Below, in pieces: positions 1 to 64,000 of a stretch of DNA of 64,000 bases. The notes beneath the pieces were generated by a model. That model saw only the letters and a program-made list of their open reading frames with translations, did not search any database and was not told the DNA's origin. Source of the DNA: Chloroflexota bacterium (GTDB lineage: Bacteria > Chloroflexota > Dehalococcoidia > UBA2247 > RBG-13-53-26); contig PUNJ01000117.1 in assembly GCA_003551705.1 (NCBI GenBank), positions 8,041-72,040 of the forward strand, written 5' to 3'. The translations under genes and the position numbers were made by a program. Each line of letters begins with the position of its first letter. Positions within the stretch are counted from its first letter, which is position 1.

Positions 1-1212
1 GAACCCGAGTCCGCCAACATACGTGGGACGGGAAACCATTGGCCACGAGGTTGATTCTTCGGCCATCGTTTGAACGTCCGGGTAGTGCTCATAAACCTGC
101 TCATTGAACTTGCGCAGAAAATCTATGGCCTCCAGGTTCTCGTTTCCTCCGTACTTGTTGGGGATCCATTCACCGTTCTCACGGGAGTAGTCAAGATAAA
201 GCATTGAAGCCACAGCATCAACCCGGAGCCCGTCAATGTGGTACTTGTCCAGCCAGAACAGTGCACTGCTGAGGAGGAAGCTGCGTACCTCATTCCTGCC
301 ATAGTTGAAAATGAAACTCTTCCAGTCCGGATGGAACCCCTTTCTGTAGTCGGCATGTTCATACAGGTGAGTGCCATCGAAGAACCCTAGCCCATGCTCG
401 TCGGTGGGGAAGTGAGAGGGTACCCAGTCCAGGATCACGCCAATGCCGCACTGGTGAAGATAGTCCACCAGGTACATGAAGTCCTGAGGCTTGCCAAAGC
501 GGCTAGTAGGGGCGAAGTAGCCGGTCACCTGATATCCCCAAGAACCTGAGAAAGGATGCTCCATTACCGGCAGAAACTCAACGTGGGTGAACCCCATGGA
601 GATAACATGGTCCGCAAGTCTCGGGGCCAGTTCCCTGTAGGTGAGCCAGCGATGGCCATCTTCGGGCACTCGCAGCCAGGAGCCCAGATGGATCTCATAG
701 ATGGCAATGGGCGATTGCAGTGCGTGGCGACTGGCTCTGTCGGTCATCCAAGCGCTATCTTTCCAATCGTAGGTCAAGCTGGATACAACGGAAGCAGTAT
801 TGGGGGGCGGCTGACACCGAAAAGCCATCGGATCAGCCTTGTCTACGCTATAACCCTTGAAGTTGGACACTATGTGGTACTTGTAAAGAGTACCTGCTTC
901 CAAACCAGGCAGGAATCCCTCCCAGATACCTGATTGTCCCCGCGGCATCAACGGATGGCTGCTCTTGTGCCACTTATTGAAGTCCCCCATGACGCTGACC
1001 TGATTGGCATTTGGTGCCCATACGGCGAATTGAGTACCTACCACACCGTCTCTTTCCAGGATATGGGCTCCCAGCTTCTCGTACAGCCGCAAATGCGTAC
1101 CTTCGTTGAACAGATGCAAGTCATCCTCACTCAGCAAACTCACCTCGTAGTGCACCATTTCAGGTACGATCCTGTTAGTCTGCGGCAACATCCGGCCTCT
1201 TTGTTCTGTCAT
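1..1212 (-). CDS. glgB: 1,4-alpha-glucan branching enzyme GlgB (N-terminal about 400 aa; C-terminus runs off the window start)
   Basis: Own translation of minus strand from ATG at 1210..1212: [24 protein letters not shown]...[18 protein letters not shown]...[41 protein letters not shown]; classic GH13 GlgB motifs. Not in ORF track because it runs off the window edge; plus-strand ORFs 556..933 and 934..1257 are antisense artefacts. Confidence 0.9.
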
Positions 1213-3337
1213 CTTCTTGATCTCTCCTGCGCTTACGATTGCGGTCCACGGACCTGAGTATATCCCTTACGCCGGGCTTATCTCGGAACTCTTCCAGAGA
1301 GTACCGCGCCCTGCGTTTCCAGTTTGGATAGATTGATCCCCCTCCAGGGATATTCTGTGGCTCCTCTTCCAACCACAGGTCTTCCAGATTGACCACCACC
1401 ATCCGGGCTCCACTGGCCCCCAGAAAGGCCAAAGTACCGTTCAGTACCTCCGACACGCCGAATGAAGTCCCATGCAGAAAGCGCTTCTTCTGCAACACCT
1501 CAATCAAGTCAGACTTCATCTTCCGTCTCTGCAACTGTTCCTCCTGTTTGCCGGACTCGTTGAGCAGACCCAGGCTCAATCGTTGCTCGATATCCACGCC
1601 CTGCCAGAATCCGGCAAACGTCGGCATATCATGAGTATTGAGACTTGCCGCTGCATTCGAAGGTACGCTCAATCCAGGTCGACGGCTATTCTCCATGGCG
1701 AGTTCGTACTGTAGCACGTGCATGCGGTTTATCCCACGCTCCTTCAGTGCCCTGTTTATGTAGGCAGGGACCGTGCCCAGATTCTCACCTACCACACAAC
1801 ATTCGTGCCTGTGAGATTCCAGGTTAGTTATGGCATAGAACTCATCATCAGCATAACGGACATAGACCCCATCCCGGGCGCCCATGCCCTTTGGTATCCA
1901 ATATAACCTGTGAACGAACATCACGTGGTCAAGACGCAGTATCCCCTTGCGGCGCAGATGATGCCGCAAGCAGGCAATGTAGTAACTGTAACCCTGCCTT
2001 CTGAGTTGCTCCGGGTGAAGGGGAGGAAAACCCCAATTCTGCCCGCCCGAAAACACGGCATCGGGTGGCGCTCCTCCCGATGCATCGAGGGCGAAGGCGT
2101 TCTGATAGCGCCATGTATCATAACCTTCGGGGTCCACTCCCAGAGGAAAGTCCAGATATAGACCCATACTCTGACGGGCAGCATCCTCGAGCAAGCCTTC
2201 CATCTGCTCATGTATCAACCACTGTACGTACATGTAATACCGTTGCCGGTCTGGATCATAATCGCCCTCGTTCAATACTCCTTCCCGCAACCGCCCGGGC
2301 CACTGCTGCCAGGGTCGCTGCTGCTTTTCCAAAGTAGCACGAAATCGGGCATAATCCGCGACCATGGCATGACTCTTTGCAAATGCTTCCAATTCCTGGC
2401 GCCTGCCGGGAAGGTCCTCGTGACAGCACCTGCAGAGTTCCTCCATGACCAGCTTTCTCAAAGAACGCTCACGCTGGTACTTGATCAAGGGTGATTCGCG
2501 AAGCAAGCGTATCTCCTCCCTGAAGGCTTCAGAATCTAGCATAGTTCGGGCCGTAGAACAACCGGCCAGCTCGGGGATACTCTCAATATTGCAGTAGAAC
2601 TCATTCCAGAGTAGCCGGGTGGCGGGCTCGTACGGGCTTTCCTGTTCCGGAAAGGTCGCCAGCAAGGGGAGCGTGCCCACCATTTGGCCGCCCATCTCGC
2701 GCACCCATTCGATAAGCTTTCGCAAATCGGAAACGTCCCCGCTCTGCCAGCTCTGGTTACTGTGTAACGCATATAAAGGAACAAAAACACCCCAATTACG
2801 ATACACGCTTTCCCCATACGAGGGGTTATAGGCGCGGCGAGGAGCGGATACCAGGAGGGACTCGGTTCTGCTACCTCCGGCTTCCACTGTGAGTCGGTGA
2901 TATCCGAGTGGGATATCACGATCAACGTTGATTTCCTTCGCCAGAAAGAACCTTCCGTCAATGGCCTCTGACATGACCACCGGCGACGTGGAAGCATCCA
3001 ATATCCACTGTTGATGCTCACCATCTTCAAAATCGATTTCCACCACTAGCCTTGCTTCAAAGAGTGCCGAAGGCACGCGCACTTCTACAGGCGGCAAATT
3101 TCCCTCCCAGCACACTATGACCGGTTGAAGAGGTCGTTCCCAGTCAGAGATACACTTTTGACGCAAGGCCCCAATCACGTCTCCCAGAGTATGAACGGAA
3201 GCGCCAATCGAGCGCAACGCGGCAAACAATGATTCGTCCGAGGCTGGTTGCCGGCGCCGTTCCACATCAACATAGGAGGTCTGGATTCCATAGGCCCCAG
3301 CCAGGTCTCGCAGCAGGGCGAGGGTCTTTCTACTCAT
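1175..3337 (-). CDS. malQ: 4-alpha-glucanotransferase (amylomaltase, GH77) with about 200-aa N-terminal extension
   Basis: ORF 1175..3448; true start most likely ATG at 3335..3337 ([22 protein letters not shown]), 2 nt after treS-pep2 stop. The catalytic region runs from [19 protein letters not shown] through [24 protein letters not shown] to GENLGTVP, as in the amylomaltase family. Confidence 0.85.
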
Positions 3338-6300
3338 CCTCGCCCTCCATAAGGTCAATAATTCCTTCCAGCGGGACCATTGTCCAATCAGGCCGGTTGT
3401 TGAGCTCATACGTGATCTCGTAAAGGGCCTTTTCCAGAAGGTAGGCATTTAGCAGTGTAACAAATTCCTCTTCGTCCCGCGGCAGAAGTCCCGAATTCTC
3501 CGCCACGTCCAGATACGCCCGCAGAAAGGCGGCAGACACCCATTCGTACCACGCCTTACTCCATTGCTTCAGTACCGGTACGTCTTCTGTGCGAATCACT
3601 GTAGGTGCCTGCCCCATAACGGCTGCGCAGGCTACATAATGAAAGGACCTGATCATGCCCGCAACATCCTTAAGGGGTGTCCGCTTCAATCTCCGCTCGC
3701 TGACAGGCCGCGTGGGTTCTCCTTCAAAATCTATGATGACGAATTCCCGCCCGGTATAGAGCACCTGTCCCAGATGGTAGTCTCCGTGGATGCGCGTGCG
3801 CATGGCATTAATCCTTTTCCTGCGAACTGCAGCGAGGCGGGACATTATGGAGCTCTCCAATCTCAATACCTTTTCCGCATCTTCCCGACCTTCCGGGGTG
3901 AGACTATTCAAGTTCTCCTTAATAAGATTCAGCCCGTGTACAGCGATACTTCTCATCGAGTGATACATCGATCTTTGGTAGATGACCGAAAATGGCTCAG
4001 GGGCGAAGTTCGGATCTTCCCAATCCAGCGACAGCGCAAGGTGCATTTCTGCCGTTTGCTGTCCAAGCAGTCTGGCGGCCTCCAGGTAAGGCCCTATGCC
4101 TTCCTCTACTGATTCCGGCAAATCACCCGTGTTATCCATCGTCAACCAATCGTGCTTCGGAGCAGAGGGCACTTCTCCCATGATAAGTATTCTCTCAAAC
4201 GACCGGGCCAGTGCATCCAGCGTGTAATTCCACGCTACCTCGGCATTCTTGATATAACCATGCAGGATGCCAACGGTCATCGTGCGTTCCGGATCCCTTC
4301 CGGCATGATACTCCAAAGCTCCGGCGAGCGGGGGTACATGGGGGAAAGCTACCTTCTCCGTTAAGAAGCGCCCAATTTCCAACTCTGGGTTGATCTGCAG
4401 GCTGACTCGCCGGTACAGCTTCATCATGAATCGATCGCCGAATAACACAGATGTGTTGGTCTGCTCAACCGTTAGTTTGGCAGGTTCCGGAACTTCATCC
4501 GCTGGCCCTCTCAGCCGCCGGAAGATGCCACTGGGACTGGCGTGTATCTCTCCGAATTCCCCTTTGAACCTCCGGCGACGGCCTATGGACTCCAATAACG
4601 ACGAAGTAAAGCCTTTGTTGACCATGGCGTCGTAAATCACGGCTTCGGAATCGCCATTGAGATCCTTGAACTTGACCCGTCCTACCACGGCACTGGGGAA
4701 ATCCGATTGGATTCGGGCTGCGTCCATATCGGTAGCCATATGAAGAGGGAGGATGTAGCGCTCCGGTTCACCTTGAGTGTACTCCACCCTGAGCAGCAGC
4801 AGGTATACTACTGCATGAGTGTAAGGCATGGGCACAATATCCTCGATCGTGGCCGACTGCATCCGGCGCGCTTTCCCTCCGTACCACCGTCGCTTCTGAA
4901 TGAAATACGAAAGTACCTGCTCAAGCGGCATGCGACCGTGAGGTCTGAAAAGGTCCTCCCATTTCCCTGTTGTTGTTAATGTGGGCAGTGGATGACTTTG
5001 GAGCGCATCATACGGCGATGTCCCCTCCGTTGCCGGTTCAAGTGAGAACCAGTAGAAAGCATAGGCACTCAGGGTCATGAAATAGGGATTGTCCGTAATC
5101 GGGGGAAACTCCGATCGACCAAATAACTCCGTAGGCACCCGCCCCCTGTAATTGCCAAGATTCAAGGTTGTGTGTTGTGCCACTCGTGAGAGATTGGCCA
5201 CTATGAGCACAGTCTCCTCTTGGTACCTGCGGACAAAGGCCAGCACCTTCGGATTTTCCGGGTAAAGGAATTCCAGGCTCCCTCGCCCAAAGGCCTTGAA
5301 CCGCTTTCTCATTGCGATCAGGCGCTTCATCCACCACAGCAGCGAGTCCGGGTTTCTTTGCTGCGACTCCGCATTGACAGCTTCATAGTGGTACTCCGGG
5401 TCGATTATCACGGGCAGGTACAGCCGTTGTGGATTGGCAAGGGAAAACCCTGCATTTCGATCGGAACTCCACTGCATCGGTGTGCGCACCCCGTTTCGAT
5501 CACCCAGGTAGAAATTGTCTCCCATCCCGATCTCGTCACCGTAGTAGATGATCGGCGTCCCGGGGAGAGAGAAGAGCAGGCTGTTCATAAGTTCGATCTT
5601 CTTGCGATCGTTGTTCAGCAATGGCGCCAAGCGGCGCCGTATACCAAGATTGATCCTGGCAAGAGGGTCGTGAGCATACACACGGTACATGTAGTCCCTC
5701 TCCTCATCCGTGACCATTTCCAGCGTTAACTCATCATGGTTGCGCAAAAACAGGGCCCATTGGCAGTTATCCGGGATGACTGGTGTTTGCTGGATTATAT
5801 CCATGATAGGAAACCGGTCTTCCATACGAATGGCCATGAATAGCCGGGGCATTATGGGAAACTGGAAAGCCATATGACATTCATCGCCATCCCCAAAGTA
5901 GTCGGCGGCATCCTCGGGCCACTGGTTTGCTTCGGCCAGCAACATCCGGCCCTTGAAACGTTCATCCACATGCTTACGGAGACTCTTTAGAAAAGCATGC
6001 GTCTCCGGCAGGTTCTCGCAGTTGGTACCCTCCCGCTGGTAAAGATAAGGCACGGCATCAAGACGCAATCCCGAAACTCCTTGATTGAACCAGAAATCGA
6101 CCGTTCGTAGCATGGCCCGCCGCACAGACGCTCTGTCATAGTTGAGGTCCGGCTGGTGCGAATAGAAACGATGCCAGTAATAGGCTTTGGCGACAGGGTC
6201 CCACGACCAGTTCGAAGCTTCAAAATCGCCGAATATAACCCGTGCATCACCATATCGTTCCGCAGTATCACTCCACACGTAATATTCCCGCCAGACTGTT

Positions 6301-6695
6301 CCGGACTCCGCACGCTTCGCTTTCTGGAACCATGGATGAGCGTCCGAAGTGTGGTTCAATACAAGTTCGGTGATCACTTTCAACCCTCGACGACGGGCTG
6401 CCTGCAGGAAATTCTTGAAGTCCCGCAAGGTGCCATAGGACGGATGCACATCTGTGTAATCGGCGATGTCGTACCCGTCGTCCTTCAGTGGAGATGGATT
6501 GAAAGGCAGCAGCCAGATGGCGGTCACACCCAAGTCCTGTAAATAGTCGAGCTTCTCGGCCAGACCAGCAAAATCGCCGATACCATCACCGTCGCTATCC
6601 TTATATGCCCTGACGTGCAACTCGTATATTATCGCGTCCTTGTACCAAAGCGGGTCGTCATCGGTCCATGTCAATTGTCTTCTCTGCTTTTCCAC
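3330..6695 (-). CDS. treS-pep2: trehalose synthase / maltokinase fusion (TreS-Pep2, 1121 aa)
   Basis: N-terminal half GH13 trehalose synthase (DPLWYKDAIIYELHVRAYKDSDGDGIGDF, LLPFNPSPLKDDGYDIADY). C-terminal about 450 aa are a maltokinase / aminoglycoside-phosphotransferase-like domain. Size and order match known TreS-Mak fusions. Confidence 0.85.
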   Translation of the reverse strand: MEKQRRQLTWTDDDPLWYKDAIIYELHVRAYKDSDGDGIGDFAGLAEKLDYLQDLGVTAIWLLPFNPSPLKDDGYDIADYTDVHPSYGTLRDFKNFLQAARRRGLKVITELVLNHTSDAHPWFQKAKRAESGTVWREYYVWSDTAERYGDARVIFGDFEASNWSWDPVAKAYYWHRFYSHQPDLNYDRASVRRAMLRTVDFWFNQGVSGLRLDAVPYLYQREGTNCENLPETHAFLKSLRKHVDERFKGRMLLAEANQWPEDAADYFGDGDECHMAFQFPIMPRLFMAIRMEDRFPIMDIIQQTPVIPDNCQWALFLRNHDELTLEMVTDEERDYMYRVYAHDPLARINLGIRRRLAPLLNNDRKKIELMNSLLFSLPGTPIIYYGDEIGMGDNFYLGDRNGVRTPMQWSSDRNAGFSLANPQRLYLPVIIDPEYHYEAVNAESQQRNPDSLLWWMKRLIAMRKRFKAFGRGSLEFLYPENPKVLAFVRRYQEETVLIVANLSRVAQHTTLNLGNYRGRVPTELFGRSEFPPITDNPYFMTLSAYAFYWFSLEPATEGTSPYDALQSHPLPTLTTTGKWEDLFRPHGRMPLEQVLSYFIQKRRWYGGKARRMQSATIEDIVPMPYTHAVVYLLLLRVEYTQGEPERYILPLHMATDMDAARIQSDFPSAVVGRVKFKDLNGDSEAVIYDAMVNKGFTSSLLESIGRRRRFKGEFGEIHASPSGIFRRLRGPADEVPEPAKLTVEQTNTSVLFGDRFMMKLYRRVSLQINPELEIGRFLTEKVAFPHVPPLAGALEYHAGRDPERTMTVGILHGYIKNAEVAWNYTLDALARSFERILIMGEVPSAPKHDWLTMDNTGDLPESVEEGIGPYLEAARLLGQQTAEMHLALSLDWEDPNFAPEPFSVIYQRSMYHSMRSIAVHGLNLIKENLNSLTPEGREDAEKVLRLESSIMSRLAAVRRKRINAMRTRIHGDYHLGQVLYTGREFVIIDFEGEPTRPVSERRLKRTPLKDVAGMIRSFHYVACAAVMGQAPTVIRTEDVPVLKQWSKAWYEWVSAAFLRAYLDVAENSGLLPRDEEEFVTLLNAYLLEKALYEITYELNNRPDWTMVPLEGIIDLMEGEDE

Positions 6696-6737
6696 GGAAT
6701 AACACTCTCCAGGTCTCCAGTTTTGCAGAAGCGCCTG

Positions 6738-8753
6738 CTACCCTCGCGGGTTGGCTGGTAGTCGAAAAATATGAGCTGGAGCCACATGAGGATTAAGCTC
6801 CACGTAATTGCGCGGCCCATGCCAGATATAGCAGGACCCATCCATCAGGTCACACAGTTCATAAGGCTCCAGAGGATCGATCCCCAGGAATTCGAGAGGC
6901 AGGTTAACCCAGCCCGATTGTACGTAAACGTAGTCGAGGTTCGCAATGACGAGAATAACATTAGACCTGTCCCTGCTTTGTTTACTGTAGCATAACAGCA
7001 GTTCGTTATCGATGGGGTGGAAGCGGACATTACCATCCATCTGCAACGCCTTGTTGTCCTTCCGCACCTGGTTTACCTGGGTGATAAAGTCCTTCAGGCT
7101 ATGAGCGCTTTCCAGGTCCCAATTCTTTATCTCGTACTTCTCCGAGTTCAAGTACTCTTCGCTGCCTGGCTCCTTCGCAACATTTTCGCACAATTCGAAA
7201 GCCGGCCCATAGATACCATAGCTAGGCGACAGGGTTGCCGCCAGGACCAACCGTATCATGAAAGCCGGTCGTCCGCCAACCTGCATATACCCCGTCAATA
7301 TGTCCGGAGTATTCGGCCACAGATTGGGACGAAAGTATTCATGCACTGCCGTCTCGTTCAACTCGCGAAAATACTCAGTCAATTCCCATTTGGTATTGCG
7401 CCAGGCAAAATACGTGTACGACTGGGTGAAGCCAAGCTTGGCCAGCCGGTACATTATCTTCGGTCGTGTAAAAGCCTCTGACAAGAAAATGACTTCAGGA
7501 AACCGGCCTTTGATATCCCCTATCAACCATTCCCAGAACCCGAATGGTTTGGTATGAGGATTATCAACCCTGAACATGCGCACACCCTGTTCTATCCAGA
7601 AGAGCACCACACTTCGCAGCTCTTCCCACAACTCCGGCCACCTGTCGGTACCAAAGTCCACAGGATATATATCCTGATACTTCTTTGGCGGGTTTTCAGC
7701 GAATTGTATGGTGCCGTCGGGCCTCCAGCGAAACCATTCCGGATGCTCCTTGACCCACGGATGATCAGGAGAACACTGGATGGACAAGTCCATGGCTATC
7801 TCCATGCCATGCCCATGAGCTGTTGCCAGGAGACTGCGAAAGTCGTCCAGATCTCCCAACCGGGGTTCGATGGATTTGTGTCCGCCCGCCTCGCCGCCAA
7901 TCGCCCAGGGGCTTCCCGGATCATCCGATCTTGCAACGGGAGCGTTGTTCCTGCCCTTGCGATTAGTCGACCCGATTGGATGTATGGGAGGCAGATAGAG
8001 CACGTCAAAACCCATCGAAGCCACATACTCCAAATGGTTTTCGCAGTCCTTCAAGGTGCCGTGCCAGCCCGGTTCCTGTGAGCAGGATCTCGGAAAAAGT
8101 TCGTACCAAGTGCCATAACGTGCCTTGTCCCGGTCGACCGTAACGCGCAGGTCCTTTGGATAGCTTGCGGCACTCCTTCTATCCTGCCATTTCGATGCCA
8201 GCAGGCCCAGCCTGTCCGCCATGGCCAGGTCTACCCTCGTGCTCTGGCTCAGACTCTCATCTCGCAGTATTGTCGCCCAGCCGTCCAGAAATGCGGCCTC
8301 CTCTCCGCCGGCCCTTCTGCATGACTGCATCAAGAGTTCCGCACCCATAAGAAGCTCCACAGCTACGTCCAAGCCGGCTGCAACCTTCTTCTCAAGGTCA
8401 CGACGCCAGGTTATGAACTCGTTTACCCATGCCATGAAGGTATACAAGTACGTACCAAGGCAAAGGACCGGGAAGCCGCCGCGCCAGCGATCATTTACCA
8501 GCATTTGCATGGGCACCTCAGTCCATTCATCTTCTGCGCTATGCCTGTACAGCAGAACGGCTGAAAGCTCGTCATGGCCATCAGCAAATATATCCGCCTC
8601 CAGCTGCACAGTGTCACCCACGATGCGCTTGATGGGAAATCGGCCATCATCAATCTCCGGAACTACGCCTTCGATGACCACGCGCCTTTTGCCAACATCA
8701 GCATCGGCAGAAATTTCTTGAGAGAATCCTCTTGGTCCAAGGCTAAGATTCAT
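6738..8753 (-). CDS. glgE: alpha-1,4-glucan:maltose-1-phosphate maltosyltransferase GlgE
   Basis: 671 aa; N-terminus RVVIEGVVPEIDDGRFPIKRIVGDTV typical of GlgE; GH13-like core. Confidence 0.85.
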   Translation of the reverse strand: MNLSLGPRGFSQEISADADVGKRRVVIEGVVPEIDDGRFPIKRIVGDTVQLEADIFADGHDELSAVLLYRHSAEDEWTEVPMQMLVNDRWRGGFPVLCLGTYLYTFMAWVNEFITWRRDLEKKVAAGLDVAVELLMGAELLMQSCRRAGGEEAAFLDGWATILRDESLSQSTRVDLAMADRLGLLASKWQDRRSAASYPKDLRVTVDRDKARYGTWYELFPRSCSQEPGWHGTLKDCENHLEYVASMGFDVLYLPPIHPIGSTNRKGRNNAPVARSDDPGSPWAIGGEAGGHKSIEPRLGDLDDFRSLLATAHGHGMEIAMDLSIQCSPDHPWVKEHPEWFRWRPDGTIQFAENPPKKYQDIYPVDFGTDRWPELWEELRSVVLFWIEQGVRMFRVDNPHTKPFGFWEWLIGDIKGRFPEVIFLSEAFTRPKIMYRLAKLGFTQSYTYFAWRNTKWELTEYFRELNETAVHEYFRPNLWPNTPDILTGYMQVGGRPAFMIRLVLAATLSPSYGIYGPAFELCENVAKEPGSEEYLNSEKYEIKNWDLESAHSLKDFITQVNQVRKDNKALQMDGNVRFHPIDNELLLCYSKQSRDRSNVILVIANLDYVYVQSGWVNLPLEFLGIDPLEPYELCDLMDGSCYIWHGPRNYVELNPHVAPAHIFRLPANPRG

Positions 8754-8792
8754 ACGTGTAAATATTATAGCGGAGGCTATAGCGATAGGGGG

Positions 8793-10934
8793 TTATAAGT
8801 GCTTCTCCATTATGGGCACGTACGTTTGCTCCGCATATTCCTTCATCATACGCCTGGCACAGAAGAATGGGGCCACGGACTTGATAGACTCTTTCATTAT
8901 AGCAGTCCACTTGCGAGGCAGGCCGACGCGGTCCCGGTCATAGTACATGGGTACGACCTCATTTTCGAGCAGGCTGTACAAGGCAGCAGCATCAATTTCG
9001 TCTTCTTCAGGAGGACCGGAAGTCAACTCCACCGGGCCAATGACCCAGCCGTTATTGCCGTTGTAGCCTTCACGCCACCACCCGTCCAGAACGCTGAGAT
9101 GCAAGACTCCGTTAATAGCAGCTTTCATGCCGCTCGTCCCGGAGGCCTCATGTAATCGACGAGGAGTATTGAGCCACACATCCACCCCTTGGACCAGATA
9201 ATGTGCCATATGCATATCATAGTCTTCCACGAACGCTATCCTGCCTTGGAAGTCTCGGTCTCGCGCCAGACCGTGGGCCTGTTGCAGAAGCAGCTTGGAA
9301 GCGTAGTCAGCCGGATGCGATTTGCCAGCAAATATAATTTGCACCGGCCGGGTCCTGTCAGTTATCAAGGACTTGAGTCGATCTATGTCTCGAAATATGA
9401 GCGTAGGCCGCTTATACTCAGCAAATCGTCGTACGAAGCCGATAGTGAGAACCTCTGGATGTATCAAAGCCCCCATACTCAGCACATGATCGGGTGAGAG
9501 CGCGGCCTCCGCCCAGCGATCGTGAATACGCTCGTCCATGTTAGTGACCAACTTCCTCTTAAGATGCTGGTGCACCGACCAGAGTTCATTGTCAGGCACC
9601 ATCTCCATTAGAGACCATAAGGATGCGTCGTCTTGCCGTTCCACAAGATTAGAAATGTCACCACCACACAAATGTTTGGCAAGAAGTGTGGCAATTTCCG
9701 GTGCCATCCAAGTTGGACCATGGACGCCGTTGGTCATATGGATGAGAGGGACTTCATGCTCCAGGCGATCAGGCCACAGAACATTCCACATCCTCCGCGA
9801 GACCTCACCGTGCAGCTTGCTCACTGCATTACGATAACCGGCCGTACGCAGAGCCAGCACAGTCATGTTGAACCCGTCGCTCAAAGGGCTACCATACTTG
9901 CCCAGCGCCAGGAACCTTTCTCTATCAATGCCCAAAGCATCCCGGTAGCGGGCGAAGTATTTATCTACTAGTTCGTCAGGAAAGACATCATGTCCCGCCG
10001 GCACGGGCGTATGAGTCGTGAACACAGTAGTCGAACGTACGCTCTCCAGTGCCTCCTCAAAAGGTACGCCCTTGATCTCTACTTCCTCCCTGATTCTCTC
10101 AAGCATCATGAAGGACGTATGCCCTTCATTGGCATGCCAAACCGCCGGACTTATACCCAGGTTTCGCAATACCCGCACGCCACCAATGCCCAACAGCATC
10201 TCCTGCTGTATGCGGTGTTCCTGGTCAGCGATGTATAACCTTGCTGATAGATCTCGGTCAAGGGGATGGTTCTTCTCCACATTGGTATCCAGCAAATACA
10301 ACTCCACCCTACCCAGGCGCACACGCCAGACGCCTAAGTACAGCGCCTTCCGGTCCAGTTCCACGCGTGTCACGCCTTCGCCCTCCAGTAACACGGGTTC
10401 CACCGGTGCGTCTTTGAACTCCAATTTCGAGTAAACCTCCTGCTGCCAGCCGTCACCCGCTATGTGCTGGTGGAAGTAACCCTGCGGGTACATGAACCCT
10501 ATGCCCACCATACCTATGCCGAGGTCGCAAGCCTCCTTACACAAATCGCCTGCGAGAATCCCCAGTCCACCCGCATATATAGGGAGGGAATTATGTATCG
10601 CATACTCAGCCGAAAAATAGGCAACTTGACGCGTGGCAAGATGCGAATGACGTGCAGCCATCCACGAATTGGTGCCGCTCATGGCCTGATCGAATTGCTC
10701 GATCACCTGGTCATACAGCTGCAGGAAAGACTCGTCGGTGCTGACAGCCTCCAGCCTGTCCGGGGCCATGGAATTGAGCTGTTTTACGGGATTGTGTCCG
10801 TTAAGACGCCAAGTGGGATAGTCCAACGAACGGAACAACTGGCGTGCATTTGGATGCCAGGACCACCACAAATTACTCGCTATCTCCCTGAGCCGGCCTA
10901 TGCGCTCAGGTAGTCTAGGTTGGCCCACACCCAT
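8793..10934 (-). CDS. glgP: alpha-glucan phosphorylase (GT35, about 710-aa short type)
   Basis: 713 aa; WWSWHPNARQLFRSLDYPTW, FSAEYAIHNSLPIYAGGLGILAGD, PLP-Lys region; archaeal/Thermotoga-type maltodextrin phosphorylase family. Confidence 0.85.
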   Translation of the reverse strand: MGVGQPRLPERIGRLREIASNLWWSWHPNARQLFRSLDYPTWRLNGHNPVKQLNSMAPDRLEAVSTDESFLQLYDQVIEQFDQAMSGTNSWMAARHSHLATRQVAYFSAEYAIHNSLPIYAGGLGILAGDLCKEACDLGIGMVGIGFMYPQGYFHQHIAGDGWQQEVYSKLEFKDAPVEPVLLEGEGVTRVELDRKALYLGVWRVRLGRVELYLLDTNVEKNHPLDRDLSARLYIADQEHRIQQEMLLGIGGVRVLRNLGISPAVWHANEGHTSFMMLERIREEVEIKGVPFEEALESVRSTTVFTTHTPVPAGHDVFPDELVDKYFARYRDALGIDRERFLALGKYGSPLSDGFNMTVLALRTAGYRNAVSKLHGEVSRRMWNVLWPDRLEHEVPLIHMTNGVHGPTWMAPEIATLLAKHLCGGDISNLVERQDDASLWSLMEMVPDNELWSVHQHLKRKLVTNMDERIHDRWAEAALSPDHVLSMGALIHPEVLTIGFVRRFAEYKRPTLIFRDIDRLKSLITDRTRPVQIIFAGKSHPADYASKLLLQQAHGLARDRDFQGRIAFVEDYDMHMAHYLVQGVDVWLNTPRRLHEASGTSGMKAAINGVLHLSVLDGWWREGYNGNNGWVIGPVELTSGPPEEDEIDAAALYSLLENEVVPMYYDRDRVGLPRKWTAIMKESIKSVAPFFCARRMMKEYAEQTYVPIMEKHL

Positions 10935-10964
10935 CTAATCTACCCCTGCCCCCTGCAACCCATT

Positions 10965-11816
10965 TCAGAAAGCTATGGTGTTGGCAAAAACAGTTATATC
11001 TATCAAGCCTGTAGCTATGATGAAGCTGCCATCATGTTTCAATTTAATGTCCGTGAAGCGATTGTTCTCCAGGTAGGCCTTTACCTCGTCTCCAGCCATT
11101 CCCGCCGAAGGGTTATCTTGAAACATGTATACGGCAGTGATTTCAAGTTTCCCCCCGTTGGCTGTGCGATATGACTTGCCATAGGCAACCAGGTCCCGAT
11201 ACTCTTCTTCCGGGTCCAGGCCGGCCTTCGTGATCTGAACCAGGACGCCGTGAGGCACCCTGTCGGTCACCGCTCGTATGTTCTGGTCTTCGAAATATGA
11301 CAGCGATTCTTCTTCATTCACGACCGAGATGCACGCTTGCAACAATGTGTTCCCGGCCATGAATATGATGCCTTCCTGAACGGTGATCCGCCGCATCTTC
11401 TGATCAGGCGGAGTCCAGATGCTTGTTCTATTGACGAGTTCTTTCTCGTACTTGCGAGCGCTCAGTCGACGCTCTACATCACCAACAGACACGTCGCCTT
11501 TAAGCACCCTTATGGAGGTGTCAGTTAAATTTGCATAGTAGGCAGTAGCGATATGGAACACGCTGGACCGTGCAATACCCAGGCCGGTAATCTGATTGGC
11601 TTCCGGACTGTCCATAAACTCCCCGTAGATGTCCCACAACTCTCTATCTTCCGCCATTCTGTCAATCGCCCAATAGCTGAAAGAGCGAGCCTCTATGGGC
11701 ACCTTCTGCATCAGGTCTACATATGGCTTACCCCCGCCGAAACAGCCAGGAAGGCCTGTCATAGTCAGTAGCAACGCCATAAATGTGACTAGAATACATC
11801 TGCCGCTAAATTTCAT
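10965..11816 (-). CDS. hypothetical secreted/lipoprotein
   Basis: Start at ATG 11814..11816 (MKFSGRCILVTFMALLLTMTGLPGC), preceded by GGAGGT 5 nt upstream; signal peptide with Cys at +25 (lipobox-like LPGC). No recognisable domain. Confidence 0.5.
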   Translation of the reverse strand: MKFSGRCILVTFMALLLTMTGLPGCFGGGKPYVDLMQKVPIEARSFSYWAIDRMAEDRELWDIYGEFMDSPEANQITGLGIARSSVFHIATAYYANLTDTSIRVLKGDVSVGDVERRLSARKYEKELVNRTSIWTPPDQKMRRITVQEGIIFMAGNTLLQACISVVNEEESLSYFEDQNIRAVTDRVPHGVLVQITKAGLDPEEEYRDLVAYGKSYRTANGGKLEITAVYMFQDNPSAGMAGDEVKAYLENNRFTDIKLKHDGSFIIATGLIDITVFANTIAF

Positions 11817-11935
11817 CCATACCTCCAACAATTCTTTTGGACGTGCGAAAACGGTCGAACAAGTAAGCTTTGGGGTAGTACAAGCAGTACCAACCCGCCC
11901 TGGAGCGAGTTAATCGGACCACAAAAGCCCATTTA

Positions 11936-13705
11936 CTACTTCACGGTAACGGATTTGGCCAAATTTCGAGGTCTATCGGGGTCGTTGCCCCGTGCTACTG
12001 CGGAATAATATGCGAGGAGTTGTAAGGGTACAACTGTTACCAGAGGATAGAAAATCTCTTCTGTGGCATGGATCTCGATCCATTCGTCGAACATGGCATG
12101 GTTTTCCTCGGATACTCCTATGACGAAGGCGCCCCTGGCCTTCGTCTCGGCTGCATTAGCCAGCGTTTCTTCGAAAGTATAGTCCTTGGGGCAGATAACT
12201 ACTACGGGAGTGCCTTTCTCAATCAGGGCCAGTGTGCCATGTTTGAGTTCACCGGCGGGCATACCCTCGGCGTGAATGTAGGAAATCTCCTTTAGCTTGA
12301 GAGCTCCCTCCGCAGCAATAGCAAAGTTTATGCCTCTCGCTATGTAGTAGCAGGAATTGTTATGCTTGGTCAAACCAGCAATTCTCTCCACTCGTAAGCC
12401 GTTTGTCTCAATCACTCCTTCGATCGTGTCACAGACATCGCGTACCTTCTGTATTCCTTCGTCCATCCTGTTGGCCATGGTGAAGGCCAGCAGATATAGT
12501 ATGGCCAGCTGGCTCATGAATGATTTCGTAGCAGCAACGCCGATTTCCGGTCCGCAATTCAGGTAGATTGATCTGTCACTCATCCTGGCGATTGAGGATC
12601 CAATCATGTTTATCATGGAGAAAATAGTAGCCCCATTCTCCCTGGCCTTCTTGACTCCCTGAATAACATCGGCGGTCTCACCGCTCTGCGAGATGGCTAT
12701 GACCAGGGTGTTCTTATCCACGGAGTCCGAGAAGTAGTGGAATTCCGAGCCCATTATCACATCACAGAACTTGCCCGCCAATCTGGAGAAAAGATATCTG
12801 CCCACGAGCGCAGCATATCTGGAAGTCCCGCATGCTGTAAACACCACCTGCTTGGCCCGCAGGATGTTCATGGCCATGTCCAGTATCAAGTCCTTGTCCT
12901 GTTCCAGAGCACAACGGATGGCATCGGGTGTCTCGGTGATTTCCTTCATCATGTAATAGTCGTATCCCTGCTTGGTTGGTTCGTCCCATCTCCAGTCAAT
13001 TGTCTTGAAAGCCCGGTCCACCGCTGCACCATCTTCATTCGTAAAAACTATGTCTTCATCCAGGACTACAATATCGCCATCTTCAACATAGGCCACATCA
13101 TGTGTATGTTCCATAAAAGCCAGGGCATCACTGGCGATGAACTTTCTGTTCCCATCCCGACCCACAACCAGCGGGCCATCCTTTCGGGTGGCTACCAGCC
13201 TGCCCGGTTCCCGAACAGATATGGCTGCTATTGAGTAGGTACCTCTTATCCGCCTGACCACCTTGCGCATGGCCGCCTCCAAAGAGAGACCCTCCTCCAC
13301 GTATTCCTCAAGGAGGTGTGCCACAATTTCTGTATCGGTCTGCGATTTAAAACAGTGCTCGCTCCGGAGTTCAGCCCGCAGTTCTTCATAGTTGTCGATG
13401 ATGCCATTATGGACCACCGCAATCTCTTGCTTGCAATCGCAATGTGGGTGAGCATTTTCCATGGTTACACCACCATGGGTTGCCCACCGGACATGACCAA
13501 TGCCGGTATTGCCCACCAGCCCTATCAGGTTATGATTGGTGCAAACCTCGTCGAGTTTCCCAACGTCCTTACCGCAGTTTAGCTGTCCGTTGCAAATCGT
13601 CGCTATACCTGCTGAATCGTAGCCCCGGTATTCGAGACATTTCAGACCCCTCAGCAAGACAGGGGCGGCAGGCTCGTCACTGGTAAAACCAACAATGCCG
13701 CACAT
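11936..13705 (-). CDS. glmS: glutamine--fructose-6-phosphate aminotransferase (isomerising)
   Basis: 589 aa; N-terminal MCGIVG (Ntn Cys), two SIS domains, C-terminal KSVTVK (archaeal-type ending). Confidence 0.9.
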   Translation of the reverse strand: MCGIVGFTSDEPAAPVLLRGLKCLEYRGYDSAGIATICNGQLNCGKDVGKLDEVCTNHNLIGLVGNTGIGHVRWATHGGVTMENAHPHCDCKQEIAVVHNGIIDNYEELRAELRSEHCFKSQTDTEIVAHLLEEYVEEGLSLEAAMRKVVRRIRGTYSIAAISVREPGRLVATRKDGPLVVGRDGNRKFIASDALAFMEHTHDVAYVEDGDIVVLDEDIVFTNEDGAAVDRAFKTIDWRWDEPTKQGYDYYMMKEITETPDAIRCALEQDKDLILDMAMNILRAKQVVFTACGTSRYAALVGRYLFSRLAGKFCDVIMGSEFHYFSDSVDKNTLVIAISQSGETADVIQGVKKARENGATIFSMINMIGSSIARMSDRSIYLNCGPEIGVAATKSFMSQLAILYLLAFTMANRMDEGIQKVRDVCDTIEGVIETNGLRVERIAGLTKHNNSCYYIARGINFAIAAEGALKLKEISYIHAEGMPAGELKHGTLALIEKGTPVVVICPKDYTFEETLANAAETKARGAFVIGVSEENHAMFDEWIEIHATEEIFYPLVTVVPLQLLAYYSAVARGNDPDRPRNLAKSVTVK

Positions 13706-15024
13706 TAGAAGTCTCCCAGCCTTTTCAGCAACTCTTCCTTCTTGTCGTCCTGCATGCTTGTTCTGCTCATGGTCCTGTACCGGAATTCAGGCAGGACAAT
13801 CTTATTGCTTTCAAGGTCGTTCGTCAAGCAAGTGTGAGGCCCTACATGAGAATTGGCGCCTATCCTTATACCAGGCAGGATGCTGACATTCACCCCGGTC
13901 TTCGAATTCTCACCAAACATGGCTCCAAGCTTGTCAAGACCCGTGTCCACTGCAGAGCCGTCCATTCTTACCATGATGTTCTTCTCGTCGAAACGAAAGT
14001 TAGCCAGCACGGTACCTGCACCGAACGAGCAGCCGTCAGCAATCACGGAATCACCCACATATGTTGAATGGAACCAGCACCTGTCACCCACATAGGAACC
14101 CTTTATCTCGGTGCAGTAGCCGACCACACAGTCCGCTCCCACGTGACTATAGCCGCGCACCAGTACGTTATTACCTATGATCGTGTTTGCACCGATGTAC
14201 ACCGGGCCCCTGACTACCGCGTTCTCCAAGATACGGACGTTGTCTTCGATAATGACTTTCCCCTCTACGGTGGCATTGCTGGCTATCCGGGCCTTGGGCG
14301 AGATGTAGCCTTCGGCAGCATCAAGGAAGTGATTAATCACGGGAAATATGTGCCAGGGATACTTTATCGCTGACCAATAACCGTTATAGGGGACCACCTT
14401 GATCGTTTTGCCGTCTCGTATCAGGCTGTCAAGGGTGCACTCGTACACATCATCCCTGTCGCTGCTAGTGTTCCGCAGTCCTTCCAGTATGCTCCTGGCA
14501 CTTGTATGGAAGTGGACAAGGATATTCACCATGTCGCTGGGCTCATTGCCCTCGCCAGGTTTTTCAACAATGCTCTGTAAGTCATTGTTCCCATCCGGGA
14601 CCAGATAGCCACCTGGAAAGTACCGGTCCACTTTATACCCCAGCAAATAGGATAGAGCCGGTTGAGCACTCCTGGCTTGCAGAAGACCGGTATACGCAGA
14701 ATAGTCGAAGACATCATTGGGATTTACCACGAGGACTTCGCCATCAAGCAGATGTTGCGCCTGGGCCAGAGCGTCGGCAATTCCTAACGCCTGTTCCTGT
14801 ACCGCAAACTCGGCAGAAATGCCAGGTACCTGGTGGAGTATCGACTTGATTCGGTCAATGTTATGGGGATTGCCCACTATGACCATTTGATTGAGGCCTG
14901 CTTGCATGGCCCTGTTCACCTGGTGTTCAAGAAGAGTCTTCCCAGTAAACTTCAGTAGTAGCTTATCTTCGGTTAGGGGAAACATTCGCTTCCCCACACC
15001 ACCACATAGGAATAGCAGCTTCAT
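13705..15024 (-). CDS. sugar-1-phosphate nucleotidyltransferase with C-terminal left-handed beta-helix acetyltransferase domain; probable GlmU-type bifunctional UDP-GlcNAc pyrophosphorylase / GlcN-1-P acetyltransferase
   Basis: 439 aa; LCGGVGKRM nucleotide-binding loop at the N-terminus, hexapeptide repeats in the C-terminal half; sits between glmM and glmS. Confidence 0.6.
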   Translation of the reverse strand: MKLLFLCGGVGKRMFPLTEDKLLLKFTGKTLLEHQVNRAMQAGLNQMVIVGNPHNIDRIKSILHQVPGISAEFAVQEQALGIADALAQAQHLLDGEVLVVNPNDVFDYSAYTGLLQARSAQPALSYLLGYKVDRYFPGGYLVPDGNNDLQSIVEKPGEGNEPSDMVNILVHFHTSARSILEGLRNTSSDRDDVYECTLDSLIRDGKTIKVVPYNGYWSAIKYPWHIFPVINHFLDAAEGYISPKARIASNATVEGKVIIEDNVRILENAVVRGPVYIGANTIIGNNVLVRGYSHVGADCVVGYCTEIKGSYVGDRCWFHSTYVGDSVIADGCSFGAGTVLANFRFDEKNIMVRMDGSAVDTGLDKLGAMFGENSKTGVNVSILPGIRIGANSHVGPHTCLTNDLESNKIVLPEFRYRTMSRTSMQDDKKEELLKRLGDF

Positions 15025-15112
15025 AGCTACTCCCTCCAGATCATTTGTCCTGCATTCTCATGACTGCCCATGGGTGGGGCTATCTATTTCAAAACTTGCA
15101 GAGTTGCCCTCA

Positions 15113-16474
15113 TTATAGCAAGTCGATGTCTTTACCAACAATAGCCCTTACCATGTCAGAGCCCCGTTCCAGCAAATCGTAAGCTTTTTTTGACGAAGTC
15201 GACTCCGCCATAACCCTTATCACGGGCTCTGTCCCGCTGGCCCTGATGAGCATCCATGAGTCACCGAACTCAAGCCTGACTCCGTCCAGAGTATTTACCT
15301 CAGCCGCCCCAAACTCGGCAGCTCGTTGCTGTACCTTGGCCATTACAGCCTTCTTGGTGTTGCCGGTACATGGAATCTTCACCTGCTCAAAGAACAACTC
15401 TGGTATTAGCTTGAAGAATTCTCTGACCTGAGAGGGACTGCCAATATGGTTTATCAGCACCAAGGCTGCATATATGCTTTCAGGATAATAACCTACCTCG
15501 GGTATTATATACACCCCCACCTGCTCCGTACCGACAGGCGCCTCTATTTCCTTAGCAAGTTGGGCTACGTGGACATCCCCCACCTTGCCCCTGACAACGA
15601 TTACTCCCATATCCTGAACAGCTAGGTCCAGCAGCTTGCCTGACTCAACCGTCGAGGCTATTCTTGTCTTGCCGCTGGCGCCTACAACCAATCGTGAGAT
15701 GAAGGCGGTGGGTTCATTGAATCCCCAAAAGCCTTCCTTGTCACAGAAGACAACTCGGTCGGCATCTCCGTCAAAACATACAGCAAGCTCGGCATCCGTT
15801 TCTCTGAGATAGTCGACGGTCCCCTGTAAACTGTCCCTATTCGGTTCAGGGTTTCTGCCCGGAAACCGGCCGTCCGGGATATCGTTCAGGCCGATAACCT
15901 GAAGCCCCAATCGGGTAAAGATTTCAGTCACAAAACCGGAAGCGGCCCCATTTCCTGCGTCAACGAGGACCTTGCAAGCGCTACTTGCATGGCCTGCAAA
16001 GAGGCTCCTGCGCAGGAAATCGAGATAAGCCTCCCGCATTCCCTCTGCTTGTTGCAAGCTACCCGCAGAACGCTTCCGGTATGCCTTTTCATGATAGATG
16101 CGTTCAATCTCGTGTTCCTGCACCTGTCCATACCCCATCGTATCTGAGTTGAAAAGCTTGATGCCGTTATATTCCGGAGGATTGTGGGACGCCGTAACCA
16201 TAATGCCGGCATCGAAACGCCATTCCCTGGTCAGGCAAGCAAGGGCCGGTGTAGGCAATATGCCAAGGTCGACGACATCTATTCCCGATTCAAGCAGGCC
16301 CGTGAATATGGCCTCCTTGACTGCTTCGCGGGAGGTCCTGGTATCCGTGGCCAGGCATACTCTGGCCTGCTCCGGCAGGGTAGCTGCCAAAGACAGGGCG
16401 ACTTCTTCGCATAGTTCGAGGCTGAGATCCTGGCCTACTATACCTCTCACCCCGCTTGTGCCAAATAAGGGCAT
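15113..16474 (-). CDS. glmM: phosphoglucosamine mutase, archaeal-type PGM/PMM family
   Basis: 453 aa; MPLFGTSGVRG, active-site GIMVTASHNPPEYNGIK, DGDADR Mg loop; first gene of the glmM / glmU-like / glmS operon. Confidence 0.65.
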   Translation of the reverse strand: MPLFGTSGVRGIVGQDLSLELCEEVALSLAATLPEQARVCLATDTRTSREAVKEAIFTGLLESGIDVVDLGILPTPALACLTREWRFDAGIMVTASHNPPEYNGIKLFNSDTMGYGQVQEHEIERIYHEKAYRKRSAGSLQQAEGMREAYLDFLRRSLFAGHASSACKVLVDAGNGAASGFVTEIFTRLGLQVIGLNDIPDGRFPGRNPEPNRDSLQGTVDYLRETDAELAVCFDGDADRVVFCDKEGFWGFNEPTAFISRLVVGASGKTRIASTVESGKLLDLAVQDMGVIVVRGKVGDVHVAQLAKEIEAPVGTEQVGVYIIPEVGYYPESIYAALVLINHIGSPSQVREFFKLIPELFFEQVKIPCTGNTKKAVMAKVQQRAAEFGAAEVNTLDGVRLEFGDSWMLIRASGTEPVIRVMAESTSSKKAYDLLERGSDMVRAIVGKDIDLL

Positions 16475-16542
16475 TATATCTCCCTTCCTTCACCCAAAAA
16501 TCGAAAAGGGTAACGAAGTCAGGACCAAGGCCAGCTAAACCT

Positions 16543-17094
16543 TCAGACAGACCTGTATCTAGCTTTCCCATTCTGGTACAGGTCGCCTCCATGAACGTCA
16601 TTGATCACTATCGCAGGAAAGTCTTCAACTTCCAACCTCAATACTGCTTCTGCACCCAGTTCCTCGAAGGCGATGATTTCGGACTTCTTGACTGTCTTCG
16701 ATATCAGGGCTCCAGCACCGCCGATGGCGGCAAAGTAGACGGCTCCATATTTCTTTATAGCTTCCTTGACGACTGCTGAACGCATGCCCTTGCCAATCAT
16801 ACCCTTCAACCCAGCTGCCATCAACCTTGGAGCGTAGCTGTCCATGCGCCCGCTGGTGGTAGGCCCCGCTGATCCGATTACCTGACCAGGTCGAGCAGGA
16901 GACGGGCCCATATAATACACCGTCTGGCCCTCAAGCTCGAATGGCAGCTGTGTTCCCTGCTCCATGGCCTCGACGATCCTCTTGTGCGCAGTATCACGAG
17001 CCACGTACATGACCCCATTCAACAGCACGTTATCGCCGGCGCTGAGGCTGGCAACGGTTTCGTCAGTTAACGGCAAGGATATATATCTTGGCAT
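16543..17094 (-). CDS. class I fumarate hydratase / Fe-S hydro-lyase, beta subunit
   Basis: 183 aa; matches the C-terminal (beta) domain of class I fumarase / tartrate dehydratase; no alpha subunit in the window. Confidence 0.7.
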   Translation of the reverse strand: MPRYISLPLTDETVASLSAGDNVLLNGVMYVARDTAHKRIVEAMEQGTQLPFELEGQTVYYMGPSPARPGQVIGSAGPTTSGRMDSYAPRLMAAGLKGMIGKGMRSAVVKEAIKKYGAVYFAAIGGAGALISKTVKKSEIIAFEELGAEAVLRLEVEDFPAIVINDVHGGDLYQNGKARYRSV

Positions 17095-17101
17095 TGTTGT
17101 C

Positions 17102-18268
17102 CTACACTTTCAGACCTTTTAGGATGTCCCTGGCAACTATGGACCTTTGCAGTTGCAGCGCAAGCTCAGTAGCGCTTGTTGAGACGGCATGGCCGCACAG
17201 TCTCTCCATGGGCAGTCCCGAAACAAAGGGCGGTCCATTAAATATGTGGGTCGTGCAGTCGGCTACCCTTCTTATCATATCGCTGGCAAACACCTTCACC
17301 ATAGCAGCCTCCCGCTTGATCGGCCTCTCTTCATCCGCCTTCCACGCTGCCTCATGGACCATAAGCCTGCAGGCATGGATGCCGATCGCAATATCGGCCA
17401 AGGCAGCCTCGACGTTCGTGCGTTTCGAAAGCACCTGGCCAAAGGCTTGCCAGCTTTGCGCCTGGGCTGAACACTCCTCCATCAATCGCTGAGCTACACC
17501 TACACTCCTGGCCGCCCTCACAACACGGCGGGACGGTAACCAGTGTTTGCCAAGATCGAAGGCCTTGCCCTCCTCTCCCAGCAGGCTTTCTACGGGCACA
17601 CGGCAGTCATCAAATTCGATTTTGACCGGAGCCATGATCGTACTCTGCCAGCCATTCCTTCGCCTATCATCCTTGACCTCCATAGCCCGCGTACCCTTGT
17701 CTACAAGGAAACACGATACGCCCTTTTCACCTGTGCGCGCAAGGACAACAACAAAGTAGTCACCTTCCGGATCAACTCGGGAAAAGGACAGCTTGCTACC
17801 TCTGATCAGGTATTCCTGCCCATCCCTGGCGGCCGTAACCTGCATGCTCTCTAGGCCGGCGCTGTTTTCGGATTCTAGAAAGGCGAGATAGGCCTGCTTC
17901 CGCCGGTCCAGCAACGGCGCAACATACCTCTCTTTCTGGTCCGGACTGGCTTCAAAAAGCACCGGACTCATATCGCCAAGCCGGAAGGGAATCACGGTCT
18001 GGCTCAACTCTTCCTCGACAAGGCAATTTCCCAGGACGCCAAGACCGGCACCCCCCATCTCTTCGGGCACATTTATGCCCCACAATCCTATCTCCATGGC
18101 CATGTTCGCCAGTTTGTCGTCCAATTCGAGCGACAGCGCGCATGTTGCATCGCTCAAGTCCGCAGCCCGTCCCAGCAGATCCCTCTCCAGGGGTTTCAAC
18201 TGGTCATTTACAAAGTCCTTTACCAGACTTTGCACCATCTTCAAGTCCTCAGAAATGTTGAAGTCCAC
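17102..18268 (-). CDS. acyl-CoA dehydrogenase family protein
   Basis: 388 aa; three-domain ACAD pattern. Confidence 0.7.
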   Translation of the reverse strand: MDFNISEDLKMVQSLVKDFVNDQLKPLERDLLGRAADLSDATCALSLELDDKLANMAMEIGLWGINVPEEMGGAGLGVLGNCLVEEELSQTVIPFRLGDMSPVLFEASPDQKERYVAPLLDRRKQAYLAFLESENSAGLESMQVTAARDGQEYLIRGSKLSFSRVDPEGDYFVVVLARTGEKGVSCFLVDKGTRAMEVKDDRRRNGWQSTIMAPVKIEFDDCRVPVESLLGEEGKAFDLGKHWLPSRRVVRAARSVGVAQRLMEECSAQAQSWQAFGQVLSKRTNVEAALADIAIGIHACRLMVHEAAWKADEERPIKREAAMVKVFASDMIRRVADCTTHIFNGPPFVSGLPMERLCGHAVSTSATELALQLQRSIVARDILKGLKV

Positions 18269-18281
18269 AGAAACGCCCCTG

Positions 18282-18731
18282 CTAGCCTGAAATGGCTTCT
18301 TCTACGAACAGGTCCAGGTCCATGTCGTCCTCATCGCCGATCCTTTGTGCCAGCCTGGACATGATCTCGACCAGCCGGTGATTAACAATATAATGCTTTA
18401 TGGTCGTGTCTACTTGCGGACATGACAGGACACACGCACAGCACTGGTCGCAGTCTTCTCCAACTGTGCTTTCCAGTGCCATCGAAGTACGTTGTTCCGT
18501 TTTGTCGCGCCTGTAGGGTTCCCGGAAAAGGAAAGGACAGGCATCGACGCAGTTACCGCATCCAAGACATTCCTTGTGCCCGGTTATGTCCTCACAGATG
18601 TTAAGAGCGTGGGCGGGGCCGAAGCCGCTGGATAGAAGTCTGCACCTGCCTACCGGAGGCGATTTGGTGTTCAGTATCTGATTTAGGATCGACTCAATCT
18701 CAGTTACGTTAACCTGTATGCGCTGTGGCAT
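18282..18731 (-). CDS. 4Fe-4S dicluster ferredoxin-domain protein
   Basis: 149 aa; CLGCGNCVDACP and CDQCCACVLSCP motifs. Confidence 0.6.
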   Translation of the reverse strand: MPQRIQVNVTEIESILNQILNTKSPPVGRCRLLSSGFGPAHALNICEDITGHKECLGCGNCVDACPFLFREPYRRDKTEQRTSMALESTVGEDCDQCCACVLSCPQVDTTIKHYIVNHRLVEIMSRLAQRIGDEDDMDLDLFVEEAISG

Positions 18732-18754
18732 CTAAGCACCCTCATCTGGAAAAT

Positions 18755-20416
18755 TCAGGCAGTCCTTATTCTGGCCGGCGGGAGGAGATCACGGCTGTTG
18801 TCCGGCATATAGTCCGGCCCCTTGCGGGCGTAGTCCGGGAGCAGCAAGGGAGACGCGGGCCGTGAATGATTCAGGTCGGCCTCCTCCAGAGCTTCCTGCC
18901 ACTTCCTTACATGCTCAAGACTCATTTTGCCCGGTGTTACCTCCCGGCTCCATCGAGCAGCCGCCTTGCCCGTCCTGCGACCGAATACAAAGATATCCAG
19001 GGTCGAATTTCCGATAAGCCGGTTCCTTCCATGCACGCCGCCCATGCATTCTCCCGCCGCAAACAGGCCGGGTACGGTAGTAGCACCGTCTGCATCGATC
19101 TTTATTCCACCATTCTGATAGTGCAACGTGGGATAGACCAGCATCGGTTCCTTGGAGATGTTGATGCCATAGTTGGCGAACTGCCGCACCATGGCAGGAA
19201 GCTCCCTGGCTACCGTGCCCTCACCTCGTATCACGTCGATCATTGGCGAATCGAGCCAGACACCCACCTCTCCAGTAGCAGTGCGGATGCCCTTATCCCG
19301 GTCCTTGCATTCACGGATGATGGCCGCCGCCACCACATCCCTGGGCTCCAGGGGCATGATGAACTGCGACCCATCGCTGTTGACCAGTTGAGCGCCCAGC
19401 GTACGGACCTTCTCGGTGACCAACTGGCCCAGTATCTGCACTGGATAGGCGGCCCCAGTAGGATGGTACTGCATGGTATCGATATAAAGCATCTCGGCCC
19501 CAGCCCGGTAAGCCAGCACCAGCCCATCAGCCGTCGCCCCATAATGATTGGTGGTGGGAAATCCCTGGATGTGTAAACGGCCCATACCGCCAGTGGCCAG
19601 AATTACGGCTTTTGCTTTAACGACGGCGATATCGTTCGTCTCCAGGTTCAGCAGGAGGGCACCCGCCACCTGACCGCGATCATCCAGTATCAGTTCTATG
19701 GCCGGAGAAAACTCGATATGGGCAATTTGCCGGTTGCGGAGTTCGTCTCTCAGGACCCGCATTTCTTCGAGCCCCGTGTAGTCCCTGGCTGAGTGGAGTC
19801 TCAACCTGGAGGCTCCGCCGCCGGAGAGTTCGTGCATACTGCCATCGGGGTTCTTGTCCCAGTTGACGCCCAGCTTCTCCAGCCACTTGATGACGGAGGG
19901 GGCATCTTTGACCAGGGCCTCAACCAGTTCGGGTATGTTAGCGTAGTGCCCGCCGCCCATGGTGTCGATATAATGGGTGACCGGCGAGTCCTCGGGACGG
20001 TCGGCCGCCTGAGTGCCTGCCTGAGCCCCGACGGTATTCGCGTCCCCAAGCCGTAACTTAGTCGCCAGGAGCACCTTAGCCCCGTTTTCCTCGGCCAGCA
20101 AGGCTGCGGAAACCCCTGCCCCGCCTCCGCCTATGATCAGCACGTCGACATCGTAGTCCACTTTGCCCAAATCTATACGCGCCGGGTTTATGCGGCTGTT
20201 ACCTTCGAGCACGTCAGCCATCTCATGCGGGGTAGGTATTCCCTTGTTGGCGCCCACTGCCAGGTCGCGCATGCCTTCAGCTATGAAATCGGGATGGCAG
20301 GCTTCCAGCAACGGCTTCTTCTCATCGTCACTTAGTCGCCGCAGGGTCTCGTTCAGTCGCTGGGACCTGGACGCTTCAAGCCTCTTTATGCTTTCTTCCA
20401 TGTACGCAGGATACAT
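18755..20416 (-). CDS. succinate dehydrogenase / fumarate reductase family flavoprotein subunit (FrdA/SdhA/TfrA-like) with about 85-aa N-terminal extension
   Basis: 553 aa; DVDVLIIGGGGAGVSAALLAEENGAKVLL dinucleotide fold, HYQNGGI motif, SDH/FRD capping and C-terminal domains. Confidence 0.75.
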   Translation of the reverse strand: MYPAYMEESIKRLEASRSQRLNETLRRLSDDEKKPLLEACHPDFIAEGMRDLAVGANKGIPTPHEMADVLEGNSRINPARIDLGKVDYDVDVLIIGGGGAGVSAALLAEENGAKVLLATKLRLGDANTVGAQAGTQAADRPEDSPVTHYIDTMGGGHYANIPELVEALVKDAPSVIKWLEKLGVNWDKNPDGSMHELSGGGASRLRLHSARDYTGLEEMRVLRDELRNRQIAHIEFSPAIELILDDRGQVAGALLLNLETNDIAVVKAKAVILATGGMGRLHIQGFPTTNHYGATADGLVLAYRAGAEMLYIDTMQYHPTGAAYPVQILGQLVTEKVRTLGAQLVNSDGSQFIMPLEPRDVVAAAIIRECKDRDKGIRTATGEVGVWLDSPMIDVIRGEGTVARELPAMVRQFANYGINISKEPMLVYPTLHYQNGGIKIDADGATTVPGLFAAGECMGGVHGRNRLIGNSTLDIFVFGRRTGKAAARWSREVTPGKMSLEHVRKWQEALEEADLNHSRPASPLLLPDYARKGPDYMPDNSRDLLPPARIRTA

Positions 20417-20435
20417 CAGACCTCCAGTCCTGCTG

Positions 20436-21125
20436 CTAGTAGGCGGGCTCTATATCCCGTTGAGCATATAGCCGTCTCAACTCAGCACCGTCCATGGTGC
20501 GGAGCTTCTCCAGTTCCGCATCGTAGCGGCCTGCTTCTATCTCAGCTATTCTGTCGTCCAAGTGCTGGGAATTAGGTGCCAGGAACCGCCCATACAGGCG
20601 GCGGCAGAGCAAAGCGATGTTATAGTGCGCCAGGCCTTGGGGACACCTCGCAGCACAGAGGCCGCACATGACGCAATCGAAGGACTTGTTGGCCACCTCC
20701 ATGATGTCGCCCCGAAGGGCGTCCGACATGTACCACATGACCTCCATTTCCTGGGGGCATGTCTTGGTACAGTTATTGCAGCCAAAGCACTTGATCAAAT
20801 CCGGGTACAAGGCCAACACCTGCTCACCCTCCGGGTGAAGCTTCTCAAGATCATATATGGCTTTCCTGGCCGGGAAGAAAGGAATCTGGACCAGGTACAT
20901 ATCGGGCTCCACGGTCTTTTGACAGGCAAGGGCATACTTCAACTGTGGATCGTCTTTCAGGTTGTAGATCGTTGCACAAGCACCGCAAAATCCCGCCCGG
21001 CAGCCACAGCCGCGTGTGATCCGGTAGCCACAGTATTCCATCGCTGTCAGGATGGTCAAACCTTCGGGCACTTTGTACTGCTTGCCCATGACATGAATGT
21101 CTATCATCCCATTCTGGTCAGTCAT
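20436..21125 (-). CDS. SDH/FRD iron-sulfur subunit-like protein (2Fe-2S plus two 4Fe-4S)
   Basis: 229 aa; CGCRAGFCGAC (C-x4-C-x2-C) 2Fe-2S motif, CFGCNNCTKTCP and CVMCGLCAARCP. Confidence 0.75.
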   Translation of the reverse strand: MTDQNGMIDIHVMGKQYKVPEGLTILTAMEYCGYRITRGCGCRAGFCGACATIYNLKDDPQLKYALACQKTVEPDMYLVQIPFFPARKAIYDLEKLHPEGEQVLALYPDLIKCFGCNNCTKTCPQEMEVMWYMSDALRGDIMEVANKSFDCVMCGLCAARCPQGLAHYNIALLCRRLYGRFLAPNSQHLDDRIAEIEAGRYDAELEKLRTMDGAELRRLYAQRDIEPAY

Positions 21126-21162
21126 CGATAAACTTCACCCCGCTTCAGGTTCTAGCCAGAGA

Positions 21163-22362
21163 TCACTTCCCGTTATTGTCTACGAGCATCCTTCTTAGCT
21201 CGACCACCATCGACGCACAGTCTATACTCATGGGACACCTCACCTTGCATCTGCCGCAAGTCAGACAAGTGTAGGCCAGTGAAGCACCTTTCTGCACATC
21301 ATCGCTGAGCAACGCCGCCCAAACAGCACCTACACCCGCAAAGTATTTGTCTCCGAAGTGGCCGGCAGTGGTGGCGAAGACAGGGCACTCGTAAAGGCAG
21401 CCACCACACCGCAAGCAGTAAAGCGCCTGCCTTAATATGGGGTTCTTCGCCAATTCCGTGCGCCCGGCATCCATGAAAATTACGTGAAAATCAGCCGGCC
21501 CGTGCGCCCCATAGGTTGTCACCTTTTCGATGTCGCCGGTCTTGCTGGGGCCGGATACCATGCTGACATAGGACGGGATGGTGTAGTTGGCAAATCTCCA
21601 GGTAACCTCAGATACCTTCCAGGCGTCGCCCAGAGTCGGCACCAGCTTCTCCATACCGATCAGCGCGATGTGTACCGGCGGCGCACCGGTGGCCAGCCGT
21701 ATATTGCCCTCGTTCTCGATGATAAAGAGTGTGCCGGTATCGGCCGAGACCACATTGGCGCCGCTCATGCCTATGTCTGCCCTGAAATACTGCTCCCGCA
21801 AGAGCTTCTTGGCGGTCGCCACCATTCTGCTGATATCCTCCGGTGGATGCTGTTCGCCCGTTATTTTGGAGAACAGTTCAGCTACATCTTCCTTGGGAAC
21901 GTGAATAGCCGGTGATAGAATATGCATGGGTCGAGAGCCCAGTTTCTGTATGATGAACTCACCCAGATCGGTCTCATAGACCTCATTGCCGCGCTCTTCC
22001 ATATGCTCCCGGAGTTCTATTTCCTCCGAGGTCATGCTCTTACCCTTGACGATCACCTTGCCCGTACCGACAAGGCGGTCATGAATGGACAGTGCTTCGG
22101 CAGCGGTCTTGGCGATATATGCCTTTCCCTTGTTCTCCTCTACGGCCTCACATGCCTGAGCCGCCAGCTCGTCCATCCGTCCTATGGATTCTTCCTTTAT
22201 CTGACGCACTTCCTCGGCCATCTTGTAGGTGTGCGGGAACTTCTTCAGGGCATTGCTCGTGTTGCCCCTGTAGCTCTTGATAGCCCTTGACAGCGCCAAA
22301 CCAATGCGCTCGTTGTGAGCGGCTTCCATGATCTCTTTCTTATACTCTTTAAAACTAGACAT
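21163..22362 (-). CDS. LutB-like iron-sulfur protein (LUD/DUF162 domain plus 4Fe-4S dicluster)
   Basis: 399 aa; C-terminal CLRCGGCLYECPVF...CLTCGRCKVRCP. Confidence 0.6.
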   Translation of the reverse strand: MSSFKEYKKEIMEAAHNERIGLALSRAIKSYRGNTSNALKKFPHTYKMAEEVRQIKEESIGRMDELAAQACEAVEENKGKAYIAKTAAEALSIHDRLVGTGKVIVKGKSMTSEEIELREHMEERGNEVYETDLGEFIIQKLGSRPMHILSPAIHVPKEDVAELFSKITGEQHPPEDISRMVATAKKLLREQYFRADIGMSGANVVSADTGTLFIIENEGNIRLATGAPPVHIALIGMEKLVPTLGDAWKVSEVTWRFANYTIPSYVSMVSGPSKTGDIEKVTTYGAHGPADFHVIFMDAGRTELAKNPILRQALYCLRCGGCLYECPVFATTAGHFGDKYFAGVGAVWAALLSDDVQKGASLAYTCLTCGRCKVRCPMSIDCASMVVELRRMLVDNNGK

Positions 22363-22371
22363 CTGACAACC

Positions 22372-23394
22372 TCACATAGCACCGGCGACGACTTCGGCCA
22401 GGTCTAACACCTCAATCTTTTCCGATCCCAGTTCTTTAAGTCCAGCCTTCAGTTGAAGGATGCAGCCAGGACAGTGGGTGACGATTGTGTCCGCCCCTGT
22501 ATCCAGGAGTTCCTTCGTGCGATTCACGGCAAGAATGTGGCTGAGTTCAGGGAAAACAGCCTCGAACCCTCCACCTCCGCCGCAGCAAGTTGACCATTCC
22601 TTCTCAGTCCCTTCACTACTTACGAGTTCAACACCCTCGATCGCACTCAACACCTGACGAGGCTCTTCTATTACCCCCATAAACCTGGAAAGCTGGCAGG
22701 GGTCATGGTACACAACCTTGACCTGGCGTGAGAACTGGAGCTTTCTCGACCCGAGGTTCTCGGCGACTATTTGAATGAAGTGTTTCACTTCCAGATCGGA
22801 ACCACCGTCCTGCGATGCCACGAAATTGCTGAGAGTGTAGGTACAAGAAGGCACGAGCCCTATTATCCGCTTCACACCTCTGGATTTCAGCACCTTGCGC
22901 ACATCCTCGGTGTTCTTGACAAAGTCTCTTTCCAAACCGATGTAGTGCAGCAACCCACCGCAGCAGGGCTCATCTTCACCCAGATAGCCGAACTCAATGC
23001 CAAGCTTGTTCAACACCGTAACCGCATCCTTCAATGGCTTCGTATCGGCCTCATTCCCCCTCACCGTTACCTTTCGATATACGCCACCAAGGTCGATGCC
23101 AAGTTTCTTCTGTAATCCGGCCATTCCCATGGGTAACTCCGCACCTATTTTGCTCTTGTCCATGCCCCGCATCAGGGACATCAGCGAAACGAGATCGCTG
23201 GAGTACTGGTATCCGCACCCAGCAAAGAAAATGGTATCAGTCTCCTTGGAGAACTTGATATCTTTGGCCCACTTCGAGCGGGATCTCTTTGCATCGCCTA
23301 GAATATTGTGCTTGGAAATTATATTATCAGCCAGGTATGCCAACCCTGGAGGGATCAGGCCCTTCGATTTACTACTCATGTGAATAACCCCCAA
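22372..23394 (-). CDS. CCG-domain Fe-S oxidoreductase (HdrB/HdrD/GlcF/LutA/SdhE-like)
   Basis: 340 aa; two CCG motifs (EDEPCCGGLLHY and WSTCCGGGGGFEAV). Confidence 0.65.
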   Translation of the reverse strand: MGVIHMSSKSKGLIPPGLAYLADNIISKHNILGDAKRSRSKWAKDIKFSKETDTIFFAGCGYQYSSDLVSLMSLMRGMDKSKIGAELPMGMAGLQKKLGIDLGGVYRKVTVRGNEADTKPLKDAVTVLNKLGIEFGYLGEDEPCCGGLLHYIGLERDFVKNTEDVRKVLKSRGVKRIIGLVPSCTYTLSNFVASQDGGSDLEVKHFIQIVAENLGSRKLQFSRQVKVVYHDPCQLSRFMGVIEEPRQVLSAIEGVELVSSEGTEKEWSTCCGGGGGFEAVFPELSHILAVNRTKELLDTGADTIVTHCPGCILQLKAGLKELGSEKIEVLDLAEVVAGAM

Positions 23395-23410
23395 TATGAA
23401 TTCGGTCTAC

Positions 23411-24295
23411 TCAGGCGCGTACCGGTAGACGGTCCTTCAGTAGCTGCGATATCTCGCTGGGCCTCTCAGCCACCGGTACGCCGGCGGCAAGGTAGGCATC
23501 CACCTTTGACCGGGCAGTGCCGACATTGCCCATGACGATGGCGCCCGCATGTCCCATTCGCTTTTCAGGAGGAGCGGCCCTTCCCGCAATGTACGCCACC
23601 ACCGGCTTCGGATACCGCGTGTCAGCGATATACTGGGCAGCCATCTCCTCTGCTTTGCCCCCCACCTCACCAATCAATACAACGCCTTTCGTCTCAGCAT
23701 CATTCCTGAACATCTCAAGCAGCTTTACAAAGTCCAACCAAACTATCGCATCACCCCCGATGCCAACGCAAATACTTTGACCCAGTCCGGAACTCGTTAT
23801 GTGCCAGGCGATCTCGTAGGTCAACGTACCGCTTCTGGAGGCTATGGCTACGTTCCCAGCCTGGAAGATGTGACCGGGCATGATGCCAACCTTGACTCTG
23901 TCTACAGGGTTTATGACTCCAGGACAATTGGGTCCGACTATCACTGCGCCGGTCCTCTCCGCTTTGGCAATGAACTCAATGGAGTCTTTCTGCGGTACCA
24001 TCTCGGTAATAATCACCACCGTCTTGATACCTGCATCCAAAGCTTCATGCACTGCGTCAGGAGCGAAGCGCGCAGGTACAAAGATAATGGATGTGTTGGC
24101 CCCACGTTCCGCTACAGCCTGTGGTACCGTCCCATATACAGGCACGCCCTCGACTTCTTGACCTCCTTTGCCTGGAGTGACCCCGGCCACTACATTGGTC
24201 CCGTATCGCAACATGGACTGAGCGTGAAACCTGCCTTCATTACCAGTTATACCCTGCACTACCACCCGGGAACCAGCATCGATTATGCTATTCAA
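23411..24295 (-). CDS. sucD: succinyl-CoA synthetase alpha subunit
   Basis: 294 aa; CoA-binding and catalytic-His region (GHAGAIV) typical of SucD. Confidence 0.9.
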   Translation of the reverse strand: MNSIIDAGSRVVVQGITGNEGRFHAQSMLRYGTNVVAGVTPGKGGQEVEGVPVYGTVPQAVAERGANTSIIFVPARFAPDAVHEALDAGIKTVVIITEMVPQKDSIEFIAKAERTGAVIVGPNCPGVINPVDRVKVGIMPGHIFQAGNVAIASRSGTLTYEIAWHITSSGLGQSICVGIGGDAIVWLDFVKLLEMFRNDAETKGVVLIGEVGGKAEEMAAQYIADTRYPKPVVAYIAGRAAPPEKRMGHAGAIVMGNVGTARSKVDAYLAAGVPVAERPSEISQLLKDRLPVRA

Positions 24296-25437
24296 GACTT
24301 CACCTCACCACTTATCTTCAGTAACTGCTCTGTAGCCGTCTCCATGTCGGGGTATACCCCAATCCCGGCCTCGCTCAATAACCTGGCACCTTCCTCTTCA
24401 TTCGTACCCATCATTCGCACTGCAACCGGCTTCTTCTCCCATGAGGCTTCCAGACCTTGAATGATTCCGTCCGCAACGATATCACATCGCGTGATCCCGC
24501 CCAGAATATTCACCAGGACTCCCTTCACCTCAGGCTTTGACATGACAAGGAGCAAGCCGTTCTTGATGACGTCCACCTTAGCCCCGCCTCCAATATCCAG
24601 AAAATTCGCAGCCCGCCCCCCATAGAGATTCACAAGGTCCATGGTAGCCATTACCAGTCCAGCGCCGTTGCCTACAATACCGATGTTTCCATCCAGTTCT
24701 ACATAAGCCAGACCCTGCCGCCTCGCCACGGCTTCTCTGGGAGTATCTTCAGTCCGCACCATGTCCCGTTGTTCGAATTCAGGGTGGCGAAAAATCGCGT
24801 TCTCATCAATGATTATCCTGGCATCGGCAGCTACGAATGCACCGGTAGACGTCTTTGCCAGGGGATTGAGCTCGACCAATTCAGCATCAAAGTCCATGGC
24901 CACCGTATACAGAGTGGCGGCAACCTTGGCAAAGCCTTCAGTATCACCCTCCGACAGCCCGAACTCCTTAACCATGTTTCTTGCCGCAGCAACATCAAAG
25001 CCCGTTGTGGGTTCCACCCAGTGGCGCAATATCTTATCCGGTGTGGCGCTGGCCACCTCTTCGATGTCCACACCGCCGCTCGTAGACAGCAAAACGACGA
25101 ACTTTCGCTCTTGCCGGTCGACGGTGACCGACGCATAGAGCTGGTCTACCAGGTCAAGCTTCTCTTCTATGAGTACAATCTCTACGGGGATATCCTTGAT
25201 CCTGCTGCCAACAAGTTTCGCCGCAGCATCTCCAGCAGCCTGTGGACTATCGGCAAAAACTATACCGCCTGCCTTGCCTCTGCCCGAGACTTGCACTTGG
25301 GCTTTTATGACTACAGGCCCACCAAAGCCGGCGGCTATGGTCTCCGCTTCGGCAGGATCCATGGTCACCCGCCCGGCCGGTATACCCAGCCCGTACCTTC
25401 CCAGTATTTCTTTGGCTTCATATTCAAAAAGCTTCAA
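24292..25437 (-). CDS. sucC: succinyl-CoA synthetase beta subunit (ATP-grasp)
   Basis: 381 aa; MKLFEYEAKEIL start, ATP-grasp and ligase-CoA domains; 4-nt overlap with sucD. Confidence 0.9.
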   Translation of the reverse strand: MKLFEYEAKEILGRYGLGIPAGRVTMDPAEAETIAAGFGGPVVIKAQVQVSGRGKAGGIVFADSPQAAGDAAAKLVGSRIKDIPVEIVLIEEKLDLVDQLYASVTVDRQERKFVVLLSTSGGVDIEEVASATPDKILRHWVEPTTGFDVAAARNMVKEFGLSEGDTEGFAKVAATLYTVAMDFDAELVELNPLAKTSTGAFVAADARIIIDENAIFRHPEFEQRDMVRTEDTPREAVARRQGLAYVELDGNIGIVGNGAGLVMATMDLVNLYGGRAANFLDIGGGAKVDVIKNGLLLVMSKPEVKGVLVNILGGITRCDIVADGIIQGLEASWEKKPVAVRMMGTNEEEGARLLSEAGIGVYPDMETATEQLLKISGEVKS

Positions 25438-25455
25438 AAACTTCCTCCCGCGGAG

Positions 25456-25860
25456 CTATTGTGGTTCGGTCAACTCAATGAGCGCTCTCGTTCCCTTGGG
25501 ATGCAGGAAGGCTATCTTGTTGTTCCCCGCACCCATACGCGACTTCTTGTCTATGAGCGGTACTCCTCCCTTGTCCAGGTTTTCCAGCACGCTATCTATA
25601 TTGTCTACCTGTAACGCCAGGTGATGCAGACCCTCGCCTCTGGAAGCTATGAACTTGCCGATGGGTCCATCTGGGTCAGTAGTTTCCAGTAACTCTATTC
25701 TGATATCGCCGACAGGAATGACAGCGACACGGACTTTCTGGTCTGATACTATTTCAATATCCTCCACTTTCAAGCCAAGCCATTCCACGTAGGGTTTCAT
25801 GGCTTCCTCAATGCTGTTTACGGCAATCCCGATATGGTTAACCTTCTTTACCACGGCCAT
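25456..25860 (-). CDS. methylmalonyl-CoA epimerase (VOC/glyoxalase fold)
   Basis: 134 aa; HIGIAV...HHLALQV metal-binding pattern; in the mutase operon. Confidence 0.75.
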
Positions 25861-26251
25861 TCTCCTTCATCTGCTTCTCGATATAGGCTGTAATGTCTGC
25901 CAGGCGTGTGCCCGGTCCAAACACCCTGGATAGGCCGGCCTCTTGGAGGACTGGGATATCCTTCTCGGGGATGATGCCTCCGCCGACTACAAGGATGTGT
26001 CCAGCGCCCTTGCTGCGCAGTAGTTCCACAACCCTGGGGAAAAGGGTCATGTGAGCCCCCGACAGGCAACTGAGCCCGACAACATCGACGTCTTCCTGTA
26101 CCGCTGCATCGCATATCTGTTCGGGAGTCAGCCGAAGGCCAAGATAGACCACTTCCATACCCGCATCGCGTAGGCCCTGCGCAATGACCTTCGCGCCTCT
26201 GTCATGTCCGTCCAAGCCTGGTTTGGCCACTAGTACTCGAATCTTGTCCAT
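25838..26251 (-). CDS. methylmalonyl-CoA mutase, B12-binding small subunit
   Basis: 137 aa; DGHDRGAKV (DxHxxG cobalamin His-ligand motif), Rossmann-like. Confidence 0.85.
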
Positions 26252-26266
26252 GACTTTGATCCCTTC

Positions 26267-27871
26267 CTATAAAATGTTCGGTTCCCGGTATTCTCCGAAT
26301 ACACTCCTGAGTACATCGCTTATTTCGCCCACAGTTGCATACGCCTTCGCTGCCTCAATGAGGGCCGGCATCAGGTTTTGATCACTTTGAGACGTCTCGC
26401 GCACACCTTCCAGTGCTCTGCCGACCTTCTCCTTGTCTCTGCCCTTTCTCAGCTTCTCAAGGCGCTCCGCTTGTTTCTGCTCGATTTCCCGTCCAATCTC
26501 GAGTATCTTGCGTGGTTCAGCCTCAGCTACCTGGTATTTGTTTACTCCAACAATGACCTGATCACCGGAGTCCACCGCTTTCTGAAAACTGTACGAGGAG
26601 CTGGCGATTTCCCTCTGGATATAGCCCTTTTCAATGGCCTTGAGCGCGCCCCCCAGGCGGTCGACCTCCTCAATGTATTCCAGAATCTTCGTTTCCAGAG
26701 CGTTAGTCAGAGACTCAACAAAGAAAGACCCGCCAAGCGGGTCCACCGTATCCGCTACACCACTCTCCTCAGCAATGATCTGTTGTGTCCTCAAGGCCAC
26801 CTGTACCGCTTCCTCGGTGGGCAAAGCCAGTGCTTCGTCATACGAGTTGGTATGTAGTGACTGGCAGCCACCCAGTACTGCTGCGAGCGACTGTATCGTG
26901 ACCCTGACGATGTTGTTCAGCGGCTGCTGTGCAGTGAGTGTGAAGCCATCTGTCTGTACGTGATAACGGAGGGATTGCGACCTGGTATTGGTGCTCCCGA
27001 AACGTTCCTTCATGATCCTGGCCCAGAGACGGCGCAGAGCCCTGTACTTTGCCACCTCTTCCAGCAGATTGGTATAAGCCGCGAAGAAGAATGAGAACCT
27101 CGATGCAAAGGAATCGACTTCCATGCCCTTGGCAATCATGGCCTCTACATAGGCTATGCCATTAGCCAGCGTGAAAGCGGCTTCCTGGGCGGCAGTGGCA
27201 CCGGCCTCCCTCATATGATAACCACTGATACTTATCGAGTTCCACTTGGGCAATTCGTTGGCACAGAAGGAGCATATATCAGTTACAAGCCTCATGGAAG
27301 GTTCCGGGCCAAAGATGTAGGTATTGCGAGCAATATACTCCTTGAGAATGTCATTTTGAACGGTGCCCTCGAGCTTGTTCCGATCAGCCCCCTGCTTCTC
27401 CGCCGCTACAATGTACATGGCGAGAATGATGGGCGCTGTGGCGTTTATGGTCATGGATGTACTGACATCTGCCAGAGGGATGCCCTCCCACAGCCGCTCC
27501 ATATCCTCAAGTGAGTCTACAATTACGCCGCATCTGCCGACCTCGCCTGCCGCCAGCGGATGGTCCGAGTCATACCCCTCCTGGGTAGGTAGCTGGAAGG
27601 CCACGCTGAACCCAGTCTGCCCCTGCTTGTACAGGTACTTGAATCTCTCGTTTGTTTCCTCAACCGTGCCGAAGCCGGCATACTGCCGCATGGTCCAGAG
27701 CCTGCCTCGATAACCAGTGGGCATGATATGCCGGGTGAAGGGGTACTCGCCTGGCAATCCCAGGTCCTCATCCCGAACAGCGGCATCGGCTGCAGTGTAG
27801 ACCCTCTTAACGGGCAAACCATCTACGGTCGTTTTGAATTCGGTCTTTCTTTCGCTGCTCTTATCCGCCAT
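26267..27871 (-). CDS. methylmalonyl-CoA mutase, large catalytic (TIM-barrel) subunit; split archaeal-type
   Basis: 534 aa; [48 protein letters not shown]; start ATG at 27869..27871 with GGAAGAGG SD. Confidence 0.9.
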
Positions 27872-27885
27872 GATTTACCTCTTCC

Positions 27886-27920
27886 AAAAAAATAAGAACT
27901 ACCGGTGTTTGTTCCGGTAG
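27886..27920 (-). terminator. rho-independent terminator-like hairpin immediately upstream of the mutase RBS
   Basis: Minus-strand RNA: CUACCGG-AACAAACA-CCGGUAG (perfect 7-bp stem) followed by UUCUUAUUUUUUU, then GGAAGAGG (SD) and AUG of the mutase large subunit. Confidence 0.6.
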
Positions 27921-28150
27921 CCCGTTTATCCAATCCTTGGTTTCTTACGACCGCGGGCCAAACCCACGTCCAACTCCCTTTTTCTCTAGTCTATTCGCCG
28001 ACAGCATTAGCCTCTCCCCAAGCTGTGCTGTTCTCCTAGTAAAGGGGCTTAACCTTGTTACCTCTGTTCCAAGATCAAGCCTTGCTCCCCTTTTAGACCG
28101 ATCCGTGGCATTTGGCCAGACGTCAATGCGACACCAGCTTAGCCAAGTCT
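27921..28150 (-). ncRNA. candidate structured leader or small RNA upstream of the methylmalonyl-CoA operon (function unknown)
   Basis: About 230 nt with no credible ORF, lying between a sigma70-like promoter (TTGACT-N17-TGT-TAGACT, near 28140..28170 on the minus strand) and the terminator above. Contains long imperfect hairpins (e.g. AAAGGGG...CCCCUUU; ACAGCA...UGCUGU). No match to riboswitch classes I can recall. Confidence 0.3.
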
Positions 28151-28206
28151 AACACTTACCCAACGTCAAGTCAAATACGACCTTCGTTGCCATACGTCCA
28201 GTTAGT

Positions 28207-28854
28207 CTAGCTATGAAGCCTATCATAGAACTCCAGGAGGTTATGCACCACTTCATCGCCGCGTTGCACGCTTTTCCTGTCCAGGTGGTAAGACCGGATG
28301 CCCAATGAACGAGGAGCATCGTAATCAAACCTGGGATGGTCACCAACGTGCACTACCTCCTCCGGCGCCACGCCAAGAGCATCACACACTCTGCGGTACA
28401 CTTCAGGGGTCTTCTTCACCTCACCAAAGTCGGAGGTGCAAGAGAAGACAGCCTTGAAATAGCGCTCCAGCGAACCGGCGCCGAGTTCTATTTGGATAAA
28501 CTCGGTCGGAGCGTTTGAAGTCACTACGAGATCATAGTTCTTGTGGAGAAGGCCCAAGACATGTTTCGCATCCGGGAAGGGACTGGCAGCATGCTGGAAG
28601 CTCTCCAGCATGGTACGCCAACCACTGCCCAAGCCCAAGGTCCTAAACCAGTACTTGACGTCGTACCACTCTATCCTGTCTTCACCAACCTTATCATATT
28701 CTCGAAAGACGTGGGTCCTGGCATCATCAAGTGGCATGTTGCAGGCATCAGCAAAGAGCCTCGGAATGCCGTAGCCCCAAACCAGTTCTACGAAGTGGTC
28801 CTGAGTCAAAGTGCCATTCATATCGAAGGAAATGACTTTGTAGGAATTCCTCAT
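28207..28854 (-). CDS. HAD-superfamily hydrolase
   Basis: ORF 28207..29100; real start ATG 28852..28854 (MRNSYKVISFDMNGTLT, HAD motif I DxDGT); AT-rich promoter upstream; the first 82 codons of the ORF are a spurious extension. Confidence 0.6.
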   Translation of the reverse strand: MRNSYKVISFDMNGTLTQDHFVELVWGYGIPRLFADACNMPLDDARTHVFREYDKVGEDRIEWYDVKYWFRTLGLGSGWRTMLESFQHAASPFPDAKHVLGLLHKNYDLVVTSNAPTEFIQIELGAGSLERYFKAVFSCTSDFGEVKKTPEVYRRVCDALGVAPEEVVHVGDHPRFDYDAPRSLGIRSYHLDRKSVQRGDEVVHNLLEFYDRLHS

Positions 28855-28981
28855 AATGTCGAGATTGTTGTTTTCTCCCAATCTTGCAAAATATGCTATA
28901 TATTGTATAAAATAACTATTTGTGCCATCAAGACAAAATGGCTTTTTTGGAAGCCACATTCCAATAAAGGAGGGAAGGTGA

Positions 28982-29350
28982 TTGGATGCTTTAGGTAGAC
29001 ATCTACTCTTGGAACTCAAGGAATGCAACCCCGCAGTCCTAGATGACCTGGCTTTTCTGGAGGAGACCATGTTAACAGCAGCCCAGAAAGCAGGTGCCAC
29101 CGTACTGGAACAGTACTTCCATCAGTTCTCACCTCAAGGAGTCAGCGGCGCCGTGATAATAGCCGAATCCCATCTTTCCCTGCATACCTGGCCGGAGTTC
29201 GGCTACGCCGCAGTCGACATCTTTACATGCGGAGACTCGGTCGATACCGAGGCCGCTGCCGACCTTCTCATCGAGAGACTCCAAAGCAAGGACCCTGTAA
29301 TCATGGAAGTAAAGAGAGGGGTACTGATCAGAACACCAAGCAGAGTGTAG
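28982..29350 (+). CDS. speH: S-adenosylmethionine decarboxylase proenzyme (pyruvoyl-dependent, SpeH type)
   Basis: 122 aa; TTG start with GGAGGG SD; ESHLSLHTWPE self-cleavage motif. Confidence 0.8.
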   Translation: MDALGRHLLLELKECNPAVLDDLAFLEETMLTAAQKAGATVLEQYFHQFSPQGVSGAVIIAESHLSLHTWPEFGYAAVDIFTCGDSVDTEAAADLLIERLQSKDPVIMEVKRGVLIRTPSRV

Positions 29351-29352
29351 GC

Positions 29353-30276
29353 ATGGACGAGTCTGACCCAAACTTATGGTTCCGAGATTCAATTAGCCCA
29401 GACTTTGTGCAACTGCACAGGTTCAGGGAAATAGTGTACTCGGGCACAACCGAATACCAATCATTGGAGATCATCGAGACGGACGCCTTGGGGAGGTGTC
29501 TGGTACTCGACGGAAAGTTGCAGTCCGCCGAGACAGATGAGTTCATTTATCACGAAGCCCTGGTTCATCCAGGTCTGATGGCGCACGCCCATCCCCGGAC
29601 CGTTTTTGTGGCTGGCGGCGGAGAGGGAGCCACCGTCAGAGAGATACTGCGCCACGATTGCGTTGAGCGGGTGATCATGGTGGATATCGACGGGGAGGCC
29701 GTTGACATCTGCCGGCGGTGCCTTACATCCATGAACGCTGAAGCCTTCGATGATCATCGCCTCGAACTTCTACATCAGGATGCCAGGGCGTACCTGGCCA
29801 ATACGGATGTGAAATTCGACGCGTTGATCATGGATATCACGGACCCGCTCGAAGGCGGGCCCGCCTACATGCTATATACTCAAGAATTCTACAAACTTGT
29901 GCATGATCGTCTGGCCCCTGAAGGTATTGTAGCTGTGCAGTCGGGAAGCGCCTCACTGGGGGACCTCAATGTCTTCCTCGCCGTTCACGCAACACTGAAG
30001 ACCGTGTTCCCCCTGGTCTTCCCCTATCATGCCTTCGTACCATCTTTCGGCGGCCTGTGGGGTTTCAACTTGGCCGGTCGAGATTTGGCACCCTTCACCA
30101 TCGCAAATAGCGAGATTGATACGCGAATCGCATCTCGATTGTCCGGTAAGATGCAGTTCTACGACAGCATCACCCATCGCAGCCTATTCAGCCTCCCCCT
30201 ATATTTGCGGCGCGCCCTCGAGGAACAGAGACAAATCATTACAGACGGCAACCCCGTTTTTTTCCACCAGCGCTGA
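29353..30276 (+). CDS. speE: spermidine synthase (aminopropyltransferase)
   Basis: ORF 29227..30276; likely start ATG 29353 (MDESDPNLWF), 2 nt after speH stop; VFVAGGGEGATVREILRH and VIMVDIDGEAVD motifs. Confidence 0.85.
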   Translation: MDESDPNLWFRDSISPDFVQLHRFREIVYSGTTEYQSLEIIETDALGRCLVLDGKLQSAETDEFIYHEALVHPGLMAHAHPRTVFVAGGGEGATVREILRHDCVERVIMVDIDGEAVDICRRCLTSMNAEAFDDHRLELLHQDARAYLANTDVKFDALIMDITDPLEGGPAYMLYTQEFYKLVHDRLAPEGIVAVQSGSASLGDLNVFLAVHATLKTVFPLVFPYHAFVPSFGGLWGFNLAGRDLAPFTIANSEIDTRIASRLSGKMQFYDSITHRSLFSLPLYLRRALEEQRQIITDGNPVFFHQR

Positions 30277-30297
30277 CGGTCTGCTCCCATATCCTCC

Positions 30298-30346
30298 TTG
30301 ACTTGCACCCTGCGACATCTATATAATGTTGATAAAGTTAATCAAC
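30298..30346 (+). promoter_or_regulatory. sigma70-like promoter (TTGACT-N18-TATAAT) with overlapping inverted repeat GTTGAT-N7-ATCAAC: candidate autoregulatory Rrf2 operator
   Basis: -35 at 30298..30303, -10 at 30322..30327, inverted repeat at 30328..30346, ATG of the Rrf2 gene at 30352 with almost no leader. Confidence 0.5.
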
Positions 30347-30351
30347 AAACT

Positions 30352-30795
30352 ATGAAACTTTCTACTCGAAGTCGATACGGACTGACCGCTCTCTTGGACA
30401 TAGCCTCGCAGCCCTCAGACAAGCCGGTCCTGCTCAAGGACATAGCCAAGAGACAGCAGATTCCCGCCCAGTACCTGCATCAACTGGTTACGCCTTTAAT
30501 AAAGGCGGGAATCCTGTTCAGCGTGCGTGGGGCTCATGGGGGCGTCAGCCTGGCCAAACCTTCGAACGAGATAGTCCTCGAGACCGTCATCCGAATTCTC
30601 GAAGGATCAATTGCGCCCGTCAAGTGCGTTGACGACCCTAAATCGTGCACCCGTTCCGATTTCTGTGTGACTCGCGAGGTCTGGACCGAGGTGAATCAGG
30701 CGATGACGGGTGTGCTCGAGTCCATAACCTTGCAGGACCTTGTGATACGTCAACGAGAGAAGGAACAACTGAAGACCACCATGTACTACATCTAG
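30352..30795 (+). CDS. Rrf2-family transcriptional regulator (IscR/CymR-like, three-Cys Fe-S ligand set)
   Basis: Start MKLSTRSRYGLTALLDIA (ORF 30298 begins on the -35 hexamer). Winged-helix N-terminus, then C-x6-C-x5-C (CVDDPKSCTRSDFC). Confidence 0.8.
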   Translation: MKLSTRSRYGLTALLDIASQPSDKPVLLKDIAKRQQIPAQYLHQLVTPLIKAGILFSVRGAHGGVSLAKPSNEIVLETVIRILEGSIAPVKCVDDPKSCTRSDFCVTREVWTEVNQAMTGVLESITLQDLVIRQREKEQLKTTMYYI

Positions 30796-30823
30796 CCAAG
30801 GGAAGGACCGTACAAGCAGACCA

Positions 30824-31759
30824 GTGGTGAAAGAAAGACCGCTCATTGCAGAGAATATAACCGACCTGATCGGTCACACCCCGATTGTACGATTGGCCCG
30901 TATCGGTGCGGGACTCGAAGCACAGATCTTGGCCAAGTTGGAATCATTCAATCCGCTGGCCAGTTTGAAGGACAGGATCGGCCTGGAAATGATCGAGGCT
31001 GCGGAGCAGGAAGGACGGATCACGCCTGCTACTGTGATTGTGGAAGCCACCAGCGGAAACACCGGCATCTCACTGGCGTTTGTCTGCGCCGTAAAGGGCT
31101 ACAAGCTGATCATAACCATGCCCGACTCCATGTCGGACGAGAGAAAGAGACTGCTGGCCGTCTTCGGAACGCAACTGGTAATGACGCCGGCCAAAGATGG
31201 TATGCTTGGGGCATTGAAGAAGGCATCGGAAATCGCAACGCAGAACTCCAACCACCTGCTGCTGAGCCAGTTCACGAACCCTGCCAACACGCAGGCGCAC
31301 CGCAATACCACCGCCGAGGAGATATGGCATGACACCGGCGGGCAGCTGGATGTCCTAGTTGCAGGCGTAGGTACTGGTGGCACCTTAACCGGAGTGGGAG
31401 AGGTAATCAAGCAACGAAAACCCTCAATACATTTAGTGGCTGTTGAACCGCAGGCGTCCCCCGTGCTGTCGGGAGGAAAGCCGGGTCCCCACGGCATCCA
31501 GGGACTGGGCGCCGGGTTTATACCTGATATTCTCAATCTGCGCGTGGTCGACGAGATTATGCCCGTAACCAAGGAAGAGGCTGTGGAGACATGCAGCAGA
31601 CTGGCCCGGGAAGAGGGCATCCTGGCCGGCATATCTTCCGGGGCTGCTACCTGGGCAGCCATGGAGATCGCGGCCAGACCAGAGATGCGTGGCAAGATAG
31701 TTCTGGTAATACTCCCCGACTCTGGGGAGCGATATTTGAGCAACGCCTTGCCAGCGTGA
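30824..31759 (+). CDS. cysK: cysteine synthase (O-acetylserine sulfhydrylase)
   Basis: 311 aa; PLP-lysine motif NPLASLKDRIG, GTGGT loop. Confidence 0.9.
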   Translation: MVKERPLIAENITDLIGHTPIVRLARIGAGLEAQILAKLESFNPLASLKDRIGLEMIEAAEQEGRITPATVIVEATSGNTGISLAFVCAVKGYKLIITMPDSMSDERKRLLAVFGTQLVMTPAKDGMLGALKKASEIATQNSNHLLLSQFTNPANTQAHRNTTAEEIWHDTGGQLDVLVAGVGTGGTLTGVGEVIKQRKPSIHLVAVEPQASPVLSGGKPGPHGIQGLGAGFIPDILNLRVVDEIMPVTKEEAVETCSRLAREEGILAGISSGAATWAAMEIAARPEMRGKIVLVILPDSGERYLSNALPA

Positions 31760-31778
31760 ATAATGAAGGAGGTAAAGA

Positions 31779-32567
31779 ATGGACGAGGTCACCATATCCA
31801 GAGCGATTATCGAGAGTTTCTCCAGGGAATTCCTGGATGCTATGGATGTGGATGTGGCCGTTGCCGGCGCCGGCCCATCGGGGATGATGGCCGCGTATGA
31901 TCTGGCCAGTGCCGGTTTCAAGACCGTTGTCTTTGAAAAGAACCTCCGCCTGGGTGGCGGCATGCCGGGAGGCGGCATGATGTTCAACCGCATCGTCCTG
32001 CAGGAAGAGGGCAAACAAATACTGGGCGATCTTAATGTGAGGATGCAGGAGTTCTCCGACGGCTATTACACGGCCGACGCGCTCGAAGCCATGTCAGTGA
32101 TAGCGGTCCGGGCCATCCAGGCAGGAACCAAGGTCTTCAATCTGATCAGCGTTGAGGATGTCATGATCAGAGAAGAGAACCGCATAACAGGACTTGTGCT
32201 TAACTGGACGGCTGTTTCCATGGCCGGACTTCACGTAGATCCCCTGGCGGCCAAGGCAAGGGTGGTCATCGACGCCACCGGGCATGAGTGTGAAGTTGCC
32301 CGGATCGTAGAGCGCAAGATAGGCGCCTATTTGCGGACGCCCACGGGCCGGATAATGGGAGAGAAGTCGATGTGGGCGGAACGGGGAGAAACAGAGATTA
32401 TCGAAAACACAAGGGAGGTCTACCCAGGGCTTGTGGTAGCCGGTATGGCCGCCAATGCCGTCTGCGGTTCACCGCGCATGGGGGCGATTTTCGGCGGCAT
32501 GCTGATATCGGGCAAGCGGGCAGCCCAGGTAGCGATCGAAATGTTGAAAGATGGAGAGCGTGTTTAG
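31779..32567 (+). CDS. thi4: thiazole synthase Thi4 (archaeal/eukaryotic type; no Cys at the suicide-donor position, i.e. sulfide-dependent type)
   Basis: 262 aa; [26 protein letters not shown] fold; [14 protein letters not shown] region lacks the yeast Cys205; good SD GAAGGAGG. Confidence 0.8.
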
Positions 32568-33210
32568 TACAGTCAAAGAGGATATAAGAACCGTTTTCGA
32601 GCGTGACCCTGCTGCTCGGACCCTGATGGAGGTGGTATTCTGCTACCCCGGGCTGCATGCCTTGCTGATGCATAGACAGGCCCATTACCTGTGGCGGCAC
32701 CGCCTTCGGTTCTTAGCTAGACTGCTCTCGCATTTAAACCGGTGCATAACCGGGATAGAGATACATCCGGGAGCCAGAATCGGCCGGAGGCTGTTCATAG
32801 ACCACGGTATGGGCGTGGTAATAGGCGAAACTACGGAGATAGGCGATGACGTACTCATGTATCAGGGAGTAGTCCTCGGCGGGACCAGCCTCGAGAAGAC
32901 AAAGCGTCATCCTACAATAGGCAACAGTGTGGTGATCGGCGCGGCGGCCATTCTGCTGGGCCCCATCGAAGTCGGAGAAGGTGCCAGAGTAGGAGCCAAT
33001 TCAGTCGTCATCAACTCCGTCCCTCCCGGTTCGACAGTGGTCGGCATTCCCGGCCGGGTAGTCGGAGATAAGAGGATATCAACCATAGACCTGGACCATG
33101 GCAAGCTGCCTGACCCGGTCGCTGAAGCCCTGGGGCTTGTTCTTGAGCAACAGCGAAAGCTCGAGGAACGAATAGGGCGTCTCGAAACGCAACTGCAGAA
33201 CAGGACATGA
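32551..33210 (+). CDS. cysE: serine O-acetyltransferase
   Basis: 219 aa; [10 protein letters not shown]-terminal motif, hexapeptide repeats ([28 protein letters not shown]). Confidence 0.85.
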
Positions 33211-33381
33211 TTACCGGAGTGTGGCAGGTGTTAAATAGATGATCGTTACAACTAGCCGGCGGTGCCCGGTTCCTCTTAGAAGGCAACCTGGGAAAGAAGG
33301 CCCATCGCTATGGGCCATGCGCGGCCCGCGCAAGCGGGCGACGGCGGTACCCCGAAATCGGCTCTTCCAGGAGGATATTTG

Positions 33382-34581
33382 ATGTTGAAATCAATTGACG
33401 AAATAAATGAGAAGATCAGCAAAGGCCAGGCCGTCGTTGTAACGGCTGAGGAAATCATAGACATCATCGACGAGAAAGGACTGCCCAGGGCGGCCCGTGA
33501 GGTGGACGTAGTAACCACTGGCACCTTCGGGCCCATGTGCTCGTCCGGCGCCTATCTCAACCTGGGACACCCGGTCCCCCGCATGAAGTTCAGTAGCAGT
33601 ACTTATGTCAACGAAGTCCCAGCCTACTCAGGATTTGCAGCCGTAGACATTTTCATAGGGGCTACAGCCCTTCCCGACAATGATCCCAGAAACAAGACAT
33701 ACCCCGGTGAATTCCCCTATGGGGGCGGTCACGTGATCGAGGAGCTTGTAGCCGGGAAGGACTTGAGGCTGGTGGCCAATACCTACGGGACCGATTGCTA
33801 TCCCAGAAGAAGAATCGACACCCTTATCAACATTGACAGCATCAACGAAGCGACGCTTTTCAACATGCGTAATGCCTACCAGAACTATAATATAGGCGTT
33901 AACCTGTCCGACCGGACCATACACACTTACATGGGTGTACTCAAACCCAGATTGGGAAACGCCACCTACAGCTCAGCAGGACAGTTATCACCCCTGCTGA
34001 ACGATCCTTATTATAAGTCCATAGGCGTAGGCACCAAGATCTTCCTTGGCGGCGGGACTGGATATGTAGCCTGGCATGGTACACAACACAGTCCGTGCGC
34101 TCTAAGAGGCGACAATGGAGTACCCAGGCGGGGATCAGGGACCCTGGCTGTGATTGGAGACCTCAAGCAAATGAGCCCGCACTGGCTCCGGGGTGTTAGC
34201 TTTCTCGGCTACGGGGTAAGTCTGATGGTGGGCATAGGGGTACCCATCCCGGTCACTTCGGAGAAAGTCCTGGCCTGTGCCGGTGTCAGAGATGAAAACA
34301 TATTCGCCCCGGTAGTAGACTATTCCAATGCCTATCCCTATGCCAAAACCGAAATCCTGGCGGAGGCAAGTTATGCCCAGCTCAAGACGGGCATCATTAC
34401 CGTCAACGGCAAGTCCGTTCCTACGGCTTCGCTCTCAAGCTATGCGAAGGCTACCGAGATAGCCGAGATACTCAAGAAATGGATAAAGGACGGGGACTTC
34501 TCTCTGACCAGTCCGGTAGCTCCGTTGCCCGGAGTAGAATCGGGTATTGTGATGAATTCGCTCAAAGAACGGGACCATTAA
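33382..34581 (+). CDS. COG1900/DUF39 sulfide-dependent homocysteine biosynthesis protein (MA1821-like L-aspartate-semialdehyde sulfurtransferase)
   Basis: ORF 33310..34581; start ATG 33382 with GGAGGA SD; about 400 aa with family-typical Cys residues. Confidence 0.75.
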   Translation: MLKSIDEINEKISKGQAVVVTAEEIIDIIDEKGLPRAAREVDVVTTGTFGPMCSSGAYLNLGHPVPRMKFSSSTYVNEVPAYSGFAAVDIFIGATALPDNDPRNKTYPGEFPYGGGHVIEELVAGKDLRLVANTYGTDCYPRRRIDTLINIDSINEATLFNMRNAYQNYNIGVNLSDRTIHTYMGVLKPRLGNATYSSAGQLSPLLNDPYYKSIGVGTKIFLGGGTGYVAWHGTQHSPCALRGDNGVPRRGSGTLAVIGDLKQMSPHWLRGVSFLGYGVSLMVGIGVPIPVTSEKVLACAGVRDENIFAPVVDYSNAYPYAKTEILAEASYAQLKTGIITVNGKSVPTASLSSYAKATEIAEILKKWIKDGDFSLTSPVAPLPGVESGIVMNSLKERDH

Positions 34582-34591
34582 AGGAGGGGAA

Positions 34592-35002
34592 ATGTCTGTA
34601 TCGAGAAGAATTGTCCTGCGTTTTCCCCGTCCTCTTGTCGACCAGCCCATAATTTACAAGCTGGTGAAGGACTACAACCTCATGTTCAATATCCTCAAGG
34701 CCTCAGTTACTCCCAAGGAGGAAGGCCTTCTGGCCTTGGAGCTAAGTGGTACCCAGGCGGACTACAACAGAGGAGTACAGTTTCTGACAGAGGCCGGGGT
34801 AGAAATACAACCTATTGGCAAGGACATATTCAGGGATGAGGACCTGTGCACGCATTGTGGGGCATGCGTTACCATGTGCCCCACTGATGCCTTTCACATC
34901 GAGGGCAGGGCAAGATGGATAAGGTTCGACGCAGAGAAATGCATTGCCTGCGGCATCTGTATCAAGGCATGCCCGGCGCGGGCCATGGAAATGACGATTT
35001 GA
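34592..35002 (+). CDS. NIL-domain / 4Fe-4S ferredoxin protein (MA1822-like partner of COG1900)
   Basis: 136 aa; N-terminal NIL domain then CTHCGACVTMCP and CIACGICIKACP. Confidence 0.7.
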   Translation: MSVSRRIVLRFPRPLVDQPIIYKLVKDYNLMFNILKASVTPKEEGLLALELSGTQADYNRGVQFLTEAGVEIQPIGKDIFRDEDLCTHCGACVTMCPTDAFHIEGRARWIRFDAEKCIACGICIKACPARAMEMTI

Positions 35003-35745
35003 ACAGTGCGATTTCGTACCAACCCCGGCTATACAGGGACTGGACCAGGGACAGGGACCTGGTTTCCTGCTCGGTGGTTGCCGGTCAGACAGACCTCTGC
35101 GTCAGGACCACACGTAACCTACGGTTCAGAGCAGTGAAGCTGCTGTCCAAATACCGGGGCCAGCTGGAGCGATACATCGAGAGGCATCCTGAGTTCGAAG
35201 GCGCCCTTGCCCCCATCTCTGTAGGCGGTGAAGCCCCGGAAATTGCCAAGGCTATGGCCCGAGCAGCAGAGATAGCCGGAGTCGGTCCGATGGCCGCCGT
35301 TGCGGGAGCCATAGCCGGTTTCGTGGGCAGGGGTTTGTCCAGGTACTCTGAGGAGACCATCATAGAGAACGGGGGAGACATCTTTTTGCAATCAAGCCGG
35401 AAGCGACTAGTGGGCGTGTTTGCCGGCGAATCGCCATTGTCGGGCAGCATTGCACTTGAGATACAACCGGAGGAGACTCCTTTGGGCATTTGCACCTCTT
35501 CAGGAACGGTAGGACATTCGTTGAGCTTTGGCAAAGCAGATGCATGCATAGTTTTGTCGCCCATTGTGGAGATCGCCGATGCGGCGGCCACGGCTCTGGG
35601 CAATCGCATCATGTCGGCGGCAGATATCCCGGCTGCAATAGAAGCAGCCAAGCTGATGAATGAAGTCGCCGGTGTGGTTATCATAAAAGGAGACCAGATG
35701 GGAGTTTGGGGCAAAGTTAAGCTTGTCCCTCAACGGGAGCAATGA
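34999..35745 (+). CDS. UPF0280 / COG2122 ApbE-like protein (MA1715-like, third component of the sulfide-dependent homocysteine system)
   Basis: ORF 34915..35745 overlaps the ferredoxin gene; likely TTG start at 34999 (LNSAISYQPRLYRDW...). Start uncertain. Confidence 0.55.
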   Translation: MNSAISYQPRLYRDWTRDRDLVSCSVVAGQTDLCVRTTRNLRFRAVKLLSKYRGQLERYIERHPEFEGALAPISVGGEAPEIAKAMARAAEIAGVGPMAAVAGAIAGFVGRGLSRYSEETIIENGGDIFLQSSRKRLVGVFAGESPLSGSIALEIQPEETPLGICTSSGTVGHSLSFGKADACIVLSPIVEIADAAATALGNRIMSAADIPAAIEAAKLMNEVAGVVIIKGDQMGVWGKVKLVPQREQ

Positions 35746-36920
35746 GAAGAATATACCTGGATCACGCAGCTACTACACCAGTTAGACCCGAGGTGCTGGA
35801 GGCCATGCTTCCGTACTTTGGTGATGAATTTGGCAATCCATCAAGCATACACTTTCTGGGCCAGGAAACGCGTGTCGCAGTTGAGGAAGCCCGGGAACAG
35901 GTGGCCCGCCTGATCGGGGCCGAAGCAAGCGAGATAGTCTTCACCAGCAGCGGCACCGAAGCCGATAACTTCGCACTGAAGGGAATCGCCTTTGCCAATC
36001 GGAATAGAGGAAAGCATATCATAACGTCGTCAATCGAGCATCATGCCGTCCTGAATCCATGCCATTTCCTCGAGGAGCAGGGTTTTGATGTCACCTACCT
36101 CGGCGTAGACCGTGACGGCCTGGTAGATCCTGAAGCCGTTGCGAAAGCTGTCAGGCCAGACACCATCCTGGTGTCGATTATGCATGCCAATAACGAGATC
36201 GGCACGCTGCAGCCCGTGGAGCAAATCAGCACCATAACCAGGGAGCACGGAATCTGCTTCCATACGGATGCCGTACAGACGGTTGGTCGTATACCGGTGG
36301 ATGTCGAGGCGATTGGGGCGGACTTGCTGTCCATGGCAGCACACAAGCTATACGGTCCAAAGGGGGTCGGTGCTCTCTTCATCAGAAGGGGCACTAAGAT
36401 TCACCCCTTCATGCATGGCGGCGGGCAGGAGAAAGGCCGGCGAGCCAGCACGGAGAATGTGCCCGGCATCGTCGGCTTCGGGAAAGCCGCCGCTATGGCC
36501 CGGTCCGAGATGGACACCGAAGTCCCTCGTTTGACTTCCATGCGTGATAGATTGATCAGCGGCCTGTTGGGCAAGATGGACCGCGTATATTTGAACGGGC
36601 ATCCGCAACTCCGGTTGCCCAACAATGTTAATCTGAGCATTGACTTCGTCGAAGGGGAGTCGTTAGCAGTCAGCCTTGATCTCGAGGGCATAGCGGCCTC
36701 GACCGGCTCTGCATGCACGTCGACCGACATGCATGCGTCACATGTCCTGACTGCCATCGGAGTTTCGGGAATCCTCGCCAGAGGATCGCTGCGGTTCTCC
36801 CTCGGGCACGCAAATGATGATGCCGATGTTGATTATGTGCTTGATGCCCTACCCGGAATCGTAAACAGGCTAAGAGCCATATCACCATTGGCCAGGTCCG
36901 ATCGTGCAAGAAATGAATAG
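35742..36920 (+). CDS. cysteine desulfurase (NifS/IscS class)
   Basis: 392 aa; PLP-Lys in SMAAHKLYGPKG, persulfide Cys in STGSACTS. Confidence 0.85.
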   Translation: MRRIYLDHAATTPVRPEVLEAMLPYFGDEFGNPSSIHFLGQETRVAVEEAREQVARLIGAEASEIVFTSSGTEADNFALKGIAFANRNRGKHIITSSIEHHAVLNPCHFLEEQGFDVTYLGVDRDGLVDPEAVAKAVRPDTILVSIMHANNEIGTLQPVEQISTITREHGICFHTDAVQTVGRIPVDVEAIGADLLSMAAHKLYGPKGVGALFIRRGTKIHPFMHGGGQEKGRRASTENVPGIVGFGKAAAMARSEMDTEVPRLTSMRDRLISGLLGKMDRVYLNGHPQLRLPNNVNLSIDFVEGESLAVSLDLEGIAASTGSACTSTDMHASHVLTAIGVSGILARGSLRFSLGHANDDADVDYVLDALPGIVNRLRAISPLARSDRARNE

Positions 36921-36969
36921 CCGAGGCGAAGAACATACGGAGATATGCGTGAAGGAGACTAATTAAGCC

Positions 36970-37410
36970 ATGCCAGAGATTGTGGCGGTCTGCATCAGCA
37001 ATGAAGTAGGCACGAAGAAGAAGCCGGTAGGCCATGCAAACCTTGTCGAGGATCTCGGCCTGGAGGGCGATGCCCATGCGGGCTATCTGCCTAATCGTCA
37101 TGTAAGCTTGCTTGCCTTGGAGAGTATCGAAAAGATGCGAGATCAGGGACTGGATGTAGGCCCTGGAGATTTCGCTGAAAACATCACCACACAAGGTATA
37201 GACCTGCCCTCCCTGCCTCTTGGTACCAGGCTCACGATAGGCCCACAAGCTGTGCTGCAGATCACGCAAATCGGCAAGGAATGCCACACGCGATGTGCCA
37301 TCTATTACCAGGCAGGAGACTGTATCATGCCAAAGGAGGGCGTATTCGCCCGTGTAGTGCGTGGAGGTCCGATCTGTGACGGCGATCCCATAGTGAGGGC
37401 CGAAAGCTAG
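36970..37410 (+). CDS. MOSC-domain protein (MoCo sulfurase C-terminal domain family)
   Basis: 146 aa beta-barrel MOSC pattern with conserved Cys (GKECHTRCAIY). Confidence 0.65.
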   Translation: MPEIVAVCISNEVGTKKKPVGHANLVEDLGLEGDAHAGYLPNRHVSLLALESIEKMRDQGLDVGPGDFAENITTQGIDLPSLPLGTRLTIGPQAVLQITQIGKECHTRCAIYYQAGDCIMPKEGVFARVVRGGPICDGDPIVRAES

Positions 37411-37418
37411 AGAAACCC

Positions 37419-38207
37419 ATGCAAGAGGAAGTCGAAAGAGTAACCGCATTGCGGTACACCGGTACGGATGTGCAGGAGATTGACGAATCGGTCGTGAAGG
37501 AATACCCCTTCACTATCTCGGTCAATAACCAGGAACTCGTGACGTTGCTCTGTTCGCCCACCTATCTCAAGTTTCTGGCTGTCGGGTTTCTGGTTTCGGA
37601 AGGTATCATCAAGAGCAAGGACGATATCAAGAAGGTGGTAGTGGACGAGAGACTGGGAATAGCCTGGGTGCAGACCACTGACCAGGAGGCTGTGCAGCCG
37701 CTGATGTTATCCAAGAGATTGATCACTTCCGGTTGCGGTCGTGGAGCATCCTTCTACAATCCGGATGATGCCCAAGCTTTCACCATTATTGAGTCAAAGC
37801 TGACGGTCAAGCCAGAAGATGTTTTCTCCCTTGTGCAGGAGTTTCAGCATTACTCCGAAATCTACAAGACCACTCACGGCGTTCACAGCGCGGCTTTGTG
37901 CGACAATAAGAAGATATTGCTTTTTCGGGATGACATTGGCAGGCATAACGCCATTGACAAAATAGTTGGAGAATGCCTTCTTAACGACCTGTCGACGCAA
38001 GACCGCATGATTGTTGTCAGCGGACGCATATCCTCTGAGATGGCTGTCAAAGTTGCAAAGAGAAATATACCAGTCCTGGTATCCATTTCGGCGCCGACAG
38101 ACCTCGGTATCCGCCTCGCCAATGAGTTTGGCCTTACCCTGATTGGTTTTGTCAGGCCCAAGAGGATGAACGTGTATGCAGGTAGGGAAAGAATAGCAGG
38201 ACTATGA
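37419..38207 (+). CDS. fdhD: FdhD-type sulfurtransferase (formate dehydrogenase accessory protein family)
   Basis: 262 aa; catalytic loop TSGCGRGAS; no formate dehydrogenase gene in this window. Confidence 0.8.
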   Translation: MQEEVERVTALRYTGTDVQEIDESVVKEYPFTISVNNQELVTLLCSPTYLKFLAVGFLVSEGIIKSKDDIKKVVVDERLGIAWVQTTDQEAVQPLMLSKRLITSGCGRGASFYNPDDAQAFTIIESKLTVKPEDVFSLVQEFQHYSEIYKTTHGVHSAALCDNKKILLFRDDIGRHNAIDKIVGECLLNDLSTQDRMIVVSGRISSEMAVKVAKRNIPVLVSISAPTDLGIRLANEFGLTLIGFVRPKRMNVYAGRERIAGL

Positions 38208-39124
38208 GTACAGAGAAGAACCGAATCTCCAGATTGAAAGACAGAATATCCGAACTTAAGAATAGAAGGGACGCCCTGATCCTGGCCCACAATTACCAGT
38301 TGGGCGAAGTCCAGGACATCGCTGATGTTGTGGGCGACTCATTGGAGTTGAGCCGCATCGCAGCTGCATCCGAGGCTAGCGTTGTCGTCTTTTGCGGCGT
38401 TCACTTCATGGCCGAAACCGCCTATATCCTCAGTCCGGACAAGACGGTGTTACTGCCCAACCTGGGAGCAGGGTGTCCCATGGCTGACATGATCACCGCT
38501 GCCGAAGTCAAGCGGATGAGGCAAGACCACCCCAATGCCATGGTGGTAGCTTATGTCAATACAAGCGCGGAGGTAAAAGCGCACTCCGATGTGTGCTGTA
38601 CATCGGCTAATGCGGCAAGGCTCGTCGCCAATCTTGATGCAGAGGAAATCATCTTTGTACCTGACCAGTATCTTGGAAGTTACGTCATGGCCCAAACCGG
38701 CAAGACGATGATCTTATCGTCCGGTTATTGCCCAACTCATGCCAGAATCTCCGGAGTCCATATTGCCAAGCTGCGCAAGGAGTACCCTGAAGCCGTGGTC
38801 ATCGCCCATCCGGAATGCCGTCCCGATGCAATAGAACTTGCCGACGAGGTGTTAAGCACGGGCGGCATGTGCCAATACGTCAAGACCGCCCCGGCAAGAC
38901 AGATCATCGTGGCTACTGAGATCGGTATCATACACAGGCTGCAGAAAGAGAACCCAAACAAGGTATACCTCCCCGTATCGGAGCAGGCTGTTTGCCCCAA
39001 CATGAAGATGATCACCCTCGACGACATAGTCAGGTCGCTGGAAGACATGGCGCCGGAGGTAACGGTGCCGGAAGACATTCGAGCCAGGGCCAAGCTTGCT
39101 GTTGACAGGATGCTGCTTGGTTGA
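38204..39124 (+). CDS. nadA: quinolinate synthase
   Basis: 306 aa; LAHNYQ, FCGVHFMAET, three conserved Cys for the 4Fe-4S cluster. Confidence 0.9.
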   Translation: MSTEKNRISRLKDRISELKNRRDALILAHNYQLGEVQDIADVVGDSLELSRIAAASEASVVVFCGVHFMAETAYILSPDKTVLLPNLGAGCPMADMITAAEVKRMRQDHPNAMVVAYVNTSAEVKAHSDVCCTSANAARLVANLDAEEIIFVPDQYLGSYVMAQTGKTMILSSGYCPTHARISGVHIAKLRKEYPEAVVIAHPECRPDAIELADEVLSTGGMCQYVKTAPARQIIVATEIGIIHRLQKENPNKVYLPVSEQAVCPNMKMITLDDIVRSLEDMAPEVTVPEDIRARAKLAVDRMLLG

Positions 39125-39187
39125 TTCGCGCCACCTCCGGAACAACCAGGCACACATTGGAGCGCCTCTACGGATCGTGTTATACTC

Positions 39188-41368
39188 GTGTTAACCCCGC
39201 CAATGGACATACTTGCCGATCTTAACCCCCCACAGCGACAAGCCGTTGAGGCCGTAGAGGGACCGCTTCTCATCCTGGCGGGCCCCGGCAGCGGCAAAAC
39301 CCGGGTTATCACCCATAGAATAGCGCACCTCACCACCATCTGGGATATCAAGCCACACCGGATTATGGCCGTTACCTTCACCAATAAGGCCGCCAGGGAA
39401 ATGAAAGAGAGACTGAGTGTCTTGATGGGCGAAAGGGCAAAGTCTCTAACCGTAGGCACATTCCACGCCATATGTGCGTCCATACTGCGCAGGGACGGTG
39501 CGGCTGCCGGAATAGACCCCAAGTACGTCATCTATGATGATGCTGACCAGCTCGCATTGATGAAAAGGTGTATGCAGGAGTTGTGCATAGATCCAAAGAC
39601 GCATCCCCCCAAACCACTCCTGAGCGCCATAAGCCGGGCGAAGAGCCAGCTACTCTCGCCCGGGGACTGCTCTCTTCGCATAGAAAGTTACTTCGAGGAA
39701 GTGCTTCACCGGGTCTACACGCACTACCAGGACCTGCTGAGTGCCAACCATGCGCTCGACTTCGATGACCTGCTAATGATGACCCATCACCTTTTTGACA
39801 AGCACCCAGACGTCCTCTCCAAGTATCAGTCACGCTATCTGCATGTGCTCGTTGATGAGTTCCAAGATACAAACATAACGCAATATGCCCTGCTCAGGCA
39901 GTTTGCCGGCAAGCACCGCAATATCTGTGTAGTGGGCGATCCGGACCAGTCCATTTACTCTTGGAGACATGCCGATATCAGAAACATTCTCAATTTCGGT
40001 AAAGACTATTCCGAGGCCAAGACCGTGTATCTGGAGCAGAACTACCGTTCTACCAAGGGCATTCTTGCCGCAGCGCACGGCGTTATAGCCGTGAACCGCG
40101 ACCGAATCGATCACGGCCTCTGGACCGAGAACGAAGAGGGTTCGCCCATTACCATTGTAAAAGCACCCAGTGAGACAAGCGAAGCCCAGTTTGTAGTCGG
40201 CGAAATACAGCGATTGATGGCATCTGGCGAAGCCCGGGCACGCGACTGCGCCATAATGTACCGCACCAATGCCCAATCAAGAGTTGTGGAGGAGTGCTTT
40301 GTCCGTTATGGTATCCCCTACCAGCTGGTAGGCAGCATTCGTTTCTACGAGAGGCGCGAGGTCAAGGACATGATCGCCTACCTGCGTGTCCTCCATAACC
40401 CCTTTGACGGTATCAGCTTGCTCAGGATCATCAATACGCCAGCCAGGAACATCGGCCAGAAAACAGTTGAGCGATTGTCCCAACTGGCGCAATCTCAGGG
40501 AGTTCCTGTCTTTGTGGCCCTCCAGAGACTACTCCAGTCTTCCGAGGTGCCAGCTGGATTAACTAGCAGGGCCGTAAGGGCGCTCGAGGCATTCTGGGAG
40601 CTTATTACTCAACTGATAGCAGAAAGCCAGGAAATGGACCTGGTCGACCTATTGGATGCGGTCATTAACAAAACAGGCTACCAGACCTACCTGGACAACC
40701 TGGAAGATGGGGGCGAACGCTGGGAAAACCTGCTCGAATTGCGAGGTCTGGCCAATGAGTACGCAGCGTTAGGACCCGCTGAAGGGCTGGCTGCTTTCCT
40801 TGAAGGCGTGATGCTCTTCTCGGATACCGACGAACTCGACGAAAAGAGAGATGTTGCCACCCTGATCACGTTACACCAGGCAAAAGGGCTGGAATTTCCA
40901 GTGGTCTTCATACTGGGTGTGGAGGAGGGGGTCCTGCCCCATTCCAGGTCTCTAAATGATCGGTCCCAAATGGAAGAAGAACGCCGCATATGTTATGTCG
41001 GCATGACCAGGGCCAAGAAGCGGCTCTACCTGGTCCGTGCTACAGAAAGAAGGCTGCTGGGAGAGATGAAGTCGAACCCGCCTTCCCGATATCTAAGGGA
41101 CATACCTGGGAACCTTTGCCAAGAGATTGACCTGAATTGGAGCATGGATACCTGCGCGCCCCCGGAAACGAAACAGCGTCAGGCGGAATATGATGCGGGC
41201 GATTACGTCCGCCATGCAAAGTTCGGGGATGGCGTCATCGTAAGTTGTGCTCCTACCAGGGATGACCAGGAGTTACTAATTGCCTTCGAGAAGGTGGGGA
41301 TGAAGAAGCTTTTGGCAAGCGTAGCACCCTTGGAGAGAATGTCATCGCCGGAACTACTTGACGACTAA
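39188..41368 (+). CDS. uvrD: ATP-dependent DNA helicase UvrD/PcrA (SF1)
   Basis: 726 aa; Walker A GPGSGKTRV, motif II VLVDEFQDTN, all SF1 motifs. Confidence 0.9.
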   Translation: MLTPPMDILADLNPPQRQAVEAVEGPLLILAGPGSGKTRVITHRIAHLTTIWDIKPHRIMAVTFTNKAAREMKERLSVLMGERAKSLTVGTFHAICASILRRDGAAAGIDPKYVIYDDADQLALMKRCMQELCIDPKTHPPKPLLSAISRAKSQLLSPGDCSLRIESYFEEVLHRVYTHYQDLLSANHALDFDDLLMMTHHLFDKHPDVLSKYQSRYLHVLVDEFQDTNITQYALLRQFAGKHRNICVVGDPDQSIYSWRHADIRNILNFGKDYSEAKTVYLEQNYRSTKGILAAAHGVIAVNRDRIDHGLWTENEEGSPITIVKAPSETSEAQFVVGEIQRLMASGEARARDCAIMYRTNAQSRVVEECFVRYGIPYQLVGSIRFYERREVKDMIAYLRVLHNPFDGISLLRIINTPARNIGQKTVERLSQLAQSQGVPVFVALQRLLQSSEVPAGLTSRAVRALEAFWELITQLIAESQEMDLVDLLDAVINKTGYQTYLDNLEDGGERWENLLELRGLANEYAALGPAEGLAAFLEGVMLFSDTDELDEKRDVATLITLHQAKGLEFPVVFILGVEEGVLPHSRSLNDRSQMEEERRICYVGMTRAKKRLYLVRATERRLLGEMKSNPPSRYLRDIPGNLCQEIDLNWSMDTCAPPETKQRQAEYDAGDYVRHAKFGDGVIVSCAPTRDDQELLIAFEKVGMKKLLASVAPLERMSSPELLDD

Positions 41369-42100
41369 GGCTGCTTGGGAAACGTCTGCCGGCAATCGTT
41401 TCTTCCGGGAAGCCCACTGGCGTTGCAGCCATTGAAGCGCCTTCTTCGTATCGCTGGCTACCCTTTCTTTGTCGGAGTTTTCTATCCTGTATTTGAAGAG
41501 CCAGTAGCTAAACTCCTTCGATTCCGTGAGTGAGATGATATCCTTCTCCTCGTAGCCGTGTTCCAGCCTGAATTTCTTCATAAGACTGTGCATGTCGCTG
41601 CCGTAAACCCTTATGTAGGCCTCTCGCTGGGCATTTTCGTCCTGATTTGTCATATACGGACGCCGTTCACGAAGGACCTCGTCCTCTATTGCAGCTACTA
41701 ACACTTCTTCGACTACAATGCCGTACAGAAAATTGAGATAGGCCCGGTATTTGGTCTGCCCTATGAGATGGCAGAATTCCTCCCGGGGTATCTCTATGGG
41801 AGGGATGGCAAAAAATAGAAGATTTTCCTTTTCTTCCTCCGGCAGCAGGTCCGCCACTTCCAGGCAGAGTCGTTCTGCAAGCAACAACCAGTCGAAGGCG
41901 TCACCACCTATCAAGTATTCATAGTGATGCCCGTCAATATTCTCCTCACCACTGCCCCAAAGGCCTATGGCTTCGAGCAGGGCGATATACCAGTGCTTGC
42001 CCGCGGCGATGGACTGCTTCAGGTGCTGTATGGCTTCGGCATCGGCCGGACAACGTTCTATCGATTTCTCTGCCATAAGCTTCAATTCTAACATGATCAT
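41354..42100 (-). CDS. hypothetical protein (no recognisable domain)
   Basis: 248-aa ORF convergent with and overlapping the uvrD 3' end by 15 nt; acidic, Tyr/Trp-rich. Confidence 0.4.
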   Translation of the reverse strand: MIMLELKLMAEKSIERCPADAEAIQHLKQSIAAGKHWYIALLEAIGLWGSGEENIDGHHYEYLIGGDAFDWLLLAERLCLEVADLLPEEEKENLLFFAIPPIEIPREEFCHLIGQTKYRAYLNFLYGIVVEEVLVAAIEDEVLRERRPYMTNQDENAQREAYIRVYGSDMHSLMKKFRLEHGYEEKDIISLTESKEFSYWLFKYRIENSDKERVASDTKKALQWLQRQWASRKKRLPADVSQAALVVK

Positions 42101-42231
42101 CCCGCTGAGGCTAGACGGGGATGGAGGTGATGCAGTTGGCGGATTTACCTGCTAAGGCGCGAGGCTGCCACGTAAATGCTTTGTCTTATGAGTACCGAAA
42201 CCAGTCTTGGACAGGAATGCGCCGGACAGCC

Positions 42232-44490
42232 TCAGTGGCGCCGGTCCTTATATCGCCTGGCTGCAGCCCTTGTCAGGCCATAGCCGGTACAAATCACGAT
42301 ACCGGTGATGCCCCAGCCAATCATGAGTTCCGTCCCCGATGGAGCCGAGTCAACCGCGGGACAGTCACAGGCTCCACCGGCAGCCGCACCCCTCCCCACT
42401 ACGATATAGTCCTCTTTCACCATGGTATCCGATCCCCCCGGTCCCGTTACGGTCAGGGTCACCGTCCAGGTGCCTTCGGGCAGGTTTGCAGCCGGATTCT
42501 TGTCAGTCGAACTGGCCGATCCACCTTCGGTCTGGAAGACCCACTTCCAACCGGTGATCTCGCCTGTAGATTGACAGGTAAACTGCACCGTTAGAGGTGA
42601 TCCGCCGGTCCTCGGCTCAGCAGAGAAACTCGCCGTCGGTGCCGGAGGCTTCGACTGAGTAGTGAAGGAGGTCTCTAAAGACCAATCGGACCAGAGGCCG
42701 TGACTGTCCTGGTATCGTACACGCCAGTAATACTCATCCTCATAGTCAAGATTGCCGCGGGGGACGGCGATACTCGTCAACGACCTGTCGCCCTGGTTAT
42801 CGAACACGTTACCGTGATCCCCGTCTACCTCCCTTATCTGCCAGTGAGATGCGGCATGGCTGTTGTCAGGCTCTGCATGCACGAAGGCGGAACCCCGGAG
42901 CGTGGGAGTAGCACTTACGTTAGTGGCCCCGTGTACCGGAGAGACATTGGCAGGCTGGTCCGGTGCTACCTGCTTGGTGGTGAAACTCGTCTGCGTGGAA
43001 TAGGAGGACCAAGACCCGTGATTATCCTGATGGCGGACCCTCCAGTAGTATGTTTGGTTGTAACCAAGCAAGCCTGACGGAACCTCTATACTGGTCAAAG
43101 CGGAAGCATCTGCACCGCTATCGAACACCGGAGCACTGAAGTCGCCCGAAATGGCACTGATCTGCCACTGGGACGCCGCATGTGTGTCCCCCTCATCAGG
43201 GTCGAAGAAGTCCGCCGATTCCAGCGTAGGCTCGGCTTCTTGCCCGCTTGCCCCGGCAACGGGTTTGAGATTGGCCGGCTGGTCAGGAGGATTGCTTAGC
43301 TTTATGAGCCACACATCTCGGTCGCCGGCACCAAAGGACGAGGTTTCACCAACGACGACATACCCTCTGTCGAGGGACTGCCAAATACCCCACGCCCTAT
43401 CAGCTCCTACGCCACCCAGGACCTGTGACCACGTCACATTCCCGGAGGAATCGGTCTTGACCACCCATACATTAGGTCCGCCTGTCTTAAAGGATGATGT
43501 TTCCCCGACAAAGATATAGCCCCCGTCTGCAGTATGGCGGAGTGCGCGGCAGAAATCGTCCTCGGCACCACCATAGGTACGCTCCCATTGCCTGTTTCCT
43601 GCCGAGTCCGTCTTGATCAACCAGGCATCATACAGGCCTGCGCCCTTGGAGTATGTGCTTCCACCTATAATGAACCCTCCATCTGTGGTTGGCTGAATGG
43701 AGGAACCAATATCAACCTGATCGCCCCCGAAAGTCCTTTCCCAAAGCAGCTTGCCGTCTCTGTCCACCTTGATCAGGTATATATCCGAACTCGCTTCGGC
43801 CTTCGAGTAGGTCTGTCCAATGACCACGTGACCGCCACCAATCTCAATAATGTCATAACCTCTGTCGGCCTTGCTGCCCCCGTAGTTCATCTCCCAAACC
43901 AGATTTCCATTTTCATCAGTCTTGATCAGATAGACATCCTCTTCCCCTACCCCATGAGATGTCGTCCAGCCGGCGATAATATACCCACGGTCCGTCGTTT
44001 GTCGCACAGCACGGCCGACGTCCCACCCATCGCCGCCAAACGTCGCTTCCCATTCCAGTTCACCGGCACTATCTGTCTTGACTAACCATACCTTCTCCAA
44101 CCCGTCTCTGGCCGTGGTTCCGCACAATATGTAGCCATCGTCGTGTGTTTGCTGAACTGACCACACTTCTTCACGAAACGAGCTACCGAAGGTCTTCAAC
44201 CAGGTCTCGGTTCCATCAGCTGCAGTCTTGATCAAGAGTGCCTGAGACGTGCCTCCAAAAGAGGCTGTTGTACCTGCAATGATCAACCCGCCATCCCTGG
44301 TCTGCTGAACTGCATTGCCAACATCTGCCTGAGTCCCTCCATAGGTCCTGCCCCACACCATGCCGGCCGTCGCACCCGTACCAGCATGAGCATCGTCGGC
44401 AGGTAGTATAACGGCAGGCATCGCAACGCAGACAGCCATCAAAAAACTGACTATGACCAGAACTGCCCTTGACGCTCCACGTCGTCTCAT
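42232..44490 (-). CDS. secreted/surface-anchored multidomain protein: eight ~48-aa beta-propeller-like repeats, two FN3-like modules, PKD domain, C-terminal TM anchor with basic tail
   Basis: 752 aa; signal peptide. Repeat unit of the form YGG...D.G...QT.DGGYII.G.T.S.G....D.WLIKTD..GN..WE.T repeated 8 times. Two ~100-aa modules ending ...SFTT. PKD-like PLTVQFTCQSTGEITGWKWVF...GTWTVTLTVTGPGGSD. C-terminus LMIGWGITGIVICTGYGLTRAAARRYKDRRH. Confidence 0.7.
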   Translation of the reverse strand: MRRRGASRAVLVIVSFLMAVCVAMPAVILPADDAHAGTGATAGMVWGRTYGGTQADVGNAVQQTRDGGLIIAGTTASFGGTSQALLIKTAADGTETWLKTFGSSFREEVWSVQQTHDDGYILCGTTARDGLEKVWLVKTDSAGELEWEATFGGDGWDVGRAVRQTTDRGYIIAGWTTSHGVGEEDVYLIKTDENGNLVWEMNYGGSKADRGYDIIEIGGGHVVIGQTYSKAEASSDIYLIKVDRDGKLLWERTFGGDQVDIGSSIQPTTDGGFIIGGSTYSKGAGLYDAWLIKTDSAGNRQWERTYGGAEDDFCRALRHTADGGYIFVGETSSFKTGGPNVWVVKTDSSGNVTWSQVLGGVGADRAWGIWQSLDRGYVVVGETSSFGAGDRDVWLIKLSNPPDQPANLKPVAGASGQEAEPTLESADFFDPDEGDTHAASQWQISAISGDFSAPVFDSGADASALTSIEVPSGLLGYNQTYYWRVRHQDNHGSWSSYSTQTSFTTKQVAPDQPANVSPVHGATNVSATPTLRGSAFVHAEPDNSHAASHWQIREVDGDHGNVFDNQGDRSLTSIAVPRGNLDYEDEYYWRVRYQDSHGLWSDWSLETSFTTQSKPPAPTASFSAEPRTGGSPLTVQFTCQSTGEITGWKWVFQTEGGSASSTDKNPAANLPEGTWTVTLTVTGPGGSDTMVKEDYIVVGRGAAAGGACDCPAVDSAPSGTELMIGWGITGIVICTGYGLTRAAARRYKDRRH

Positions 44491-44580
44491 GACATCACCG
44501 GCCGGATAGCGCGTTCAAGCTGTGATAAGCTGGCCTTAAATGGGATCCAATCTGTAGACGGATGTTCTAGCAGCATGACT

Positions 44581-44601
44581 AGCCGGTCGCTGTCACCGGC
44601 T
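44581..44601. promoter_or_regulatory. perfect inverted repeat AGCCGGT-N7-ACCGGCT in the 5' leader of the surface-protein gene
   Basis: Lies between a TTGACA -35-like element (minus strand, about 44650) and the ATG at 44490; no T-run, so operator-like rather than terminator. Confidence 0.3.
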
Positions 44602-44768
44602 CCCCCCTTCAGTCTGCCCTCATAGATATCATACCGCTGCACGTTTTGTCAATGGCCTGGTAGATGGAGAACAGGCTTTGCAGCTTGCGACCAACCGCCG
44701 GCTCATTGCCCAGTTTAGTAATTGACCAGCATGGCTCACGCAGGACCGCCTGTGAAAGCGGCAATGAC

Positions 44769-45155
44769 CTAATGGGAAGACCAGTGATCGTAGACCCTCT
44801 GGAGTTCCTGCATCCAGAAGCAACGCTTTGCCGTCTCGGCTCTTCCGTCCAACCTGCCCAGCATCACAGCCGCTCTGAAGTACCCTTCGCCAGGCATGCC
44901 CGTGTCTTTGCGGACAACGACAGAGCCGAGCATGGGCCGGCCTTCATCCACCTCGCCCTTGCAGCAAGCCTGCAGTAGCAGCCTGAGCCGGCACCGATCT
45001 CTACCCAGTAGCCCCATGCCCGTCCTTCGGGCCAGCTCACTGTAGGAAATGAGCCTCCCTGCTCGGGCTGTTTCAACGAGGATATCGTAAATCTGCTCCA
45101 TTACATGAGTATACTCCATCAATGGAGGCAGCTGCAGTACCATCACCAGGCACAC
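44769..45155 (-). CDS. small MGMT-fold (PF01035-like) DNA-binding protein lacking the PCHR alkyl-acceptor motif (Atl/YbaZ-like?)
   Basis: IYDILVETARAGRLISYSELARRTGMG resembles the HTH of O6-alkylguanine transferases (VWxxLxxIPxGxxxTYGELA), but the PCHRV site is replaced by RPMLGSVVVRKDTG. Start may be an internal Met (about 45101). A competing plus-strand ORF 44664..44978 looks less protein-like. Confidence 0.35.
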   Translation of the reverse strand: MCLVMVLQLPPLMEYTHVMEQIYDILVETARAGRLISYSELARRTGMGLLGRDRCRLRLLLQACCKGEVDEGRPMLGSVVVRKDTGMPGEGYFRAAVMLGRLDGRAETAKRCFWMQELQRVYDHWSSH

Positions 45156-45279
45156 TCCTCGTCAATCTGGCCGGTCCGGCCATGGTGAATCCAGAAGCTG
45201 CAATCGTCAGCGCCAGGGGCATGCCTTTGACTGATACAGGCGACCACCGGTATACTTACCTCGCCTCCAGGAACGTCAG

Positions 45280-46005
45280 GTGATGAAAAAGACCTCAGAA
45301 AGACTCGTAATATGGATGAGAGAACAGGTTTTGACGGCCGGATGCAAGGGTACTGTCGTTGGGCTAAGCGGCGGGGTTGATTCGGCCGTAGCTGCCGCCC
45401 TATGCAGGATTGCCTTCCCCCAGACGAATTTGGCCCTTATGCTCCCCTGCCACAGCATACCCGACGATCTCAGGCATGCGGAGATGGTAGCTGAGACACT
45501 CGACATCCCGACACAGACCATCTACTTGGATGAAGTGTATGACGGACTCAGGAGACTGCTGGCCGGCGACCAACTTGATCCAGAGACAGCTGGACCAGCC
45601 GAAAGCAATCTGAAGCCCAGATTGCGCATGACCGCATTGTACTACTATGCATCACGCACACACCGCTTCGTCGTAGGCTGTTCCAACAGGTGTGAACTGG
45701 AAATAGGGTATTTCACCAAGTATGGTGACGGGGGAGCGGATATACTGCCGCTGGGTAATCTACTCAAGTCCCAGGTAGTGGACCTGGCCGGACAACTTGG
45801 TGTGCCCGAAGAAATCGTCGCTAAACCCCCTTCAGCTGGGCTATGGCCGGGACAGACCGACGAGGCTGAAATGGGGCTCACCTATGCCCAAATAGAGGAC
45901 TATCTGACCGGCAAAGAGGTACCCGGCGATGTGGCCAAGAGGATCCAACAAAGGGTGGCGGCCAACGCTCACAAGCGGCGCATGCCGCCCGTCCCTGACT
46001 TCTAG
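45280..46005 (+). CDS. nadE: NH3-dependent NAD+ synthetase
   Basis: 241 aa; PP-loop SGGVDSAV. Confidence 0.85.
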   Translation: MMKKTSERLVIWMREQVLTAGCKGTVVGLSGGVDSAVAAALCRIAFPQTNLALMLPCHSIPDDLRHAEMVAETLDIPTQTIYLDEVYDGLRRLLAGDQLDPETAGPAESNLKPRLRMTALYYYASRTHRFVVGCSNRCELEIGYFTKYGDGGADILPLGNLLKSQVVDLAGQLGVPEEIVAKPPSAGLWPGQTDEAEMGLTYAQIEDYLTGKEVPGDVAKRIQQRVAANAHKRRMPPVPDF

Positions 46006-46018
46006 AGAGCAGCGCTGC

Positions 46019-46705
46019 CTATTGATGTACCGCTTCTATTTCGCCCTTCAGGTAAGCCTCGTTCACCTGCTTTGCCGGGTGTAACTGTACGCTATAGTCC
46101 TTCAGCGGGGCCAGTTCTTCCATCTTGTCCAAACGTCCCTGCTTGGACAACCGCTCGTATATCAGTGCCCACGCACAATCCCTCTCCGTGCTGGTCTCAC
46201 ACTTGCCCTCTTTCTGACCGCCGCACTGGCCGTTGACCAGACCCTTTGGACACCTGGCAATAGGACAGATGCCGCCATAATCGGCAAGCAGGCAATTACC
46301 GCAGGCACGGCACCGCTCCGACCAGACACCCTCCGCCTCCGCAACCCCTATGAAACGCGTATTCAGTCCGGGGACCACCGGCTGCGTCTCCAGCATATCA
46401 GCCACCAGTTGCACGCCCGCGCCACAGGCCAGAGAGAGGACCGCCTCGACACCCCTGGCCTTCTCCAGAATAGGCTCGATATACTCTCTGTCGCACTGCC
46501 GCTGTATGGTGGCTTCTTCAATCTTCACATTGCCATTCTTCAACTGCGCGGCCATCCTTAGCTGCGAGGCCAGCAGTTCCACTTCCTTCTCGCCGCCAGC
46601 CATGCATACGCTGACACACGTCCCGCATCCAAGGACCAGCAGACTCTTGTAGTCCTTGACCCGCTCCTGGATTTCTTCGAAAGGTTTTCTCTCACCAACA
46701 ATCAT
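46019..46705 (-). CDS. MetV-like Cys-rich protein (MTHFR C-terminal zinc-ribbon domain family) with extra N-terminal CGTC module
   Basis: 228 aa; CRACGNCLLADYGGICPIARCPKGLVNGQCGG...GKCE matches the MetV / PF12225 pattern; 4-nt overlap with the mvhD stop. Confidence 0.55.
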   Translation of the reverse strand: MIVGERKPFEEIQERVKDYKSLLVLGCGTCVSVCMAGGEKEVELLASQLRMAAQLKNGNVKIEEATIQRQCDREYIEPILEKARGVEAVLSLACGAGVQLVADMLETQPVVPGLNTRFIGVAEAEGVWSERCRACGNCLLADYGGICPIARCPKGLVNGQCGGQKEGKCETSTERDCAWALIYERLSKQGRLDKMEELAPLKDYSVQLHPAKQVNEAYLKGEIEAVHQ

Positions 46706-47127
46706 CCTGCTTTTTCCTTTCTCAAGGGATTAGGCCCCAGATCGCGGGCCCTCTGGGTCATCTCGTTGCAGGCGGACGCAAACATCGGCGCATCAGACGC
46801 CCCCAGGTTATACATCTCTACTCTGTCAGGTTCCAGGCCGATCTCCTCGAGGAGTTTCTTGGCTTGCTTGACTCTTTTCTTGGCTCTCAAATTTCCTTCC
46901 AGGAAATGACAATCACCTTCCTCTCAGCCGGCGACGAAGGCGGCATCCGCCCCTTCGGCCAGAGCCTGAAGGAGGTGTATGGTATCAACTTTGCCCGTAC
47001 ACTCGAGCTTCACAATCCGCACATTCGGCGAATACTCCATGCGCATGGAGCCTGCCAGGTCGGCTGCCGAATAGGCACAATAGTGACAGCAGAAAGCCAC
47101 CACCTTTGGTTCGAAAGGCTCACCCAC
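46702..47127 (-). CDS. mvhD: MvhD (methyl-viologen-reducing hydrogenase delta subunit family) with in-frame TGA at 46924..46926: predicted selenoprotein
   Basis: ORFs 46924..47127 (MGEPFEPKVVAFCCHYCAYSAADLAG...EGADAAFVAG) and 46702..46890 are contiguous in one frame through a single TGA. Read-through gives ...AAFVAG-U-EEGDCHFLEGNLRAKKRVKQAKKLLEEIGLEPDRVEMYNLGASDAPMF..., i.e. the MvhD VAGC-x-GDCHY motif with Sec at the first Cys. Confidence 0.75.
46891..46907 (-). promoter_or_regulatory. candidate bacterial SECIS hairpin 16 nt downstream of the mvhD UGA
   Basis: RNA: AUUUCC-UGGAA-GGAAAU, a perfect 6-bp stem with 5-nt loop carrying GG; position fits bacterial SECIS spacing. Confidence 0.4.
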
Positions 47128-47147
47128 GGTACTCTCCTTTCTCTTCG

Positions 47148-50100
47148 CTAGACATACAAAACACAGGTCTTGGCCAGTATCTGTTCATCGTCGTAGTGCT
47201 GCAGGCGTATAGCCTTGCGCGGGCAGGCGCTGGTACAGATGCCACACCCACGACATGCCGCCTGTTCGATATCCGCAAACCCGTCAGCGTTAATGGTCGG
47301 GACATTGAAGGGGCAGGAGCGAACACAGGTCAGACAGGCTACGCATCTATCCTGGTCCACCACCGAGACAATCCCCCCTACCATCAGATACGGTTGCGCC
47401 AGTATCGTCGCCGCCCTGGATACCGCACCCTTGGCCTGTGCAATGGACTCAGCTATGGTCTTCGGAGCGTGTGCCATGCCGCATAGATACATGCCTTCAT
47501 TAATGAAGTCCAGGGGCCTGAGTTTCATATGTGCTTCCATGTAGAAGCCGTCCTGCGTCAAGGGCAGTTTCAATTTGCTGGCAAAGACGTGAGCATCCGG
47601 TTGAGGCCGGACCGCCGCACTCAGGACCACCAGGTCCGAAGGCAAAGAGATGCTCCTGCCCAGGACCGAATCATAAACACTTACCATCACCCGGTCACCC
47701 GATGCATCCACCTCCGGCTTCATGTCGTCTTCGAAGCGTATGAAAGTAACACCCTTATCCCTGGCCTCACGATACTTCAGTTCTTTCATACCATACGTGC
47801 GAATGTCACGGTACAGGATGTACACTTCGGCCTTCGCGTTGTCTTCTTTTATCTTGAGTGCATTGCCGATCGCCTGGCCGCAACAAACGCGGCTGCAATA
47901 CATGTTGTCCTTTTCACGTGAGCCTACACACTGGATCATCACCACCGAATTGAGGTCCTTCAGGTCGATGGCCTTCCTTACCAGCTTGTCTTCCAGGTCC
48001 AGTTGGGTTATGACCTTGTCCGATCGGTCAGCCGAATACTCGGACGGTCTGAATTCCACGCCGCCCGTAGCCAGTATCACAACACCGTGTTCAATATCGT
48101 GCAGTTCGCCTCCGGCAGTGGCGATGCGGGACACGTAGTTGCCCACATACCCGGAGAAGTCCTGTACTGTCGATTCCTTATACACCTGTATGCGGGGTTC
48201 CCGCTCTACCTCTGCAACCAGCGATTTGAGCAACTCATGCGGATCAGAACCATCAAGCGTGTAATGCAGGTTCTTCAAATTGCCGCCCAGCTCTTTCTCC
48301 CTTTCCACCAGAACGGCATCGAAACCCTGCGCCGCCAGCCCGAGGGCAGCCGTCATCCCAGCCGCCCCGCCACCTATCACCAGACCAGAGCGATGAATGC
48401 TTGCCCGAGACTGGTGCAGAGGTTTTAACGTAGCCGCACGCGCCACCGCCATTCGCACCAGGTCCTTTGATTTCTCCGTAGCCCGGTCAGGGAAGTGCGA
48501 ATGGACCCAGGAACACTGGTCCCTGATGTTTGCCATCTCAAAGAGGAACTTGTTGAGACCCGCCTCCTGTATCGTGTCCTGGAAAAGAGGTTCATGGGTA
48601 CGGGGACTGCAAGAAGCCACCACCACCCGGTTAAGGTTCTTCTCCTTGATTGCCTCAACGATCTTGATCTGGGTATCCGTCGAACATGTATAGAGATTCT
48701 CGTCTGCATGTACTACGTAGGGGAGGGTTTTCGCATACTCAGCCACGCCCGGTACATCCACAACCCTGGCGATATTAGAGCCGCAACGACAAACAAAAAC
48801 GCCTATTCGCGGTTCCTGCCCGTCGATACTGAGCTCCGGCGGGTACGCCTTCTCTGTAACCATGCTACCCCGGACCTGGGCAATGCCCTGAGATGCCAGG
48901 TGCGCAGCACCGCTGGCATTCATAACCGATTCCGGAATGTCCATTGGAGCATTGAAGGCGCCGGCCACGTACACTCCGGGGCGTGAAGTCACGTTGGGTT
49001 CAAACTCCTCAGTCCTGCAGAACCCGAACTGGTCCACATCCACAGCCAGCCGCTCCGCCAGTTTCTTGGTGCTGGCTGAAGGGACCAGCCCGATGGAAAG
49101 GACCACCATGTCGAATTCTTCAGAGCGGCGCCCTTCGTCAGTATCATATTCCATAACCAGATTATGGCTCTGCTGCAACTCCTTGACTCCGGAAACCAGG
49201 CCCCTCACATAGCGTATGCCGAACTTGTCCTTGGCCGACTCGAAGTATCGCTCGAAGCCCTTACCATAGGCCCGCATGTCGTTATAGAAGATGGTGGGCT
49301 CTATATCGGCGGCATGTTCCCTGGCGATGATGGCTTCTTTCGTGGCGTACATGCAGCAGACCGAGGAGCAATAGTCGCGGTCGCAGGTCTCATCCCTGGA
49401 ACCGACGCACTGTATCCAGGCTATCTTCACGGCATGCTTTCCGTCCGACGGCCTCAGTACCTGGCCCTGGTAGGGGCCTGAAGCGGACAGAATTCGCTCG
49501 AACTGCATACTGTTAATGACATTGGGCATGCGTCCGTAGCCGTATTCGTCCTTCAAAGCAGCATCGAATTCTTCAAAGCCGGGGGCCAGAATAACCGAGC
49601 CGACGTTCAGGTCGACCGTCTGTTCCAGCATGGTATGGTCTATGGCGTTGGCCTGGCAGGCTGCCACGCACTGGTAGCATTCGCTGCAGAGTCCACAGGC
49701 CAGACAACGTTCCGCCTCAGCCTTGGCCGCCTCATGGCTTAGCTCAAGCTCTACCTCCCGGAAGTCCCGCCTCCTTTCGGCAACCGGCAGGTGAGGAGCA
49801 TTGTGACGAGGCATCTTTTTCACGCCTTCCAGCGGCACCTCGACCGGCGTGAAGGTGCGCTCTCTGTCCAAAGCGATGTCCTCGCCCTTGAGATATCTGT
49901 CTATCGAAATGGCCGCCTCTTTGCCGGCCGCTATTGCCTGGATAACTGACGCCGGGCCGGATACACAGTCACCTCCAGCGAATATACCAGGCTTGTTTGT
50001 GGCCACGGTGACTGGATCGACGTTTACCGTCCCTTGCGGAGTGGTGGTAATACCCGCCTCTCTCCAGGGTGTCAGATCGCTCTGCTGTCCTATGGCAATA

Positions 50101-51581
50101 ATGACCACATCCGCATCCAGCGAACTCGTTATATCCGATGCAAACTCGGGATTGAAACGCCCATCAGCGTCAAACACACGTGTACAGGCTACGCACTCCA
50201 GGCCCGTAACGTTTCCCTTGCCACCCAGAACGCGCTTGGGCCCCAGAGAGCAATGCAGCTCGACGCCTTCCTCAATAGCAGCCTCTATCTCCCACTCGTG
50301 AGAAGGCATCTCCTGCCTCGACTCCAGACATACCACGTGTACTTCTGAGGCACCCAATCTGAGAGATGATCTGGCAACGTCTATGGCGACGTTTCCGCCA
50401 CCAACCACAACCACCTTCTTCCGGCTGAATGAATCGGCCGCCATCTTACCGGAGGCCGCGTCCCTCAAGAAGTCCACTCCAAACAGGACTCCGTCCAGGT
50501 CGATCCCCTCCAGTCCTAGTCGTCGGGACTGGGGAGCTCCAACACCAACAAAGACTGCTTCGTATTGTTCAGACAACTGGTCGACGGTCACATCGGAACC
50601 AACGCGTGTATTGAGTTTTACCTCAACACCCATCTGCAGGATACGGTCAATCTCGTATTTCACAACATCCCGGGGCAGGCGGTACTCAGGAATGCCTACG
50701 GACATCATACCGCCAAGCACTGGATTTGCCTCAAAAATGGTGGGTTCATAGCCGGACAGTGCCAGGAAGTAAGCTGCGCTGAGACCGGCAGGGCCGGACC
50801 CGACGATGGCGACCTTCCTTCCGTTCTTGGGCAATCCGGCTGGCAGGGTATCCTCGCCTCCTGCCTTGACCTCGTCCGCAACGTATCTCTTCAACTGGCA
50901 TATGGAGACCGCCTCGTCCACCTTGGTCCTTGAGCAGTCCGTCTCACAGGGATGCACGCATACCCTGCCGCATATGCCCGGCAGCGGGTTCTGCTCTCTA
51001 ATGAGGTCCAATGCTTCCTTGAACTTGCCTTGATATATCAGCGCCACATATCCCTGCACGCTTATGTGGGCCGGACAGGCTATCTTACAGGGAGATGTCC
51101 CCCGCTTGTCGATGGACATGGCGCTGGGTATGGCCTGCGGATAACGTTTAAAGATGGCCTTCCGAGTGGCCAACTCTTCCTCGAACTCGCTTGAAATGAT
51201 GACCGGACACACCTCAACGCAGTCACCACACGAACTGCACTTGGTCAGGTCAATGAAACGCGGCCTCTTACGGACCTGCGCCATGAAATTGCCTTCCTCA
51301 CCATCGAGCGACAGCACCTCGGCATTAGTGACTATCTCGATATTGGGATGCCTGCCAACCTCGATCAGTTTCGGAGAGATCATGCACATGGAGCAGTCGT
51401 TGGTGGGGAAGGTCTTGTCTAGCTGTGCCATCCTGCCGCCGATGGAGGTTGTCTCCTCGACAAGGTAGACCTTGAAACCGGAGCTGGCCAGGTCCAGGGC
51501 GGACTGCATGCCGCATATTCCGCCGCCCACAACCATGACAGCGCCCACTTTGTTGGAGTTCGGACTCTTTTCTATCTTCAT
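47148..51581 (-). CDS. HdrL-type giant heterodisulfide reductase A-like flavoprotein: HdrA module interrupted by a GltD/NfnB-like NAD(P)H:FAD oxidoreductase module, followed by a second HdrA module and ferredoxin domains (1477 aa)
   Basis: N-terminus VMVVGGGICGMQSALDLASSGFKVYLVEE (HdrA FAD fold). Residues ~170-560: CKIACPAHISVQGY...GICGRVCVHPCETDC then KVAIVGSGPAGLSAAYFLALSGYEPTIFE...VVVVGGGNVAIDVARS (GltD/NfnB-like). Thioredoxin-like CRCGSNIARVVD. Second FAD fold LVIGGGAAGMTAALGLAAQGFDAVLVERE. Terminal CVACLTCVRSCP / CRGCGICTSACP. No in-frame stop. Confidence 0.8.
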   Translation of the reverse strand: MKIEKSPNSNKVGAVMVVGGGICGMQSALDLASSGFKVYLVEETTSIGGRMAQLDKTFPTNDCSMCMISPKLIEVGRHPNIEIVTNAEVLSLDGEEGNFMAQVRKRPRFIDLTKCSSCGDCVEVCPVIISSEFEEELATRKAIFKRYPQAIPSAMSIDKRGTSPCKIACPAHISVQGYVALIYQGKFKEALDLIREQNPLPGICGRVCVHPCETDCSRTKVDEAVSICQLKRYVADEVKAGGEDTLPAGLPKNGRKVAIVGSGPAGLSAAYFLALSGYEPTIFEANPVLGGMMSVGIPEYRLPRDVVKYEIDRILQMGVEVKLNTRVGSDVTVDQLSEQYEAVFVGVGAPQSRRLGLEGIDLDGVLFGVDFLRDAASGKMAADSFSRKKVVVVGGGNVAIDVARSSLRLGASEVHVVCLESRQEMPSHEWEIEAAIEEGVELHCSLGPKRVLGGKGNVTGLECVACTRVFDADGRFNPEFASDITSSLDADVVIIAIGQQSDLTPWREAGITTTPQGTVNVDPVTVATNKPGIFAGGDCVSGPASVIQAIAAGKEAAISIDRYLKGEDIALDRERTFTPVEVPLEGVKKMPRHNAPHLPVAERRRDFREVELELSHEAAKAEAERCLACGLCSECYQCVAACQANAIDHTMLEQTVDLNVGSVILAPGFEEFDAALKDEYGYGRMPNVINSMQFERILSASGPYQGQVLRPSDGKHAVKIAWIQCVGSRDETCDRDYCSSVCCMYATKEAIIAREHAADIEPTIFYNDMRAYGKGFERYFESAKDKFGIRYVRGLVSGVKELQQSHNLVMEYDTDEGRRSEEFDMVVLSIGLVPSASTKKLAERLAVDVDQFGFCRTEEFEPNVTSRPGVYVAGAFNAPMDIPESVMNASGAAHLASQGIAQVRGSMVTEKAYPPELSIDGQEPRIGVFVCRCGSNIARVVDVPGVAEYAKTLPYVVHADENLYTCSTDTQIKIVEAIKEKNLNRVVVASCSPRTHEPLFQDTIQEAGLNKFLFEMANIRDQCSWVHSHFPDRATEKSKDLVRMAVARAATLKPLHQSRASIHRSGLVIGGGAAGMTAALGLAAQGFDAVLVEREKELGGNLKNLHYTLDGSDPHELLKSLVAEVEREPRIQVYKESTVQDFSGYVGNYVSRIATAGGELHDIEHGVVILATGGVEFRPSEYSADRSDKVITQLDLEDKLVRKAIDLKDLNSVVMIQCVGSREKDNMYCSRVCCGQAIGNALKIKEDNAKAEVYILYRDIRTYGMKELKYREARDKGVTFIRFEDDMKPEVDASGDRVMVSVYDSVLGRSISLPSDLVVLSAAVRPQPDAHVFASKLKLPLTQDGFYMEAHMKLRPLDFINEGMYLCGMAHAPKTIAESIAQAKGAVSRAATILAQPYLMVGGIVSVVDQDRCVACLTCVRSCPFNVPTINADGFADIEQAACRGCGICTSACPRKAIRLQHYDDEQILAKTCVLYV

Positions 51582-51596
51582 CGTCTCTACCCTGCC

Positions 51597-52448
51597 TTAA
51601 ATCAGTCCTTTTTGGCTCAACAGCGGCCTCGGGTCCACAATATGGCGGCGAAGCCATTTCTTGGCGGACGGGTGCTTGTAGGCTATTCCCATCAATTCGG
51701 TGAAGTAGAAGATCGGTATCCGGTATTCTTTTCCTGTCGCCTTTGAGATCTCTCCCTGCCTGCCATCCAGATTGGAAAGACACATGGGGCAGCCGGCAAC
51801 GATGCATTCCGCGCCTGCTTCCACAGCCGCATCCAGCAGCTTCACCATCAAGTCCCTGGCTATGTCGGGACGAGTCAATATCAGGCTGCCACCGCAACAA
51901 TCAGCCTTGTAAGACCATGGTCGTACATCGACTCCGAGGCAGGTCAGAAGGCTGTCCATGGACATGGGGTTCTCCGCGCTGGCGGCATCTGTGACCTTGG
52001 GCGGACGGGTAGTCAAACAGCCGTAATAGCATACCGCCTGCAGGTTTTCGAGAGGGACCTTGACCTTCGCCGATAACCGGTCCTCACCCAGGTCTTCCCA
52101 GAAGAAGTTGGCGACATGCTTGACCTTGAACTTTCCACCATAGCCATTGACACCATCAATCTTCTCCCCGGCAACCAGCTTCTTTTCGGCGACCTTAAGC
52201 CTCTGGAAGCACGCCGCACAGGGCACCACCAGGTCCAAGCCGGACTTGTCGGCAACAGCCAGGTTCCTGGCAGCAAGTGACAAGGCCAGTCTGTGATTCA
52301 ATGCATGTGCAGAAGACGCCCCGCAGCAATTCCAGTCCTTGAGCTCGCGCAGGTTGATATCCATAAGATGAGCAACACCTTCCAAGGACTCACTGTACTC
52401 CTTGGCCGTCCCTTCCAGTGAACATCCAGGATAATACGAAACTTCCAT
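51597..52448 (-). CDS. hdrB: heterodisulfide reductase subunit B (two CCG domains)
   Basis: 283 aa; MEVSYYPGCSLEG, NCCGASS and DCCGGSL. Confidence 0.85.
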   Translation of the reverse strand: MEVSYYPGCSLEGTAKEYSESLEGVAHLMDINLRELKDWNCCGASSAHALNHRLALSLAARNLAVADKSGLDLVVPCAACFQRLKVAEKKLVAGEKIDGVNGYGGKFKVKHVANFFWEDLGEDRLSAKVKVPLENLQAVCYYGCLTTRPPKVTDAASAENPMSMDSLLTCLGVDVRPWSYKADCCGGSLILTRPDIARDLMVKLLDAAVEAGAECIVAGCPMCLSNLDGRQGEISKATGKEYRIPIFYFTELMGIAYKHPSAKKWLRRHIVDPRPLLSQKGLI

Positions 52449-52450
52449 GA

Positions 52451-53023
52451 CTATCCTTTCAACTCGCTTGCTTTATAGAGTTGTTTGATATCGCTCTTAG
52501 CTTTCACACCGCTCGGTATGATCTTCACCTTCCCCTTTTTAAACATCGTAAGGCCAAAGTTGACCAGCTTGAACAAGCCGGCCCAGGACTCATTCTTGAA
52601 AGTGTAGGCCAAGATCATTTCACCCTCGTATACCCTGCCACGTTTCTTGATGGAGCCCAGAAAGGCTTTATGAAGGAGGGGGACACTCCGCTGGGCAGCC
52701 TCAATGTTCTCCTCGTACCCGATCTGCCTCAGGGTATCCATGACATGGGCGATCTGAATACCGTTGGGACATCTGGTACTGCAGGTCTCACAGGATGCAC
52801 ATATCCATATCGTACGACTCTTGAGCACTTCATCCTTAAGGCCGAACTGGATTTCGCGCATTAGCTTGTGAGGCGTGATATCCATGTAGGAAGCCAGCGG
52901 GCAACCGTTGGTGCATTTCATGCATTGGAAACACGCAGAGATGCTTTCACCGCTGAGGCTTTCCACTTTCTGGCGAAATGAGGATTGAGGCTCGAGGTTT
53001 GGCAATACTTCAACAGCAGTCAT
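52451..53023 (-). CDS. hdrC: heterodisulfide reductase subunit C (4Fe-4S dicluster)
   Basis: ORF 52451..53068; preferred start ATG 53021..53023 (MTAVEVL) with GAAGGTGGGAG SD; CFQCMKCTNGCP and CASCETCSTRCP. Confidence 0.8.
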   Translation of the reverse strand: MTAVEVLPNLEPQSSFRQKVESLSGESISACFQCMKCTNGCPLASYMDITPHKLMREIQFGLKDEVLKSRTIWICASCETCSTRCPNGIQIAHVMDTLRQIGYEENIEAAQRSVPLLHKAFLGSIKKRGRVYEGEMILAYTFKNESWAGLFKLVNFGLTMFKKGKVKIIPSGVKAKSDIKQLYKASELKG

Positions 53024-53279
53024 ACTCCCACCTTCGCAGATTATTGGGATGAAAAAGTAAAAAAGCAACGCCTTCGATTACATGATTACGAAATGCGATT
53101 GCTTTGGTATGAACGTTCTATCCATTCTGGCCAATCTGACGATTCTTCGTATTACCCCCGATTACCAGCTTGTAAACACAATGCAACTTGGGAAATTTTA
53201 CCATGTTGGCCCTCTGTTTGTCCAAGCAGCGCCTTGTATACCAATATCGGGTATGTTATGATTTTGCCGAGGTTGAACA

Positions 53280-54326
53280 ATGGTTGAAAAGGAAAAAGCG
53301 CTCGATCTGGCGATTCAACAGATAGAGAAACAGTTCGGCAAGGGCTCGGTGATGAAGCTTGGGGAACAGGCTGGCAGCGTGGCCGCGGAAGCCATCCCGA
53401 CTGGATCTCTGGCACTCGATCTGGCCTTGGGGATCGGCGGTATACCCAGAGGCAGAATTATCGAAATCTTCGGCCCCGAATCAGCAGGGAAATCAACTCT
53501 CGCCCTGCACATCATGGCCCAGGCCCAGGCAATGGGGGGCAACGCCATCTACATCGACGTCGAGCACACCTTCGATCCCATGTATGCAGAGCGTTGTGGT
53601 GTACGCCTCATGGGCATGCCGGTTTCGCAACCTGATACAGCCGAGCAAGCCCTGGAAATCATGGAGACCTTCGTCCGCAGCGGAGGAGCGGATGTTATCA
53701 TCCTCGACACTGTAGCGGCCCTGGTACCTCGCGCCGAGATCGAGGGGGACATGGGCGATCCGCAAATGGGATTGCAAGCCAGGCTCATGTCTCAGGCCCT
53801 GCGCAAACTGACGCATGCCATAAGCAGGTCCAATGCCGCCGCAATATTCATCAACCAGCTGCGTGAAAAGGTAGGTGTTTTCTTTGGTAATCCCGAGGTG
53901 ACCCCGGGAGGCAGAGCACTGAAATTCTATAGTTCTGTTAGAATAGATTTGAGGCGGGTCGATTCCATCAAATCAGGCAGCGAGATAATCGGTAACAGAG
54001 TCCGAGCAAAAATCGTCAAGAACAAGGTTGCGCCCCCATTCCGGCTGGCGGAATTCGATATCACCTTTGATCATGGCATAAGCAAGGAAGGCGACCTTCT
54101 TGATCTGGGAGTGACGGCGGGGTTGGTCAAAAAGAACGGTGCTTTCTTCTCATACGGAGAGGAACGGCTGGGACAGGGCCGAGAGAATGCCAAAGCTTTC
54201 CTGCGGGACAACAATGCCATAGCCGCCGAACTCGAGCAGCAGATCAGGAACAAGATGTCGACCAGGGTCGCATACAACAATACGGATGTGGAACCAGATG
54301 ACAAGGCTGCTGCCCCTGCAGAATGA
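53280..54326 (+). CDS. recA: recombinase RecA
   Basis: 348 aa; [12 protein letters not shown] Walker A, bacterial RecA throughout; SD GAGGT. Confidence 0.95.
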
Positions 54327-54807
54327 GAGTGCCCTACCCGATCATGGGCGTTGTCTAGACAGTGCTTTCAGGTTCCTGTCATTTCGTCCCCGCAGCGAGT
54401 CTGAAATAAAGTCTTTCTTGGCTAAGAAGGGATACGAAACCAATACCATAGAGAAGGTCCTGATTAGGCTGAGGGCCGACAATTTGGTTGATGACGAGGC
54501 CTTTGCCCAGTTCTGGAAGTCCAATCGCCAAACTTTCAGCCCGCGGGGCCATTCATCGCTAAGAAGAGAACTCCGTAATAAGGGAATTGAGCCTGACATG
54601 ATAGATAGAATACTTGAAGACCTGGACGAGCATGCAGCAGCATGCAAAGCTGCCGAGAAGAAAGCTAAGCACCTTGCCGGACATGATTACCAGACCTTCC
54701 GTCGCAAGCTGGCAGGGTTCCTCGGCCGGCGAGGCTTTGCTTACGACATATGCAATTCGGTGGTAAATAGCTTCTGGGAGAAGAGAGGTAAGGATGACGA
54801 AGAGTGA
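54286..54807 (+). CDS. recX: RecA regulator RecX
   Basis: 173 aa three-helix-repeat protein directly after recA (start could be 54298). Confidence 0.75.
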
Positions 54808-55075
54808 AGCTACCAAGAGCAAACATAGTTCAGCCTCCAGACGGACTAAGCGATATCGCAGAAGGCACGCACCCCATCAGGCACCTGTGCTATCCGAAGC
54901 CCAGAGAGTGCTTCCAAAGGCCGCCTCTGAGTCAGGCCAAACCGCGATATCGGCACAGACAGGTGGTCGACACGAGCTTGCCAGGAACCTGAATGTCATG
55001 CCAGACATCAAACGGGCCGGAGTAATCTCAGGTGGACTGCTCATTCTCATGATCGTCTTGTCCGTCTTTCTGTAA
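54794..55075 (+). CDS. hypothetical small basic tail-anchored membrane protein
   Basis: 93 aa; Lys/Arg-rich N-terminus, single C-terminal TM helix (GGLLILMIVLSVFL); overlaps recX end by 14 nt. Confidence 0.3.
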   Translation: MTKSEATKSKHSSASRRTKRYRRRHAPHQAPVLSEAQRVLPKAASESGQTAISAQTGGRHELARNLNVMPDIKRAGVISGGLLILMIVLSVFL

Positions 55076-55453
55076 CCATTCCCCGGACTTCCAGGATATA
55101 GCATAGGGGATTTCTAATCCCCCATGCCCTTGTAAGCCGCAGATTCCCTGTTGGACCCGGGCTAAAGGAATGGGGGAACAGAGGATATCGAGTCTCGTGC
55201 TTCTTCTGAAGCGCACGGCCTCCATATTGAACGTGCAACCGGTATGAACCGACCCCATACTCCTCACCTGCCGCCCAGAAACCCTGGGTCGGGCTGATGA
55301 TCGCCGTTTCCATTTGTCTTGACTGCCTGTAATGGTGTAAAATCCCGTAGGGCGAGCGGGTTCTTCAGGCTTGGCAGCTGGATCCCCATGGACACCTGCG
55401 GCCCATTTCAACGCATTAGACCGTAAAGCTTGGTCAGAGGAGGGTAATACTGC

Positions 55454-56320
55454 ATGAGCCTCAAGGAGAAGCTTTCTACAGGCAAGTTCATAATCACCAC
55501 CGAGGTCGGTCCACCCAAAGGCATGGATATCCACGAAATGAAGGAGAATATCGAACTGCTAAAGGACCGCGTTGATGCTCTCAACTGCACGGACCAGCAG
55601 GCATCGGTCATGCGTTTGGGTTCTCTGGCCAGTTGCTATCTGGCCAAGCAATGGGGTATTGAACCGGTCTTTCAAGTGACTTGCCGGGATCGAAACCGCA
55701 TCGCCCTGCAGTCCGATTTGCTCAATGCAGCGGCTTTCGGCATTGAGAACGTATTGGCACTAACAGGCGATCACGTTTCCCTTGGCGATCATCCTGGAGC
55801 CAAGCCTGTCTTCGACCTCGACTCCGTGTCGCTCTTGCAAGCTATGAAGAGCCTTGAGGAAGGCCATGACCTGGCCGGTAAAGAGATTAAGGGTACTCCC
55901 AAGTTCTTCAAGGGAGCCGTCGTCACGCCCGGTGCGGAACCAGTGGAACCCCAAATCATGAAGATGCACAAGAAGATCAAAGCCGGGGCGCAGTTCTTCC
56001 AGACTCAGGCTATGTACGATTCACGCAAATTTGAAGAGTTCATGAAGATCGTCAAACCCACGGGGATGCCCGTATTGGTGGGTATCGTGGTACTCCGTTC
56101 CGCCGCCATGGCCCGCTTCATGAACAAGAACGTAGCGGGAATTCACGTGCCGGACAACCTTATTGAAGAAATGGACAAGGCAGAAAAGAAGGCCGCCAAG
56201 GGCATTGAAATTGCAGCTCGCCTGATCACGGAGATGAAGGATTCGTGCCAAGGCGTACATATCATGGCCATAGGAATGGAGGACAGGGTTCCGGCAATAC
56301 TTGATGCCGCCAAACTCTAG
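55454..56320 (+). CDS. metF: methylenetetrahydrofolate reductase, short acetogen/archaeal type
   Basis: 288 aa; FIITTEVGPPKG, TIM-barrel MTHFR pattern; strong SD GAGGAGGG; promoter TTGTCT-N18-TAAAAT about 105 nt upstream. Confidence 0.75.
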   Translation: MSLKEKLSTGKFIITTEVGPPKGMDIHEMKENIELLKDRVDALNCTDQQASVMRLGSLASCYLAKQWGIEPVFQVTCRDRNRIALQSDLLNAAAFGIENVLALTGDHVSLGDHPGAKPVFDLDSVSLLQAMKSLEEGHDLAGKEIKGTPKFFKGAVVTPGAEPVEPQIMKMHKKIKAGAQFFQTQAMYDSRKFEEFMKIVKPTGMPVLVGIVVLRSAAMARFMNKNVAGIHVPDNLIEEMDKAEKKAAKGIEIAARLITEMKDSCQGVHIMAIGMEDRVPAILDAAKL

Positions 56321-56344
56321 CTCACGATAAACTGCCATAACTGA

Positions 56345-56376
56345 GCCGGTTACGCCAGTAACCGGCTTTCTATATT
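56345..56376 (+). terminator. rho-independent terminator of metF
   Basis: GCCGGTTAC-GCCA-GTAACCGGC (perfect 9-bp stem) followed by TTTCTATATT. Confidence 0.75.
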
Positions 56377-56475
56377 GGCGTCTGCCAGATTCATGCGACC
56401 GTAATCATGCGGTTTCTAGTTGAATATTTGTATCTTGCGTGTTATTATTCGAGCAAATATAGGGAGGAAGAGTGA

Positions 56476-57384
56476 ATGGCAACTGTGCGGACGTGGTTTC
56501 TGGAAACAAGACCGGCATTCCTGTTGCTGGTCCCAGTATGTATCCTCGTTGGAATAGCTACCGCAGTATACGAGTCAACGCCTGTTTCCTTTCACGTTTC
56601 CCACTTCTTGCTTGCTTTCCTGGGAGCGCTCCTGGCCCACATAGCCGTGAACGTATTAAATGACTATTTCGACTACCGTAGCGGCATTGACCTGAAGACG
56701 CAACGGACTCCCTTCAGCGGCGGCAGCGGCATCCTCCCTGCGGGACTTCTGCAACCCAACAAGGTCTTCCTGTTTGGGGTCTTCTGTCTCCTCGGGGTGG
56801 TCATGATAGGTGTCTACTTCATCTATCAGTTGGGATGGGCCATACTTCCCCTTGGGCTGGTAGGGGTATTGGTAGTGTATTTCTATACAACCCACCTCAC
56901 CAAGGACCCTGTACTATGTGCCATAGCGCCAGGCCTTGGATTCGGACCTTTGGTGGTACTGGGAGCACATTTCACCCAGGCTGGAGAGTATACACTGTCC
57001 GTGGCAATGGCATCCATGGTTCCCGGTTTTCTGGTCAGTAACCTGTTGCTCTTGAACCAGTTCCCAGATATCGAGGCCGATAAGGCAGGAGCCCGGCGTC
57101 ACATCCCCATACTCTTTGGGGTCCAAGCCAGCGCCAAAATCTACACTGCGTTCATAGTGGCCACCTATGCCTGGATTATACTCACTGTGTCTCTACAGAT
57201 ACTGCCTTGGACGGCCTTGCTTGGCATGGCCACCCTGCCGTTGGGCATCAAAGCAGTCAAGGGCGTCCTCCAGAACGCTGGCGAGCCCGGCAAGCTCATT
57301 CCATTCATGGGCGTCAACACTATGCTCACCTTGCTGACCCCGCTCCTTCTGGGTATAGGGATTTTGATCGGCCTGGTACTGTAG
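56476..57384 (+). CDS. menA: UbiA-family prenyltransferase, MenA-like (1,4-dihydroxy-2-naphthoate polyprenyltransferase)
   Basis: 302 aa; 8-9 TM helices; NDYFDYRSGID motif. Confidence 0.75.
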   Translation: MATVRTWFLETRPAFLLLVPVCILVGIATAVYESTPVSFHVSHFLLAFLGALLAHIAVNVLNDYFDYRSGIDLKTQRTPFSGGSGILPAGLLQPNKVFLFGVFCLLGVVMIGVYFIYQLGWAILPLGLVGVLVVYFYTTHLTKDPVLCAIAPGLGFGPLVVLGAHFTQAGEYTLSVAMASMVPGFLVSNLLLLNQFPDIEADKAGARRHIPILFGVQASAKIYTAFIVATYAWIILTVSLQILPWTALLGMATLPLGIKAVKGVLQNAGEPGKLIPFMGVNTMLTLLTPLLLGIGILIGLVL

Positions 57385-57386
57385 CA

Positions 57387-57725
57387 TCAGCGTTCGATGG
57401 TGAAGTCTGAGTACCTGCCTGAGTATTCTTCCCAGGAGACGGAGACTCGCTCGACCCGGGCTGCCGAAGGCCCATGGTGAAGGTGCGTAACAAGCTCTTC
57501 CAGATTGTGACGATCGCCCTCTGCTTGCACCTCCACAGCCTCGGTATGGCGAACGTTTCTCACAAACCCTGTTAACCCCAAGCTCCTTGCCCGGCTTCGT
57601 ACGAAAGCCCGGAAATTCACACCCTGCACAATGCCATATACAACTGCACGAAGCGAAGCTTTGTTCGAAGGTTTGTCCTGCACAAATACAACCTTTAAAC
57701 GGACCGGACCCGATCGAGCCGGCAC
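57387..57725 (-). CDS. acyP: acylphosphatase
   Basis: VYGIVQGVNFRAF signature; start uncertain. Confidence 0.65.
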   Translation of the reverse strand: MPARSGPVRLKVVFVQDKPSNKASLRAVVYGIVQGVNFRAFVRSRARSLGLTGFVRNVRHTEAVEVQAEGDRHNLEELVTHLHHGPSAARVERVSVSWEEYSGRYSDFTIER

Positions 57726-58540
57726 AGGCCCTGATCCTGAGCCAACTTCACAGCTTCAAGGTATTCCTGCCGGCTGGTAGGCCGGTTGATGATGGGCATT
57801 TCATACGCCTTATAGGCAGGCCGGTACTGGGCCATGATATTCAAGTAAGTGTCAGGTGATACTTCCTCATAGATAAACTTGGCAATATCACTGGTGCCAG
57901 CCAGTCCACCGGGCAGGACCAGATGCCTTATCAGCAAGCCCCTTCGCGCTACTCCGTCAGCGTCTATCCGCAAGTCGCCAACTTGCCGGTGCATTTCCTT
58001 CACCGCTATCCGATTAATGCGTGGATAGTCAGCTACGCCGGAATACCGTTGCGCAGTATCCGCATCCGCATACTTCATGTCCGGCATGTATATGTCAACG
58101 ATACCGTCAAGCAGTCGTAATGTTTCACCACAATCGTAGCCGCCACTGTTATAAACCAGAGGCAATGAAAGCCCACGGTCCAAAGCGATGCCGACCGCTT
58201 CCAGAACCTGCGGTACAACATGCGTTGGACTGACCAGGTTGATGTTGTGGCAGCCAGCCTTCTGCAATTCCAACATCATTGCCGACAAAGCATCAGCAGA
58301 TACCTCCCTGCCCTCACCCAACTGACTGATGGCATAGTTCTGACAATAAGAGCAGGCCAGATTGCAGTAGGTAAAGAAGATGGTCCCCGATCCCTGGCGC
58401 CCAACCAGAGGCGCCTCTTCGCCAAAGTGGGGTCCATAGCTGGCCACGATTGCATTTCTGCCCGTGCAACACCGTCCCTTCTCCCCACGCAAACGGTTAA
58501 CGTGGCACTCATTGGGACAGACTGTGCAGTCTTCGAGCAT
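57695..58540 (-). CDS. radical SAM protein, PflX/COG1313-like (putative glycyl-radical-enzyme activase homologue)
   Basis: ORF 57695..58630; likely start ATG 58540 (MLEDCTVCPNECHVNRLRGEKGRC); radical SAM CNLACSYCQN. Confidence 0.7.
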   Translation of the reverse strand: MLEDCTVCPNECHVNRLRGEKGRCCTGRNAIVASYGPHFGEEAPLVGRQGSGTIFFTYCNLACSYCQNYAISQLGEGREVSADALSAMMLELQKAGCHNINLVSPTHVVPQVLEAVGIALDRGLSLPLVYNSGGYDCGETLRLLDGIVDIYMPDMKYADADTAQRYSGVADYPRINRIAVKEMHRQVGDLRIDADGVARRGLLIRHLVLPGGLAGTSDIAKFIYEEVSPDTYLNIMAQYRPAYKAYEMPIINRPTSRQEYLEAVKLAQDQGLCRLDRVRSV

Positions 58541-58669
58541 TGCAAATGCCTGGTCCAAACGCGATGATACAAGGCTTCGTTTATGGGGATTCACACCGGC
58601 CTCCCTGTCAGACCCATCGGAGTCTCTCAATATTCCGATTCTAGATTATGATGGAAGCCCGGTCAATTG

Positions 58670-59719
58670 CTAAGACATTATGGCCCGCAGGGTATCTCTC
58701 AGGATGTAGTTGTTCTCAATCTGCGCTATCTCGGTCTGGCCCAGCGTCTTCCGGACAATTATCATTTCCCTGGGACGCACGTAATTGGCCATATACGGAG
58801 AATGGGTGGAGAAGATAATCTGACGGTTGGACCGCCTGAAGATGTCAACAATCAGATAGAGCAGGCGGGGATGTACCGAGTTTTCCGGTTCCTCCAGGCA
58901 CATGACGCCATTACCAGGCAAGGTAGCCGCAGTTATGTAGGCCAGGAACTTCAGGGTGCCATCCGACAGATGACTGCAATCGAAGTCCCTCTCGAAGCCC
59001 TGCTCCCTGACCGATAGAAGAGCCTTGCCATCCGACGTTAATGGAGTAAGGATATTCTCGACCTCAGGAATGCCCTGTCGCAGATAGTCCTCAATGCTAT
59101 CGAAGATCTCTGGAGTAGCATTTCGCAGTGATAGAAGTACCTGGATGAGATTCTTCCCCGTTCTGTCCAGTTCGGAAGCACGTCGGGCCTCACTCCTGCC
59201 TTTGATTTCTTGTGTCGAAGCAAAATGGTACGTCTTCCACGATGCAAGATAGGACTGGAACTCGCTAATCGAATTATAACCTTCCTTCCTGCCGTATATC
59301 GACACAGCAGAGACAGAGCTTGGCACCTCGGCCGGCGTAACTGCACCGGAATCATCCAGAACGCTTGTATTGCCCGCTGAGCGTTCAATCAGGCATACTC
59401 CGTTGACATACAACTCCTCTTCCTTGATATCGCTTCCACTGCATGCCAGGGAATATGTGCACCTCTTCCCATCAAGTGCAGCATCGACCATGAACTTCAT
59501 GCATACGCTTTCACCGCCAAAAACAACACTACTGTAATCGCCCCTCGGCAGTAGCGCTTCCGGGATGGATTTGTGGCCGGACTCCGACAAGAAAAGGAAG
59601 GCGTCCATGATGTTGCTCTTCCCACTGTTGTTGGGTCCCACCAGGACATTGAGCTTGCCTAAGTCCAGACTCAAGTCCTTCAGACTCTTATAGTTTTTAA
59701 CTTCAAATTTTTGAATCAT
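58670..59719 (-). CDS. orphan AAA_21/ABC-type ATPase (SMC-head-like; Abi/OLD-type ATPase module)
   Basis: 349 aa; Walker A VGPNNSGKSN, Walker B/D-loop MCLEEPENSVHP, STHSP. GC by eye slightly below neighbours. No nuclease partner gene adjacent. Confidence 0.7.
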   Translation of the reverse strand: MIQKFEVKNYKSLKDLSLDLGKLNVLVGPNNSGKSNIMDAFLFLSESGHKSIPEALLPRGDYSSVVFGGESVCMKFMVDAALDGKRCTYSLACSGSDIKEEELYVNGVCLIERSAGNTSVLDDSGAVTPAEVPSSVSAVSIYGRKEGYNSISEFQSYLASWKTYHFASTQEIKGRSEARRASELDRTGKNLIQVLLSLRNATPEIFDSIEDYLRQGIPEVENILTPLTSDGKALLSVREQGFERDFDCSHLSDGTLKFLAYITAATLPGNGVMCLEEPENSVHPRLLYLIVDIFRRSNRQIIFSTHSPYMANYVRPREMIIVRKTLGQTEIAQIENNYILRDTLRAIMS

Positions 59720-59806
59720 CTTTCGTACCTCTTGGCCTGTTTAGACCAAAACCAGATATCACTTCCGGCCTGTTTCCCGCTCAACGAGCAGGCAGTGATG
59801 CCGACA

Positions 59807-60922
59807 CTAGCTTTTGCGGTCCATGATAAAGAAGGCCATATTGACCAGCGACCTGTGGACGGCATTTTGAGGGAAGTCCGCCAAGGCCAAGCAGGCTTCA
59901 TTACAGAAACTGCGGGCAATGGCGCGGCATTCACTCATAATATTTGTCTCTGAAGCCATCTCAATCATCAGAGCGCATCCTTGCTCCCTGTCTCCCGCTA
60001 TCATCTCGGCAAGCCACGCATTCTCCGGGCGCTCCAATAACAGGATGCCAGGCAGGCTCATACTGTCCTTGGCCAGGTCGCCCTCAAAGTCAAGCATATC
60101 GTCCACAATCTGAAAGGCAATGCCAACATTGTGCCCGTATCTTCGGACGGATTCTACGGCTTCTTCAGGTGCGCCGCTCAAGATGGCTCCCGTCTGTGCC
60201 GACGATGAGAACAGGGATGCCGTCTTGTTACCAATCCTTCTGAAATAGTCCTCTTTGGTCATGTTGAAACGATGCAGCGATTCTTCGATTGCTCCGCTAC
60301 ACAACCTCATGATAGTCTGGGCAAGTATCTCCATGGCCTGGATATTTCGTACGCTCGGTACTTCATGTCCGGACGCTATCCACTTCTTGCCCAGTTCAGC
60401 CACCAGGCTCGCAGACGCCGCGCATAGATAGTCACCCAGAAGCACCGCATTTGTATCACCCCAGAGACTGTTTGCCGTGAGGCGGCCCCGGCGCAACAGA
60501 GACTTGTCCACGGTATCATCGTGCAGAAGTGTGGCTGTATGAAGCAATTCCACGGATGTAGCCATGGGTATCAGGAGGTCCAAGTTATAATCAAAAAACT
60601 TGCCGCATAACAGGGTAATGGCCGGCCTGATTCGCTTGCCCCCATTCTTGAGTACATGTCTTAACTGCTGCTCTATCTCCCCCGGTCCAGATGCAATAAC
60701 TCTATCCAGGTAAGCCTCCAGCTCTGCCAGTTCATCAACAACGGGTTGGTAAATAGTCTCCAGGTCTAACACAGCGTCCTCTGGAACTGTCGCAATACCA
60801 TCCATCGGGTCGGGCAAACTCATGCATAACTCCCCATCGTCGGAAGTGGCTTTCGCCGGCCATACGGGATCCGCCCCCATCTGTGTTGGCAATCTTCCCT
60901 CAAGTATTGTTCTATTTTCCAC
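59807..60922 (-). CDS. trans-polyprenyl diphosphate synthase (hepta/octaprenyl type, menaquinone side chain)
   Basis: 371-aa ORF (start may be internal, e.g. MSLPDPMDG); LLHDDTVD and FQIVDDMLD aspartate-rich motifs. Confidence 0.85.
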   Translation of the reverse strand: MENRTILEGRLPTQMGADPVWPAKATSDDGELCMSLPDPMDGIATVPEDAVLDLETIYQPVVDELAELEAYLDRVIASGPGEIEQQLRHVLKNGGKRIRPAITLLCGKFFDYNLDLLIPMATSVELLHTATLLHDDTVDKSLLRRGRLTANSLWGDTNAVLLGDYLCAASASLVAELGKKWIASGHEVPSVRNIQAMEILAQTIMRLCSGAIEESLHRFNMTKEDYFRRIGNKTASLFSSSAQTGAILSGAPEEAVESVRRYGHNVGIAFQIVDDMLDFEGDLAKDSMSLPGILLLERPENAWLAEMIAGDREQGCALMIEMASETNIMSECRAIARSFCNEACLALADFPQNAVHRSLVNMAFFIMDRKS

Positions 60923-60955
60923 TTCACACCCCCCAGAAGAGTACTTGCTGGCTTC

Positions 60956-61963
60956 TTACTTGAAACGCAGCAGCCTGAGTAGTCTGTCGATCAGATCTCC
61001 AGCTTTCTTTCCCAATCCACGATACGATCTCTTAGTTCTTGTATCCTCTTCCCTGGCAACCATATCAGTTTTGTGAAAGAACCATACCTTGCCTGCTTTG
61101 TAGAAACGACTGGCCATCAAGACCGGGAGGGCAACCGCAGCAAAAAGCGGTATGAAGGGAACCGCCAAGGCAAGCCCCGCCACGGCTAGAACAAGAATGA
61201 ACGGGAGCATTAAGAGGAGGAAGTTGCGCCGCACGAAATCCGCATAGCTGCTTCCCAAACCTTTCAGCCATATAAAAACACGTCTCAAGCCAAGACGAAA
61301 ACGCAACCATGCAGTAGACAAATATTGCCACCGTCTTCTTGTGAATTCCCGCAATTGGACGGAAAATGAAGGAGCGGCTTCACCTTCTTCCTCTTCAAGG
61401 TACTCCTCCGGTTCCGGTTCCGGTTCCGGTTCCGGTTCGGGAGGGACCGCAACCATTTTTTCCGATTCTCGTCTCCTCTCGATTCTCCTATCGACTTGGT
61501 CGGGAATCTGCTTCCAGAGCATCCCCCATATCCAGGGAAAGACGCCAAACAGCCGCCAGAAAGCACGTGTATATAGCCGCCAGAAGACGCGGCTGTATTT
61601 CACTATCCAGACGATAGCAGCAAGGCTGACGATAAAACCAAACACCAATAGCACTAGTCCGGCCATTGGGTTTGTGAACAGCAGGGTGAATGTAAGCACC
61701 AGGGGGGCCATCATGAGACCCAACGAATCCATTGGATCCATTACCAGGGCTGGAATGAAGGCCAGAAGAAAGAGGAAGAAGACGAGAGCACTTAAAGGCG
61801 CGAAATTCCGCCACTGTGCCGCCCATCTACCTATCGCCCTAGGTACAGGCCAAATACGCTTGGCAGACCATAGGAAAAGCGCGATTGCTACAAGCCCGAA
61901 CAACAGGATAACGGGCAACATGGCCGCAACGGCCACGACCAGCATCATGACTAGCGGGTCCAA
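60956..61963 (-). CDS. hypothetical polytopic membrane protein with internal (EP)n acidic linker
   Basis: 335 aa; several TM helices; PPEPEPEPEPEPEEYLEEEEGE linker; Arg-rich C-terminus. Confidence 0.5.
   Translation of the reverse strand: MDPLVMMLVVAVAAMLPVILLFGLVAIALFLWSAKRIWPVPRAIGRWAAQWRNFAPLSALVFFLFLLAFIPALVMDPMDSLGLMMAPLVLTFTLLFTNPMAGLVLLVFGFIVSLAAIVWIVKYSRVFWRLYTRAFWRLFGVFPWIWGMLWKQIPDQVDRRIERRRESEKMVAVPPEPEPEPEPEPEEYLEEEEGEAAPSFSVQLREFTRRRWQYLSTAWLRFRLGLRRVFIWLKGLGSSYADFVRRNFLLLMLPFILVLAVAGLALAVPFIPLFAAVALPVLMASRFYKAGKVWFFHKTDMVAREEDTRTKRSYRGLGKKAGDLIDRLLRLLRFK
61408..61437. repeat. hexanucleotide microsatellite (CCGGTT)x5, in-frame within the membrane-protein gene
   Basis: ccggttccggttccggttccggttccggtt read directly; encodes the EPEPEPEPEP run on the minus strand. 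Confidence 0.9.
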
Positions 61964-62074
61964 GTCGACTCCACTTCATCGAGTCCGAAAATAACTCCGT
62001 CTCTATTCTTTTCGTTAAGATGGAACATGGTCGTGTTTATCTTCATAAGGAGGCTGGCAGAGACATCCACTCCC

Positions 62075-62761
62075 CTAAGAAATGTAGGGAATTCCGAGCC
62101 TTCTTACCTCCCTTGCAAGCACCGTCAATTGGGTAAGCACAGCACCCATCAGGTCCCTGATGGCCTGGCCACTCTCGGCCAATCGATCACCGATTATGTC
62201 AAAAGTTAAAACGCCCCTCTGTATGATGAAATCGATATTCTCTACAAAGCTTCCGGGTTCCCGATCGGGTACCTCCACGCCGCCTGTTCGTAAAACAAAC
62301 CCATAGGGCTTTCCCAGACGACTGTCCAGCGGGACCAGCAGCCGTCCTTGACAAGCCACGTAATCAGTCTCCGCGAGCCAGAACCCCTCAATCTCCACGA
62401 TAGTATGCTTGGTACCTTCCGTGACCTGTCTAAGGTAAAACACTGACCTGGTCCTGGTTCCCCGCAGTTCCAAGTCAAATCTGTCTACTTTGCCAGGGAC
62501 CTCAAACTTCAGAATACCGCTAAGATTGAGGTCCGCTATCTCGGGAGCACCCGCCCTGGGCTGGGTGACTCCCTGTAAGGTCAGTGTCACGTTGGCTATT
62601 GTACCATAGGCAGGACACCAGCCCCAGCCCGAGAGTATGAGGGATGCCTCGCTCTCAGCAAATGCCACATCGGGTGTAACAAGAACCATGACTGACGGCA
62701 CCAAAAGCAAGAGGATCATCAAGAATAAAATGCCTGAAAGTTTCTTTCCGCTTCGTTCCAT
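62075..62761 (-). CDS. hypothetical secreted protein
   Basis: 228 aa with N-terminal signal peptide (ILFLMILLLLVPSVMVLVTPDVAFA); no recognisable domain. Confidence 0.45.
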   Translation of the reverse strand: MERSGKKLSGILFLMILLLLVPSVMVLVTPDVAFAESEASLILSGWGWCPAYGTIANVTLTLQGVTQPRAGAPEIADLNLSGILKFEVPGKVDRFDLELRGTRTRSVFYLRQVTEGTKHTIVEIEGFWLAETDYVACQGRLLVPLDSRLGKPYGFVLRTGGVEVPDREPGSFVENIDFIIQRGVLTFDIIGDRLAESGQAIRDLMGAVLTQLTVLAREVRRLGIPYIS

Positions 62762-63224
62762 GGCTCATTCCCAATAGCAAAAATAACCCTGACGTCCCTT
62801 TGGACGACAAGGCAATCCTATCAAGAAACTATTCACCACTTTTGCCAGGTGCGGTGAATGGCACCCTTGTTCCTGTTCTGCTGGAACCCTTTTATTCTAC
62901 GCCGGGGGGTTGGCCATGGCCACTCGGCACATGCCTCCGAATGAACCCTGGCCGATTTAGCATGCCCGAATGCAAGAGACGGGGTGAATTCCGATCCGGG
63001 TTAACAGTCAAGTGAAACCTATGCTTGAGTCCGGCCAATGTTATCCTTGCAGAATCCTACCCGTTTGTTAATTACCCTTTGCCTTGAGATACCATACGCA
63101 GCCCTCGCTTGTCAAGAGAGTAACGATTTTTTAATTAGCAGTCGTTCATGCAAAACTTGATTTGCGGTGCTTGTGCATGGGTGAAGATTATTTCTCATGA
63201 CAGCCCTTCCTTGCACACCTCATA

Positions 63225-63266
63225 CCGGAGGAACCTTGTACCTGTTTCTTCCGGTCTCCTTTAATT
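63225..63266 (+). terminator. terminator-like hairpin in the long leader upstream of leuS (possible attenuator)
   Basis: CCGGAGGAA-12 nt loop-UUCUUCCGG (9 bp with one G-U) followed by UCUCCUUUAAUU, 34 nt before the leuS ATG. Confidence 0.3.
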
Positions 63267-63299
63267 CGTTCGCACTTTTTGGTAAACTACACGTGAACA

Positions 63300-64000
63300 T
63301 GGTGCCGAAATATAACCCCTCAGAGACAGAGACAAGATGGCAGGACCGGTGGTCCGCTGACCGTCTCTACCAGGTAACCGAGGAAAGCACCTCTCCCAAA
63401 TGGTACGAGTTGACCATGTTTCCGTATACTTCCGGAGACCTTCACATCGGTCACTGGTATGCCATGGCACCTTCCGACGTTCATGCTCGTTTTCGACGCA
63501 TGCAGGGATATAACGTCCTTTACCCCATGGGTTTCGACGCCTTTGGCCTCCCCGCAGAGAATGCCGCCATAAGGCACAGCATTCATCCCTTCATATGGAC
63601 CATGCAGAATGTCGAAAACATGCGTAGCCAGCTCAAGAGAATGGGCTCGTGTTATGACTGGAGCCGAGAGATTATCACCTGCCTGCCCGAGTACTACAAA
63701 TGGACCCAGTGGCTGTTTCTGAAGCTGTACCACGGCGGCCTGGCCTACCGGGCCAAGGCTCCCGTCAACTGGTGCCCGCTTTGCCAGACGGTCCTAGCCA
63801 ACGAACAGGTGATTGCCGAAGGCATATGTGAACGCTGCGAGACTCCCGTGATAAAGAAAGATATCGAGCAGTGGTTTTTCCGGATAACACGTTATGCTGA
63901 TGAATTGCTCGACTATTCAAAAATCCAATGGCCGGAACGGATCAAGGCCATGCAAACAAACTGGATCGGCCGTAGCGAGGGAGTCGAAGTCGGCTTTGGT
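63300..64000 (+). CDS. leuS: leucyl-tRNA synthetase (N-terminal part, continues beyond the window)
   Basis: [25 protein letters not shown]...[21 protein letters not shown] (HIGH motif), CP1 zinc-knuckle CPLCQT...CERCET. Confidence 0.9.

Follow-up and report, generated by a model that had tools for sequence, protein, structure and literature searches.

Why should the gene of an FdhD-family protein lie between a cysteine desulfurase gene and nadA rather than beside a formate dehydrogenase (FDH)? This arrangement occurs in a 64,000-nucleotide stretch of DNA (the window) from a Chloroflexota bacterium. The original prediction offered two readings: a persulfide relay feeding NadA or the COG1900 homocysteine system, or a displaced FDH maturation module. 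Profile matches bore out the identities it gave to the four genes:

35742..36920, + strand, NifS/IscS class I cysteine desulfurase (class-V aminotransferase), TIGR03402 567 bits against a cut-off of 531
36970..37410, + strand, small MOSC protein of 146 aa, PF03473 37.5 against 22.7
37419..38207, + strand, FdhD-family bis-PGD chaperone/sulfurtransferase, PF02634 281 bits, TIGR00129 223 against 141
38204..39124, + strand, NadA quinolinate synthase, PF02445 407 bits

The predicted spacings of 49, 8 and -4 nt were reproduced from the ORFs, as was the overlap of COG2122 with nifS (ATGA at 35742-35745); the start of nadA overlaps the stop of fdhD, also via ATGA. In NifS, residues 201-202 form the PLP motif HK, and residues 323-327 the catalytic loop SACTS. 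The MOSC gene, preceded by an AAGGAG ribosome-binding site, encodes a protein with an invariant Cys105-His106-x2-Cys109-x8-Cys118 (Cys3His) motif that matches the C-terminal half of the MoaC/MOSC model PRK14499 (E 7e-56); its predicted structure (pLDDT 85.8) resembles YiiM 5yhh (E 4e-8) and YuaD 1oru (TM 0.81). FdhD matches 2pw9 (E 1.5e-36) and 4pde (E 7e-23), and its SGCGRG loop (residues 104-109) has Cys106 as the sole cysteine.

These genes form the distal end of a sulfur operon of 11 genes, Rrf2-cysK-thi4-cysE-COG1900-NIL/Fd-COG2122-nifS-MOSC-fdhD-nadA, which we infer to be co-transcribed. All 11 genes are on the + strand with intergenic gaps of -17 to +99 nt, and no convincing + strand terminator was found upstream of 39124. 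Upstream of nifS lie:

30298..30346, + strand, promoter-like site TTGACT-18-TATAAT with the perfect palindrome GTTGATaaagttaATCAAC downstream (sequence match)
30352..30795, + strand, Rrf2-family regulator of 147 aa, PF02082 E 1e-38
30824..31759, + strand, CysK, cysteine synthase A, TIGR01139 438 bits against a cut-off of 351
31779..32567, + strand, Thi4-type ADP-thiazole synthase, TIGR00292 325 bits against 148
32551..33210, + strand, CysE, serine O-acetyltransferase, TIGR01172 246 bits against 211
33382..34581, + strand, COG1900/HcyBio homocysteine-biosynthesis enzyme, PF01837 E 6e-147 (start from a gene call on a Logan contig; the long ORF begins at 33310)
34592..35002, + strand, NIL-domain 2x[4Fe-4S] ferredoxin, NIL and Fer4 family matches
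34999..35745, + strand, COG2122 (ApbE-like) protein of 248 aa, NF003323 298 bits against 271, and PF27030

The site before Rrf2 looks strong, matching 11 of 12 promoter positions. The palindrome occurs in one exact copy, and two or more matches at no more than one mismatch arose in 0 of 100 shuffles; it was not conserved among the relatives fetched. Judged by sequence, site and palindrome are the probable operon start and operator. With ATG at 30352, the Rrf2 protein has the canonical N-terminus MKLSTRSRYG; the spacing of its Cys92, Cys99 and Cys105 matches that of the Fe-S-binding regulator IscR, and it scored under the cut-off for both the CymR and the IscR models. COG2122 overlaps the ferredoxin stop and the nifS start by 4 nt each. 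Neither IscU/NifU nor MnmA is encoded in the operon. NCBIfam names the Thi4 family found here sulfide-dependent.

The predicted absence of FDH or another molybdoenzyme from the window held in Pfam scans and tblastn. PF00384 and PF01568 were not found in any window ORF of at least 150 aa, and tblastn of the window with five FdhA, one NuoF and one MoeA queries gave ferredoxin-level matches only. A Logan contig extending some 5 kb beyond the window carried genes for LeuRS and enoyl-CoA hydratase and no FDH. Over 64 kb + 5 kb, the search thus found neither FDH nor another Mo-bisPGD enzyme, nor any gene for Moco biosynthesis. The window does encode a MetF/MetV/Hdr cluster of Wood-Ljungdahl type, which suggests a need for formate dehydrogenase, and we assume that a Mo/W-bisPGD target enzyme for FdhD/MOSC exists.

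Across 85 FdhD loci, FDH adjoins 17. The neighbours within 6 kb included IscS (23 loci), MnmA (21), NadA (20), MOSC (16), CysK (14), Rrf2 (12) and NifU (8), and adjacency to FDH and adjacency to NadA/IscS were mutually exclusive, with zero overlap. MnmA, NifU and ThiF are intervening genes; these neighbourhoods are the classic Rrf2-IscS-IscU-MnmA cluster with added clients. A local rearrangement of an FDH module was rejected, IscS and NadA each being commoner beside FdhD than FDH. NadA was the immediate neighbour of FdhD in 17 of the 20 NadA-linked loci (gap at most 136 nt). Both FdhD-NadA and NadA-FdhD-MOSC orders were seen, the linkage surviving rearrangement into three different orders. NadA-linked FdhDs fall in at least five separate branches of the FdhD tree; the linkage is found in Chloroflexota, Syntrophales, Bacillota, Actinomycetota and further lineages, and different FdhD clades adjoin NadA. 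A Dehalococcoidia MAG (L081) has the identical gene order at 54-72% identity. In the closest relatives (Dehalococcoidia, Syntrophales), fdhD-MOSC orthologues occur with IscS, MnmA and NadA instead of always lying by FDH, so the earlier labels "orphan" and "wedged" were misleading: several phyla share the nifS/NadA-linked arrangement, an old one that in some cases has become one fused gene. Seen from NadA, 25 loci with good flanks had IscS in 12 and FdhD in 3, and NadA often lies directly downstream of IscS-NifU(-MnmA) without FdhD. No nadB or nadC was found beside the FdhD-linked nadA genes. COG1900 was co-located at seven loci (L081, L086, L088, L092, L099, L104 and L110).

Residue conservation did not separate the two classes of FdhD. 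FDH-adjacent FdhDs have 30 positions conserved at 90% or more, 24 of them equally conserved in IscS/NadA-linked FdhDs (including H156, DIGRHNA 172-178, R203, K211, T227, R246 and Y253), and the comparison found no residue specific to the IscS/NadA class. The window FdhD keeps all family-invariant residues; the loop cysteine is lost in the syntenic L081 and in other never-FDH-adjacent loci. Orthologues of the MOSC protein (65-70% identity) lie in moeA-moaA-moaC-MOSC-mog operons of Carboxydocella and Sporomusa, so a molybdenum-cofactor role stays likely.

Natural fusions join the same partners. A list restricted to long proteins, from which no fusion frequencies can be derived, held nine FdhD-NadA clusters, about 47 MOSC-FdhD clusters and one MOSC-NadA protein (P0299, MBW1996989.1, behind HcyBio-NIL/Fd-Rrf2), with no MnmA-NadA or NifU-NadA fusion. 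The TSGCG loop is retained in every one of the FdhD-NadA proteins (547-586 aa, mutual identity 49-73%, linkers of 10-40 aa), some of which are present in two independent sources. About 55 clusters join NadA to HPPK, which is apparently unrelated to it. Within one 90%-identity cluster, some MOSC/FdhD members are fused (415 aa) and others are separate proteins (261 and 147 aa). MogA-MOSC and MoaC-MOSC fusions also exist. At one locus (L093), a partial Mo-bisPGD enzyme is encoded 2-3 kb away from an FdhD-NadA fusion; a Fer4_11 + Molydop_binding pair lies near this fusion.

Several known systems resemble this locus in part. In E. coli, IscS acts with FdhD on bis-MGD, and FdhD Cys121 stimulates IscS (PMC6239281). 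The window likewise pairs a class I desulfurase with an FdhD that aligns over its full length to 4pde/2pw9 and keeps the loop Cys and GRHNA; however, it has one loop Cys instead of CXXC, and its gene lies in a desulfurase operon with MOSC and nadA, not by fdoGHI. NifS is a dedicated sulfur donor to NadA, as YrvO is to MnmA, and in B. subtilis, where nifS adjoins nadBCA, NifS is reported to build the cluster on NadA itself (PMC13066941). The window desulfurase is similarly tied to nadA, but this nadA is apart from nadB/nadC and separated from nifS by MOSC-fdhD, and the desulfurase seems to serve as a hub for many clients rather than for NAD synthesis in particular. In plants, NadA activity requires the SufE domain of SufE3 (PMC5890173), a desulfurase-activating sulfur acceptor joined to NadA. 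The FdhD-NadA and MOSC-NadA fusions parallel it, although FdhD/MOSC is unrelated to SufE, the window genes are separate and a matching role in bacteria is putative. Rrf2 (IscR/CymR)-IscS-IscU-MnmA clusters of Bacillota and other anaerobes, including YrvO-MnmA, share the three-Cys Rrf2, cysK and desulfurase, and relatives have NifU and MnmA in the cluster as well; the window operon has Thi4, CysE, the COG1900 system, MOSC, FdhD and NadA instead. Eukaryotic MOCOS/ABA3 Moco sulfurase also links NifS-like and MOSC families for molybdenum-cofactor sulfur delivery, whereas here the two have separate genes, the MOSC is of a Cys3His subfamily of 146 aa, and the sulfur would presumably go by way of FdhD to bis-PGD instead of a xanthine-oxidase-type cofactor. 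Dehalogenimonas, of the same class, has MOSC and fdhD in one cluster with Moco genes and fdnGHI (PMC13390414), unlike the window and most close relatives, where they accompany nifS and nadA. A Thi4-centred survey reported neighbourhoods with NifS, YiiM/MOSC, FdhD, HcyBio, CysK/E and MnmA (bioRxiv 10.1101/2025.09.23.678117), the gene set seen here; NadA and the fusions are unmentioned there, and we found no published description of an FdhD-NadA link.

The explanation we favour, at about an even chance of being right, is an operon built around the desulfurase as a hub, in which FdhD/MOSC sulfurate the Mo/W-bisPGD of enzymes encoded elsewhere and NifS supplies the NadA Fe-S cluster. An IscR-like Rrf2 regulator would control cysteine synthesis and sulfur distribution together. 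CysE and CysK would make cysteine, and NifS would convert it to enzyme-bound persulfide for the surrounding clients. FdhD and the Cys3His MOSC protein would form a two-part unit that holds Mo/W-bis-pyranopterin guanine dinucleotide and takes a sulfido ligand from the desulfurase for FDH(s) or related enzymes. The NadA [4Fe-4S] cluster would be built with sulfur from the operon NifS, as in B. subtilis, and Thi4 and the COG1900 system would be further sulfur users. The gene identities, operon-like spacing and cross-phylum conservation are observed; every sulfur-transfer step we infer. Against this model count the target enzyme missing from 64 kb + 5 kb, the lack of IscU/NifU and MnmA in the operon and the loop Cys loss in L081. 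In its plain form it also predicts neither the tight FdhD-NadA pairing nor the FdhD-NadA and MOSC-NadA fusions.

Those features count for a rival reading in which FdhD and/or the MOSC protein serve NadA directly, docking on the desulfurase, accepting persulfide and building or repairing the [4Fe-4S] cluster in place, by analogy with SufE3. We consider this a serious but less probable possibility, which could coexist with a Moco role. It draws on NadA adjacency in both orders and several FdhD branches, its exclusion of FDH, the TSGCG loop in all nine fusion clusters, P0299, the lack of nadB/nadC nearby, and the SufE3, NifS-NadA and FdhD Cys121-IscS precedents. However, FDH maturation is the sole experimentally known function of FdhD, whose invariant nucleotide-pocket residues would be superfluous in a pure persulfide shuttle. 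The MOSC orthologues belong to Moco operons, many NadA genes follow IscS-NifU without FdhD or MOSC, the L093 fusion lies near a Mo-bisPGD enzyme, and the HPPK fusions mean that fusion to NadA is no proof of shared function. That FdhD/MOSC mature a non-FDH Mo/W-pyranopterin enzyme (candidates being a tungsten aldehyde oxidoreductase and the FDH-like subunit found in respiratory complexes of Dehalococcoidia), with placement by the desulfurase reflecting several scattered targets, seems improbable. E. coli FdhD serves all three FDHs, TorA can receive bis-MGD from FdhD/FdsC in vitro (PMC6239281), L002 has an AFOR-family gene accompanied by a ThiS-like gene 8 kb from the cluster, and the Fer4_11/Molydop_binding pair near the L093 fusion fits; but the window has no such enzyme, in vivo service to non-FDH enzymes lacks direct evidence, and the NadA tie is left unexplained. 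We likewise give little credence to a lack of any functional coupling, in which the genes would be neighbours through synteny passed on by descent and the compaction of operons in anaerobes with small genomes, with fusions as by-products of overlapping stop/start codons. NadA does tolerate unrelated partners such as HPPK, fused and unfused MOSC/FdhD coexist in one cluster, and the 4-11 nt fdhD/nadA overlap allows a single indel to fuse the genes. Yet the linkage survives three gene orders in many lineages and FdhD clades, the divergence and linkers of the FdhD-NadA family mark it as old and maintained, and chance would place NadA within 6 kb in about 0.3 of 85 loci by our own estimate, which is not a computed value.

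Of the two original readings, the NadA branch of the relay thus gained comparative support from adjacency, fusions and the SufE3/NifS-NadA precedents, and the maturation module from the Moco-operon MOSC orthologues and the invariant FdhD residues, each short of proof; for the COG1900 branch the evidence is co-location. Why many anaerobes keep sulfur-delivery genes beside nadA, not FDH, may be that the clients of a single enzyme are simply housed together, or that the proteins have a partnership not yet described.

The original prediction read four neighbouring ORFs as a cysteine desulfurase, a MOSC-domain protein, an FdhD-type sulfurtransferase and NadA. Their positions and identities were borne out by the ORF map and by profile scores:

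35742-36920, + strand: NifS-type class I cysteine desulfurase (TIGR03402, 567.2 against a cut-off of 530.75; PLP site H201-K202; catalytic loop S323-A-C325-T-S)
36970-37410, + strand: MOSC protein, 146 aa (PF03473, 37.5 against 22.7; MOSC half of PRK14499, MoaC-MOSC, E 6.6e-56)
37419-38207, + strand: FdhD (PF02634, 281.1 against 27.2; TIGR00129, 222.8 against 140.9; single loop cysteine, Cys106, in SGCGRG)
38204-39124, + strand: NadA (profile match)

The spacings between these genes (49, 8 and -4 nt) and the overlap of the COG2122 gene with nifS were likewise correct on checking. The four genes close an 11-gene run on one strand, Rrf2-cysK-thi4-cysE-COG1900-NIL/Fd-COG2122-nifS-MOSC-fdhD-nadA, in which neighbouring genes are -17 to +99 nt apart and each gene is a cysteine maker, a sulfur mobiliser or a user of sulfur or Fe-S; no convincing terminator was found on the + strand scanned up to the end of nadA. 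The desulfurase gene and nadA share one locus, on the same strand with two short genes and no terminator in between, and this arrangement was seen again in relatives and in a NadA-centred metagenome sample. In this respect the locus is like the NifS-NadA pair of Bacillus subtilis, whose dedicated pairs also include YrvO-MnmA and where the cluster is assembled directly on NadA (PMC13066941). Unlike an iscRSU-type Fe-S operon, the run encodes no IscU/NifU scaffold: tblastn of the window (E up to 1e-3) detected no NifU, MnmA or ThiF homologue, whereas these three are carried by some relatives. Thi4 (31779-32567), inside the sulfur operon, has the local sequence DATGHECEV and belongs to a family named sulfide-dependent in NCBIfam. 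The nadA-pcrA spacer (39125-39187) contains TTGGAG...TATACT, so pcrA may own a promoter and need not be a member of the sulfur operon.

The 5' end of the run has a promoter-like site close to consensus (TTGACT-18-TATAAT, 30298-30327), a short way upstream of 30352, where Rrf2 likely starts. Directly after this site, and before the Rrf2 start, there is a perfect palindrome, GTTGATaaagttaATCAAC (site and palindrome together, 30298-30346), which we regard as a candidate operator. Sought in 88 loci, it was not found in relatives, and the palindrome is therefore a single-genome observation. The long ORF that begins with TTG at 30298 has probably been over-called. Rrf2 (30352-30795) possesses three cysteines (Cys92, Cys99 and Cys105) with the spacing of the Fe-S-sensing IscR, a likeness to the iscRSU-type operon, though the protein scores under both the IscR and the CymR equivalog cut-offs. 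Scanning the window with Rfam at its gathering cut-offs and for tRNAs gave no matches; hence no riboswitch leader precedes the operon.

FdhD genes are said to accompany formate dehydrogenase (FDH) or molybdenum cofactor (Moco) genes (PMC6239281). The claim that the window encodes no FDH or other molybdoenzyme held when Pfam was run on every ORF of 150 aa or more and tblastn with FdhA, NuoF and MoeA; no molybdopterin oxidoreductase or Moco genes were found in the 64 kb or in the 5 kb past the window end. An apparent FdhA match 9 kb downstream in L081, a Dehalococcoidia metagenome-assembled genome, was rejected: it is a 260-aa NuoG-like Fe-S protein and not a molybdopterin subunit. The window contains a Wood-Ljungdahl-like set (46019-53068 and 55454-56320) of a MetV-like gene (DUF5981), HdrB- and HdrC-like genes and metF, together with a 1477-aa HdrA/NAD(P)-binding/ferredoxin fusion protein. 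The MetV, Hdr and MetF genes look like a Wood-Ljungdahl-type methylene-THF reductase complex, and they suggest a need for a Mo/W-bisPGD enzyme encoded elsewhere in the genome. At 1175-10934 there is also a GlgE-pathway alpha-glucan cluster (MalQ, a TreS-maltokinase fusion of 1121 aa, GlgE and a DUF3417 glucan phosphorylase).

The module had been taken for an orphan, possibly displaced from an FDH locus. That view gave way to a conserved arrangement across relatives in Dehalococcoidia, Syntrophales, syntrophic Bacillota and other lineages. The nearest FdhD homologues, about 60% identical, are from Chloroflexota/Dehalococcoidia, and on long contigs of relatives the order Rrf2-CysK-IscS-(AIRS-CoA_binding-MnmA)-MOSC-FdhD-NadA was seen again, with FDH absent within 10 kb. 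Another order in Dehalococcoidia is ThiF-MOSC-FdhD-NadA-CutA-Thi4-HcyBio-NIL/Fd-COG2122, where HcyBio denotes the COG1900 homocysteine-biosynthesis enzyme. L081 has the full gene order of the window minus MOSC; its 410-nt nifS-fdhD gap showed no MOSC remnant, giving short, non-collinear matches only. A dense sulfur island in another Dehalococcoidia locus (L088, 1-11200) contains HcyBio, NIL-Fd, a CysE-like protein, a PP-loop protein, IscS, NifU, ThiF, a second IscS, Thi4, DUF6775, MnmA, MOSC, FdhD and ThiS. On the opposite strand of L088, 6 kb away, there is an additional set, IscS-NifU-DsrE-TusA. In three Dehalococcoidia relatives (L002, L018 and L086) a CutA1 gene, which the window lacks, lies 3' of nadA.

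A scan of species-representative genomes added 80 FdhD loci from many phyla, for a survey total of 85, some of them related and so not independent. Within 6 kb of fdhD, we found IscS in 23 loci, MnmA in 21, NadA in 20, FdhA in 17, MOSC in 16, CysK in 14, Rrf2 in 12, and NuoF and MoeA in 11 each. FdhA occurred together with NadA or IscS in none of the 85. NadA directly adjoined FdhD (gap of at most 136 nt) in 17 of the 20 NadA-linked loci; by our rough estimate, chance alone would put NadA within 6 kb in about 0.3 of 85 loci. The order was FdhD-NadA in Dehalococcoidia, Syntrophomonadaceae and one actinomycete, NadA-FdhD-MOSC in Syntrophales, and FdhD-IscS-NadA in Pelotomaculum propionicicum, and MnmA, NifU or ThiF was found between the genes in NadA-linked loci. 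In a simple neighbour-joining tree, the NadA-linked FdhDs fell into at least 5 separate branches. Neither nadB nor nadC was found beside the NadA-linked nadA genes of the surveyed loci. In the NadA-centred sample, many nadA genes directly followed IscS-NifU(-MnmA) or Rrf2-CysK-CysE without FdhD. Among 25 NadA loci with at least 3 kb on both sides, IscS was present in 12, NifU in 10 and FdhD in 3. The tie between desulfurase and NadA is thus the wider pattern, which FdhD and MOSC join in a subset.

Desulfovibrio alaskensis needs COG1900/DUF39 to make homocysteine (PMC4045070). Recurrent neighbours reported for Thi4 include NifS, YiiM/MOSC, FdhD, HcyBio, CysK/E and MnmA, with NadA not mentioned (bioRxiv 10.1101/2025.09.23.678117). 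A persulfide branch feeding the COG1900 system had been proposed for the window. Its support is co-location, recurrent but loosely ordered: fdhD/MOSC lie near HcyBio genes in seven loci (L081, L086, L088, L092, L099, L104 and L110), at varying order and distance, whereas co-location is absent in L002, L003 and L007.

A protein collection was searched with the concatenated MOSC, FdhD and NadA of the window; the match list returned long proteins only, so fusion frequencies are not readable from it. Nine clusters joined FdhD and NadA in one protein (547-586 aa, FdhD N-terminal, linker of 10-40 aa) and had 49-73% mutual identity, some being found in two sources (e.g., GenBank MEW6621003.1). There were about 47 clusters of MOSC-FdhD fusions and one MOSC-NadA fusion (MBW1996989.1), the latter located after HcyBio-NIL/Fd-Rrf2. 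No MnmA-NadA or NifU-NadA fusion occurred among the long-protein matches. Fused and unfused MOSC/FdhD forms were found side by side in one cluster. The FdhD-NadA and MOSC-NadA fusions are seen in the protein collection and on two contigs, and nowhere else; among the fetched genome and metagenome loci there was no in-frame FdhD-NadA fusion, all being separate ORFs. About 55 clusters (P0300-P0362) were HPPK-NadA fusions with a full HPPK domain (folate pathway, pterin-binding). Pterin compounds are ligands common to HPPK, FdhD and MOSC.

FdhD of the window aligned over its full length with solved FdhDs (2pw9, E 1.5e-36; E. coli 4pde, E 6.8e-23, residues 18-261). The pocket residues H156, D172-A178 (with the GRHNA motif), D180, R203, K211, T227, R246 and Y253 are all present and are 100% conserved across the IscS/NadA-linked class. 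Residue comparison revealed none conserved specifically in that class, hence no sign of changed FdhD function. The loop cysteine was kept in all 120 close standalone homologues, in each of the 9 FdhD-NadA fusions and in each of the 17 FDH-adjacent proteins, but in only 12 of 47 MOSC-FdhD fusions (P0249-P0298); in the other 35 clusters it was replaced with Gly, Phe, Tyr, Arg or Trp. In L081 it is Ser. An initial idea, linking an adjacent MOSC to a retained loop cysteine, was dropped, since the same 12 of 47 reversed it. These replacements suggest that the loop cysteine can become dispensable once MOSC is covalently attached, in which case MOSC and FdhD would act in the same sulfur hand-off. FdhD loop cysteines are neither universally conserved nor essential (PMC6239281). 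A deltaproteobacterial locus (L040, 10001-20316) has two FdhDs, a single-Cys copy by a class-V aminotransferase gene and a CXXC copy by FdhA genes.

The small MOSC protein is unusually conserved, with 65-70% identity to orthologues in Bacillota, compared with about 45% for FdhD across phyla. Cys105-His106-x2-Cys109-x8-Cys118 was invariant in two alignments (30 and 17 orthologues) and present in 48 of 48 fusion proteins; D34, H36 and R43 are also invariant in the subfamily. The motif looks like a metal or cluster site. Together with the cysteine loss in MOSC-FdhD fusions, it may point to a MOSC-FdhD hand-off in cofactor sulfuration. A PDB sequence search gave no matches, and likeness was found by fold search instead. 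With an AF2 model (pLDDT 85.8, the Cys-rich loop being the least confident region), Foldseek returned YiiM (5yhh, E 3.7e-8), YuaD (1oru, TMq 0.81) and mARC1, of the MOSC beta-barrel fold. Orthologues occur in moeA-moaA-moaC-MOSC-mog operons of Carboxydocella and Sporomusa, a MogA-MOSC fusion exists, and NCBIfam has a MoaC-MOSC model. In Dehalogenimonas strains, MOSC and fdhD lie in a single cluster with Moco genes and fdnGHI (PMC13390414).

Every functional step in the readings that follow is inferred. The most economical reading, to which we give an even chance, treats the run as a desulfurase hub operon. A single NifS/IscS enzyme, fed by CysE and CysK and under an IscR-like regulator, would be encoded with its clients; MOSC and FdhD would sulfurate Mo/W-bisPGD for enzymes encoded elsewhere in the genome, and NadA would get its cluster from NifS. 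IscS is known to interact with FdhD, and FdhD-like proteins bind sulfurated bis-MGD (PMC6239281). The Moco context of MOSC, an FdhD pocket that is invariant and free of class-specific changes, and the many NadA-IscS clusters without FdhD all agree with the hub operon. It does not account for how close FdhD/MOSC stay to NadA despite rearrangements, even to the point of gene fusion.

That closeness favours the main rival, which is compatible with the hub operon and which we consider possible but doubtful: FdhD and MOSC may serve NadA directly, as in plant SufE3, a SufE-NadA fusion whose NadA activity requires the SufE domain (PMC5890173). In many anaerobes, we tentatively propose, FdhD and the small Cys3His MOSC might form a desulfurase-docking module for, or shared with, NadA, building or repairing [4Fe-4S] in place. 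As the HPPK-NadA clusters indicate, NadA fuses with apparently unrelated partners too; pure synteny, in which the genes are neighbours without functional coupling, nevertheless seems improbable to us. Equally small is the chance we allow for FdhD and MOSC acting for a Mo/W target other than FDH; a partial Mo-bisPGD enzyme is encoded 2-3 kb away from one FdhD-NadA fusion. The feature itself is real. It is a conserved arrangement, neither an orphan nor displaced, and its components belong to known families.

No paper containing both FdhD and "quinolinate synthase" was found in the searchable literature, where the gene arrangement, above all the FdhD/MOSC-NadA linkage and the fusions, is not described; matches there to quinolinate synthase together with MOSC proved false. 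To our knowledge, FdhD figures there as a chaperone specific to FDH whose gene accompanies FDH or Moco genes, no function has been assigned to small bacterial MOSC proteins, and only for B. subtilis and plants is the source of the labile cluster of NadA known. Across Dehalococcoidia, Syntrophales, syntrophic Bacillota and further lineages, we instead see fdhD and MOSC linked, even by fusion, to a housekeeping desulfurase and nadA. If only the hub operon is true, the value lies in annotation: fdhD without a neighbouring FDH would be normal in these phyla and no reason to call the gene displaced or orphan. If FdhD and MOSC do form a module for NadA, it would be a third, independent solution for the NadA cluster beside B. 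subtilis NifS-NadA and plant SufE3, and would give FdhD a function beyond FDH maturation and the bacterial small MOSC proteins their first defined role.

Follow-up and report, generated by a model that had tools for sequence, protein, structure and literature searches.

What kind of enzyme is encoded by a heterodisulfide reductase (Hdr)-like gene cluster in which an unusually long HdrA is accompanied by metV? The cluster was analysed within a 64-kb stretch of DNA (the window) from an uncultured Chloroflexota-like bacterium, in which the gene set with its order and packing, the HdrA domains, the orthology of metF and a selenocysteine (Sec) codon with its hairpin are directly observed. It is very likely an orthologue of the Moorella-type type IV (Hdr-type) methylene-THF reductase (MTHFR), composed of HdrC, HdrB, a long HdrA, MvhD and MetV together with MetF. 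The cluster is not new but a further example of the described HdrCBA-MvhD-MetVF arrangement, and the unusually long NADH-binding HdrA occurs in many anaerobes. The match to the published M. thermoacetica type IV MTHFR cluster, also described in marine Chloroflexi, had been missed in the first-pass annotation.

Organization of the gene cluster

The Hdr gene cluster is real and all the genes recognised at the outset are present. On the minus strand hdrC, hdrB, the 1477-aa hdrA, a Sec-containing mvhD and metV are closely spaced or overlapping, and domain searches and orthologous synteny agree with the initial view that these genes are co-operonic. The product of hdrC (52451..53023, 190 aa), a Pfam Fer4_17/Fer4_8 dicluster protein, is 54-57% identical to that of hdrC upstream of hdrB-hdrA in four related loci (L001, L002, L003 and L005). 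The open reading frame could begin as far out as the TTG at 53068; its most likely start, however, is the ATG at 53023, which has a GGAGG Shine-Dalgarno 5 nt upstream and gives a protein of the same length as the L001 orthologue. HdrB (51597..52448, 283 aa; PF02754 twice) aligns over its full length with the HdrB of PDB 5odc_B (E 2.1e-37) and keeps both CX(n)CCGX(m)CXXC motifs, the two CCG cysteine motifs. The gene for the long HdrA, of the 'HdrL' or Moorella type, follows as an uninterrupted reading frame at 47148..51581. The 141-aa MvhD is encoded at 46702..47127, from a GTG at 47127 with AAAGGAGAG upstream to an end at 46702, and its stop is overlapped by 4 nt by the start of metV (46019..46705). 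The 228-aa Cys-rich product of metV matches PF12225 (MetV/MTHFR_C family, E 1.2e-35), in line with its first designation as MetV-like, and is 63-75% identical to the product of the gene between mvhD and metF in Dehalococcoidales relatives. A promoter-like site upstream of hdrC (53195..53224, minus strand; TGGACA-18-TAAAAT, extended -10 TG) is the region's best consensus match (10/12), but such sites show no enrichment relative to shuffled sequence and the evidence is weak.

Domain architecture of the long HdrA

The long HdrA consists of two HdrA-like flavin modules, and a full GltD/NfnB-type NAD(P)H/FAD/2x[4Fe-4S] unit sits inside the ferredoxin sub-domain of module 1. Pfam domains and structure-chain alignments agree on this HdrL-type composition, as had been proposed from the sequence. 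The Pfam matches are Pyr_redox_2 (E 4.8e-60, strongest over aa 256-553), Fer4_20/DPD domain II (aa 162-240), two additional Rossmann folds for FAD (aa 15-46 and aa 1067-1113) and C-terminal Fer4 domains (aa 1407-1459). The first part of module 1 (51105..51539, minus strand; aa 15-159), which aligns with residues 154-298 of the canonical HdrA 8rvu_a, comprises the FAD Rossmann fold and, from the inserted ferredoxin sub-domain, the first cluster motif (CSSCGDCVEVCP). The GltD/NfnB-type unit (49692..51104, minus strand; aa ~160-630; PF14691 and PF07992) has a 2x[4Fe-4S] N-domain, an FAD fold (GSGPAG) and an NAD(P)H fold (GGGNVA), and aligns at E 1e-81 to 1e-112 with the NfnB-like chains 9n5u_A, 9bov_A, 8oh5_C, 4ylf_B and 5jca_L, all five of which carry Tyr-Arg-Arg in place of its C418-L419-E420. 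Module 1 picks up again right after this unit, at aa ~631, and its second part (48882..49691, minus strand; aa 631-~900; 8rvu_a 300-514) holds the second half of the ferredoxin sub-domain and the remaining TrxR-like fold. Here only the module 1 FAD shows the complete Glu/Lys pair (E695/K748) characteristic of bifurcating HdrA flavins, and both residues are invariant in 81/81 family members.

Module 2 (47169..48821, minus strand; aa 921-1471) is colinear with canonical HdrA 10-648 in a local alignment with one large deletion. It begins with an MvhD-like [4Fe-4S] domain (CRCGSN...), continues with a TrxR-like FAD domain that has no ferredoxin sub-domain inserted, and closes with a 2x[4Fe-4S] ferredoxin domain. 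The CRCGSNIARVVD segment at aa ~930, which carries the CRCGSN motif and had been taken for the resumption of the first module, belongs instead to the N-terminal domain of module 2 and aligns with canonical HdrA 10-168. E1197 is kept in this module, while the "bifurcation" Lys, conserved in 74/81 relatives, is G1239 here.

It is extremely improbable that the 1477-aa reading frame is an assembly or annotation artefact fusing two or three genes (HdrA, GltD and HdrA), and nothing in favour of this was found. The GC content is even along the uninterrupted gene, no repeats of 27 nt or longer were found inside it, and the GltD unit interrupts a domain, lying between the equivalents of canonical HdrA residues 298 and 300, rather than being joined on at a gene boundary. 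Among protein clusters at 90% identity, the 120 best matches span 1420-1513 aa with a query coverage of 96-100%. In addition, 80 loci from species-level genomes of many phyla are colinear with the long HdrA; the match reaches about residue 1445-1477 in 79 of these and stops at residue 1331 in L068, where its contig ends. The even GC content, the lack of long internal repeats and the colinear full-length relatives exclude the mis-assembly that the first-pass annotation had raised. Its impression that the HdrL architecture is limited to a few organisms did not hold either, as it is shared by more than 120 protein clusters and is encoded in 80 genomes at species level.

Selenocysteine in MvhD

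The mvhD frame contains a TGA codon at 46924..46926, in the motif VAG-U-EEGDCH; with this codon translated as Cys/Sec, the protein matches PF02662 (E 4.7e-47). The same position is Cys in 49 orthologues and UGA in 22. A SECIS-like hairpin, AUUUCCU-GGA-AGGAAAU (46891..46907, minus strand), begins 19 nt past the U of the UGA. Its perfect 7-bp stem and GGA loop occur in the window and in 11/12 UGA-containing metV-linked orthologues, and in none of 15 Cys-encoding ones, while a compensatory variant, AUUACCU-GGA-AGGUAAU, is seen among the UGA-containing orthologues. By itself the fold is unexceptional (z = -0.69). The predicted Sec in MvhD is well supported because the UGA aligns with Cys and the hairpin is conserved with a compensatory change.

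The detached metF and related loci

The metF gene (55454..56320, plus strand) encodes a 288-aa protein of the short, MetV-dependent type. It matches PF02219 (E 2.5e-39), as expected from its first description, and reaches only 74 bits with the NAD(P)H-type model TIGR00676, far under the 293.7-bit cut-off. The gene lies 2.4 kb upstream of hdrC on the opposite strand, with recA-recX in between, and does not share a transcript with the other five; it has promoter-like (55314..55343) and terminator-like (56343..56368, plus strand, 11-bp stem) sites of its own, both from consensus scans only. In L001 and L005 the MetF encoded directly after metV shares 74% identity with the window MetF, which is therefore regarded as the detached partner of the cluster. 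Domain searches and orthologous synteny support the earlier suggestion of an NADH-linked Hdr/MetVF methylene-THF reductase with a nearby short MetF. Directly after metF a MenA-like UbiA prenyltransferase is encoded (56476..57384), the top NCBIfam matches of which are 1,4-dihydroxy-2-naphthoate polyprenyltransferases, below cut-offs; a long-chain polyprenyl diphosphate synthase is found at 59807..60922.

The nearest long-HdrA relatives are labelled Dehalococcoidales/Dehalococcoidia. Immediately downstream of a full-length long HdrA, mvhD-metV is present in 28/80 genomes, and in 20 of these 28 metV-linked loci metF comes right after metV, including the closest relatives L001 and L005. The order hdrA-mvhD-metV-metF also occurs in a Bacillota MAG (L039; HdrA identity 51%). 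No metV lies downstream of mvhD in 37/80 long-HdrA loci, among which those of the Syntrophales type have the order hdrA-mvhD-X-hdrC-hdrB and an MvhD 37-45% identical to that of the window. In L001-L008, the closest metV-linked loci and of the Dehalococcoidales type, MvhD is 73-79% identical to the window protein; across the loci with metV directly after mvhD the range is 53-79%, the exceptions being L071 and L077 (45-49%). For metV-less loci, identity is only 36-46% in the Syntrophales type and in most of the rest, and 60-61% in three of the Desulfomonilaceae type (L012, L024 and L059). Wood-Ljungdahl genes (fhs, folD, acs) were not found beside the cluster in L001 and L007, nor in the 64-kb window, and the physiological role of the cluster is therefore unanchored.

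Comparison with known systems

The type IV MTHFR of M. thermoacetica, HdrCBA-MvhD-MetVF (Moth_1191-1196), was reported by Mock et al. (2014), as summarised in PMC9430772, PMC8760232 and PMC13040438. Its six gene products are the same as here, and hdrC-hdrB-hdrA-mvhD-metV corresponds to Moth_1196-1192 (PMC9430772, PMC5736913). The Moorella HdrA (162.8 kDa, 1487 aa) has an N-terminal TrxR-like domain split by a GltD domain and a C-terminal module (aa 922-1487) without the inserted Fd domain, with the pairs E696/K750 and E1204/K1246 (PMC9430772). Compared by published coordinates rather than by sequence alignment, the two proteins share a length of about 1480 aa, a GltD-split module 1 with its Glu/Lys pair and a second module from aa ~921/922. 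Unlike in Moorella, a Bacillota acetogen, metF is detached on the other strand behind recA-recX, MvhD carries Sec and the module 2 Lys (Moorella K1246) is Gly1239.

The same cluster is known from the same phylum, as hdrABC-mvhD-metVF in the marine Chloroflexi DscP3, An-B22 and SM23_63 (Sewell et al. 2017, PMC5736913). In DscP3 metF_1 is likewise out of direct sequence with metV and is flanked by phoBR. These genomes are, however, of the Anaerolineae type (subphylum I) with hdrB-hdrC fused, whereas hdrC and hdrB are separate in the window, and metV was stated to be unknown in other Chloroflexi clades (PMC5736913). The HdrL of Desulfobacterium autotrophicum and Syntrophobacter fumaroxidans is similarly a large HdrA with a glutamate-synthase-like NADH-binding unit followed by mvhD, of which Sec forms are known (PMC2702500, PMC5947623). 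Placement of the GltD unit in the ferredoxin sub-domain is shared with type III HdrA of methane-metabolising archaea, where the insertion is predicted to swap ferredoxin access for an NADH entry route (PMC12054007). The archaeal protein has a single HdrA module and is linked to mvhADG, whereas the window HdrA adds a second TrxR module, a 'type II' feature, to the GltD insertion (PMC12054007). About 405 residues, with both [4Fe-4S] motifs and the FAD and NAD(P)H folds, align with the NfnB/GltD small-subunit family (4ylf_B, 5jca_L, 9n5u_A, 8oh5_C), but the unit is a domain within HdrA rather than a separate subunit, has no NfnA partner and carries Cys-Leu-Glu for Tyr-Arg-Arg.

Proposed electron flow and alternatives

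The mechanism proposed is modelled on work on Moorella and Sporomusa and on the structures of canonical HdrABC and NfnB. NADH would be oxidised at the FAD of the GltD unit, where the Cys-Leu-Glu pocket, replacing the NADPH-binding Tyr-Arg-Arg, would favour NADH. From there electrons would reach the module 1 FAD by way of the pair of GltD [4Fe-4S] clusters and then the split ferredoxin sub-domain. One branch is predicted to proceed via FeS clusters (module 2, the MvhD [2Fe-2S], MetV) to the MetF flavin, which would convert methylene-THF to methyl-THF, and the other, via HdrC/HdrB, would serve a second redox partner, putatively a low-potential acceptor if the complex bifurcates or a quinol-type co-donor if it confurcates. 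In vivo the pathway may run in the reductive, acetogenic direction or in that of methyl-group oxidation. Several points weigh against the type IV reading: metF is transcribed apart from the operon, Wood-Ljungdahl genes are missing from the window, the module 2 Lys is replaced by Gly, and even for the Moorella enzyme NADH-dependent reduction of methylene-THF was never demonstrated, nor is its third substrate known (PMC8760232, PMC13040438).

A specifically quinol-linked, confurcating enzyme, in which NADH and reduced menaquinone jointly reduce methylene-THF and HdrB/HdrC (or MvhD) dock at the membrane, was recently proposed for the type IV enzymes of Sporomusa ovata and Moorella thermoacetica (PMC9430772, PMC13040438). 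The prenyltransferase gene directly after metF and the polyprenyl diphosphate synthase gene would fit such a link, as would the HdrB scores, which are higher with the SdhE model of methylmenaquinol:fumarate reductase (171 bits) than with the CoB-CoM HdrB model (139.5 bits), both below cut-offs. However, all the family scores cited are sub-threshold, the metF-prenyltransferase adjacency is a single observation that may be coincidental, the cluster has no gene for a membrane subunit and NADH was not oxidised in the S. ovata H2:methylene-THF assay (PMC9430772), and we regard this version as unlikely. Less likely still, and by a wide measure doubtful, is a generic HdrL-type module passing electrons from NAD(P)H to a disulfide or other acceptor (e.g. 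DsrC-like), with no dedicated folate link and MetV as only an FeS adaptor. In D. autotrophicum and S. fumaroxidans the HdrL genes are associated with dsrABC, FdhB-like FeS proteins or an additional hdrABC set rather than with metV/metF (PMC2702500, PMC5947623), and both the many metV-less relatives and the detachment of metF are in keeping with it. No dsr genes, however, were found in the 64-kb window. The generic reading is further disfavoured by the position of metV within the operon, overlapping mvhD, by an MvhD closer to metV-linked homologs than to most metV-less ones, and by a MetF orthologous to the cluster-linked MetFs.

Organization of the gene cluster

All six gene products of the Hdr-type methylene-tetrahydrofolate reductase (type IV MTHFR, HdrCBA-MvhD-MetVF) are supported by Pfam in the window. 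Five are encoded contiguously on the minus strand (46019..53023), keeping the order known from Moorella thermoacetica, with metF set apart on the opposite strand (55454..56320, +; PF02219, 2.5e-39). The first gene, hdrC (52451..53023, -), encodes 190 aa with a Fer4 dicluster domain (Pfam) when read from the ATG at 53023. The first-pass annotation had placed this start at a TTG at 53068; the extension of the reading frame is real, but the ATG is favoured, since GGAGG stands in front of it and the resulting length equals that of the orthologue in L001, one of 80 related loci (L001-L080) described below. The adjacent hdrB (51597..52448, -) encodes the CCG domain twice (Pfam), and its product aligns full-length to 5odc_B with both CCG motifs (non-cubane [4Fe-4S] sites) present. 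The long hdrA (47148..51581, -) comprises 1477 uninterrupted codons matching Pyr_redox_2 (4.8e-60), Fer4_20 (4.4e-20) and several Fer4 families (Pfam). It is followed by mvhD (46702..47127, -; FlpD/MvhD, Pfam, 4.7e-47), which starts with GTG after AAAGGAGAG, 20 nt past the hdrA stop, and contains an in-frame TGA (46924..46926), and by metV (46019..46705, -), where the MetV-like protein proposed earlier is borne out by PF12225 (1.2e-35). Since the ORF map shows gaps of only 2, 15 and 20 nt and one 4-nt overlap, the five genes constitute one operon by structure. At its borders nadE is convergent with metV, with 13 nt separating their stop codons, while recA and recX are divergent from hdrC and metF (+) begins about 650 nt past recX. 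Scans for promoters and terminators gave consensus-level hints only, with no enrichment over shuffles. The gene set and the long ORF of the first-pass annotation are thus confirmed by ORF map, translations and Pfam; the cluster is real, and its interpretation as an NADH-linked Hdr/MetVF system is correct in outline.

Architecture and distribution of the long HdrA

The anatomy of HdrA was analysed by phmmer against PDB sequences, with 8rvu_a (659 aa) as the canonical HdrA reference. Residues 15-159 match HdrA 154-298, residues 163-567 (to about 645 in longer chains) match NfnB/GltD-type chains, and residues 631-844 match HdrA 300-514; further along, residues 922-1080 match HdrA 10-168 and residues 1337-1471 match HdrA 515-648. 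In a local alignment residues 916-1477 are colinear with canonical residues 10-648, save for a deleted inserted ferredoxin sub-domain. The piecewise and local alignments together identify module 1 as the TrxR-like HdrA core without N- and C-terminal domains, with a complete GltD/NfnB unit placed in its inserted ferredoxin sub-domain, which it splits between the positions corresponding to canonical residues 298 and 300, and module 2 as a canonical HdrA minus the inserted ferredoxin sub-domain. The unit matches 9n5u_A, 9bov_A, 8oh5_C, 4ylf_B and 5jca_L (E 1e-81 to 1e-112), and these NfnB-like PDB chains agree with the Pfam matches (Pyr_redox_2 and Fer4_20) on the GltD/NfnB-type insert already recognized in the first-pass annotation. 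The CRCGSN motif, previously taken to mark the resumption of module 1, lies instead in the N-terminal domain of module 2. No solved structure in the PDB covers the whole long HdrA, and none matches MetV.

A mis-assembly or a repeat-mediated chimera as the origin of the long ORF is ruled out by a GC content that is even across hdrA, by the absence of repeats of 27 nt or more within the gene, and by the full-length clusters and colinear loci found elsewhere. A protein search gave 7995 significant hits; its top 120 clusters are 1420-1513 aa long, cover 96-100% of the query and are 60-72% identical to it (besides the query's own 100% cluster); the named ones are proteins of Chloroflexota or Dehalococcoidia MAGs. 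With one genome scanned per species, at least 598 stretches encode relatives, and the best 80 of these loci are colinear with the query from residue ~1-26 to ~1445-1477 at 48-66% identity, the exception being L068, where HdrA is cut at residue 1331 by a contig end. The 80 loci span Dehalococcoidales, Anaerolineae, Syntrophales/Smithella, Desulfomonilaceae, Acidobacteriota, Bacillota, Planctomycetes and one Thermoplasmatota MAG. The architecture had been described as limited to a few organisms, a claim at odds with the full-length architecture being shared across many phyla, by no fewer than 80 species-level genomes.

Gene context and the MetF partner

The genomes sharing the full-length architecture (at least 80 at species level) divide into metV-linked and metV-less contexts, as counted by tblastn of the window proteins against the 80 best loci: metV follows mvhD in 28 loci and is missing in 37. 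Among the metV-linked loci, metF lies directly after metV in 20/28 and elsewhere in the locus in 4/28, with two lacking metF within more than 1.2 kb and two reaching a contig end. All closest relatives are metV-linked, with identities of 59-66% for HdrA, 73-79% for MvhD and 63-75% for MetV (complete MetV matches). In the 37 metV-less loci MvhD is 36-46% identical to that of the window, except in L012, L024 and L059 (Desulfomonilaceae-type, 60-61%). The Syntrophales-type metV-less order is hdrA-mvhD-X-hdrC-hdrB, where X is about 1.1 kb and neither metV nor metF is present; it is seen in L013, L015, L017, L020, L021, L023, L026, L031, L035, L037, L038, L042 and L050 (Syntrophales, Smithella and 'Deltaproteobacteria').

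The MetF of the window is 74% identical to the MetF encoded directly behind metV in L001 and L005, which identifies it as the orthologous partner relocated by rearrangement. A similar detachment of metF is found in L003. The window's own MetF reaches 74 bits with the NAD(P)H-type model TIGR00676 (cut-off 293.7), and judged by its sequence it is of the MetV-dependent kind. Co-localization of the six genes has been treated as non-obligatory for type IV MTHFRs (PMC6085437).

In some loci the stretch matched by the long HdrA in tblastn extends over ~6.3-6.6 kb rather than 4.4 kb (L027, L046, L069, L071, L072, L074 and L077) or over ~4.7 kb (L075). These are mostly Anaerolineae/Anaerolineales MAGs, together with one Chloroflexia and one Thermoplasmatota MAG, and the extended matches suggest that the long hdrA of these eight loci is directly preceded by a further HdrA-like gene or module.

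Nucleotide pocket and flavin sites

All five NfnB-like structures have Tyr-Arg-Arg at the end of the strand that follows the second Rossmann motif, where the window has Cys418-Leu419-Glu420. In dinucleotide folds an acidic residue replacing the arginine pair favours NADH, and the Cys-Leu-Glu pocket of this GltD unit would be expected to prefer NADH over NADPH. Across 81 aligned family members, columns 418-420 of the window HdrA hold Tyr-Arg-Arg in 49 and Cys/Ser-Leu-Glu in about 31. The idea that the pocket type tracks linkage to metVF is rejected, as both motifs are found in metVF-linked loci and even among near relatives (Tyr-Arg-Arg in L001 and L005, Cys-Leu-Glu in L002, L003, L007 and L011). 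Because the pocket differs between close relatives independently of metVF linkage, repeated switching between NADPH and NADH is suggested for the long-HdrA family.

In module 1, E695 and K748 are invariant (81/81). In module 2, E1197 is present in the window, with Glu at this position in 78/81 members, and the lysine position, Lys in 74/81, is occupied by Gly1239. The nearest Cys-Leu-Glu-type relatives carry Asn (L002 and L011), Ser (L003), Glu (L007) or Arg (L008) at the latter position. By the published Glu/Lys criterion the predicted bifurcation-type flavin site is retained only in module 1. S. ovata, whose enzyme is likewise assigned to type IV, has the Glu/Lys pair in one module only (PMC9430772).

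Selenocysteine in MvhD

The in-frame TGA of mvhD (46924..46926) lies within VAG-U-EEGDCH, at a position where 49 orthologues encode Cys and 22 have TGA. It is followed, 19-35 nt after the UGA, by the hairpin AUUUCCU-GGA-AGGAAAU (46891..46907), with a 7-bp stem and a GGA loop. Single-sequence folding of the region after the UGA gives an unremarkable stability (z = -0.69). The perfect stem and GGA loop are kept in 11/12 TGA-containing metV-linked mvhD genes, and the perfect stem is found in 0/15 of the Cys-encoding ones. In 6/11 (L054, L057, L058, L071, L074 and L077) the pair is compensated (AUUACCU/AGGUAAU, U-A to A-U), a Phe-to-Tyr codon change being matched by a synonymous Gly change. This comparative conservation, and not folding alone, provides good evidence that the UGA would be decoded as selenocysteine. 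Sec-MvhD proteins are already known (PMC2702500).

The only metV-linked UGA orthologue without the GGA-loop hairpin, in L008, carries a 6-bp stem with a UGUAU loop (CAUUUCC-UGUAU-GGAAAU), possibly a variant SECIS. Many mvhD genes of the hdrA-mvhD-X-hdrC-hdrB loci have a UGA at the same position and a different downstream hairpin (GCCACUAU...GGUGGC). The 64-kb window contains no tRNA genes, and hence no tRNA-Sec.

Comparison with known systems

The HdrA of the M. thermoacetica hdrCBA-mvhD-metVF cluster has a mass of 162.8 kDa, an N-terminus with an additional ferredoxin domain and with GltD set inside a TrxR-like domain, a C-terminal module (aa 922-1487) without the inserted ferredoxin domain, and Glu/Lys pairs at 696/750 and 1204/1246 (Kremp et al., PMC9430772). 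By these published coordinates the layout in the window is alike almost residue for residue (E695/K748, E1197 and module 2 from aa ~921), both proteins having GltD in the first of two TrxR modules and lacking the inserted ferredoxin domain in the second. Points of difference include metF, detached on the other strand here and part of the same transcription unit in Moorella, and Gly1239, where Moorella has K1246. The fusion of HdrA to a GltD-like NAD(P)H-binding domain, followed by mvhD, is also shared with HdrL (Strittmatter 2009), a name that stems from D. autotrophicum (PMC2702500), and in archaeal 'type III' HdrA GltD is likewise inserted into the ferredoxin sub-domain (PMC12054007). Marine Anaerolineae-type Chloroflexi carry the cluster, in one case with metF out of sequence with metV (Sewell et al., PMC5736913).

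The canonical CoB-CoM HdrABC-MvhAGD system shares the HdrB with two CCG motifs, but has an HdrA of ~650 aa with an intact ferredoxin insert and is associated with mvhAG or fdh, whereas the window HdrA has 1477 aa, with the ferredoxin sub-domain split by GltD in module 1 and absent in module 2. The cluster contains no hydrogenase or fdh catalytic genes, and its proteins score below the cut-offs of the NCBIfam HdrA and HdrB models. Compared to the NfnAB transhydrogenase, which has a separate NfnB with a Tyr-Arg-Arg NADPH pocket and an NfnA, the unit in the window is an internal domain with Cys-Leu-Glu, and no NfnA-like gene is found in the cluster (Pfam).

The cluster is therefore a further member of a known and biochemically studied class, whose domain architecture and selenoprotein subunit were already known. 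The detached metF, Gly1239, the Cys-Leu-Glu pocket and the MenA-like gene next to metF are small deviations, worth recording, and not a new kind of system. A more far-reaching reading, that type IV MTHFR has been remodelled in this Dehalococcoidia-like sub-lineage, draws on the loss of the module-2 lysine (Gly, Asn, Ser, Asn, Glu, Arg in the window and its closest Cys-Leu-Glu-type relatives), the NADH-type pocket, Sec in MvhD and the position of metF beside MenA-like and polyprenyl synthase genes, and is regarded as very improbable. Were these changes functionally connected, they would describe a natural variant with a single bifurcating or confurcating flavin and menaquinol as third substrate, and remodelling, if true, would offer a comparative-genomic handle on the missing partner of type IV MTHFRs. 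The class, known as type IV MTHFR (PMC8760232, PMC13040438), was discovered twelve years ago and is the least understood Wood-Ljungdahl step, the questions being its coupled reaction, its third redox partner and its role in energy conservation. As a further member of the known class the locus is categorically nothing new, and it shows the Moorella-type partnership of long HdrA and MetVF to reach into Dehalococcoidia-type Chloroflexota, where the cluster may serve an acetogenic or methyl-oxidising metabolism in sediments and aquifers. The variation in pocket (Tyr-Arg-Arg or Cys-Leu-Glu), module-2 lysine and Sec or Cys could guide the choice of enzymes for biochemistry and cryo-EM.

Other genes in the window

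Directly after metF lies a gene for a MenA-like UbiA-family prenyltransferase (56476..57384, +), its best NCBIfam matches being 1,4-dihydroxy-2-naphthoate polyprenyltransferases (131 bits, below cut-off), and 2.4 kb beyond it one for a long-chain polyprenyl diphosphate synthase (59807..60922, -). These may be menaquinone genes beside metF, which is of relevance since a quinol has been proposed in the literature as a substrate of type IV MTHFRs, but the adjacency may be coincidental. The Wood-Ljungdahl genes fhs, folD and acs are absent from the 64-kb window, and none flanks the cluster in L001 or L007. An FdhD/NarQ-family sulfur-carrier gene (formate dehydrogenase maturation; 37419..38207, +) adjoins nadA, a hint that a formate dehydrogenase is encoded in another part of the genome.

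A long same-strand series (16543..27871, -) holds genes of the methylmalonyl-CoA/propionate pathway, also related to succinate and fumarate. It encodes fumarase beta, acyl-CoA dehydrogenase, ferredoxin, a fumarate reductase/succinate dehydrogenase-type flavoprotein, a 2Fe-2S/4Fe-4S subunit, a LUD-domain FeS protein, succinyl-CoA synthetase alpha and beta, methylmalonyl-CoA epimerase, a B12-binding subunit and methylmalonyl-CoA mutase, and includes a second CCG-domain (HdrB/SdhE-like) protein (22372..23394, -). The HdrB of the cluster (51597..52448, -) itself scores higher in NCBIfam against the SdhE anchor of 8-methylmenaquinol:fumarate reductase (171 bits) than against CoB-CoM HdrB (139.5 bits), both below cut-off. 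A GlgE-type alpha-glucan pathway (3330..10934, -) comprises a TreS-maltokinase fusion (1121 aa), a GlgE maltosyltransferase and a glucan phosphorylase-like protein. The window also encodes sulfur and cofactor genes and UvrD, and, flanked by a radical-SAM gene and the polyprenyl synthase, an AAA_21/AAA_15 ATPase (AbiEii-like/OLD-family-like; 58670..59719, -) that may be related to defence.

Follow-up and report, generated by a model that had tools for sequence, protein, structure and literature searches.

A 64-kb stretch of DNA, referred to as the window, carries on its minus strand an operon of the order hdrC-hdrB-hdrL-mvhD-metV, in which mvhD contains an in-frame TGA followed by a small hairpin (Table 1). 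Gene finding yields two minus-strand ORFs for mvhD, 46924..47127 (67 aa, GTG start) and 46702..46890 (62 aa, TTG start), which lie in one and the same frame with a single TGA between them. The read-through product runs ...EGADAAFVAG, then the TGA position, then EEGDCHFLEGNLRAKKR.... With Cys placed at the TGA, this product covers positions 1-123 of the 123 positions of the Pfam FlpD model PF02662 (E 3.9e-47). In NCBIfam, the VhuD model ranks first (1-131 of 132, E 1.9e-48), although the score of 163.9 bits lies below the model cut-off of 215 bits. The initial annotation had read the two ORFs as one MvhD, and the full FlpD domain and the VhuD match bear this out; the ORF split, the shared frame, the position of the TGA, and the coordinates and spacing of the hairpin were all confirmed on the sequence.

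Table 1. Features of the mvhD locus, with positions in the window
Feature	Position	Strand	Description and basis
hdrC	52451..53068	minus	4Fe-4S dicluster; Pfam, NCBIfam
hdrB	51597..52448	minus	two CCG domains; Pfam, NCBIfam
hdrL	47148..51581	minus	1477 aa, HdrA-type + GltD/NfnB-type flavoprotein fusion; Pfam, NCBIfam
Shine-Dalgarno AGGAG	47134..47138	minus	6 nt 5' of mvhD GTG; read from sequence
mvhD	46702..47127	minus	141 sense codons, predicted Sec at codon 68, GTG start 47127-47125
In-frame UGA, predicted Sec codon (residue 68)	46924..46926	minus	Cys/Sec column, VhuD alignment, second assembly
SECIS-type hairpin	46891..46907	minus	17 nt in coding sequence, codons His74-Asn79 (His-Phe-Leu-Glu-Gly-Asn)
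metV	46019..46705	minus	PF12225, methylene-tetrahydrofolate (THF) reductase C-terminal-like
metF (MTHFR)	55454..56320	plus	Pfam PF02219, E 2.5e-39

Between the TAG stop of hdrL and the GTG of mvhD lie 20 nt, and the mvhD terminator, the TGA at 46704-46702, overlaps the ATG of metV, so that the metV start is coupled to the mvhD stop via an ATGA overlap. The hdrL frame is uninterrupted, and its DCSMC Cys pair is conserved at residues 63 and 66. Outside the operon, metF lies 2.4 kb away on the opposite strand, beyond recA-recX, and its product is likely the catalytic partner of the complex. The closest loci in the genome collection belong to metagenome-assembled Dehalococcoidia and other Chloroflexota. 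In nearly all relatives metV adjoins the 3' end of mvhD, in most of them metF directly follows metV, and the order hdrC-hdrB-hdrL-mvhD-metV(-metF) is kept in most genome loci with Sec and Cys forms alike. The intact operon and its spacings, which had been taken as a sign of a functional gene, hold in the window, and the gene order is syntenic in relatives. Among the metagenome contigs with a Sec-type mvhD, 113 of the 120 listed carry at least one homologue of HdrL, MetV, or another operon protein, and the identity of MetV and HdrL to the window proteins goes down to 38-43% among the matches listed.

A listing of all same-frame ORF pairs parted by one TGA revealed no further selenoprotein gene in the window, and the pairs that fell in real genes proved to be adjacent separate genes (CCG/LUD proteins, speE/rrf2, and nadA/uvrD). 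No Sec was found in HdrL, HdrC, MetV, or MetF of the relatives either, as the in-frame stops in tblastn did not align with Cys.

The in-frame UGA among relatives

We inspected codon 68 in 80 related genome loci and found TGA in 22 and TGC or TGT in 58. TGA is present in 17 of the 21 closest loci, all from Dehalococcoidia, and the 22 genomes with TGA include Dehalococcoidia, Chloroflexia, Anaerolineae, and others. The residue-68 column is Cys in 11 of 11 full-length database homologues that were read. The alignment with orthologues that the initial annotation had proposed places TGA and Cys in one and the same column. In a rough neighbour-joining tree, at least five changes between Sec and Cys occur at this codon, and a Cys subclade of three loci (L012, L015, and L019) is nested within the Dehalococcoidia Sec clade.

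The two halves of mvhD were then examined for selection by counting synonymous and non-synonymous differences between the window and the 17 Dehalococcoidia Sec loci within L001-L021. On the 5' side of the TGA, 23-30 synonymous differences stand against 7-16 non-synonymous ones over 60 codons; on the 3' side, the respective counts are 17-27 and 10-20 over 51 codons. Synonymous differences outnumber non-synonymous ones in all comparisons but one. Non-synonymous change is higher in L053, L055, L065, L073, and L077, the five Sec loci most remote from the window, as divergence predicts. The synonymous excess 3' of the TGA indicates that the downstream half of mvhD is translated in the same frame as the upstream half.

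The TGA itself recurs in an independent assembly. The Logan assembly of run SRR490150 has the same TGA and is identical to the window over 5,053 bases save one distant base; its gene caller likewise cut mvhD into FlpD fragments of 67 and 62 aa. Within the window, TGA is the stop codon of 22 of the 58 ORFs, mvhD's own included. As TGA is so common as an ordinary stop, the code is standard rather than reassigned, and decoding of the internal UGA of mvhD must depend on its context. The initial annotation favoured a Sec codon over a pseudogene or frameshift, and the conserved TGA, the selection acting on both halves, and the agreement of the second assembly speak for that choice.

A hairpin within the coding sequence

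The context of the UGA contains a perfect 6-bp hairpin. Its 5' arm is AUUUCC (46907-46902), its apical loop UGGAA (46901-46897), and its 3' arm GGAAAU (46896-46891). The stem begins 16 nt and the apical loop 22 nt downstream of the UGA, and the hairpin sequence occurs once in the window. In a published model of the bacterial SECIS, the loop has 3-9 nt and follows the pattern N1-G-[G/U]-N-N2, the stem has 4-16 bp, and 16-37 nt lie between UGA and loop (PMC13188914). The mvhD hairpin satisfies this geometry with its loop UGGAA, its stem of 6 bp (7 bp if the closing U-A pair is counted), and its distance of 22 nt.

The stability of the hairpin is a different matter. By itself, it is weak at -4.3 to -4.9 kcal/mol, while the energy cut-off of the model is -7.5 kcal/mol or lower (PMC13188914). 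The 48-nt stretch from the UGA reaches -9.9 kcal/mol only with flanking 3-bp helices that lack covariation. The 76-nt region is no more stable than its shuffled versions (z = 0.72), and thermodynamic stability was therefore dropped as an argument for the hairpin. Its geometry alone also sets it only mildly apart, as 1.9% of the 2102 TGA trinucleotides in the window precede a hairpin that has bacterial-SECIS geometry and a perfect stem of 6 bp or more. The Rfam covariance models gave no match in the window at the gathering score, nor any in 46700..47130 at E <= 10. The earlier description of the hairpin as having the right place and shape for a SECIS thus stands for its geometry but draws no argument from its stability, and its support is comparative.

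Additional and alternative helices were inspected and rejected. The lower helix of 3 bp proposed by RNAalifold (GGC with G-Y-C), which encloses the UGA, has four mismatches and zero compensatory changes, and the GGU/GCC helix that appears when the sequence is folded by itself depends on the third position of an Ala codon, which is free to vary. An alternative pairing of GAGGAAGG (codons +1 to +3) with UUUCCU is unconserved, because codon +2 is GAA in some Sec forms and GAG in others.

Comparison of the Sec and Cys forms reveals a difference in codon use. Across the 23 Sec forms, positions +6 to +11 read CAT (23/23), TTC or TAC (19 and 4), CTG (23/23), GAA (22/23), GGA or GGT (19 and 4), and AAT (23/23), while invariant residues to either side of the hairpin each draw on three or four different codons. 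Codons +6 to +11 are free in the 58 Cys forms: CAT and CAC occur 41 and 17 times, TTC and TTT 29 and 27 times, AAT and AAC 33 and 25 times, and all four Gly codons are used. All six stem pairs are formed in 22 of 22 Sec loci as opposed to 4 of 58 Cys loci. A lack of hairpin conservation in close relatives, together with separate expression of the two halves, had been named as grounds for giving up the proposal; the six pairs are instead kept in every Sec locus.

We then scanned metagenomes with a pattern in which only protein-constrained letters were fixed and the stem complementarity was left free, and obtained at least 120 Sec-type contigs. The listed matches, the window, and the 22 genome Sec loci together make up an alignment (A2) of 135 distinct Sec-form sequences, and the following counts apply to the matches listed. 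In the stem, 99.8% of the cells are paired, and partners slid by 1-3 columns as a control pair in 21-71% of the cells. At one stem pair, 76 sequences have U-A and 58 have A-U. TTC always occurs with GGA and TAC with GGT, with no mixes of TTC and GGT or of TAC and GGA, and the sole departure is a sequence (L135) in which TAC occurs with GGC and the stem is broken. The stem is intact in all but one or two of the 135 sequences. At loop position 2, all 136 sequences have G. At position 3, the share of G is at least 90%, and where another base was read it was U or A. The encoded proteins are far from uniform, as the 131 Sec-form proteins differ at a median of 44% and a maximum of 59% of residues. 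On a rough neighbour-joining tree of these proteins, the swap between U-A and A-U arose about four times, a count that is approximate because the tree rests on ~107 residues. The cell counts in turn overstate the number of independent events, since the Sec-form sequences are related.

Substitutions in the loop are tolerated even though they change the protein (Glu to Val, Asp, or Tyr, and Leu to Gln). Tolerated loop changes together with a fixed stem and a fixed loop G are the signature of an RNA element overlaid on a coding sequence. The comparison shows that the hairpin is kept specifically with the UGA codon and with compensatory change. Together, the TGA/Cys column and the persistence of the hairpin among relatives are far beyond what chance would produce. 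On this comparison of sequences, we consider the TGA of mvhD to be a selenocysteine codon with a functional SECIS, with a probability of about 0.93.

Proposed decoding of the UGA and alternative explanations

In the proposed mechanism, mvhD would be one intact gene encoding a selenoprotein of ~15 kDa, in which the UGA at codon 68 is read as Sec. The apical loop, with its invariant G followed by G or U, would recruit SelB together with GTP and Sec-tRNA(Sec) to the ribosome, and Sec would be delivered when the UGA enters the A site. Termination would occur at the second UGA, which follows after 74 codons and lacks such a hairpin. Bacterial Sec decoding by SelB at the apical loop has been summarised (PMC13188914). 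No tRNA gene of any kind was found in the 64-kb window, and no tRNA-Sec in the window, in 26 related loci, or subsequently in 1.6 Mb of related loci; selA, selB, and selD were found neither among the window ORFs nor within ~4 kb past the right end of the window. With no Sec machinery found in the window, SelB-dependent decoding of the mvhD UGA is an inference from what is established for bacteria. The Sec trait of the source organism rests on the literature: in BSepDB, which covers only species with a Sec pathway, two Dehalococcoidia are among the ten bacteria richest in selenoproteins, with 49 and 46 genes, and the Dehalococcoidia genomes in this top ten are metagenome-assembled (PMC13326102).

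Other explanations of the TGA were weighed against Sec insertion. Gene callers split mvhD into pieces of 67 and 62 aa and the Sec machinery was not found in the window, as would be expected if the TGA were a sequencing or assembly error, or a recent nonsense mutation that turned mvhD into a pseudogene. The recurrence of the TGA in at least 120 metagenome contigs as well as in 22 independent genomes, the identical second assembly, the purifying selection 3' of the TGA, and the intact hairpin and flanking operon effectively refute this explanation. Alternatively, mvhD could be naturally split, with translation stopping at the TGA and restarting at the TTG at 46890 to yield two assembling polypeptides. 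Such a TTG does lie 12 codons after the TGA in the window, but 18 of the 22 Sec-form relatives have CTG, CTC, or CTA at codon +12, and no Shine-Dalgarno sequence lies 5' of the TTG. Moreover, the 11 codons for EEGDCHFLEGN, which are conserved at the protein level and include the invariant Cys73, would go untranslated. With the TTG unconserved and the Cys73 codons in between, a separately started second polypeptide is unsupported, and a split gene is extremely improbable.

Under selenium shortage, the UGA of some selenoprotein genes is read through with Cys. This behaviour, like the absence of Sec machinery from the window, would fit a UGA read as a standard amino acid instead of Sec, whether by a near-cognate Cys or Trp tRNA or under a reassigned code. 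We regard such a reading as very unlikely, as TGA is a frequent ordinary stop (mvhD's own included), the column is Sec in a solved VhuD, and a hairpin with a SelB-type SECIS loop motif is kept only when the codon is TGA. A further explanation, compatible with Sec insertion, is that the UGA is mainly regulatory: selenium scarcity would cause a stop at codon 68 and uncouple metV, and selenium would thereby gate the reductase. The overlap of the mvhD stop with the metV start in the window, the use of TGA as mvhD stop in most Sec-form relatives, and a metV start in these relatives that falls within ~10-30 nt of where the mvhD match ends all agree with it. The gene order is the same in Cys forms, though, and the coupling of metV is hence not specific to Sec forms. 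A mainly regulatory role therefore seems unlikely, if less remote than the preceding explanations, and Sec insertion at codon 68 remains the preferred reading.

Role of residue 68 and comparison with known systems

The best solved homologue of the window MvhD is 9sfi_K, the VhuD (phmmer E 1.9e-37) of the Hdr-Vhu-Fwd assembly of Methanococcus maripaludis (PMC13518236). It has an X, a non-standard residue, at two columns: its CxxX aligns with Cys17 of the window protein, and its second X, a Sec in the motif AG-X, aligns with the window TGA. The MvhD/VhuD family has two Sec in archaea, the listed site being CxxU, and PF02662 is catalogued as a selenoprotein family (PMC13188914), in agreement with the initial annotation, which had called MvhD and VhuD documented selenoproteins. 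By this alignment, the window protein uses the second known Sec position and has Cys at the first.

The Cys/Sec columns conserved among the solved homologues are 14, 17, 43, 68, and 73 in window numbering, while Cys13 is unconserved. In Methanothermobacter MvhD, Cys16 is an additional Cys that does not ligate the cluster (PMC13580544), and its equivalent in Geobacter BamF is Sec19 (bioRxiv 10.64898/2026.04.10.717634). Leaving out the non-ligand column from the five conserved ones gives 14, 43, 68, and 73 as the four ligands, which makes Sec68 a probable ligand of the [2Fe-2S] cluster; the TGA would then likely replace the first Cys of the cluster motif, as initially annotated. In methanogen MvhD, His68 and Asp71 face the HdrA Cys pair (PMC13580544). 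The neighbours of Sec68 correspond to these two residues, and HdrL keeps the Cys pair in its DCSMC motif. Sec68 would thus be situated in the Cys-rich cluster pocket, on the side from which electrons leave for the HdrA-type Cys pair and FAD. As an alternative to the ligand role, Sec68 and Cys17 may form a redox pair. In a complex of the composition HdrCB-HdrL-MvhD-MetV(+MetF), MvhD would serve as the [2Fe-2S] adaptor subunit. By its gene content, the complex would be a Moorella-type and probably electron-bifurcating methylene-THF reductase.

A more far-reaching proposal has three parts: Sec68 is a direct selenolate ligand, the Sec and Cys versions of the operon tune the input cluster of the bifurcating enzyme, and the Sec state is old and was repeatedly lost. 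The Sec forms share one nearly invariant 17-nt SECIS within CH(F/Y)LEGN, and LEGN is kept in many Cys forms. The shared element, together with LEGN as a fossil in the Cys forms, would point to an old Sec state with repeated losses. We put the proposal forward tentatively, at somewhat less than even odds.

The archaeal VhuD 9sfi_K, a Sec-containing delta subunit of the F420-non-reducing hydrogenase, resembles the window MvhD in its PF02662 fold, its AG-U column, and its place as a [2Fe-2S] adaptor on an HdrA-type flavoprotein. Different from the window protein, it has a second Sec at CxxU, where the window has Cys17, and its partner is a hydrogenase or a formate dehydrogenase rather than MetFV. 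The SECIS of archaeal VhuD is of the archaeal type and located in the 3'-UTR (PMC13188914), whereas the window hairpin lies in the coding sequence. Among bacteria, Desulfobacterium autotrophicum HRM2, which is of a different phylum, also has Sec-containing MvhD paralogues encoded beside hdrA/hdrL, with mvhD directly 3' of an HdrL-type gene (HdrA-GltD fusion), and its HdrL1 and HdrL3 are selenoproteins (PMC2702500). The window HdrL lacks Sec. BamF of the class II benzoyl-CoA reductase of Geobacter metallireducens is an MvhD-homologous Sec-containing [2Fe-2S] adaptor that feeds an HdrA-type bifurcating flavin, as the window protein would (bioRxiv 10.64898/2026.04.10.717634). Its Sec19 is located at the N-terminal CxxU, next to the cluster without ligating it and in another column than the window TGA, and BamF is more than 100 residues longer.

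In gene set and order, the window operon matches the MetFV-HdrABC-MvhD cluster of Moorella thermoacetica and the hdrABC-mvhD-metVF cluster of marine Chloroflexi (PMC5736913). It differs from both in the fusion of the HdrA-type protein with a GltD/NfnB-like NAD(P)H module, in the displacement of metF beyond recA-recX, and in the predicted Sec of MvhD; the MvhDs of those clusters carry no description as selenoproteins in that study (PMC5736913). The hairpin shares with the bSECISearch-type consensus its location in the coding sequence just after the UGA and the loop pattern N1-G-[G/U]-N-N2, and departs from it in being very short, weak, and without a supported lower helix. It is almost invariant, although the MvhDs that contain it differ at up to 59% of residues among the matches listed. 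The window locus is thus very probably, as judged from its sequence and its relatives, a further Chloroflexota Sec-MvhD with a SECIS that is canonical but very small.

Sec-containing MvhD/VhuD is already well known in Methanococcales and Asgard archaea, and a review lists hydrogenase-type Sec subunits only in sulfate reducers and methanogens (PMC13188914). Placing Sec MvhD in Chloroflexota and in a MetFV-Hdr context is wider than the range given in that review; the locus extends the organism range and the functional context of Sec MvhD, not the principle of Sec decoding. The compact SECIS and its 135 natural variants, counted over the matches listed, are a possible search model. The mvhD of the window and many genes like it are split by standard gene callers, and in public collections this mvhD appears as FlpD pieces of 67 and 62 aa. 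Because of these split calls, reconstructions of the Wood-Ljungdahl pathway and of methylene-THF reductase in Dehalococcoidia can wrongly score MvhD as broken.

The two UGA codons of mvhD
The mvhD mRNA carries two UGA codons 74 codons apart. The first one (window 46924-46926) is predicted, very probably, to be decoded as selenocysteine (Sec). The second one terminates the gene and overlaps the metV start codon as ATGA (window 46702-46705). Owing to this overlap, failure to decode the first UGA could lower the coupled translation of metV. In A2, the alignment of Sec-form mvhD sequences, the three codons that follow the first UGA, GAG GAA GGC (window 46914-46923; A2 columns 10-18), are likewise near-frozen in the Dehalococcoidia Sec forms. 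Among 136 A2 sequences, including the metagenome matches listed, most Sec forms have C immediately 3' of the UGA; the Dehalococcoidia type has G there and three sequences have A, and U never occurs at this position.

In public gene calls, this mvhD is cut into FlpD fragments of 67 and 62 aa (L081, the Logan assembly of SRR490150; protein clusters P0121-P0123). As JGI and ENA data contribute further 67-aa members to the cluster containing the 67-aa N-terminal fragment of the window, this mis-annotation is recurrent.

Gene neighborhoods
In most relatives, metF lies directly 3' of metV, unlike in the window, where it is apart from hdrC and on the opposite strand. The HdrL protein is modular. Its residues 1-130 form an HdrA-type N-terminal piece with a DCSMC Cys pair, a GltD/NfnB-like module (residues ~155-660) is inserted into this HdrA module, the remainder of which then resumes, and residues ~1060-1477 form a second HdrA-like module devoid of the Cys pair. 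Farther away, the window has a GlgE-pathway-type alpha-glucan cluster and a minus-strand gene run that suggests a methylmalonyl-CoA/succinate (propionate) pathway with Hdr-like redox partners. The 752-aa protein begins with a signal-like N terminus, ends in a hydrophobic C-terminal anchor, and contains two Ig/PKD domains as well as SBBP/beta-propeller-like repeats.

Features of the window outside mvhD
Feature	Position	Strand	Remark
GlgB-like gene	within 1-10934		cut by left window end; identity judged by eye
MalQ, TreS-maltokinase fusion (1121 aa), GlgE, glucan phosphorylase	within 1-10934		
Methylmalonyl-CoA mutase, B12-binding subunit, glyoxalase-fold (epimerase-like) protein	within 16543-27871	minus	
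Succinyl-CoA ligase, both subunits	within 16543-27871	minus	
CCG-domain and LUD-domain proteins	within 16543-27871	minus	
FAD_binding_2 flavoprotein, ferredoxin-like partners	within 16543-27871	minus	
Acyl-CoA dehydrogenase, fumarase C-terminal subunit	within 16543-27871	minus	
752-aa protein	42232-44490		between uvrD and nadE/metV region
hdrL	47148-51581	minus	
recA	53280-54326		between hdrC and metF
recX	54286-54807		between hdrC and metF
metF	55454-56320	plus	opposite to hdrC

Solitary Sec forms and Cys forms
In two Chloroflexia genomes, the Sec-type mvhD stands alone (L053:5827-6420 and L055:2535-3000); neither hdr genes nor metV occur close to it. Both genes have the same hairpin element in its TAC/GGT version. 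An ORF for a class-V aminotransferase of the cysteine desulfurase/selenocysteine lyase type is located directly 3' of each (L053:6433-7563 and L055:3046-4167).

The amino-acid motif encoded by the hairpin, H(F/Y)LEGN, is retained in nine Cys-form loci (L047, L052, L054, L058, L062, L069, and L074-L076), and its synonymous sites have drifted there. These Cys forms resemble relics of a SECIS that has been lost, in which case Sec would have been replaced by Cys.
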